A DNA stretch of 43,676 bases from Hydrurus foetidus (taxonomy: Eukaryota), in assembly GCA_900617105.1 (NCBI GenBank), contig UYFQ01000376.1:1-43676 (forward strand). The letters are read 5' to 3'. The position numbers were made by a program, and so were the translations under genes. How positions within the stretch are numbered: position 1 is the stretch's first letter; every line of letters starts with the position of its first letter. Shown here piece by piece: positions 1-43,676 of the stretch. The notes under the pieces are model-generated. The model saw only the letters and a list, made by a program, of their open reading frames with translations, did no database searches and was not told the origin of the DNA.

Positions 1-61
1 TGGTGTCTTCATTACATCGGAAGGTCTACGTTGTTTTACAATAGCAAGCGTACGTCACCCT

Positions 62-3000
62 ATGCAACTCATGCATGATCACGGAAAGGAAATAGTTCGT
101 GGATTTTTATCCAATGGTGTCTATGTATATAAGGGTCCTGATGATAATTACAATAATGGACCAGTCAATAATACAGTCCAAGTTCCTATTATAAATCCGA
201 CATCTCCAATGCCTATATCCAATCAAAATATCCCTCTTAATAAGTCTATTCATAAGACGACTACAATACCATTACAATTATACCTGACTCAGTTTAAACC
301 TGTTTCATTGTATGATCATGTACATATGGTAACCGGACATCCCGGTAATGCAGGCATGGCCTGGCATCTCAAAAATTCCACGGGAGCAAAATACTCCGAG
401 GAAGATGCGTCCAAACAACGGGGTGCATGCAAAGGTTGTGTATACGGTACGATGCATCAAACACCTACCGATCACAGACGAGAGCATCGCGATCTTCCTA
501 ATAAACCTGGACAATGTTTCACACTCGATGCTTATTCTCATACTTCATATTCCACACGTGGATACAAGTATTGTGATATATACACTGATATAGCTACACG
601 TCGTAGTTATCCAGTATTCACCAAAGATAGATCAGCACATGAATTATGTGAACAAAGCAATAAACTATTCTGCCAACACCCAGAATGGCAATATGTTCAT
701 GATACTGACACTCGTCGGTTCATTCGAGTAGACCCTGAACGCAACTATAAATCGTTCGAGTTCCTCGCATTCGCCTCCTCCAAGGGTTACAGCCTCGAAC
801 GTACACCGGCACGTGACAAACATGCTGGCGGTATTGCTGAGCGCGCAGTTGGCCACATTGTTGCCAAAACTAACGTCGCAATGTTAAGCCCTGATATTCC
901 TGTGCCTCAATCATTCTGGGATTTAGCTATGAAGTATGCATGTGACACAGCATCATACAATTTCAGTACTGTCATAGGAACTTCACCATACATGAAAATA
1001 ACAGGCCAACCAATAAATATCAAATATTTGCAACCGTTTTGGGCATCATGTTATGTGTTTATACCACTAGCAGACAGAGTTAAGTTGGGTAGTCGCCGAG
1101 CATATAAAGCTCGATTTGTCGGTTATTCCAACACATTTCTCTTGTTTCCCAATTACTTTGTACTGCCATATTCAAATGGTCAGTACGGTAAAGTACGTGA
1201 AAGTAAAGATGTCATCTTTGATCCATCCATAGACTTTAAGATCTATGTTGATGACGAAGAGCCTTATGACCGTGAATTTGTTAATACAGATCACTATGTC
1301 CCTTTCCTACATCGACCAGCTGCTCCTCTCGAATTACAAGGAGAATTAGCTGAACCACATGTTGAGATAGTCGAAGATACTTTTGAACCTGACTTTCCTG
1401 AACGGTCTCAAGTCCTTGCTCCTCCATGTGAAAAAGAACAACATACACCAATACCATCTGAAGATGTCAATAACAAAAATATTAATATTATCAACATGCC
1501 ATACACTGATGATCAAAATAAACCAGTCTATTGGTATAGTCTTCAAGTAAAGAATGATGAATATGCAAAAGTAATGTGTGAATCACAGCATTATTCAAAA
1601 TTAGGTGTACCACTTGATCCTAGAATTCCTAAATCTTTTAAACAAGCTATTCAAATTCCAGCGTGGAAAATAGCCATTGATAAAGAATGTGAGAAATTCG
1701 CCAAAAATGATTGCTTTATTGTTGTTCCTTTTAATGGTCAACAATTAGTATCAATGCTATGGCTTTTTAGTATTAAAACTGATGGTACTTTTAAAGCTAG
1801 ACTTGTTGGCCGTGGTGATCTAATGCAACCTTGGGTTCATTTCCATCCAGACCAAGTATATTGTGGAAATGTTTGTGCTTGTTCTATTAAGATTTGCCTT
1901 GCTATCGCTGCAAAATATAAACTCACAATGCGGGGTGGCGATTTAGAAGGTGCTTATTTAGTAACACGTGCAAATAAAGATTACCCAATATTTATAAGAA
2001 CTCCTGAAGGATATAAAATACCTTTCGGAATGTGCATACAATCCATTGGCAATTTATACGGAACTCCAACAGCCGGTCAAAATTTTAGTATAGAATTTGA
2101 CAAATGTGTAATGGAGTGTGGATATCAAAATACACCATGGGATTTGAAATTATTTTACAAATGGATCGATGACAGAATACTATTGTTAATGGCTCATAGT
2201 GATGATTTCCGATGGTTTGGTGATTTAAAAGATATTGCAGAATGGGATTTACTGCTCAAAAGTTTTAATAACCATAAATACAAAGTAACTGACTGCACTG
2301 ACAAAGAATTTGTAGGCATTCGTATTACTTGCGATGAAAACTTTAATTATTTCATTGATCAAACAAGAATGGTAGAAGACATTATCGATGGAATTGGAAT
2401 GAAAAACGCTAAAGACGAAACATTGCCATACCCATTAGATAAACTTAGTTTATCAAAATTAGATAATGCAACTCCAGCACAATTATCAGAATGCAGTAAA
2501 TTTCCTTACCGACGAATCGTGGGTCAATTAATGTACGGTGTAGTACATACTTTGGTTGCCATAATGTACGCACTCAATGTATTATCCCGCTATGGTAATA
2601 ACCCAGGTCCTCGTCATATTGAATTTGCTAAACATTTACTAAGATATGTTAAATATTCGAAGAATGATCGATTAATGTTTAAAACTCATGATGGACCACG
2701 AGACATTTCAACAATGACAAGAATATTGCAATTAAGATTTTAATGTGATGCAGACCTTGCTGGTAATCCTGACACTCTACATTCGCAAACCTCATACCTT
2801 GGGTATTTGGGTGACGCATTAATATGTTGGTGTTCAACAGATCAAGGTAGTATATCAACATCTACAGCAGAATCAGAAATAAAAGCAGTTAATCACACAT
2901 TAAAATGTGAAGTCATTGCGAATCGTGGTATGTTAAATCAAATGGGTTGGACACAATCTCCAACAGATATTGAAGAAGACAATAAAGCATGTGTGAATGC

Positions 3001-3179
3001 TTCAGTTGTAACACATATGACAAGAGGTTTACGTCATCTTGACCTAACAGAAAACCTCTGCCGAAAATAATTCAGATATTGGAACAAAACGAGTCACAAA
3101 ACAAACATTTGATAAGTTGACTAATGAGATAATTGATAAATCTTTACGTGTCGTAAAACAAAAAAATAACTCTAAGTAG
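62..3179 (+). pseudogene. pol: Copia-1 pol (integrase-RT-RNase H), 5'-truncated by the window edge and disrupted
   Basis: Integrase HHCC (HVHMVTGH...CKGC) and D-D-E (TLDAY, RVDPE, IAERAV) precede RT (FKARLVGRG, DLEGAYL, LYG, HSDD) and RNase H (CDADLAG, STAESE, EEDN): Copia domain order. In-frame TAA at 2741-2743 (ORF 2807-3070 is in the same frame); frameshift near 3060, then NSDIGTK to TAG at 3177-3179. Confidence 0.9.
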
Positions 3180-3447
3180 TGTTTCTATAAAAAATAAATA
3201 AAAAAGATAAAAATAAAAAAATAAAATAAAAATACAAGTTAAGACGTTCAAAATAAAAGTTACAAGCGATTTTAAGTTTATAAATAATATGAACTTTTCG
3301 GTTTCAAAGATTTCAAGACCAAGACGATGGAGCTCAAGATACCACTTTCTCATTCATATGGCTTCGCCATTTTGTAGAATAGTTTAATATTGTAGTATTT
3401 ATGAAGTCTAATGATATCAATTGATTCAAAAGACGAATTGAAAATTC

Positions 3448-3489
3448 CGGGGTGTGTCCGATAATCGATTAATGATTACGGGGTGTGTC
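3448..3489 (+). other. Duplicated PPT/LTR-start-like motif of Copia-1
   Basis: CGGGGTGTGTC at 3448-3458 and 3479-3489, downstream of pol; resembles the AGGGGTG|TG PPT-LTR junction of Copia-B. The 3' LTR end cannot be defined because no partner LTR is in the window. Confidence 0.5.
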
Positions 3490-4007
3490 AGCTTATATCA
3501 GCGATAAGTGTTATTTATAGCTGTATATAGCCGTTATAATCATCAATATGTAGCTAGGAATATCTCATACGTAAGTACATATATGCAGTTCATAACTACA
3601 TACAATGATCACTTTAAGTCGCTTCCTCAATGCTTATCGTATCATGTATAGTGTCATTGTTGTGGGTTCATGACCGCATATTTAGTATAGATTCCAGATT
3701 TTATGGTATGAGGGTACGAGAACTTTTCCATGTGTGATGTATGGTTTGAAGTATATCTCGTCGCTCGTCAACGTAGGCTTATATCTACGAGTTCAAATTC
3801 AAATCTGAAATGGATGACGAATGAGATCTTATTGACTTGCGGCAGGTAGAATGATGTTCATCATGCAACGTCTTTTCAATTCGCATGTGTTTAGTTTCTA
3901 GTTCTTAACGAATATTCGATACTCAACTCCCAAACTTCTTCGCCTGGTCGCTTGTGCTCTTGGCCTCCTGCGACCTCATTGATCGTCCCTGATCAACTGA
4001 CACTGTT

Positions 4008-4686
4008 CCTGAAGGTGACGATATGTTCCCTCTTACCTTGCCTCATGGATCCGTCCTTACTCTTCTGCTCGTGTTAATTGTACTCTTGCAGTGACTCGTC
4101 TCCACCGTACATGTGTGTGAGGTGGGTCCTCTTGATAAGTGTCCACAGTAGAACACAATCCAGGATGTCATATGCGGTCTTGAACTCTTCCTCCTCTCTC
4201 ACCCTACTCTGTGATAGTAGCGACATACGCTTCCACATCATGGGGTAAATCGTACGTTCGTTCTCACGTTGTCTTTTGACGTCCCTCTTCCCTTGAATAT
4301 AGTCGTCCTCCTTAAATTTCGCTCTCGAGCGTTCCGACGCTTTTCGTCTTCTCTCATTTCTTGCCAGTCTGGCGGCGACACAAGCAGGTTTCGCAGCGGT
4401 GTACGCTACGGCCTCTGGGTCAGGCGCTGGCTGTGGTTGACCGTCGACCCTGTCGTCGTCTTCCTCGTCAGAGCTGGAGCTCTCCGACGATGAATTAGTC
4501 CCTGTAGGAAATTCTCGGGAGCTTATATTTCACGTTGGTGGTGGAGAACATGCCCACTATCCCGCATAGTTCGGTTACGATCGTCTGCATGTGCTCTCTC
4601 CATCTGATGATGTTGTTGTGTTTGCCGTATTGAAGCGCACTCTCCTCTGTACTTTTGAAAGCTTCCGCGGCGCGTTTGGGAGGCAT
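4008..4686 (-). pseudogene. gag: Copia-A gag fragment (3'-truncated)
   Basis: MPPKRAAEAFKSTEESALQYGKHNNIIRWREHMQTIVTEL... aligns with Copia-C gag (16671) and Copia-B gag (9733); similarity continues to MRQGKREHIVTF near 4010; contains stops/frameshifts. Confidence 0.85.
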
Positions 4687-4710
4687 TGAAATGCCTGCGA
4701 CAGTCAATTA

Positions 4711-4898
4711 AGTTAACGGATCTTCGATTCGGCCGACATGTACGTGGCTTGGTGTACAGCAGTTGAAGAACGCTCAGTCAAGGCTCGTGAAATAAGCTTT
4801 GTGTTGTCAGTAATCACTTGTTAATTGACTGTGCTTCATCCCTGCTAAAGTCTCCGAGTCCCTTTCAACGCAACAACAAAAGACATTCCTACTCTACA
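4711..4898 (-). repeat. Copia-A 5' LTR, 3' (R/U5) piece
   Basis: Minus strand shares GAAGCACAGT(C/AT)AATTAACAAGTGA and a similar end (GATCCGTTAACT vs GATTCGTCAACA) with the Copia-C LTR; lies 24 nt upstream of the gag ATG, as in Copia-C. Confidence 0.8.
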
Positions 4899-4902
4899 CT
4901 TG

Positions 4903-5099
4903 TGTGGTCTCACTGAGGCCTTGGCAGGAACGAGAATCCGGACGGCGGAGGGCAAAGGTGAAGTGGCTGTGGAACGATGCTAAATGGTAGCAATGTGATT
5001 AGCTTACAGATAAGCACAGCAGATATAATGCAACAAATTGTATGGATCGGATCATCCTCGATCCGAACCGTGCGTACGTTTGTACCCGAACACGGTACA
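4903..5099 (-). repeat. Gypsy-F 3' LTR
   Basis: Direct repeat of 8977-9205, adjacent to PPT; lacks ~27 nt near its U3 start. Confidence 0.9.
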
Positions 5100-5311
5100 G
5101 TGCCCCCTCCTCAAAGAAGAAGCTGGATTTGTCTTTATGATAAATACTAAACTACGTGTAAGTCTATGGTAAGTAACAACAATTATGTTAGACTCAATAA
5201 TAATAATAATAAAAATTATTGCCTACTGACTAAACCTCCTAAAGCATCTCGGATGAGACGCAAAAAAATGGGCGGAATCATCAGTGATATTGTTGTTATC
5301 TTTGTGTCTTT

Positions 5312-5599
5312 TTAGACATAGTCTGACCTGAATTCTCTTGGAATTAGGTGACGTAGATTCTTACTTATAAGAAAATTGTGTAGTTTGTCCGTTTTTCTCA
5401 GACTTCGCCACGGTTCCCAGGTATTACTCTCTGAGGGATAATTGAGCCATTTGACCTCAAATTCTAATGCTCCATAAGATGAAATATTTCCCCTCATATC
5501 TATGATCTCTTCGATGAAGAATTCTAAATAATCTCGACGTGCTTCATCTGTTGGATCAGTGTGCAGTGGATTAAATAAGAAAGTTTTTAATTGTGACAT
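5312..5599 (-). pseudogene. Gypsy-F integrase C-terminal chromodomain
   Basis: EFFIEEIIDMRG...LEFEVKWLNYPSESNTWEPW is a typical chromodomain signature. Confidence 0.88.
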
Positions 5600-7165
5600 G
5601 TGGTATCTACATATGTGCCTACCTCGAAATGTGTTATATTCGGGTTTTGTTTTTCATTGTGTTCGTCATCAGATTCCTTAAGGAGTCTTGCCGCAATTCT
5701 AATAAGATCACTTTGTATCTTTATTATATTTGTTGATGAAATCGTGATATTTTCTGGGATGAGGTTAATTTCTCCTCTTGGAATTAAAATTCCTTCATCC
5801 ATATTAATGGCATTTCCATAGAAGATTTGTGCCGGTGAAATTTTTGTTCTATCATTAATTGTTGTTTTTAATATACGTTGAACAAATGGTAGAATTTCTT
5901 GATAGATTTCTGTTGTTGATCTGTCATACGTATATGCTCGAATATGCCGGTTAACTTCCTTATTCATTCTTTCCACAATTGAATTGTGTTCCGAAGAATA
6001 GGCGAGAATTTTCTGGTGGACTGTGCCTGCGAGTTTTGTAAATTCTTCAATAACGTGGTTGGTAAAGTGAGGGCCGTTGTCAGATCTAAGGAATCTTGGA
6101 GACCCATATCTACCGACGTGTTCCAATAATGCTGTGCATGCCATGCCGCCTTAGCGGTAGCGTCTTTTGTTGCGTATAGTTCGACGAATCGTGTAAATAT
6201 TTCAATCATGACTAGAAGGTATCCTTTATCAGGAAATTGTCCAATAAAATCTATGTTGAGACATTTCGTTGGTTTGTATGTTGAAGTAGTATACGTGTAA
6301 GAGATTACTGGTTCTTTTACCGTAGACATCTTACGGCAACAAGGGCAATTATTGACGAAAGTTTTTACTGCCTCTTTCATGCCCCGCCACACTTCCTTCT
6401 TCGCTTTTAGGTTTCGTAACGTACGTTGTACACCACCATGTCCGACCGTTGCGTTATGGCAACTTCCAATGAGTTCATATTGCTCATTTGTCGTTAATTG
6501 TTTAACATGTAACATCGCGTCCGGATTTCTTTTACATTCTGTTTAAACATAGGCGTGACATCGCGTCTGCAATAACGTTTTCTCTACCTATCCCAATAAC
6601 GGTTTTTCTAATAACGGTACGTAGCCTATCGTATAACCCAATTCCTGCAGGGCGACTCACCATCTGCCAACCATTTTACTCTTGTCTTTTTCAATAAAGG
6701 TAAGATTCTTATGGTCCGTGAGAATTGTAAATCTACGATCTCGTAGTAGTGCGTCGAGGTAAGTACAACAATAATAGAGCGCGAAGGCTTCTTTCTGTAT
6801 TGTTGATCACTTCAGTTGACGAGTTGTTTCTTTCCGTCGACTTCCTGATACAAGTAACCTCCAATATCGTAATCTGACGCATCAGTCATTAAGGTTATTG
6901 CGGCTGTATCGTGTATGAAATACAGCAAGGGGCTCTCCGCAATTCGTTGCTTAATCATATAGAATGCGTCAGGTGCTGTGTCAGTCCATATACAGTAAGC
7001 AATGTTTGCTTTTTGGATGCGTGTAAAGGAGCAACTACATTCGAGTGGTTCGGTACATGATCCCTAGAAGAATTCGTGAGTCCGAGAAACGACCTCAGTT
7101 CTGTCGTCTTTCTTGGCATCGGAAAGTCGGTCACGCCTTTTATCCTTTTGGAACTCACCCCGTAA
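5587..7165 (-). pseudogene. pol: Gypsy-F RT end, RNase H and integrase (frameshifted)
   Basis: ELRSFLGL; TDASD and FTILTDHKNL visible in the minus-strand DNA; HNATVGHGG...CPCC, LNIDFIG, LRSDNGPHF, NSIVERMNKE; homologous to Gypsy-E pol. Confidence 0.88.
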
Positions 7166-7289
7166 CAAAAATCGAAATCCCCCGAAAAAGGGAAGTGTGT
7201 TAGAAGATGTGCATCGATTTCAAAATATTTGTGACCGAGCCGTTTCCATTCGATCCCCATGAGGGATTCGGACCACATTTTGTGCGAGT

Positions 7290-8436
7290 TGTTGCAATGC
7301 TCGTTCATGTGGAAGCGGCAATTGTAACGGTTGTGTCCGCTGCGTTAACAGGTGTGGCACAGCTTGGTGTTGCGGTCAAGGCCGGGGTAACGTCTTTGTG
7401 GCCTCCAAGAATTTCATCCCGAGTGCGTTTTCTGCTGGAAGCTTTTTGTAAAATGCTTTGCAGATTTCTTTCTCGCGCTCAGGTGTGAGGTCGATTCGGT
7501 CTGGGTAGTACAGACTGATGATCTCCTTAAACCGAGTGATCGATGCCTCTTCGACGGATGCGTCAGCGAAGTCGTATGCAAACTTGTATGCTCTGATCTT
7601 CTTATTGCAATCATAGGTCGTATTGGACGTCCGTGTTGCTTGTGAGAAGCAGGCAGTCAAGTATTTCACAATTTGTCGGATCGATAGGGTGACCCCGCGG
7701 ATTACTGGCCAAGTGGAATATTCGGGTTGGGTGTACCCAAGGACCGCCTGAGTCTGAACCTCTGGTAATGATCTGCTGTGTTTTGAAATTGGGCAGGTTG
7801 GCTTGATCGTGGAATGCTTGGATGGTAGTCTGTTTAGCTTCATCATATTGATGAGTGTACGGTGTTGCTGGTAATTCTCGTGATAAGACTGAGGTATCAC
7901 TCTGCTCATTGTCGACGCGTCTGCGTGCAGCCTCTGTTGTTTTAATTTCAACGCGGCGCTTGTCGGAGTAGGCTTCGGAGTAGAGATGGTCTTTTTAGAC
8001 GCATCTTCCTTAGACTCTTTTGTTGATGCAGGTTTTAACTGCACTGCTTTCTTTGTCTTTTGTGGGACGATGATCTTTTTTCTTGTGGAAATCTTTTTTG
8101 TTTGTCTTGGCGGAGACTTAGTCTCGCGCTTGTCAGGAGAAGTGGACTCGACTGATTCGTCTGACGATCGATCGTCCTCATCAGACACTGACTCGGCGAC
8201 TTTAACGTTGTCGTCGTCGTTGTCGTCGATTTCTTCGTCGTTTTCGATGTCATGATGGATTTGTCGATGGCTTGTCTGACCATGATGGATTTGCTTCTAG
8301 CAATGTTATCTGCTTTCATTTTCTCCTCGGCTTTCCGTGCCTTGCAGATGCTAAGCATTGTTGCGCTTGGTAGGCCGAGGGAAGTAATATTGACTCCTGG
8401 GGAGGCTGATTTGTCTAGGATATCTTGAGCTTCCAT
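7290..8436 (-). pseudogene. gag: Gypsy-F gag (frameshifted)
   Basis: Overlapping ORFs 8035-8436 and 7376-8188 downstream of the 5' LTR, followed by a Cys/His knuckle-like stretch (CYNCRFHMNEHC) near 7330; weak similarity to Gypsy-E gag. Confidence 0.65.
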
Positions 8437-8976
8437 TGTCTTCGTCTTCGCTACGTTAATGGTCGATACTTCATTGAAGGGACCGCGACGGAACTCGGAC
8501 GCGGTGGTTTTGGAAAGAAGAAGGATAAGTTGAACTTTTGTGAAGACTGGTAGGTGTAGAGTGGAGTAGCAGGAAAAAAAGGATTGGAATGGTTTGGTCA
8601 GTTTCGAGAGGAAATTGACGAGAATTTCGGGAGGAAATTTCTCGGCGAGGCGTGCGGAGCGTTGCTATTGGGTCTTTAAGTAGCACTTTCGATGCTGAAA
8701 GCTACTACTGGCGTATCGGCTTCCGTGTGACGAAAGTTTTCGATGGGATTTCTTGATTTCGCGAGGAATCGCTGAGATCGAGCTTCGTTAAGACGAAGAG
8801 ATAGAGGCTGTCGCTTTGCGAATCAACTCTCTATATGGTCTAATAGACGTTTCTGTTACAAAAAGCTATTGACAATCTCTGTTCGCTTATAAAATTAGTC
8901 GGCTAGCGGTTTGGGAAATCTTGAGTTGGTAATCGGCTTTCTTCTCGAAAGGCTGCCTGATTCCAAGAAAGCTTAC

Positions 8977-9205
8977 TGTGGTCTCACTGAGGCCTTGGCA
9001 GGAACGAGAATCCGGACGGCGGAGGGCAAAGATGAAGTTGCTGTGGAACGATGCTAAATGGTAGCAATGTGATCTGCTGTGCTTACAGATAAGCACAGCA
9101 GATATAATGCAACAAATTGTATGGATCAGATCGTCCTCGATCCAAACCGTGCGTACGTTTGTACCCGAACACGGTATACCCAGTATACTCGGTGTACGGG
9201 TCACA
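8977..9205 (-). repeat. Gypsy-F 5' LTR
   Basis: Direct repeat of 4903-5099; bounded by TSD CTTG. Confidence 0.9.
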
Positions 9206-9209
9206 CTTG

Positions 9210-9348
9210 TAGTACCGAGCCGAAGCACGGGTCTATTCATCGTCGTCACGCATGCACGTACACACACACACACACACACACTAATCCGTACGTCCGTACG
9301 AACGCATAAGTACACAGATTGTGTTTATGTCATAAACTAAGATATCTC
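9210..9348 (-). repeat. Copia-A 5' LTR, U3 piece (contains a (CA)n tract at ~9259-9281)
   Basis: Minus strand GAGATATCTTAGTTTATGACATAAACACAATCTGTGTACTTATG...CGTACGGATTAGTG aligns with the start of the Copia-C LTR (GATATATCTGAGTATATGACACGTACACAATGCGTGTACTTATG...CGTACGGTTTAGTG). Confidence 0.8.
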
Positions 9349-9706
9349 TGTTGGAGTTTCGCTGTGTGGTGAACTGCCTCTTGTAGAATGTAGGACCGTC
9401 CGGTCGTTTCGTAAGTGTGTGTGTACAACACGAAGTGTAGATCATTGATGCGTGCATGAAGAGGGTTTCATGCCGGCAACACAACTCGAATCTCGATGGT
9501 CTGTTTTAGTTCTTCTAGAGTAGCTAGAGTACGTTGACGTTTGTAAACTTCGTGGCTGGCCGAACAGGGACGACAGGCACAAGTTAAATTATCAGTTGGT
9601 TGGAATCTTGAGATCTTTCCATTTCACGGGTCTTGCAGAGTTTTCGTACTGTTACCGCGTACTTCAAGTAATACGCGGGGCGCTTGCGAATACGAAAAAC
9701 ACAACA
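9349..9706 (+). repeat. Copia-B 5' LTR (358 bp)
   Basis: TGTTG...CAACA termini; near-identical to 13945-14274 plus 16325-16356. Confidence 0.95.
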
Positions 9707-9732
9707 TGATTTAAATTTCCAGGCAGTCGAGA

Positions 9733-12700
9733 ATGCCTTCGAAGAAAGCAGCAGTGGCCGAAAAACCCGCAGAAGGGTGTATCGTTCACTTTGAAAGGGA
9801 CAATAACGCCGTTGAGTGACGGGAGGAGATGTACAACATCACCACAGGGTTGTACGGCACCACTGGAATGTTTTCCCACTTGAATCGCTCGTACAAGTTC
9901 CCTCCAATCCATACGAGAGATTACAATCCGACGTATGTCGAACCGATCGTACCTGGAGAAGCAGCGGCCGGGGATAAAAACGACGGCGAATACGAGAGCG
10001 AGAACGAATCAGACGGTAGTGACGCTGAAACAGTCCAAGGAGAGGACGCACCTCCAGCAGCACCGATAAAAGAGTTCACACAATAGTTCATTAACAAGCT
10101 CCGCGAGGGAGCATACGACCGTCGCCAGAAGTCAATTGAGCTACAGGCCGTGAATGAGACCAAGATATGGGCTCTCATGTGGGCCAAGATGTCACCGGCA
10201 TCACAAAGTAAGGTCAGAGAGGACCCGAGATTCGAGGTGGCGTGCCAGGCACTCGATAGTATCAGACTGTGGAAGCTTATCCGAAAGTCACACTTGACTC
10301 ACATGTACGGTGATTACAACAATATGGCCGCCTTTAAGCTACACGATCAACAGCTGCGTTACAACGCACTACGGCAAGGGGACCGAGAACCCATCGCTGA
10401 ATTCAAAACGAGATTTGATAACCAGATCAAGCCAACAGTAGAGTTGGGATGATCGACACTGCAGAACCCATACGTGAACTCGACTTCATCAGCAAATTGG
10501 ACACAAAGAGGTACGCCGGCATGTTTACAGTGATGCGCAACAATGCGGCCCAGAACTTACCCGGTGCATATCCCAACACACTTGCAGGTGCATTCCGCAC
10601 TACTTCCACTTGGACCCGGGACGGTGCCCTAGTACCCCTTGGATGTAGCCACCATCACTCGGCTTACCTAGCCGATGCTATACACGTAACTAACACAAAA
10701 GACGTAGAAAAGGGAAAGACCCCCCAACCATCTTCCAAGAAGGTTCCTTCAGAAACAAAAAAAGTCATCGTCACTCCAGAGTGTGCTATGCTACGTCTGT
10801 GGAAATTTGGGACACTACGCTTGAGACTGCGACGAGAGGAAAGGAGAACGAGCACTATACACTGCAGCGGAGGATATAGACATCGAAGAAGATGATAAGA
10901 ACGAGTTCGCCTATGTCATGACCGATGAGCCTGTTCTCTTCTCGCAATCTCATGTACTTTTGGATAACCAAGCTTCTGTCAGCATTTTCAGCAACCGTGA
11001 CCTTCTGACGAACGTGAAGATATCAGACAATCAGATCGTGTTAAACGAGGTGCAGTCCAACGCGAAGGGAGTGCGAGTTGACCAAGAAGGGCAGTTCAAC
11101 GAGATCAACAACGTCTACTACAGTGAGAAGGCGACAGCGAACATTCTATCGTTTGCTGCGATGGTCGATGAAGGTGCTCAGATTCGATACAACCAGAAGG
11201 AAAGCCGTTTCACGTTACAACCGAAGGGAAGTCCCAACATCTATAGTTTCTGCAGACAGAGCATACCAGGCAGTGAAGGTAGATTCTATGTCTGTGATGT
11301 GCGATCAATGGTATCAAATCACGCAACGAGTCACCCAACATACGAACATGCATTGGTACAGACGGTGTCCGACAATATGAAGCCCTTCACCAAGAGAGAG
11401 ATAGCTTCAGCGAGTGGTGCGAGAGAACTGATCGCCAGAATGGGATACCCGTCAGTAGAGGAAGCGATCAGCATGCTGAGAGACGGCAGCGACTTCACAG
11501 TCATCAAGCACGATTTCAGAGTCGCAGACATTATCTGGGGTAAATACATTGCATCGATTAAGGGCAAAACGACTGGGAGAAAATCGCGAGCACCGATTCT
11601 AACCATGACTCCGTCAGTAGTACAACAGCAGCAGATACTCTCAATTGATATCATGTATGTAGAACAGGTGGCACGGCACTACTAGTCGCTATATCACATC
11701 CACTCGATCTCACCCTCAGTGTCATATTGGAACACGCAGATACCGGAAAGCCATCTAGGTGTGCAGAATCGGTGAAGAAGTGTTTAAACATCATCATTGC
11801 AACACTAAGGTCAAGGAACTTCATCGTGTCGATAACCATATCAGATGGAGAAGGAGCTATTCCAAAGATCTCAACATACCTTTAGAGGCTGTCTATCGAA
11901 GTAAATGTCACAGGAGCCGGTGGTCATGTCGATCGAATCGAGAGACGGATTCGAATGATAAGAGAACGAATCCGATCACATATAGCAGGCAGTCTACCGT
12001 TTGCATTAACTATTGACGGCTTATCAATGCCTGCTTTATACTGCATATCTCGAATCAACAATCAACACTCGGGTTCAAGGACCGGAGGGATGACACCGAG
12101 AGAAGCATTCTCAGGACAGCGGGTTGCGGGGAATCGGGACTTCTGTGTGGAATTCGGGGATTACTGCCAATGCACAGTCGCAAACATAGACCGCAAACAC
12201 AGAGAAGCACTAAGGACCAGGGGTGACGATGCGAGATTAGTCATCAACAAGGAGCTTCAACAAATGATAGACAAGAAGGTGTGGGCGCCTGTCTTCTATC
12301 ACAGAATGACAGCAAATGAGAGATCAGGCATCATCAGGTCGTCCATGTTCCTGAAGAGGAAGACTCACCCCGACGGACGTTTCGATAAGTACAAAGCCAG
12401 GCTAGTCGCGGAGGGCGACCAGCAAGACAAGAACCTATACGACGACCTATCCTCACCCACAGTGTCGACCAGAGCAGTGTTCACAATCGCCGCTATATGT
12501 GCATTCGAGAAACGTCATGCGGCTGTGGTGGATATTGGGGGTGCATTCCTCAATGCGAGTATGACAACAGGGGTGCCGGTACATATGAGACTTGATAAGA
12601 CTACATCCGACTTCCTGATCACGCTGAACAGAGCGTATGCAAAGTATGCAGATAACAAAGGCAGAATTGTAGTACTACTGAGAAAGGCGCTACATGGATG

Positions 12701-13795
12701 CATCGAGAGTGCAGCATATGGTATGAGAACCTCAGCAGAACCATGGCTGCACTGGGCTATACAAGGAACGATAACGACATATGTGTGTTCAACCGTACGG
12801 ACAGCAGGGGTGTACAGCGTACGGCAACAGTGCACGTGAATGACTTGTTCATCACAAGCAAGAGCAAGGAGCTGATTGCTGAACTCACAGACGGCCTTAG
12901 AGCAAGGTACGGTGAGATCACCCTATCTCATGGTCCACGCATCAATTACTTTGGAATGGTGTTTGACTTCTCCTGTCCAGGTGAAGCACGCGTGAGTATG
13001 TCCCGATACATTGATGAGATGCTGCATTCATCTGGTGTGCAGGGGATAGCGAAGACGCCAGTATCAGATGGGCTATTCGATACAAGGCCGGGTGCAGTCA
13101 CGGCAACTGAGGAAGTAAGAGTGTGGTTCCACAGGGTGACTGCTCAGTTGGTATACCTTGCGAAGCGCGTGAAGCCGGAGTATCTTACAGCCGTTGCATA
13201 TCTTGCCACCAGAGTGACCAAGTGCAGTGTGGACGACGTAGATAAGCTGCATCGTGTAGTGCGGTACATCAGATGGTCTGGTGATTCGGGGCTGGTATTT
13301 AGACCGGGTGGTAGTGGAATATCAGTGAAACTATTTGTCGATACATCATACAGGGTGCATGTGGATGGAAAGTCGCACACAGGGAGCTGTGTGGTAATCG
13401 GAGACATCGGAGCGGTGCACTGCAGGTCGACGAAACAAGGGATAGTTTCCAAGTCGAGCACAGAGGCTGAGCTTATCGGATTGTCTGACTCGCCGAATCA
13501 GGGGATTCACACAAGGATGTTCCTAGTTAACCAGGGGTACTCTATGGGACCGGTGACAGTGTCCCAGGACAACATGTCTTGCATGGCCCTTATTGACAGA
13601 GGCAGGTCAGGTGCTGAAAAGATCAGACACATTGGGATACGCTACTTCTGGGTGAAGGAGCGCGTAAGTACGGGCGAGCTGATACTGGTGCACAAGGGGA
13701 CGAAGGAGATGTATGCAAATATTCTCACTAAGCCGCTACAGGAAGCACAGTTTATTTTTGAGAAAGAATGCCTTACGGGAGGGCCCAAGGTATAA
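9733..13795 (+). pseudogene. Copia-B gag-pol, multiple stops/frameshifts and an internal deletion
   Basis: gag (LRQGDRE, knuckle CYVCGNLGHYA*DC), protease LLDNQAS, integrase SIDIMY, RT YKARLVA/DIGGAFL/HVND, RNase H VDTSY...SSTEAE...QDN. About 0.8 kb is missing at ~12190 relative to Copia-C. Confidence 0.92.
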
Positions 13796-13944
13796 GCGGA
13801 GCTTAGTAATGCCTTACGGTGTAACCAGGGGCAGAGAAAAGCATTGTGCGTTCTATGTTTGTTTAGCTTACTTATAATCACTCATCTCATGTCGTTTGAT
13901 ACGTCTATGCTATTGCAGCCGACCGGCCCTCCATCCTAGGGGTG

Positions 13945-14274
13945 TGTTGGAGTTTCGCTGTGTGGTAAACTGCCTCTTGTAGAATGTAGGACCGTCCGGT
14001 CGTTTCGTAAGTGTGTGTGTGTACAACACGAAGTGTAGATCATTGATGCGTGCATGAAGAGGGTTTCATGCCGGCAACACAACTCGAATCTCGATGGTCT
14101 GTTTTAGTTCTTCTAGAGTAGCTAGAGTACGTTGACGTTTGTAAACTTCGTGGCTGGCCGAACAGGGACGACAGGCACAAGTTAAATTATCAGTTGGTTG
14201 GAATTTTGAGATCTTTCCATTTCACGGGTCTTGCAGAGTTTTCGTACTGTTACCGCGTACTTCAAGTAATACGC
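13945..14274 (+). repeat. Copia-B 3' LTR, left part
   Basis: Matches 9349 onward up to TAATACGC, where the TIR element interrupts; the remainder resumes at ~16325. Confidence 0.95.
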
Positions 14275-16324
14275 GAGCACTGGAACGGATATTGTGGCAA
14301 GACCCCTTACTCAAACGTGTAATTTAAAAAAATACGAATTAATTCAAAATAGTTCAAAATTTCAAATCACAGACTCATAATCCCCTGTATAACTTCACAT
14401 TGCTACATCTTCGTTTCAACATATTCATTGCAACTTACGTCACTTCGAAAAGCTGTCTTGAATGGCGAATCTTATTGATCTACTGCGCTGCTACGTCAAC
14501 CTCCAACATGTCAGATATGCTCCTGAAATTCAAAGTTGACGACCTCTGGAGGACGTCACACAACAACTTTGAGAAAGTTTATGTTGCACGGGAATATAGC
14601 TGATGAGCCTCTACTTGTGGACTATGATGTATTTATTCGGAAAGATCCATCGGCTACTGGATTTAGGAATCTTACGGATGTTATTTGGGACACAAACTCC
14701 AGCAACGCGAGCAGAAAGTTCTCTTTCAATTTGACAGCAGCTGCGGCAAGCATAAAAGAACTTCAGTATTACAGTCAAATTCAGCAAACACCTACAGCCA
14801 AGTTATCTCTTGCTGTAACTCCTGATCCCGAGAATGAATGCGACATGGCAATCCCCGCCGAAACTCCTCAATTGAAGAGATGTAGGATGTCACAAAAAAC
14901 ATCTTACTCATCAGCAACTTTAGCGAAGTATTCGAAAAGCATCGAAACAAAGTTGATCTCACTGCTTCAAAGTGAGATTCCATCAGCTAATACTAGTCTA
15001 CAAAGTCAAGTGCTGAAAGATGTTATGGAAAGGCTTGCGAAAAGATTTGGCCACGGAACAATCGCTCACAATGTTAACGAAGTCATTATGTCAAACATCA
15101 GATCGCTGGTTATGTCACTTAACAAGTTTGGCGTCCATGATAGGGAGACAATTCGATTCAAAGAAAATATAACGCTAGCAGTGTCTGGGGACATCTCATC
15201 ACAAAAATTGGAAGATGCGACGAGCTTATCCAGGAGGGTACTTTTGCACGGTAGGAAAATGCGCACCATCTTTGACTGTGAGACAACAAAAGCCATCGCT
15301 GAGAATCATACGGGGCAAAATGTCGATATGTTAACAAAGATGTCAGATGAGGAAAGTGTCAATGATACCACAAGTGTTGGGACAAGCAAGTACGTTATAA
15401 ATAGCTCGAACAAAATGTTGCGGAGAACAATACTCGTGAGTGATCTGATTTTACCAGCTGATCTTCATGATATCACTCGTAGTCAGCTCCTCAGATGCGA
15501 ACTAGTAAAAGTCCAGAAAGCAGGGAAGCTTATCGACATGAGTACTCTAAAATTGAGTGATATAGAGACACTTCGTGAGCTCGAAAGTGAAATGTAGCAT
15601 CGCAGATTAGTATGCAGGATTTTTGCCACAGATGATACAAAGCTGCTTCTGAGAGCGCGGTTGTCAACATTTAATACAAACTTGTCGACTCTCAAGAAAG
15701 AACGACTCAACTTTTTATCAATCTCTTCCAAAACGAGAAAGAAAAATCTCCTTCTTGTCGAATGGAAAGAGAGAAGTTGCGAACGAGCCGCAAAGTAAAA
15801 TTAGGAGTACTGCGATCGAAGAATATTCAATTGTAGTCATCAAAGATGAACATCGCGAAGTACAACCTTCAATGGACTATTAATGGCTACAGGAGAGTAG
15901 CATTTATGGCGTCAAATACGTCCTCTCCGCGACCTCATAAAATCATCCTCGCAGGTTTTGCCGCGGCATTTAATTCCTGGACGAAATCAATTTTATCATC
16001 AGAACATGTCGGAAGAGCTTTGTCTTGAAAAGAACGACTCACCAATTTGTCCTTCAACCGATTTGACTAGTGAAATTTTTCACTGCATGAGGCCGTTCGG
16101 AAATCGAGCCAGAATTTTTTTGCATTAGTGTCAACTTCTGCATTTGACAAGCCAGGCAAATCAATCAATGACTAACGGTCATTTTGTGCATAAAATCGAC
16201 GACTCTCGTGCAGTCGTCGCTGAGTTCTTTTAGTATCTCTGTTATATCGATGTTGATCGCAATGATCAGGACAGAGGAATCGTTATAATCCATTTTCCGT
16301 GCCACAATATCCGTTCTGGTGCAC
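14275..16324 (+). mobile_element. TIR DNA transposon-like insertion (~2.05 kb), superfamily unresolved
   Basis: 23-bp inverted repeats GCACTGGAACGGATATTGTGGCA (14277-14299) and TGCCACAATATCCGTTCTGGTGC (16300-16322), 2 mismatches; absent from the matching 5' LTR; short TSD ambiguous (GC, ACGC or ACGCR). Confidence 0.85.
14536..15597 (+). CDS. Hypothetical protein inside the TIR element, possibly a truncated transposase N-terminus
   Basis: 353-codon open frame between the TIRs (first ATG at 14581); no DDE motif recognisable by eye. Confidence 0.45.
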   Translation: MTTSGGRHTTTLRKFMLHGNIADEPLLVDYDVFIRKDPSATGFRNLTDVIWDTNSSNASRKFSFNLTAAAASIKELQYYSQIQQTPTAKLSLAVTPDPENECDMAIPAETPQLKRCRMSQKTSYSSATLAKYSKSIETKLISLLQSEIPSANTSLQSQVLKDVMERLAKRFGHGTIAHNVNEVIMSNIRSLVMSLNKFGVHDRETIRFKENITLAVSGDISSQKLEDATSLSRRVLLHGRKMRTIFDCETTKAIAENHTGQNVDMLTKMSDEESVNDTTSVGTSKYVINSSNKMLRRTILVSDLILPADLHDITRSQLLRCELVKVQKAGKLIDMSTLKLSDIETLRELESEM

Positions 16325-16361
16325 GCAGGGCGCTTGCGAATACGAAAAACGCAACAATCTC

Positions 16362-16646
16362 TGTTGATATATCTGAGTATATGACACGTACACAATGCGT
16401 GTACTTATGATTTGCGTACGAGCGTACGGTTTAGTGCATGTGCGTCGGTCTATTGGATCTGCGCACACCGCAAGTGCAATTGTAGATCTGGTACCGATCA
16501 TATGTATTTGAATGGACCCGTTGCTACTTTGGAGGAAGAAGCACAGTATAATTAACAAGTGACAATCACGAGCCTTGACAATCTCGAACTCGCGCCGCTG
16601 TGCCCACCGTACTCCTGTCGGCCACCAGACCCCAGATTCGTCAACA
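16362..16646 (+). repeat. Copia-C 5' LTR (285 bp)
   Basis: TGTTG...CAACA; near-identical to 43280-43584 apart from a 20-nt indel and a few substitutions. Confidence 0.95.
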
Positions 16647-16670
16647 TAATTAGACTGTCTCGGCATTGTA

Positions 16671-18155
16671 ATGGCTTCAAAACGTGTTCCCGAAGCAGTG
16701 AAAAGTGCAGAAGAATGCATGCTGCTCTATGGGAAGCACAACAACGTCATCAAGTGGAAGGAGCACATACAGACGATGGTTACCGAGCTATACGGTATCA
16801 TCGGGATGTTCTTTACCGTGAACAAAAGATACCTACTTCCGAGAGTATCGTACGCGGATTACTCGTCGGAAAGCGGAAGCTCAGAGTCAGAGGACGAGGA
16901 GGTGGATCCTGACGCACCTGTCTTATCACCTGAAGAGATCGTCATACTCGCTGCCGAGAAAGCGGCGCGAGCCACCGCAAGAGAAGCGAGAAATGGATGC
17001 AGATGGAGAATTGCCGAGAAGGCAAGAGTGAATTTCCGCGAAGACGAATATATCCAGAGGAAAAAAGACCTCAAGACACAAAAAGAGAACGAACGTACGG
17101 TATATCCAATGATGTGGAAACGTATGTCTCCAGCCTCACAGAGCAGGGTGAGAGAGGAGGAGGATTATCAGCTAGCGTATCTGACCCTGGATTGCATCCT
17201 CCTGTGGTCTCTTATATGAAAGACATATCTTACGCACATCTTCGGGGACTCGGACCCCATAAACGACGTAAATATGCACGAACAGGAAAACAAGTACAAC
17301 TCACTCAGACAGGGAGAGCGAGAGTACATTTCCACATTCAAAGTCCGATTCGATGAACAAGTAGCGGCAAACGCCGGAGTAGGGGTGGCAGAGATAACAG
17401 AGTCGCGGAGAGCTCTGGACTTCATTATGAAGCTGGACCCAAAGAGATACAAGAAAATGCATGATGACATGAAGAACGATGCGCTCCGATGCGTTGTCGA
17501 CGCTTACCCCGAGACGTTAGCGGCTGCCTACCGAGTCGCGTCTCAGTGGACGGGCAGCGAGCACACCCAATACGCCGGTGCGGCGGGGAGCCCGGCGGCA
17601 TTCGTTACAGACGGGGCGCTACTGACGACTAAGGACCCCGAGAAGGAACCGGGTAAAACCGGGGGTGCTAGGAAGAAGAGTGCACTAGCTAACATCACAT
17701 GCCATGTATGTGGACTCAACGGGCACTATGCAAGGAACTGCAGCGAGCGAAAATCGTCATCGGAGAAAGCACACGTCACTACAACCGACGATGTCGACTC
17801 AGATGGTTTCGATGTAGCACTAGTCACCACGGTGGAAGCATGCATCTTTTCTCGATATGACGTATTGTTGGATAATGAAGCCTCGCTCAACATATTCAGT
17901 AACGGAGACCTGCTTACGGGATTGAGAAAATCAGACAAGGCGATTAACGTTGGAGGAATTTAGCTTGGCGGTGGAGTTGTCGTCGATCAGCAAGGTGATT
18001 TTGGGGAGTTGGGCCGAGTGTACTATAGCGAAGCGGCTTCAGCAAATATTCTGTCCTTCGCATCGCAAGTGGATTCCGATGCCGAAATTCGATATGACCA
18101 CAACCATGACGTGTTCACGCTAAACAGCTCCAACATTTATCGAATCGGGCGTAAG
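16671..18155 (+). pseudogene. gag: Copia-C gag and protease
   Basis: Same-frame ORFs 16671-17219, 17274-17963 and 18009- separated by single stops; zinc knuckle CHVCGLNGHYARNC; protease LLDNEAS. Confidence 0.9.
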
Positions 18156-18480
18156 TGTTACATTCGTTACTTCATATCAATCACACGTATGTACATACAC
18201 AACGCACGTCACTCGTAGCCACTAGTTTTTCGGACCAGTTTTCGGTTTCTGACTGTTCGACAACTTCAACTCGAGACATACTCCATCGTAGCTAATCTCA
18301 CACTCCTTTCACATCTTATTAACTAACGTTACTGAAAACCCAAAACCAACTTCGACTCCTTTGAGTCAGCCAAATCCCTTGCTCAGTCCAATTCGTCTGA
18401 CAAGATCCCCAGTTGCACCAATCTGCCCAACTGGACAATTCACGTTTCATCTTCGACCAGCTCGTCGAAGCCGTGACACA
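18156..18480 (+). repeat. Gypsy-D 5' LTR
   Basis: Direct repeat of 39584-39908 with about 3 substitutions seen. Confidence 0.92.
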
Positions 18481-18667
18481 GTAAACATGAGACAACGTTT
18501 ATTACAATCGACTCCCCTCAGTTGATTCGTTTCTTACACGCCAGAAAGCAGTTAACGCCCTGGCTCAGCGAGATTCAGAATCTCTGAGGTAAGTGAAGTC
18601 TAAATCCAATACGTTCGCAAAGCCACTCCAAGAAGAACAGGTCTACATCTCCTTTCTCTTTTAAACA

Positions 18668-20284
18668 ATGTCGGAAGGAAAGGGAATCCAAACTCAAGAC
18701 TTGAAGAAGGAAGAAGCAAAGAAGAAGATCGAGGGCTTAAAAGAAGATCAGACAGAAAATGCAATTCTGGAGCTCAAGGATATGTTCTCCCAATTTTTGA
18801 TATCGAGCAATCAAACTCAGGCTAGCAACCGCACCGACATCAACGAATTGAAAGAGGCAATCAAAGCAATTAACAGATCTAACACTCAGTCTCCAATGGG
18901 CTCGGAAAGCATGTTGACCGTTAGATCTCGTGGCAGCAGAAGATCTTCAATGTTCTTCGGCATATCTCAACCTCCATCAACCCCACAGCTTATGGATACG
19001 CTCCTCGCAGATACGCCATTCAAATCAAACATACAAGTGCTTCAAGCCGATATCGTATACGACAAGGAACTCAAAGTCAGTTCACTTGAAGGTCTTCAAT
19101 CCTGGCCACGAAATTAAAATGGCTCATATGGTTTCCTACAACCTACGTCCACACGTCGGAGCATCGTGGAATTCCCATCGTTATCGAGAATCTCTCATAA
19201 CTGGCCTTGAATCCAACGAAATTATGGTAGAAGATTGGCTATCTCTGTCAAATTCGGGAGTCCAAGCTATCCTGGTAGAGGCTGCCAGGTCACGCACAAA
19301 AGAACTCTACTCGAAAGAACTCATCCTATTTCTCGGCAAAGGAATCCCACAGGCCCCATTCATAACCACCGAGAACTTCTCCAGTACGTTTTATGCCCCA
19401 TTAATGAAGTCACTAACCGACTTACATCACTAGCACGAACAAATCAAAGATACCGGTCCAAGCCTATGGAACTAGGGACAGCCCTGGCCAAATTGCCTTA
19501 TGGCTCATCTCCTTGGGCACACAAAAAGACTCAATCTTACAGTGGCTTAGTAAGGACGAACTGGTTAAACACAAGACTTTAGAATCATCAGTCAAGTTCA
19601 TCAGAGCCAGGCTCATGGAAGGCCGCGCCCAAAGCGAGTCTCGTCAAGACTTTGATGCAACGCTATGAAGATTTACGCTACACTCAAGGCGAATTCCATA
19701 CATGCCAGCAGATCTCAACACTTAACCGCCCGCAGTTTACCACCCCACGCAGACATGACAAACGACTGCAGTCCAACTTTTCATCAATCGAGCTCTGTAC
19801 CCAACAGATGTCATCCACATATGACAATGAAAATGATGAGGATACAGAAGATGAAAATGCGCCTACATACTCGGCTGAAGATCTAGATCTTTCAAATGAC
19901 GCGGACGCGGAAACATCTACTGATGATTCACTTCTTGCAATCAGTACAGATCAGCATCGTTCACGCTCAACTGTTTCTGCTACATTTTGTGGATTTTGCA
20001 GCGAATCATTTGTCTACGGTAAATGCACACGCCAGAGTTCTGGTTGCACCTTCGACCATTCAACAGCAGGTCAAGAACGCTGCATTCAATCATTTACACT
20101 ACTTGCCAAACATGAGCTCCAACAGCATGGACAGCTCGAGCTATGGTCTTCGCCAAAACAAGAACCAAGTAGCAACTTGAAAACAAACAACTCACAAAGC
20201 TTTAAAACCACCAGCTCCACGAACTTCTGTGGAGTCATAAAGCCTACTTATCCGTCCACCTCGACACGTCCAAATCAGAAATAA
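18668..20284 (+). pseudogene. gag: Gypsy-D gag-like region (frameshifted)
   Basis: Consecutive ORF fragments between the LTR and protease; Cys/His cluster FCSESFVYGKCTRQSSGCTFDH. Confidence 0.6.
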
Positions 20285-20311
20285 GATTTAGCGAGGCCTT
20301 CCTTTGCCGAA

Positions 20312-21656
20312 ATGCATATCGAAGATCGCCTCGCCTCCTCTAATGACTATCCCCATCCGACTATCTTTGACCCGGACAAAATCCTAACGCAAGCACTGCT
20401 CAACCAGCTAGCATCTGCAACATCTGCTACGTCACAAACTCTATGTCAACCCTTCATTCGTTCTGGTACCATTGTAACTAACACTGGTCTGATGTCTTTC
20501 AGTCGTGGTTTACTTGATACTGGCGCACAGGGAAGCAACTTCATCTCCAGAGAGCTATACGACAGCCTACCTCCAAATGTTACTGACCTCAGTCGTCCAA
20601 TCGATAAAATTGTTCGCCTCGGCGATGCTCGCTTCCTGTCAATTCAACTTGAAGTTCCACTCACTGTCGGTATCCTGGATTCCACCAACAACAATCATCA
20701 ACATCGCCTCTGGTACAGCGTCCTTGACATCTTAAGTCATAACATTATCATTGGTTTGATTGATCTCATCGGTCCATTCTACGACCTATTCGCTGATTCT
20801 GTCCTAACAGCACGCCAGTTATCAATCACCAATGATCTAGGAACAAATTTAACATAAGATATAAAAGCAATAAGTAAGCTTCGTCTTCAACACAATCAAG
20901 AGGACGTACTAAAAGCCATCTACATCTTCAATAGCTTGTCCGCTCGTAATAGCACCCAAAGCAACAGCTCCATTTATACGGCTCTGCGGCGACTATCGCC
21001 CTATTAATTCATTTATTAACATCCCACAAGAGCCAATACCACACGTCCAACAGTCCCTTTCAAAAGCTGCTGGTTGGAAAATCTTCGTCGATCTCGACAT
21101 GACAAATTCATTCCATCAAATTTCTACCGATGACTTTAGTTCCAATCTCCTCTCTGTATCTACACCATGGGGATTGTTCCGGCCAAAGTTTCTTCCGGAA
21201 AGAGTTGGTCCAGCATCTGGTATTCTGCAGTCCATCGTTCGCCGTATCTTCGCCGACTTCGACGACTGGATTATAGTCATCTTTGACAACTTTCTCATTC
21301 TTGCCTCCGACTACCACGATGCTCTGTTGAAACTTGAGCAGGTGCTACACCGTTGTCAAAAGTATGGTCTCGTCCTAAAGATGAAGAAGTCTTGGATAGG
21401 TACAGACGTTGTTACGTTTTTTGGATACGAAGTTCACCCTGGCTCATGGCAGCTCTCGGATGCACGCAAAGCTGTCATCTCATCGATGGTCTTCCCAACA
21501 ACACAAAAACAAATGCAAAGCTTCTTAGGAGCAGCAAACTTCTTCCACACTCACATTACCAATTTCGCCTCATGGGCATCCGCCCTATACGAATGCACTA
21601 CCGCTGGCTTCAACTGGGACCCTTCAACATGGAAAACCGATTATAACCATTTGTTC
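20312..21656 (+). pseudogene. pol: Gypsy-D protease and RT (5' part of pol)
   Basis: Protease LLDTGAQGSNFIS; RT from ~20915 reads ACPLVIAPKATAPFIRLCGDY, DLDMTNSFHQI, STPWGLF, IFDN, QSFLG; apparent deletion between PR and RT. Confidence 0.9.
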
Positions 21657-21671
21657 GTTCTCTGTTATGTG

Positions 21672-21827
21672 AGAGATTTCTTTTTCTCTGTTATGTGAGG
21701 CATGGTCGCGTAAGTACGTATCTCTCATCCTCACATATGCCTTGTCTTATCTTACATTTGGTCGCACTCGCATGGATGTCTGGGTATCCCTTAAAAAATT
21801 GGGGTCGAGTAGCCCGTCCCCTTCCCC
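21672..21827 (-). repeat. Split direct repeat B2
   Basis: Near-identical to 22217-22372. Confidence 0.92.
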
Positions 21828-21899
21828 AGAGCACCCACGGGTGATCAGATAAAAAAAGGTGAATCTAAAATAACAAAATAGGCATGGCTGGCTACGGGG

Positions 21900-22205
21900 T
21901 AAAAAACGTTCCGAACGGATGTATGAGTGCTGAGAAAACTCAATTCTAAAATTGTGCGATCGTATCTCAGTATCTTTTCTGCGATTGGATTGTCAATTGG
22001 TTTTGAACATCTGTCATTACATCTCATAACCATGGAATTCGAGCGGTCACAAGTCGAGATCCAGATCCAAATCGATGTGTACATCCGAAACGTGGTGGTG
22101 GGTTCTGGTTCACCGGCATAATTCAAAATCTCCTCTACTGTCCAGAGAACCCATCCTGGAGTTCTCTGCGGCACGCGAGCTTGCGAGGCTCCCCCCATTC
22201 TCTGA
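21900..22205 (-). repeat. Split direct repeat A2
   Basis: Matches 27714-28019; one substitution seen (GAGCGGTCAC vs GAGCTGTCAC). Confidence 0.92.
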
Positions 22206-22216
22206 TTCTCTTCCCA

Positions 22217-22372
22217 AGAGATTTCTTTTTCTCTGTTATGTGAGGCATGGTCGCGTAAGTACGTATCTCTCATCCTCACATATGCCTTGTCTTATCTTAC
22301 ATTTGGTCGCACTCGCATGGATGTCTGGGTATCCCTTAAAAAATTGGGGTCGAGTAGCCCGTCCCCTTCCCC
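22217..22372 (-). repeat. Split direct repeat B1
   Basis: Near-identical to 21672-21827; begins 25 nt after the YR stop. Confidence 0.92.
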
Positions 22373-22397
22373 CAAAATGCTCCGAAGGGGCCGCTGC

Positions 22398-23570
22398 TCA
22401 TCCCGCTGTGTGTGGAGGTAACCAACTCCAGACATCCTTAGTTGTGAGCTTAGTACCACCAGCGTTGGAGTTTGATGCTAATGGACCTTGTGCTCCCGAG
22501 TGATAGTCGTAAACTCCCCTCATTACCTGAGATCCTTCCACATAGCCCCCTCTATCCAGCATGTCAGACTCCGACACTCCCATCGCCCTCATTTGGGTCG
22601 TTGCTCCCTTTCTTAGCGAGTGGGACGAAAAATAGTTTGGCGGTAAACCAGCATCCTTGCAGATTCCTTTCACCGCATTCCTGACCATTTTTCCCCACAG
22701 TGTCTTCCTATCAAGTTGGTTCGAGTTCTTCCTCGCGAGGTATCTGCAGAACAACTCGTCCGTTGGCTTTACTCCTGAGAAAGCCACGAATGTGACTAGA
22801 TCGTCCAAGAACTGGGCTTCCTCTGCTGATCTCCGGCCGACCACCTTTGCTTTTACAGGTGCTCCTGTTTTCTGAGTAGATGCATGTACCTGGAACCCCA
22901 CCACGGCTGATGTGCAGCTGTTACCAAGCCGTACCTCAGTAAAGAATGCTCCTCCTCCGATGACCTGATAGTCCTCTAAACCATTGACGACGGTAAAGAT
23001 TAAGTCTCGGCATCTAACGCAATGATCTTCAGCATCCACTTCGTGGCTCGTATATTCCGAGACTCTAGCATCCATTTCATATCCCCACATACAGCCTATG
23101 TATGTCATCCTGCAGTCCATGTCCACTCGGTCCCAACCTCGGCCCTCCCAGAGTTTCTTTCTCAAATCTATAAGAAGGCTTTCGCATATCGGGATTTTGG
23201 TCGTCGTGCTGGATGGTCCGTCCTTCTTATCTCGCAGCTCCTTTACAGTCAGACGACATGCTGCTCGCGCGGCTGTTATCATTGACGATTCCAAAAAGGC
23301 AGTGGAATGAAGGGCCGCAATGAAATGCAGTCGGATTCCAGCCGTGATGGCCGTTGCCTGCTTCTCCCTTGCTCCCCCTTGGTGACGATTTTGCAATAAC
23401 AACGCGACCGCTATAGATTTTTGTTCATCTGGCCAGGTTGTCAGCAAAGGGCATGTCTCGCCGAGTTCCTCCGCAAGAAATTTGCACCAGATTCGCCAGT
23501 GACCCTCGTATGTTTTCTCTGTCTTCCGAGTAACCGACGACTTGAGGAAGACTCCTAAACTAGTTGTCAT
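22398..23570 (-). CDS. Tyrosine recombinase
   Basis: ARVSEY (catalytic R), K in TQKTG, SSHSLRKGATT (HxxR), DRGGY...VY; intact 390-aa ORF. Confidence 0.92.
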   Translation of the reverse strand: MTTSLGVFLKSSVTRKTEKTYEGHWRIWCKFLAEELGETCPLLTTWPDEQKSIAVALLLQNRHQGGAREKQATAITAGIRLHFIAALHSTAFLESSMITAARAACRLTVKELRDKKDGPSSTTTKIPICESLLIDLRKKLWEGRGWDRVDMDCRMTYIGCMWGYEMDARVSEYTSHEVDAEDHCVRCRDLIFTVVNGLEDYQVIGGGAFFTEVRLGNSCTSAVVGFQVHASTQKTGAPVKAKVVGRRSAEEAQFLDDLVTFVAFSGVKPTDELFCRYLARKNSNQLDRKTLWGKMVRNAVKGICKDAGLPPNYFSSHSLRKGATTQMRAMGVSESDMLDRGGYVEGSQVMRGVYDYHSGAQGPLASNSNAGGTKLTTKDVWSWLPPHTAG

Positions 23571-23597
23571 CGCTGAGGAAATTCTGTGGCCTGTGAT

Positions 23598-26039
23598 TTA
23601 ATTAAAAGAGGGAAGGAAGAGATGGGAAGGTGGGTTAGTGATTAAGCTCGCTCCCACTGTCTCCTTGATCTCTTTCCAAAACACAATGAAGTCCCCTTCG
23701 GAATTGAAAGGTCTGTCCGGTCGACAGCATTCTACTAATTTCTGAGCCTTCGAGTCATTCTCCAGCATTAGATCCCGAACCCCTCCCAGTCCAATACCCA
23801 CGAGGATGTCTGCTACTGCTAGGCCTGATTCGGCCATACGCGATAATTGATCGCATCGATAGTTGGCTTCTCCCCCAATGTGGGTTGCCTCCTTTGCCTC
23901 AATGCCATGCGACACGCATAGCAGGGTAAAGACCATGGCGGCGTTGGTAACCACCTTGCCTCTGGGTCTCTCAGTTCTTGCCCAAGTAAGAGCAGACAAA
24001 CTGTCGCCCCGCAACTCGATGTCCTCATTGCTGACCCCGAGCTTCAACAGACCTAGGATGCCTACAATAGCCCCGACGTACTCTGCCGTGTTCTGAAACG
24101 AAGAGTCGTTGCCAAACTCTAACTTTCTCAAGTCCATCGCTGTGGCCGCCACACATACCTCCACTGCGTTGAGCCTCTGATATATCAGAACTCCGGCGCC
24201 TGTTAACGAGGCGTCGAATTCAACAACATATTGCGCTGGTCGCTTGTCGAAGGACTCTAGTGACCTAGTGAATTTCGCCTCGTCATACCCAACAAGGAAG
24301 AGCATTGCTCTCCAGCAGCGGATAGCACACTTTGCTTCTTCCGAGAGTAAGAAGGTAGCGTGCCGATCGCGCCGTCCTACCGTTGCTCTATTGAGAGCAC
24401 CGCAAAAGGGTCTCATCAACCGGCAGATTCGACCATAGCGACTACCCCATGACGCCAGTTTCTGCATTGTCTTAAGTTTCATTGGCCCGTAAAGGTCCAC
24501 GGAAAGGTAGCCGTGAATGGCTGATAGGAAATTTTTCCTAGCGATTGAGACCCTCATAGTGTCAAGGTCGACGACATATCCTATAATCTCCAACCGAGTG
24601 TCGGTTTCAGTTTTCTCAACGGCAACCGCAGTAGGCCCGAGTAAACTTGTGCAGATCCTCGCCGCTTCTACTATATCAGACTCGACGTCCTCGGCGAAGC
24701 ATACTCCAATTATGTCATCCACGTACATTTCTGTATCGCTCTTAAGTCGTGACTTGAATTCCCACTTCAAAGCCCTTGTAACAACTTGGAAAGCTGCTGG
24801 AGTCGATGACCAGCCGAATATTCCACAGATTTGAAGATAGATAATGTCATCTGTGAGCTCCATGCCAAAGAGTCCAGCGTCTTCAGGCCGGAAGGACAGC
24901 AGTGTGTAGGCCCCTCGAAGATCTATTTTCCAGAGTCGAAGACGTTTCCAATTTTCTCTTGTTTTGGGCTCGATGCTCTGCTCCCAGAAGCGGAGGATCA
25001 TTTTAATGATGACCTCGATAGTCGGATGAATGATTGCACCATAGTATAGTTCCGAAGCCGCTGTTGTCTCTTCTGAATTGAGTGCGACTCCTTCGACAAA
25101 CGTGAGATCACCTATTGGTCGCCCCGACTTCTTTCCTTTCTTAGGCGTCCAGTGAGCGGTACACAGGTGAAGGTTTGGAATCGTTTGGACAGCTAGGGCC
25201 TTGGGTAGAAGAAATCCAAGTTTTTCTGCTACAGTGCTTGCTATCATCTTATTGACAGCCCCTGCAACCTTGAGATAGGATGGTCGCAGTGGTGCCAGCG
25301 GTAATTTGCCGTTAGGGACAAAACCTTCTGGTCGGGGTACTCGCATCCCCTCTGCTAGGTCCAGTAATAGGTTCCGTTCCGGGTTATCTGATAGAAGCAA
25401 ATTGATCCTCGCTGGATTGAGGCGATTTTCTTTGAGAGACCTTAGTCGTCTTCTCACCATGGTCTCAAAATCCAGCTGGGCCGCACGAAAGCAGCGGAGG
25501 TTGCTATCCAGAACGTCTTGTGAGAACTTAAAACCATTTGCCCATTCATTAGCTTCAGCTACTCCATAATTAGTACCAGCTGCCTCCACTGCCTCTGCTA
25601 TAGTATTCTGAAGTGTTTCTCGGGGAGGAGCTTCCCCATCTAAGAAATAAGCTGCCGCGCATCTCATGATTTCTATTTGCATATCCAAGTCCTTATCATC
25701 CAAGGTTGTTGTCGTTGCTGTTCTGCACCGTGCAGTTGAAGGTCTTACTTCCAACGCCTCTGATATGACCTTATTATCCCCTGCAACTGATGGTCTTGCC
25801 ATCGCTGCCTCTGATCTGCCCTCATTACCCCTCGCAACTGATGGTCTTACCATCGCTGCCTCTGACCTGCCCTCATTATCCCCTGCAACTGATGGTCTTG
25901 CCATCGCTGCCTCCGATCTGTCCCCGTAGCCCCCTGCAGTTGGTGGTCTAGCCGTTGCTGCCTCTGACCTGTTCTCTTCATTTCTTGCAGCTGACGGAGA
26001 CGTCGTCAATGCCATTGCGCTATCCTCTATGTCTTCCAT
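23598..26039 (-). CDS. Reverse transcriptase / RNase H, DIRS-order type
   Basis: KIDLRGAY, FGWSSTPAAF, YVDDIIG, IIGYVVD; RNase H EFDASLTGAG, NTAE, GDS, HIGGEANYRCDQLSR; no methyltransferase domain follows, consistent with Ngaro. Confidence 0.92.
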   Translation of the reverse strand: MEDIEDSAMALTTSPSAARNEENRSEAATARPPTAGGYGDRSEAAMARPSVAGDNEGRSEAAMVRPSVARGNEGRSEAAMARPSVAGDNKVISEALEVRPSTARCRTATTTTLDDKDLDMQIEIMRCAAAYFLDGEAPPRETLQNTIAEAVEAAGTNYGVAEANEWANGFKFSQDVLDSNLRCFRAAQLDFETMVRRRLRSLKENRLNPARINLLLSDNPERNLLLDLAEGMRVPRPEGFVPNGKLPLAPLRPSYLKVAGAVNKMIASTVAEKLGFLLPKALAVQTIPNLHLCTAHWTPKKGKKSGRPIGDLTFVEGVALNSEETTAASELYYGAIIHPTIEVIIKMILRFWEQSIEPKTRENWKRLRLWKIDLRGAYTLLSFRPEDAGLFGMELTDDIIYLQICGIFGWSSTPAAFQVVTRALKWEFKSRLKSDTEMYVDDIIGVCFAEDVESDIVEAARICTSLLGPTAVAVEKTETDTRLEIIGYVVDLDTMRVSIARKNFLSAIHGYLSVDLYGPMKLKTMQKLASWGSRYGRICRLMRPFCGALNRATVGRRDRHATFLLSEEAKCAIRCWRAMLFLVGYDEAKFTRSLESFDKRPAQYVVEFDASLTGAGVLIYQRLNAVEVCVAATAMDLRKLEFGNDSSFQNTAEYVGAIVGILGLLKLGVSNEDIELRGDSLSALTWARTERPRGKVVTNAAMVFTLLCVSHGIEAKEATHIGGEANYRCDQLSRMAESGLAVADILVGIGLGGVRDLMLENDSKAQKLVECCRPDRPFNSEGDFIVFWKEIKETVGASLITNPPSHLFLPSFN
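25727..25970 (-). repeat. 51-bp coding minisatellite (~4.7 copies of 17 aa, RSEAAMARPSVAGDNEG)
   Basis: Visible in both DNA and translation at the N-terminus of the RT ORF. Confidence 0.9.
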
Positions 26040-26126
26040 GGTAACCTCTCGTAAGATGATCTTATTTCCCCCTGGGTCCCAAACACTTCCTTGTGGCAGC
26101 CTCCTCAGAGTAGTGCCACCCTCATC

Positions 26127-27668
26127 CTACTTCTTCATTTTGTCGAGGTGCGCTAACGCTATGTCTCGTAGAGCGTCCAGTAGTCTACCAATGGTTGCCC
26201 GCACCGTAAAATCCGATAACTTTGAAAGGAGCAGGTGCCGCTTTGGGCATTCTTTTCCCTTTGAGCATATTACCCGATTGCCCTTTCCTGTGACGACCTT
26301 GAGTTGCTTGAGGATATGGTAAGAACAGATGCTCTCCGGTGTTGCCTTAGCTGCTTCAACCTTTCCCGTGCGAATAGTGGGCACGAGCTTCAAAGTCGGT
26401 TTGATGTACGTCCTAAAGTGAAGGTCTTGCCGGACCACATTGTCCCCCGCGAGGCTCGCCACGGTTGCTGCCAGCATTGATGTCAGTAGTGCTGCACACC
26501 CCGCTGGACTCGACAGCACGATATCAGGGAATGCGGCCGAGCGACTCTCACTTCGAATGGTCTTGCCCCACCTGCCCAAGCAGATGTCTATACTGTGTTG
26601 GAGTAGGTCGTCGGGCACGAGCTTCATGGGGTCGGAGGACCCGGTTAATGTCTCCTTGAGTGGTGTCATACACCCCGCAAATGCTGGGGAGTAGAAGACC
26701 CTCATCGCAATCGAAAGCATGTCTATGCTGTCCGATATCTTCCTGCGACCTTTGAGTGTCGGCGTTTCTGTCAGTGCAGGTCCTCCAGCTCCGAACACTT
26801 GCAGGCCAAGGTCCCCGTCGACGCCGAACTTGGCCTGCACGAAGGACGACACCGCTGCCTTGTCCTTTGCGATGGCGAGGTCGGCAATGTGCAAGATGAG
26901 TGGTGCATCCTGGTAGCATCCTGTTGTATCCAAGCTCGGGTCCAAAGCTGCCGCCCAGATAGACTGAAGGTATTCGCTTGCTTGGAGCACATGGCCCCTG
27001 CCTGCTATGTCCAGTTCCCTCCCCTGTGTGAGCCGCCAGACTGGTCCGAGCTCCACCTCTCTCTTCGCTGATTTTGCCATATCTCGACAACTCCTTCTAC
27101 CCCCATCAAGATCCTCCAGATATGTTTTCACTGTCGCCTCACCTGTAACTGTTGGCGCCGGCACCCCAACCTCGTCCTGCAGCGCCTCCCTTGAACGCTT
27201 CCCTGATCCCGTGGCCGGCCCCATCATCGCATTGGCCGTTGCTAGCCAGTCCCCAGTAGCAATCAAGAACATTCCCGGAGTTGGTAGCTTGACTAAGCAG
27301 CCTACTGCCAGAGGAATATCTTGCGGTTCCCCGCTGTAGCCGATGAATGAGGCATATGTAAAATGTTGGCCCGGAGCTCCACGCAATAGAAAAAAGGCGT
27401 GATCGGAGCTTCCAATATAATCAAAGTTGATGGCTTCTCCAGTGTTGGGAAGCCTCAATGGAAGAAAGAATACTGATGCCGTCGTTGGCGACTTTAATAA
27501 AGCAACGTTGTAAAGTTGAAGGCGCTCGTAATCCGCGGTTGACTCCAGTATCAGTACGCTAGCCATTGCAGACGTCTCCAGTAGTATCCCGTCGATGGCC
27601 AAATAGTTCGGCAGAAGACTGGCGAACAACGAGGTAGTGTTCAGCTCTGTAGTAGCTGGAGATGCCAT
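26127..27668 (-). CDS. gag-like ORF1 of the YR element
   Basis: Intact 513-aa first ORF after repeat A1; C-terminal Cys/His cluster (CSYH...CSKGKECPKRH). Assigned by position. Confidence 0.75.
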   Translation of the reverse strand: MASPATTELNTTSLFASLLPNYLAIDGILLETSAMASVLILESTADYERLQLYNVALLKSPTTASVFFLPLRLPNTGEAINFDYIGSSDHAFFLLRGAPGQHFTYASFIGYSGEPQDIPLAVGCLVKLPTPGMFLIATGDWLATANAMMGPATGSGKRSREALQDEVGVPAPTVTGEATVKTYLEDLDGGRRSCRDMAKSAKREVELGPVWRLTQGRELDIAGRGHVLQASEYLQSIWAAALDPSLDTTGCYQDAPLILHIADLAIAKDKAAVSSFVQAKFGVDGDLGLQVFGAGGPALTETPTLKGRRKISDSIDMLSIAMRVFYSPAFAGCMTPLKETLTGSSDPMKLVPDDLLQHSIDICLGRWGKTIRSESRSAAFPDIVLSSPAGCAALLTSMLAATVASLAGDNVVRQDLHFRTYIKPTLKLVPTIRTGKVEAAKATPESICSYHILKQLKVVTGKGNRVICSKGKECPKRHLLLSKLSDFTVRATIGRLLDALRDIALAHLDKMKK

Positions 27669-27713
27669 AGTATAGAGCGGTATATCGTGCTGGATACTTG
27701 ATGAGTATCGTGC

Positions 27714-28019
27714 TAAAAAACGTTCCGAACGGATGTATGAGTGCTGAGAAAACTCAATTCTAAAATTGTGCGATCGTATCTCAGTATCTTTTCTGCGATT
27801 GGATTGTCAATTGGTTTTGAACATCTGTCATTACATCTCATAACCATGGAATTCGAGCTGTCACAAGTCGAGATCCAGATCCAAATCGATGTGTACATCC
27901 GAAACGTGGTGGTGGGTTCTGGTTCACCGGCATAATTCAAAATCTCCTCTACTGTCCAGAGAACCCATCCTGGAGTTCTCTGCGGCACGCGAGCTTGCGA
28001 GGCTCCCCCCATTCTCTGA
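27714..28019 (-). repeat. Split direct repeat A1
   Basis: Matches 21900-22205. Confidence 0.92.
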
Positions 28020-29797
28020 AAGTCTTCAAATTAGCTATCACTGAGTCCGTCACACTACACTTTCCAGACTACTCGCTGCCATGGGTTATTCGATCAGACT
28101 CTTCTGATCACACCGTCGGCGCTGTTCTGTTTCAAGAGTACACAGACTACAATGGCACAGTCATACACCAACGAATCGCATTTGCCTCACATAAATACTC
28201 TGGAGCTGCAGTCAATTGGAACACCTTCAAACAAGAAGTGTATGCGCTTTATTATGCAGTCACTCAATTTAACTACTACCTACGTGGTAAACCGTTCCTA
28301 ATGGAAACCGACCACCGCAACCTTGTCTGGATTGAGACCAGCCATGTTCCGATCGTTGTTCGCTGGCTTGTTCTTCTCCAGAGCTTTGTCTTTGACGTCA
28401 AGCATATACCCGGCAAGAACAATACTGTCGCAGATTGGCTCTCACGCATGTACCCTCCGCCTACAACACAAACGACTCTATCTACCATCTCAACTCCTCT
28501 TACTGTACAGCACATGTTTGATGCTGTTCACGGTGGTCGCTCACTACACCACGGTGCAAAACGTACTTACCTTGCTCTCTGTCGACAATTTCCTGGCCAT
28601 GGTATCCCTCTACGTGTTGTTCAAGATCTTGTGTCTGAATGTCCTATCTGTCAGAAGGATCGACTCCAAATGCACACAATTCCCAATAATGAGATCGGTG
28701 AGACAATTTTTCATCATCCTCGGTCGATAGGAATCGATCACGTCACTGTCACTCCACACGACGAAGATGGATATGTCGGTCTACTTCTTGTCGTAGAACT
28801 CGACACAAAGTTTCCTCAGGCTTATCCCATCCGAGATTACACGGCCACAACAGTTGCACTTATACTGTTCAAACACTACTGCACCTTTGGATCCTATGAC
28901 TCTCTGTACTCCAATCCTGGGAGTGCATTCACCGCCGAAATACTGAACCATCTCAATCGCTGGATCGGTATTCCACACCGAATATCCCTCGTCGGAAGAC
29001 ACGAATCAAATGGTACAGAACACGTAAATGCTCAATTCATGGGACATTCACGTAGACTAGTACATGATGAAAGATCTACAAATCAATGGGCCTCCGACAC
29101 AGTCCTACCCCTAATCAATCACGCACTTATGACGATGCCAAACACCGAAATTGGAGGCCTGTCTCCCGTCGAACTCAAATTCGGCACGCGAGATCATGCA
29201 CAGTTCCAACTTCCGCCGCCACTACTGCCAGGACACAAGTATTGTGACCTTGTAACAGCCCTTGATCGCAATCTAGCAATAGTACGATCAATAACCAGCA
29301 CATATCAGAAATCACTACGCAGCAAAAATCAATCCAACACGCCTTCACGTTCGCACAATATATACCAAACTGGAAACTTCATCCTATGGAATCCATTAGA
29401 GACTCCACAATCCCTACGATCCAGTAAGCTTTCTCCAAAGCTCTTCGGACCCTACGAAGTTATACAACAAATAAAAAACGATATTAGATGCAAACATGTC
29501 GTTACCAACATCATCTCAGTACTACACTCAAGCAGAGTTACACCATTCGTTGGTTCTACAACCGATGCACAAACATCAGCACTTCTCGACCGTGATGAAT
29601 TCATTGTCAATTCAGTCATTACTCACCGTGGAAATGCTAAGAAAGTGTCCTCCCTCGAGTTCCTAATCCGCTGGTTCAACTACTCCTCAGCACATGATTC
29701 ATGGGAATCATGGGCTGAAATAAAAAAGGTATCGGTTGTACACGACTATCTCGAACAAAACAACATGTCAAACATCATTCCACAACAGTACAAGTAA
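28019..29797 (+). pseudogene. pol: Gypsy-D RNase H, integrase and chromodomain (3' part of pol)
   Basis: RSDSSD, ETDHRNL, HIPGKNNTVADWLSR; HGGRSLHHG...CPIC; GIDHV, ESNGTE; FGPYEV; chromodomain LEFLIRWFNYSSAHDSWESW. Confidence 0.92.
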
Positions 29798-29924
29798 ACT
29801 TACCTTCGGACTCCATCCTGCTCCAGCTGGAACACTTCAGACTTTGAGAACACGTCTGAGGCTTGCCCACATTCCTTTTCCCACTCAATGAAACATGACC
29901 GAAGCTACTATGTGAGGACGGCAT

Positions 29925-30048
29925 TCAAAATGTGGGTTTTCCCCCTAAAATAACACTATATTTAGTTATCTTCGCTTTCTTTCCCTTCTCATACAAGTCA
30001 AAATAATAGCAATCCGTCAAATCAATCATCTTTCCTGCCAAGTTCTCA
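29925..30048 (-). pseudogene. C-terminal piece of the Gypsy-D antisense accessory ORF
   Basis: After removing Gypsy-E and one TSD the frame continues IDFSI|ENLAGKMIDLTDCYYFDLYEKGKK...PTF* with stop at 29925-29927. Confidence 0.7.
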
Positions 30049-30052
30049 ATGC

Positions 30053-30260
30053 TGTGGCTCCCTCAGGGTCTGCTACCCCATTCAGCCGATTAGATGCTGT
30101 TTCCACCTTAGTACCTTCGTGTTCACAGCCACGACTATCAGTCACTAGCTAGTTTGTGCTGCTTTGCAGAAGTTACTAGCGTACCTTCTGTTTGCATCCC
30201 TAACTAACAAGCTCCTTTTAGCCTTTAGACCTCCCTTCTCTTTTGCCTTCCAAGGTCACA
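30053..30260 (+). repeat. Gypsy-E 5' LTR
   Basis: TGTGG...GTCACA; matches 38452-38659. Confidence 0.9.
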
Positions 30261-30496
30261 ATGCTAAAATCAATACTGCCCTTAGTACATGCATTACTTC
30301 CTTAGATCTACTTCCTTTAGTTTCTCTTCTTTAGACCCTATCCTCCTACTCTAAGCTACCCTCTTCTACGCTACCCTGCTGCCCTAACTCTCCCGATTAC
30401 CCTGCGTGGAGAATCTCGAATTTTATTCGAAATTCTCGTTTGCGAGCAATTCTTACTGTCGCGAGCAAGTCTCCGAAGTCTGGTTGCCGTAAACCA

Positions 30497-31206
30497 AGTC
30501 ACTCGGATTGAGATTCATCTCCCGATACTTGACTGTCTTGTGGTTGCTCGAGTTCCATCTCAGCAATCCCATATCTTTGTGCAGAGTTAACCCAGTTAAC
30601 TTCTGCTCATATTTCACTCCAAGCTTTGCTTGATTGACGTCCGTGGATAGCTTTGTCTTCCACGCCGTTCTCTTAGTCACTCGGGTTGAGATTCATCTCC
30701 CGATACTTGACTGTCTTGTGGTTGCTCGAGTTCCATCTCAGCAATCCCATATCTTTGTGCAGAGTTAACCCAGTTAACTTCTGCCCATATTTCGCTTCAA
30801 GCTTTGCTTGATTGACGTCCGTGGATAGCTTTGTCTTCCACGCCGTTCTCTTAGTCACTCGGGTTGAGATTTATCTCCCGATACTTGACTGTCTTGTGGT
30901 TGCTCGAGTTTCATCTCAGCAATCCCATACCTTTGTGCAGAGTTAACCCAGTTAACTTCTGCCCATATTTCGCTTCAAGCTTTGCTTGATTGACGTCCGT
31001 GGATAGCTTTGTCTTCCACGCCGTTCTCTTAGTCACTCGGGTTGAGATTTATCTCCCGATACTTGACTGTCTTGTGGTTGCTCGAGTTTCATCTCAGCAA
31101 TCCCATATCTTTGTGCAGAGTTAACCCAGTTAACTTCTGCCCATATTTCGCTTCAAGCTTTGCTTGATTGACGTCCGTGGATAGCTTTGTCTTCCACGCC
31201 GTTCTC
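30497..31206. repeat. Tandem repeat, 4 x 178 bp, in the Gypsy-E 5' UTR
   Basis: Unit starts (AGTCACTCGG) at 30497, 30675, 30853, 31031; few differences between units. Confidence 0.95.
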
Positions 31207-31403
31207 GTGGTTGGTCGAGCAAGTCTCCCAATCCCGGCTCATTTTGTACGGATTGATTCATTCATCCGTCCAGAACCTGCTTGACTTATTTGCTTCGCCT
31301 AATCGTCTGTTTGATTTTCATCCAAACGGCACGAGGCGAAGCCCTTGCAAATTTTTTTGGCGACTCTCGCTATTTAAATTGTCAAGACATAAGTCATCTA
31401 ACG

Positions 31404-34400
31404 ATGCCGTTATCCGATGACTCTTCGGAGATATCGCCGTCGCTCGCCGAATTAACTACTCAATTAGTTCCGGCAGCGACGACAGTTTCAACAACTCAGT
31501 CGACACCGACAGCGCCGACAGCAGTAGCTGCGTCTGATGGAACTGATCGACCGGTATTCCCAGTAACAATACTGGGACCTACCAACAGTTCCAATCAGGC
31601 GCCGCCTAATCGTCATAACGACGACGACGACGACGTTCAAACAACGCGACAACATGACAATGTCACGTTGCGTTCGTCAGACGCAAACCGTCAACAGACA
31701 CGCCATAACGGCGACCCTGACCGGGATGATGACGACGGCGATACTAACCCTCGCCGCCGTATAGATTCACCCCCGCAACGATACCTCCGTCGTCAGGGCC
31801 TCGACAGTTACGACAACTCAACTCGTCGGAATAACCCCGTCGACGGAGATGCAACGGGCGACTATCCGCCCACTCAGAATCAACAGAGTGGTAGCGAAGA
31901 CGGTGGTGACGTTAATCGTTACGATAACCGTCAACGCAACGATTCTAACCAGCGTCAATACAATGACGATAATCGAAACAACAACGATTATCGACGTTTT
32001 AATGATGACAATCAAAGTCACAACGACAATCGTCGTAACTACGATGACTCCAACCCTCCCAGGGACAACCGTAATACGGGCCCTTCATACGGTACGGAGC
32101 ACCGTAACGACAATCGTTACGATAACGAGGGACGTCAATATAATGATGATCGCCGCAACGACAATCAACGTCAGAGCGATAATCGTCGTTATAACGACAA
32201 TTACCGTCAGAATGACGACAGTCACGAGTACGACAACGAAGGGCGTCGCGGGTACAACACCCAATTCAATGACGATAACAGACGTCAATACGACGATCGA
32301 CGCAACAGCGACAATCGTCGCAACGACGACAACCCACGTCAGAATGACGGGCGTCGCGATAACGATAATCGTCAACAAGACGACAACCCTAACAGGGATA
32401 ACCGTAGAGACACCTTCCAACGTCTCAACGATAACCCCAAAGGGATAATCGTAATTACGAGGATTCTCGTCGTAATGACAACCCCAACAGGGGGAATTAT
32501 TCTACGAATACTCGCAATTTCGATAATTTTCGCGACGACAACAACGACAACTTCCGTCAGGGAGATAACAACCCCAACAGGAGAAGTCGTCGAGAACCCC
32601 CACAGGGTTACGACGACAGTCCCCCCAGGGACTATCACCAAGGGGACGATCGTCGCCAACAGGATACCTCGAACAGAGGCAATCGTAATACTGACAGTCG
32701 TCAGTACAACGAAAATCAATATGAGGACGAACGTGCGACTGAGAGTCGTACGACTCCACGTGCGTCCATACGCGTGACCGACAACTCTAGATTGCTCGAG
32801 AGTCGCGATACGCGCATCCCCGAAGATGTGGGGACAATAACCCGCACAGCGGATGCTCCTCGCAAACGCGCGTTACCCCCGCAAGAGGGTCCAACGTCAC
32901 GCAAGCGACAAGCCTCCCCACCAGGGTCACCGGAACGTCCTACGTACGTACGTACGTTTACTGGTGACACCGATTATAACCCCCAACCCCAACGAGTCAT
33001 CCAGGAAGTTCCACGGGAAATTCGGGTTCCTACCCCACTTCCCCTGGATCCTCCAGACATCGTGGTGCTACCCGCAACGGATCGCATCATCGATTACGAG
33101 CTGCAAACAGCAGCGTTCCGAGCTGCAGGGGGCGGCCTCGACCCCAATACAGCGCAACCGGTACGACCACCGATACCACGGTACATACATGATCGTACGT
33201 CACCGATCAACGTACCCACGGTACAGGTTGCCACACCCAGTGCGATTCCTACAGCGCTGGTAGTGGGTGGACGTGCTGTGGATGATGGTTCCCGACCTAT
33301 ATCCGCTATTGCACTGCAAACGGTACTTTACGTTCTCAACGTGAATGCGTCCGGCATTATTGGACAGGATGCAGCGCGGGAGTTTTATGAACACTCCCAG
33401 CGCTGGACCAACAACTATGATGTTGGTCAAGTCATCTCGACTAAAGCAGTCAGATGCATTGATGATCAGATCCATACGGATCAAGATTATCCATACTCCG
33501 AGGAGTCACGTAAAGTGTGGCTCCAAACTTTGACGGTCCCTCAAGTTGCGCATTTAGTCCTGCGCTACTTTCGCGCGGACACGCAACTCGGGCAGTCACT
33601 GGCGGAGCACTTCTCCGAAGTACATCTCGCCTTCTGTTACAACAAAAGGGAGATTGAGATGCGCTGCATGACGCAGTTTCGTGAGGTAGTTGAGAATCAT
33701 GTACAAGTACATGGCACACTCAGCACCTCCGACCATGCCGCACTCACTCTTATTTTAGGGAAAAAGATGCCTCTTAACGGTGCCATCACCGCAAAATACA
33801 AAGAGCATAAGCGCGTCAACCCGCATGACGTGGACGATTGGGAATTCGCGATGCGTCGCTTTTTCTCCCAAGTCAATGCGGTACGACAGCTCCAGCTACA
33901 CGTAGCGGCTTTCGGGGACCCCAACGACATTTACTGTCACTCCGCGAGGCAAAATCCATACGGGTTATCTCTCACGACTGACCTTAAAACCCTGTTGGTT
34001 GGTGCGGCACTCCCAGCATTACCACCGCTGGCACTGCCAACAACACCATTACCGCAGTGTAACTCGTGTGGACACATGGACCATCTGCTTAAGAGTTGCC
34101 CACACATGTGGATGGTGGACTCAAACACCAACCACAATGTCCCGTGGGACCACTCCAACATGGGTCGCACGTGGGCACAGTACGGTCACGCGACCTATCC
34201 TCTCCACGACCGCATCCCTGGTCTGGGCTGCTTCAAAATTCAGATACCCCGTCGTGAAACAAACTTTACTGACGAGGTACTGAATAAAGCCCACCCCCCA
34301 GGAGGTGGTCATAAGAAAAAATACCAAGGGAACCCCAATCATGGGGGGAACTTTAACCGGAGCGCCACCAACAAACCGCGATACGCTTCGGGTGGACAAA

Positions 34401-37400
34401 ACACCACGTTGGCCAACAACACCTCCATCAACGCAGCCAACAGTGGCCTACCACTCCCAGCCCCATACGATGGTACGTTAACTCATACCACGGTGGTGGA
34501 TGCATTGGTAGTGGCGATGCATGCGGCTGACACATGTAGCCCTACCGATACACCACCATCTTTATGTATACTCAACTCTGATATACTCATAACTGATGCA
34601 TTGGAGGTCTCAACCCCTTCCAATGCTATCTCGGATAACATTAACGATGTTCTCCCCACATGTCTTCACGTGTTACAGCCACACCATACCTCCCTGCCGC
34701 TAATCTCGGAGGTGCTGGCGGCATGCCATAACCAGACCGACATGTCGGAAATACCGCTCATAGGTACGTTACCGCCTGACTCGATTGTAGCAGCGGTACA
34801 TTCAACAAATCCTAATGAACTTCTCTCATTATTGGTGTTCAAGGATGAACGAAGAACCTTGCAGGGACACGCCCCCACCACAGTCGCGTCAGCACCCCAG
34901 TCCACAGGACTTAGTCTTACAGCGAACGCGCTCCTAGACACGGGTAGCATGGCCGGCGATTTTGTTTCCAAATCACTGCTTGTCTCACTCGATGCACTTG
35001 CTCATTGTTATGTGTCTTCAACCGCACTTAATGTTTGTAGCGGTCTCGATGGCACTTGTTATAGGTGTAATACCTTAGTCGATTTAGGCCTTACTTTTCT
35101 CGATGATAGTAATATTAAGCACACTATCTATATCACTTTTAGTGTTAATCCTTTTTCACAACTGGATCTGATCATCGGACGCAAGTCCCTGAATCAACAC
35201 AACTTGTTTGTGCTGACACCGACACGTATGGGCTTTGACCCCACGTTAGTCGAAACGTCACATAGCCCGGATGACATCGGTCTACTTCCCTTAAGGGCAG
35301 AGTCCGACATCGGTACAGATTCACATACCGACGTCTGTTGTCATCATAGTGACGCTGTCGGATCGCGTAGTCCTTGTACACAGTGTCGCCTAATTACCGA
35401 CACTGCTGACAATGGAGACGAAGGTCACTCGAGCACCCACCGTATTCCAACAGTGGGAGAAGAGTGGGGTCCATCTGCGCTATGGACGGGCAGTGGTCTT
35501 AACCGCCCCCCTTCTGAGACCGGGACGAGAGTGAACACAGTAACACTTAACGCCGCGAGCGTTTTGCCGTGCGGAATCAATCTCAATGGAGATGAGATTG
35601 ATGATGACAAAACGGATGCGTTCGGTCCGTTTCTTTCTGCATTGATGAAAGACCCTACCCCAACAGGTAGGGCGAACGATGTCATCTCGACAATCACCTT
35701 TGGTGGGTCGGACGCTCTGCAAACAGCATGCAGAGCATTATGTACCGAATTTATTGACATCTTTCAAGATGAGGTGGCCCGTGAACCGGCCCGAATACCT
35801 CCTTTTGATATTGATCATAAGGCGGCACAATGGGAAGTACCTGGTAACAGGACCCCGCTCCGCCCCCAATCCTCACAGAAGGAGGAGGCGATTCACAATA
35901 ACCTTCAGGATCTGATACGGATCGGGGTGGTTGAGAAGTCTAATGCGGTATACTACAGTCACCCTGTAGTAGTACAGAAGTCACCCGGACAATACCGTGT
36001 ATGTATTGACTTCCGGCCACTTAATAACTGTACGGAGTCGGCCAGTTGGCCGCTCCCAAACATTCCAGCAATGTTTGAACGCATTGGCGCTCGTCAACCT
36101 GACATCTTTGGGGTTATGGACTTAACGTCCGGCTACCATCAAGCACCCCTTACGGCATCAGCCAAAATCCTGACTGCATTCATATGCTTCTCTGGAATTT
36201 ATCAATTCACTCGATTGCCTTTCGGCCTCAAACGTGCCCCATCATACTTCCAGGAGATGATGGCCACGGTTGTCCTTGCGGGCCTTTTATATGTAACATG
36301 TGAGATGTATCTCGATGATTGCATTGTATTTGGTAATGGGCCTGACGAGTTTCTGCAGAGACTTCGTGATGTCTTCATCCGTTTTCGAGAAAAGAATTTA
36401 TTCTTGAAAGCTAAGAAATGTAAGTTCGGAGTTACACGCCTCGAATACGTCGGACGTGTGATCTCCAAAGAGGGGTTATCTATGTCGGCTGAGAAAATAA
36501 AATCTGTTTTAGATTTTCCTCGCCCTAAAACCGTCACTGCCCTTAGGGGATTTCTCGGTTTGGCGAACTATTTTAGAGGTTTCGTACCAAACCACTCCAA
36601 CATAGTGGCACCGTTACATAAAATGACGGTGTCTACAACTCATAAACATTCCAGAGTAACCTGGAATGCTGAAACCATTAAAGCGTTTCAAGACATTAGG
36701 CAGGCAATCTCTCAATGCCCCCTGATGCACTTCATTGATAATGTATCACCAATACATTTATACACCGACGCATCTGATTATGGTGTAGGCGGTGTATTGT
36801 TCCAAAAGGTTGGAGATGAAATGAAACCCATTTCATTTGTGAGTAAGTCACTCACCTTCTCACAGTTGAACTGGTCAACAATCCAGAAAGAAGCTTATGC
36901 TATCTACTTGTGTTGTACAAAACTTGATCCACTATTACGTGATCGCAAATTTACGATTCATACAGATCATAAAAATCTGACGTACATGAAATCCTCCCCT
37001 AACTCGATGGTAGGGAGATGGTCCATGGCTCTACAAGAGCTCGATTACACTATCGCATACGTGCGAGGGTCTGAGAACACGGTCGCGGACGCTATGTCTC
37101 GCCTCTGTGCTAATCTCTCCGACCTTGTCATCAAGGTTCAACCAGCCACCACTGGCACAGAACCAGATAACTTGCCGGGCCCGTTTTGCGGCGCCCTCAA
37201 GGTCATACCAGAAATGACTGATACGCAGCGCGACGCACTCAACATGTGCCACAACAAGTTTGTCGGACACGGAGGCGTTAAACGCACCGTAGAAAAGCTT
37301 TTAGGCTTACCCATTGAGTGGGAACACATGGTTCAGCACACCCACTTGTTTATACAACAATGTGCGTGCTGCCAGAAGATGAACGCTACACGCGTACCGA

Positions 37401-38074
37401 TACGTGTACACAAGTACGTTACTTCTGCGTACAAACCTTTCCATGTATTGAACATCGATTTCATCGGACCCTTCCCCGATGCCTCACACGTTCTTGTCAT
37501 CATCTGTGCTTTTACACGATGGACAGAACTATTTTGGTGTGCTGATAATACGGCCAAATCGGCTACCGATTGCCTTCTCCAACACTTTGGAAGATACGGT
37601 GCACCCCAAATGATCAGATCTGATCGGGGTTCACATTTTGCTAACGAATTGATCAAACAATTCCTAGTGTCAACGGGTACACCCCACAACCTGACACTAG
37701 CATACTCTAAACAAGAGAATGCTATAGTTGAACGAGTTAATAAAGAAATTAACCGGTACTTACGTTCGTTCCTGTATGATACAAACGACGTGTACCAGTA
37801 CAAAAACTGCTTACCGTTTATACAGCGCATTTTGAATTCTTCAATTCACAGCAGTACCAATGCCTCCCCAGCAAGTTTATTGTTTGGTAACCAAATCAAT
37901 CTTGATTCTGGAATACTGTCGCCCTTCCCACAATTACCGGAAGTGGAAACTTCCGCATCTAAAGCGGTCTGTGAGATGTATCACATCCAGGACACCCTGA
38001 TTGCTCAAGCACAAACTGCTTTGCGCACAATGGACGCGGCTCATATTTACACCTTCACGGCATGTCGAAAATAA
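31404..38074 (+). pseudogene. Gypsy-E gag-pol polyprotein with a single 1-nt frameshift at ~32440
   Basis: ATG 31404; N/D/R/Q-rich N-terminus continues into the frame of ORF 32774-38074; knuckle CNSCGHMDHLLKSC, protease LLDTGS, RT DLTSGYHQ/LPFGL/YLDD, RNase H TDASD, integrase HHCC and IDF/SDRG/VER. Confidence 0.93.
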
Positions 38075-38400
38075 TTCCGACAGAAAAGTAAGTTCCCAAG
38101 GAACTACCTACACATTATCTTTTGAAGATTCCTCCTCATTTTTACAACGTTACGTTGCTTTTCAGGAGGTTTAGTCAGTAAAAATCTGACATAAATGTGT
38201 AGGGGAACACTTAGATACAACACATCTAGGCACTCTCGTCTCTCACTTCCCCCTTCTCTCACATGTACAAATATCTGTATTCATCGTACGTGTTTATTTC
38301 TGTATTTCTGTATTTTTTTTTATATCCTTTTCTGCATTTTTCTTTCTCGCGCTTGAGTCGTATTTGTTTTGTCACACATTGTAGCTAGAGACTCAACATT

Positions 38401-38421
38401 AGAGAGAGAGAGAGAGAGAGA
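38401..38421. repeat. (AG)n microsatellite
   Basis: About 10 AG units in the Gypsy-E 3' UTR. Confidence 0.9.
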
Positions 38422-38451
38422 AATGAGAAAACGAGAGATAAGTAGGGGTAG

Positions 38452-38659
38452 TGTGGCTCCCTCAGGATCTGCTACCCCATTCAGCCGATTAGATGCTGTT
38501 TCCACCTTAGTACCTTCGTGTTCACAGCCACGACTATCAGTCACTAGCTAGTTTGTGCTGCTTTGCAGAAGTTACTAGCGTACCTTCTGTTTGCATCCCT
38601 AACTAACAAGCTCCTTTTAGCCTTTAGACCTCCCTTCTCTTTTGCCTTCCAAGGTCACA
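38452..38659 (+). repeat. Gypsy-E 3' LTR
   Basis: Preceded by PPT-like GAGAGATAAGTAGGGGTAG, followed by TSD ATGC. Confidence 0.9.
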
Positions 38660-39207
38660 ATGCTAAAATCAATACTGCCCTTAGTACATGCATTATCAAA
38701 CAATCTCAATCCATTTTCGTCATTACGAATACTACATGCATGATCTTTACGACTCAATCCCTTGGCCACCTTGCTGAAAATCTCAAGTTCTTCACCCATG
38801 CAATCTGCTTTCTTCATCCTCTTGATAAGCGCCTCGTGATACCGGTTCAACCGCTTTGCTTTGCCGAATATCACATAAATTCCCCTCCTTCTTCCTACTG
38901 TCTTCATCAACGACTGAACGTTCCAATGGCGGCTCTTGTCGTGTCTTCCTACAACCCTCCTGAACTCAAACTTCAACTTTATCCCCAGTTCTCGATTCCC
39001 AGCACACACATACTTCAGAAAACCAACTGCGTCTTCCACCGATGCGCCGTAGTGAAGCTTATGATCAACAGACAAACCCGCAGATTCCTTGAAGACATCG
39101 CCCGCATCGCCACTCAGTCGCATCCACCCCTGCTGCTGCGCAGACAGTGGCAAAACCATCGCAGCAGCCATGCACAAGTTTTTCGACAGCTGGAACTCGT
39201 CCTTCAT
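38660..39207 (-). pseudogene. N-terminal piece of the Gypsy-D antisense accessory ORF, putative papain-fold cysteine peptidase
   Basis: First ATG 39207: MKDEFQLSKNLCMAAAM...KDHACSIRNDENGLRLFDN; lies between pol and the 3' LTR and is interrupted by Gypsy-E. The functional call rests on motif spacing only. Confidence 0.55.
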
Positions 39208-39583
39208 GATGCTGTGTATTTGAGTTGTGAATATCCTAACGATTCGTTCAGTATGTGGTATGTGGTGTATAGTCGAGTATTTCGCGACTCGACTTTTTCC
39301 CTTCCTGAAAAAACCATTTTGCAGCCACGTCACAATTTTTCCGGCGCCCTAAAAAGTGGCATGACAAATGTTCTTTTTGCATTGGTCTGTTGGGAGAGCA
39401 CGAGACTCACAACGCCCAAGGCCGTGAGTCCGAACCCTGCACAGCTCACACCCATGTTTTTTAAATTCACATCATTTAGCTTCTCTAGCGATACCCTGTA
39501 ATTGATGAACTCACTGAGATTTAGTTAATACAGCGTATTTATTTTTTTGCCATTGTAATACATTTCATCCGGAAAGGGGGTGG

Positions 39584-39908
39584 TGTTATATTCGTTACTT
39601 CATATCAATCACACGTATGTACATACACAACGCACGTCACTCGTAGCCACTAGTTTTTCGGACCAGTTTTCGGTTTCTGACTGTTCGACAACTTCAACTC
39701 GAGACATACTCCATCGTAGCTAATCTCACACTCCTTTCACATCTTATTAACTAACGTTACTGAAAACCCAAAACCAACTTCGACTCCTTTGAGTCAGCCA
39801 AATCCCTTGCTCAGTCCAATTCGTCTGACAAGATCCCCAGTTGCACCAATCTGCCCAACTGGAAAATTCACGTTTCATCTTCGACCAGTTCGTCGAAGCC
39901 GTGACACA
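39584..39908 (+). repeat. Gypsy-D 3' LTR
   Basis: Direct repeat of 18156-18480, preceded by PPT. Confidence 0.92.
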
Positions 39909-39914
39909 GCATAA

Positions 39915-42900
39915 AAGGACATATCTCGTAGCGAGGGTCGCTTTTACAGCTGTGACTGGCGTGAAGTCATCGGCGATACGGCAATGGTAGCGACAATTGA
40001 AAACAACGCCAAAGCCTTCACCAAGCGTGAGATCGAGCAGGCACGGAAGGCGCGTGAACTCTTAGCTCGCATGGGATTTCCTACGGTGGTACAGGCGATG
40101 GGAATAATCAATTCGGGAAGCAACTTCGAAGTGACAGCACGTGATTTCCAGATAGCCGATGCAATCTGGGGAGCAGACATTGCTTCGCTGAAAGGGAAGA
40201 CAACGAAGAGAGCTATGGCAGTAGCAGACATCACTGTGAACGCAAAGATTGCTCAACAAAATCAGGTGCTCGCGATTGATATTATGTTTATCGACAAACT
40301 TGCTACGCTAATTGGGGTGGCTACTCCGCTAGGGTGACTATGGCCTATAGCCTGAACGATCTGGACATGAAGAAGTCGGTTAGAGCAGCGGCCAACATCA
40401 AGAAAGGAATCGACCACTTTGTCGCAATGCTAGCATCGCAGAACTTCATGACTGCGATGATCATGAGCGACGGTGAGCGGGTAGTAACGAGCATCATTAC
40501 TGAACTGGAAGCGATTGGTATCGAGGTGGACATCAGCGGCGCTGGGGGCCACGTTGCTAGGATTGAAAAGCGCATTAGGGTAATTAAAGAACGATTACGA
40601 TCTTATGTCGCATATCACTTACCTTTTGCCCTATCGAGTATGGGGATCGCCATGTGTATATTGTAATGCGTGTCAAGACTCAATTACGAACCGGCCGGAG
40701 TACGGGATTCAGGCCCTAGCCTAAGAGAGGCTTCTATCGGGCGTAAAGCTGATGGAAACAGAGACTTCAGATATTCCTTCGGCGATTATGCGCAATGCAC
40801 AGTACCCACCATCGACAACACATTAAAAGGCAGGACTGAAGATTGTGTGGTGATGCTACCGTTGGGAGACCGTACCGAAACAGTATGTATGATGTCACTC
40901 ACCACAGGGCGTCTGGTGAATCGCGATCAGTTTAAAATACTCCCGATGCCGCTGTCTGTTATTAAGAGGATGAATGAGCTTGCACTGAAAGATGGGAGAT
41001 TGAAGAGGAAAGGCGAGCTAGCCCGACCACCAACGACATACGATATGCAAAGCAACGTGGGTAGCAGTCTACCAGATATTATCGAGACTGTCACACACAA
41101 CGGGATCGACCCATCAATGATGCTCAGGAGTGACGAAGACGAACCCAACTCAGCGATCAACAGCGTGCCATGCAATGAATACGAAGGGAAGGGGGGGGTG
41201 AGCGACATAGAGATGCAAGTCAACGACACTGACTATGCAGATGACGCTATCCCCGTATTCATTCCACAAGGTAAGCCGAAGGCTGTAGACATGAACGACT
41301 TGATACAGAGCTTTGGAGGACTTGGGTCAGGGTGATACGACGATGAGGGCATCGGCGGGATGGGCGAGCTATACGGTGCAACGACGAGTGCGGCGGTGAG
41401 CGGTGATAACACTCATGAACCGTATAGCAGTACAGCAGCAGTCGAATCGAGCGAAACCGAGGATGAACGGCATGACAACTCGCTCAAACCGAGGCGTGAG
41501 AACATCATGCAGTTTTTTCGCAAGGGAGTGGACGGCGGTGCGTTACTGACAAGGTTCTATACAGAGCAAAGAGTGGACTGGACTGACCATGTTTTCAACA
41601 TCTCACTTAACGAAGCATTACGCACTCGTGGAAAGAACGCTGAAAGCGTTATTGAAAAAGAACTTGGGCAGATGCTGATCAAGAAAGTCTGGACACCTGT
41701 AGACGTGAAGTCGCTCTCATACGAGGAGAAGGGAAGGATTATTCGGTCCAGCATATTTCTCAAAGAGAAATTCCTCGCCAGCGGGGAATTCGAGAAACTT
41801 AAGGCTCGACTCGTGGCGGGCGGTGATTAGCAGGACAAGTCACTCTATGATGACCTGTCAGCACCAACAGTCGGGACGAGCTTGGTGTTTACAATGCTCA
41901 GCATTGCAGCGCTAGAGGGCAGGAGTGCATCAGTCATTGACATCGGGGGAGCATTCTTGAACGCGGATATGGATACTGGTCTGCCCGTGCATATGCGCTT
42001 AGACAGGAACATGTCTCGAATGATGACGAAGCTGGCGCCGGGATACGAACGGTACACCGATGCTAAGGGATGTGTGGTGGTGAAGTTAGATAAAGCGCTG
42101 TACGGGTGCGTAGAGTCAGCTGCACTTTGGTATGAGAATTTGAGAGCAAGCTTCTCGAATCTGGGATATGCGTCTAACATGTACGACGTCTGCGTGTTCA
42201 ACAGACGCAACCAACACAGTGTACAGTGCACTGTGGCGATTCACGTCGATGATCTACTAATCACCAGCGCGTGTCCACTTATGATTGAAGATTTGGCAGC
42301 CGGTCTGACAAAGAGATATGGAGAAATCACGAGGAAGAACGGACCGGTAGTGAACTACTTGGGCATGGTATTCGATCTGGATACACTAGGCGAAGCCAAA
42401 GTGACGATGACAGGGTTCGTAGACGACATGCTGAAGGAGTGTGGCATTACGGGAAGAGCTCGTACACCGGCCACGGAAGGATTGTTCGATGTCAACCGAA
42501 CATTCACTCCGCTACTGAGCAGGAGAGAGTGATATTTCACAGAAGTGTTGCGAAGATGCTATATCTAGCAAAGAGAGCGAGACCAGACTGCCTTACCGCA
42601 GTGTCGTTCCTGGCGACGAGAGTGAATCGGTGCACCACAGATGACCTTACCAAACTGCAGCGACTGATGCGATACGTGTGTGCGACCAGGGAGAGAGGAG
42701 TTGTATTTTCACCTGGGAAGTCCGGAATTGAGGTGAGTGTGCTGATAGACGCGGCATACGGGGTGCACCCCGACGGAAAGTCACACACGGGCAGTTGCGT
42801 AGTCATCGGAGAGCTAGGAGCAGTGCACTGTAAGTCATCGAAGCAGCAGATCGTGACGAAGTCAAGTACGGAGGCAGAGTTGGTAGCACTTTCAGATTCT

Positions 42901-43212
42901 GCAAACCAAGCCCTACACATTAGGAACTTCGTGCTGGCACAGGGACACCCATGTGGGGCTGTCACCATATACCAGGACAACATGTCATGCATGGCACTGA
43001 TAGATCGAGGGCGGTCAGCGGCGGAGCGCACCAGACACATCTCTATCAGATACTTCTGGGTGAAGGAGCGTGTAGACACAGGGGAGGCGCGAGTGCAACA
43101 TCTAGGGACAAAGAAAATGTATGCAAACCTACTAACTAAACCACTTCAAGGGTTGCAATTCCAAGAAGAGAGAAAAGGGATTACGGGTTGGAGCGATGCG
43201 ATAGTAGTTTAG
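39915..43212 (+). pseudogene. pol: Copia-C integrase, RT and RNase H (stops/frameshifts)
   Basis: AIDIMF, MSDGE, HVARIE (DDE); LKARLVAGG, DIGGAFL, LYGC, HVDD; IDAAYGVH, SSTEAE, QDN, ANLLTKPL. Confidence 0.93.
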
Positions 43213-43279
43213 ACATCTATGCAAAATTAAATACATACTGAACTCCACGTGTGACATATGTGTAAGTGCCATAGGGGCG

Positions 43280-43584
43280 AGTTGATATATCTGAGTATAT
43301 GACACGTACACAATGCGTGTACTTATGATTTGCGTACGAGCGTACGGTTTAGTGCATGTGCGTCGGTCTATTGGATCTGCGCACACCGCAAGTGCAATTG
43401 TAGATGTGGTACCGATCATATGTATTTGAATGGACCCGTTGCTACTTTGGAGGAAGAAGCACAGTATAATTAACAAGTGACAACTGATACGATAGATCTT
43501 ATATCACGAGCCTTGACAATCTCGAACTCACGCCGCTGTGCCCACCGTACTCCTGTCGGCCACCAGACCCCAGATTCGTCAACA
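43280..43584 (+). repeat. Copia-C 3' LTR (305 bp)
   Basis: Matches 16362-16646; first base T>A; followed by TSD ATCTC. Confidence 0.95.
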
Positions 43585-43589
43585 ATCTC

Positions 43590-43594
43590 CAACA
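43590..43594 (-). repeat. Terminal 5 bp (TGTTG) of the Copia-A 5' LTR
   Basis: Removing Copia-B and -C gives minus-strand TGTTG-GAGAT-ATCTTAGTTTATGAC, a proper LTR start aligning with Copia-C TGTTGATATATCTGAG and Copia-B TGTTGGAG. Confidence 0.8.
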
Positions 43595-43676
43595 GTAAAC
43601 ATTGATCATCTTGCTCAGCACTGGTAGTTTTACGAAATCATCGCCAGCATCATCTAACTTCTAGCCGAATGCTGAC

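Follow-up and report, generated by a model that had tools for sequence, protein, structure and literature searches.

Covarying complementarity between the LTR and the primer binding site suggests self-priming in a Copia retrotransposon lineage

Known routes of priming and the Copia lineage of the window

Copia retrotransposons normally bind a host tRNA at the primer binding site (PBS). In Tf1 the RNA's first 11 bases pair with the PBS instead and RNase H cleaves between base 11 and base 12 (PMC7175516), and two more duplexes that flank the central one are needed, an arrangement described as a 'pretzel' (bioRxiv 10.1101/2022.12.06.519325). Self-priming has likewise been predicted for Tj1 (PMC4600332). 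Tf1 and Tf2 of Schizosaccharomyces pombe and the Tf1/sushi group, which includes Tj1 and Tcn1, are Ty3/gypsy chromoviruses. Within Copia, self-priming has been predicted for the plant lineage TAR, where 89% of 203 elements carry an LTR complement of at least 10 bp, and Neumann et al. (2019) cite an earlier self-priming proposal for Houba, Osr-1, TAR members (PMC6317226). The initial annotation of the DNA analysed here had named only isolated proposals of self-priming in Copia and so overrated the novelty, since the prediction for TAR covers a whole plant lineage (PMC6317226).

The window, a stretch of 43,676 nucleotides forming contig UYFQ01000376.1 of Hydrurus foetidus, contains the related Copia elements Copia-A, Copia-B and Copia-C. 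Their lineage carries the RVT_2 domain with no chromodomain match, and the Ty3/gypsy order RT-RH-INT followed by a chromodomain, as in the Tf1/sushi group, was found in none of the eight polyproteins. The match between LTR and PBS varies from 9 to 25 nt, compared with the 11 bases of Tf1, and the pair of duplexes that flank the centre of the Tf1 pretzel was not detected in 31 elements of this lineage. The lineage resembles TAR in its Copia superfamily membership, 5-bp target duplication, single Gag-Pol frame and self-priming predicted from an LTR complement; TAR has been described from plants (PMC6317226), and the weak Pfam profile of the lineage of the window suggests that it is a distant one. 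The diatom lineages CoDiI and CoDiII, whose primer sites are not treated in the main text of their description (PMC2806351), are similarly divergent Copia elements of aquatic microbial eukaryotes, a likeness of description only. Fungal GalEa elements, with their Conserved Hairpin Site, are also Copia without a tRNA PBS, and one frequent GalEa site following the LTR, CTAATTAGT, shares an AATT core with the sites of this lineage; their complement is described 12–41 bp downstream, with none reported in the LTR (PMC5445492), whereas in this lineage the complement covaries and is located upstream, within the LTR. In half-tRNA-primed elements such as Osser, Bryco, Bianca and FunCo1 a conserved PBS that matches an internal tRNA segment would be expected; the PBS examined here is conserved at positions 2–4 only.

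Nested elements of the window and the site after the LTR

Among the nested elements that make up the window, Copia-A is a Gag-only remnant, with neither pol nor a 3' LTR in the window. Its gag (4008..4686, minus strand) is broken and truncated, with a frameshift and stops and no pol after it, and the Gag ATG lies 24 nt past the LTR end. The 5' LTR is on the minus strand in three pieces totalling about 336–339 nt, compared with 325 nt in L001, a relative of the same family. The 3' part, comprising the end of U3 and the predicted R-U5, is found at 4711..4902 and has a terminal base unlike the CA of its relatives. The middle part (9206..9343), 79% identical to the start of the Copia-C LTR, was cut off by a Gypsy insertion, and the first 10 nt, starting TGTTG (43585..43594), were displaced by the insertion of Copia-B and Copia-C. 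The LTR end of Copia-A was placed by homology to Copia-C and L001, while the ends of Copia-C were set by its direct repeat and target duplication. The element inserted in the Copia-A LTR is a Gypsy chromovirus with integrase and chromodomain (4903..9205, minus strand), flanked by a 4-bp duplication CAAG at 9209–9206 and 4902–4899, and has no part in the priming structure. Had the LTR beside the PBS been its own, this would have been an ordinary Tf1/sushi-type case; that assignment was ruled out, as the Gypsy element stops at 4903 and has a separate target duplication. A Copia pol at 2–2743 was also considered as part of Copia-A and rejected, since it lies on the opposite strand with 24% identity over 160 aa to a full-length relative; judged by strand and identity it is a different element.

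Copia-B (9349..16356) and Copia-C (16362..43584) are both on the plus strand, broken, and ordered Gag-PR-(INT)-RT-RH. The 3' LTR of Copia-B is interrupted at about 14276–16322, and Copia-C, whose target duplication is ATCTC, has nested elements inside. The sequence ATCTC occurs three times, at 9344–9348, 16357–16361 and 43585–43589, because both elements entered one site at nt 6–10 of the Copia-A LTR, which may point to the beginnings of related LTRs as preferred targets. The 2-kb insert at 14276–16322 has inverted ends and a 356-aa frame without Pfam match, and is possibly a DNA transposon. A region at 21895–28027 (minus strand), inserted in a Gypsy pol, gave a weak tyrosine-recombinase match and has 300-nt direct repeats; it resembles a DIRS/Ngaro-type retroelement. 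Units of 178 nt form a tandem array at 30486–31319, within a Gypsy leader. In two of the window's Gypsy elements (8950–8976, minus strand; 18479–18510) the 5' LTR is followed by no TGG and by no self-complement of more than 6 nt, and both have GTAA within 3 nt of the LTR end. No tRNA was detected in the window by ARAGORN, and Rfam gave no match at 4500–5150.

The first bases past the Copia-A 5' LTR, at the PBS position, are TAATTGACTGT (4700..4710, minus strand, read 4710–4700). Their exact complement within the LTR, ACAGTCAATTA (4822..4832, minus strand), is immediately preceded by a C, begins 122 nt before the LTR end, and is the predicted RNA 5' end and self-primer. Both the presence of TAATTGACTGT rather than TGG after the LTR and the exact complement 122 nt before its end had been proposed in the initial annotation and were confirmed, the former by direct reading of the minus strand. 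From base composition, about 9e-5 exact complements of the Copia-A 11-mer are expected in a 339-nt LTR, and among 12,356 sampled window positions an upstream exact complement of at least 11 nt was found once and of at least 10 nt nine times. The annotation had further given a pairing of 12 bp that included 4711/4821. This is true of the Copia-A copy, where 4711/4821 forms the 12th base pair, but not of the family: another base occupies position 4711 in eight contigs, at a depth of 6,016 of 6,097 (run X1), and L001, with the LTR end TCAACA, pairs over 10 bp. The 12th pair is a private substitution of one copy, the LTRs of its relatives terminating in CA, and the family pairing is therefore 10–11 bp, starting right after the terminal CA.

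Among contigs of run X1 aligned to Copia-A, some have a single extra base within the LTR motif, behind position 4824 in seven contigs and behind 4826 in five. These insertions agree with the PBS of Copia-C and with another PBS variant, TAATTTGACTG, read from a loose end, though no single contig joined motif and PBS. Peaks of depth across the motif block were set aside, as contig depth is not a copy number. Two metagenome runs with matching contigs came from sediment and fresh water.

The PBS of Copia-C is TAATTAGACTGT (16647..16658, plus strand), and both this site and its LTR motif are one base longer than those of Copia-A. The complement in the 5' LTR (16543..16554, plus strand) forms 11 of 12 pairs, and an identical 12-mer is present in the 3' LTR at 43461–43472. 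In Copia-B the PBS (9707..9717, plus strand) and its 5' LTR complement (9581..9591, plus strand), which again has a C just before it and an identical 11-mer in the 3' LTR (14179–14189), form nine Watson-Crick pairs and one G-U out of 11 in the window copy. An alternative base at 9708, seen in one other contig in each of the runs X1, X2 and X8, turns the G-U into a normal pair, giving 10/11. Copia-A, Copia-C and Copia-B thus differ by an indel and substitutions, yet pair over 11/11, 11/12 and 10/11 positions respectively. The mismatch of Copia-B and Copia-C is present in both LTRs, which means that those copies were made with an imperfect site.

Pairing across metagenomic relatives and the proposed priming

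A set of relatives was collected using RT/RH patterns, the best 80 of 580 confirmed metagenome stretches giving 78 loci, to which L001 was added. A total of 44 were dropped because they had no Gag start or less than 250 nt upstream, and one because it had no ACA end, leaving 34 that were tested blind, with the LTR end picked by a YYAACA-like rule and pairing ignored. Within this best 80 of 580 sample a perfect self-complement of at least 9 nt, starting from the first base after CA, was found in 25/34 loci, and of at least 11 nt in 13/34. When the PBS was compared with the LTR of another element (1,122 pairs), 0.5% reached at least 9 nt and 0.09% at least 11, while the corresponding values for 3,437 other ACA sites were 0.2% and 0.06%; p-values treat related rows as independent. 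The nine misses comprised two wrongly chosen ends (L026, L066), a TA end (L074), two wrong ATGs (L021, L031), two single mismatches (L007, 10/11; L055, 15/16), one broken match of 13/17 (L060) and one locus with no match (L009).

Ends set by hand gave matches of at least 9 nt in 44 of 49 loci from the best 80 of 580, with a median of 10 and a maximum of 25 nt, counts that are biased because the ends were chosen partly by looking at the pairing; L043 was left out and 29 loci had no locatable junction. The five exceptions were L009 with no match, L031 and L060 with broken matches, and L007 and L055 with one mismatch each. The site after the LTR started with TGG in 0/34 loci of the blind set and 0/49 of the hand-set loci, again from the best 80 of 580, and the motif was inside the LTR wherever both LTR borders lay on one contig. 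In two related loci (L010:255–285 and L013:120–145) a self-complementary site of 15 nt apparently follows the CA at a distance of 2 nt, or else the LTR ends in something other than AACA.

The 44 matched sites contained 42 different first 9-mers, each fitting its own LTR rather than those of others. Three members of one clade, L076, L077 and L062, are 85–90% identical in RT-RH and have sites of 25, 19 and 21 nt that differ from one another, each perfectly matched by its own LTR. Positions 2–4 of the PBS were AAT in 34/49 loci, with no conservation beyond them. A comparison of own with other LTRs in which the motif was chosen by best match was circular and was set aside. Pairing is thus kept across families while the letters change, as was looked for among family copies, and no TGG-type site was observed.

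The 5' edge of the match fell on a C|A step in 19/31 loci and within one base of it in 24/31, against a CA background in the LTRs of 5.9%; rows were treated as independent in this count, and Copia-A and L051 were left out. The first paired A was preceded by C in 19/22 cases, compared with a background of 19%. An initiator-like C|A is expected at this edge if it is the transcription start. No peak was observed for a TATA box at a fixed distance upstream of the motif. Diatom genes have been suggested to carry an initiator-like motif, TCAH (PMC4686930), and oomycete promoters are described with an initiator and no TATA box (PMC3599244). The C|A bias lends independent, though indirect, support to the earlier suggestion that transcription would start at or near ACAGT. 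The motif starts 59–223 nt before the LTR end, a plausible length for R-U5, and at its 3' edge AATT(A/G) is kept from family to family.

When RNA was folded from the motif start, the duplex had a pair probability of 0.96 in Copia-A and above 0.5 in 27/30 loci, the weakest duplexes having about −5 kcal/mol. In the predicted fold of R-U5-PBS the duplex forms, but the Copia-A segment as a whole is no stabler than shuffled sequences (z 0.12). Flanking helices of the Tf1 type were no longer or stronger than with a shuffled LTR in 31 elements (p 0.36–0.81), a test in which the final 22 nt of the LTR did not serve as a target and short helices could have escaped detection, so the lack of an excess is either a real difference from Tf1 or a limit of the test.

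The PBS is complementary to the LTR, lies right after the terminal CA, changes in step with the LTR motif and has a C|A at the 5' edge of its match. These observations point to a Copia lineage that probably primes minus-strand DNA with the 5' end of its own RNA, in the manner of Tf1, and not with a tRNA. The same proposal in the initial annotation, for the Copia-A family, is supported by the pairing kept with changing letters and by the lack of a TGG site. RNA polymerase II would start at the A of the C|A step of the motif, and the first 9–25 nt of the RNA (10–11 in Copia-A) would fold back onto the PBS over a loop of about 50–210 nt. A cut after AATT(A/G) at the 3' edge of the duplex would free a 3' end for reverse transcriptase, the cutting enzyme probably being the element's own RNase H, by analogy with Tf1. 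With every cycle, plus-strand synthesis would write the primer into the PBS again, so that the match would be kept perfect up to the cap site while its letters drift. The imperfect copies of Copia-B and Copia-C, the non-matching loci, the absence of flanking helices, the lack of a TATA box at a set distance and the weak folds were counted against this mechanism.

The C|A step also bears on a second reading, in which the primer would be the motif copy of the 3' LTR, the RNA ending or being cut at AATT(A/G) and annealing to the PBS by its 3' end in cis or in trans. The motif is indeed present in both LTRs, its conserved AATT(A/G) edge could be a 3'-end signal, and the lack of Tf1-type flanking duplexes makes a cut-free route conceivable. 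This reading is nevertheless unlikely, since it does not predict a C|A at the 5' edge, the match halts sharply after 9–25 nt as a cap site would force, and a poly(A) tail would block the RNA 3' end as a primer.

It is quite improbable that the duplex is instead a conserved structural stem, acting in packaging, dimerisation or translation control, with priming by something else nearby. The duplex begins at the first base after CA, the point at which a primer has to stop if the DNA terminus is to be correct, and a tRNA-type site occurs within 0–5 nt in 0/49 loci. Perfect matches of up to 25 nt with almost no G-U are also unlike a selected RNA stem, although the Gag ATG lies only 14–55 nt past the LTR end in most loci and the fungal GalEa Copia elements have a hairpin of unknown role at the PBS position with no LTR complement described (PMC5445492). 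That a half-tRNA or some other piece of a tRNA pairs with the PBS, the LTR match being secondary, is very doubtful, for although Osser, Bryco, Gymco-II and Bianca use half-tRNAs (PMC6317226), the FunCo1 PBS matches an internal region of tRNA-Lys (PMC5445492) and the AAT at positions 2–4 would suit such a primer, the 9-mers are nearly all different and fit their own LTRs, and close kin differ throughout the site.

Lineage of the elements and meaning of the proposed self-priming

The assignment of Copia-A to Copia in the initial annotation holds, with the link made via Gag only: with a Gag-Pol relative of 1,614 aa that has RVT_2 near its C-terminus, the Copia-A Gag shares 73% identity in a stretch of 63 aa and 57% in one of 147 aa. 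Copia-B and Copia-C match this Gag-Pol along most of its length. RVT_2 was found in Copia-B, Copia-C and 8/8 full-length relatives, with RT-RH C-terminal, while the integrase before RT-RH gave no Pfam match and was read from acidic-residue motifs and position. Ty1/copia traits are present in the 5-bp ATCTC that flanks Copia-B and Copia-C and in LTRs of the form TG...CA. A junction between PPT and LTR of the GGGGTG|TGT type was found in 54/68 loci with sequence past RH (best 80 of 580), and is kept despite RT identities of 33–55% (L007–L084; window 13938–13950).

The RVT_2 match was weak in 8/8 polyproteins (69–89 bits), and in the same eight no match was obtained to rve, gag_pre-integrs, SH3_retrovirus or Retrotran_gag_2, nor to RVT_1 or Chromo. 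The weak RVT_2 and the missing Pfam domains suggest a distant lineage. RT-RH identity among 56 loci of the best 80 of 580 had a median of 45% and a minimum of 33%, so most rows represent separate families. In a quick tree with SH-aLRT support only and no outgroup, since the window's other Copia dropped out with too few aligned columns, Copia-B and Copia-C sit in a supported 14-row clade within the relative set. The first RNase H aspartate is kept in 66/70 rows, and the last acidic site, usually D in an ADxxTK motif, is N in 27/70 rows, including Copia-B and Copia-C (regions of 13717 and 43125).

No named relative was present among the matches listed (120 per RT search), all of which came from metagenome or run assemblies, and a PDB search yielded nothing but zinc-knuckle matches, with E values above 0.001. 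With Gag patterns no relative turned up in the viral or metagenome contigs searched, and with RT patterns none in the viral contigs searched. In a bacterial MAG (G001; L001–L006) this eukaryotic Copia lineage is present on at least four contigs, which are contamination; a Gag match in 1/19 genomes of one MAG's genus was the MAG already known. The 20 runs listed as carrying the sequence included no RNA run. Clusters of Gag look-alikes in the ESM Atlas were mostly eukaryotic, with Bacillariophyta commonest among the few members assigned to a phylum, which is a lead only.

The mechanism itself is known, being proven in Tf1, and has been predicted before in one plant Copia lineage, TAR. A literature search, in which subscription journals were thinly covered, found no paper on a self-priming protist Copia lineage. 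Here it is proposed for a broad Copia lineage, apparently a separate one, in which covariation is strong, primer length varies and a pretzel was not detected. We tentatively consider that this may be a deep lineage, widespread in aquatic microbial eukaryotes, whose self-priming arose independently of that in Tf1/sushi and TAR, is simpler in form and uses a primer of free length (9–25 nt), reaching from the cap site to AATT(A/G) without a pretzel.

In the literature consulted, self-priming has been experimentally shown for Tf1 and only predicted for Copia, in plant TAR. That the PBS and its LTR partner change together across a large lineage argues strongly, by comparison, that Copia enzymes are able to do without a host tRNA. 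Annotation tools that need a tRNA PBS would miss or down-rank such elements. If the proposed mechanism is true, the PBS would be a running record of the transcription start site of each family. The finding also bears on whether hairpin formation and self-priming are ancestral or have repeatedly arisen, as discussed in PMC3601003, and since a start site and a primer length can be predicted for every family separately, that question becomes testable.
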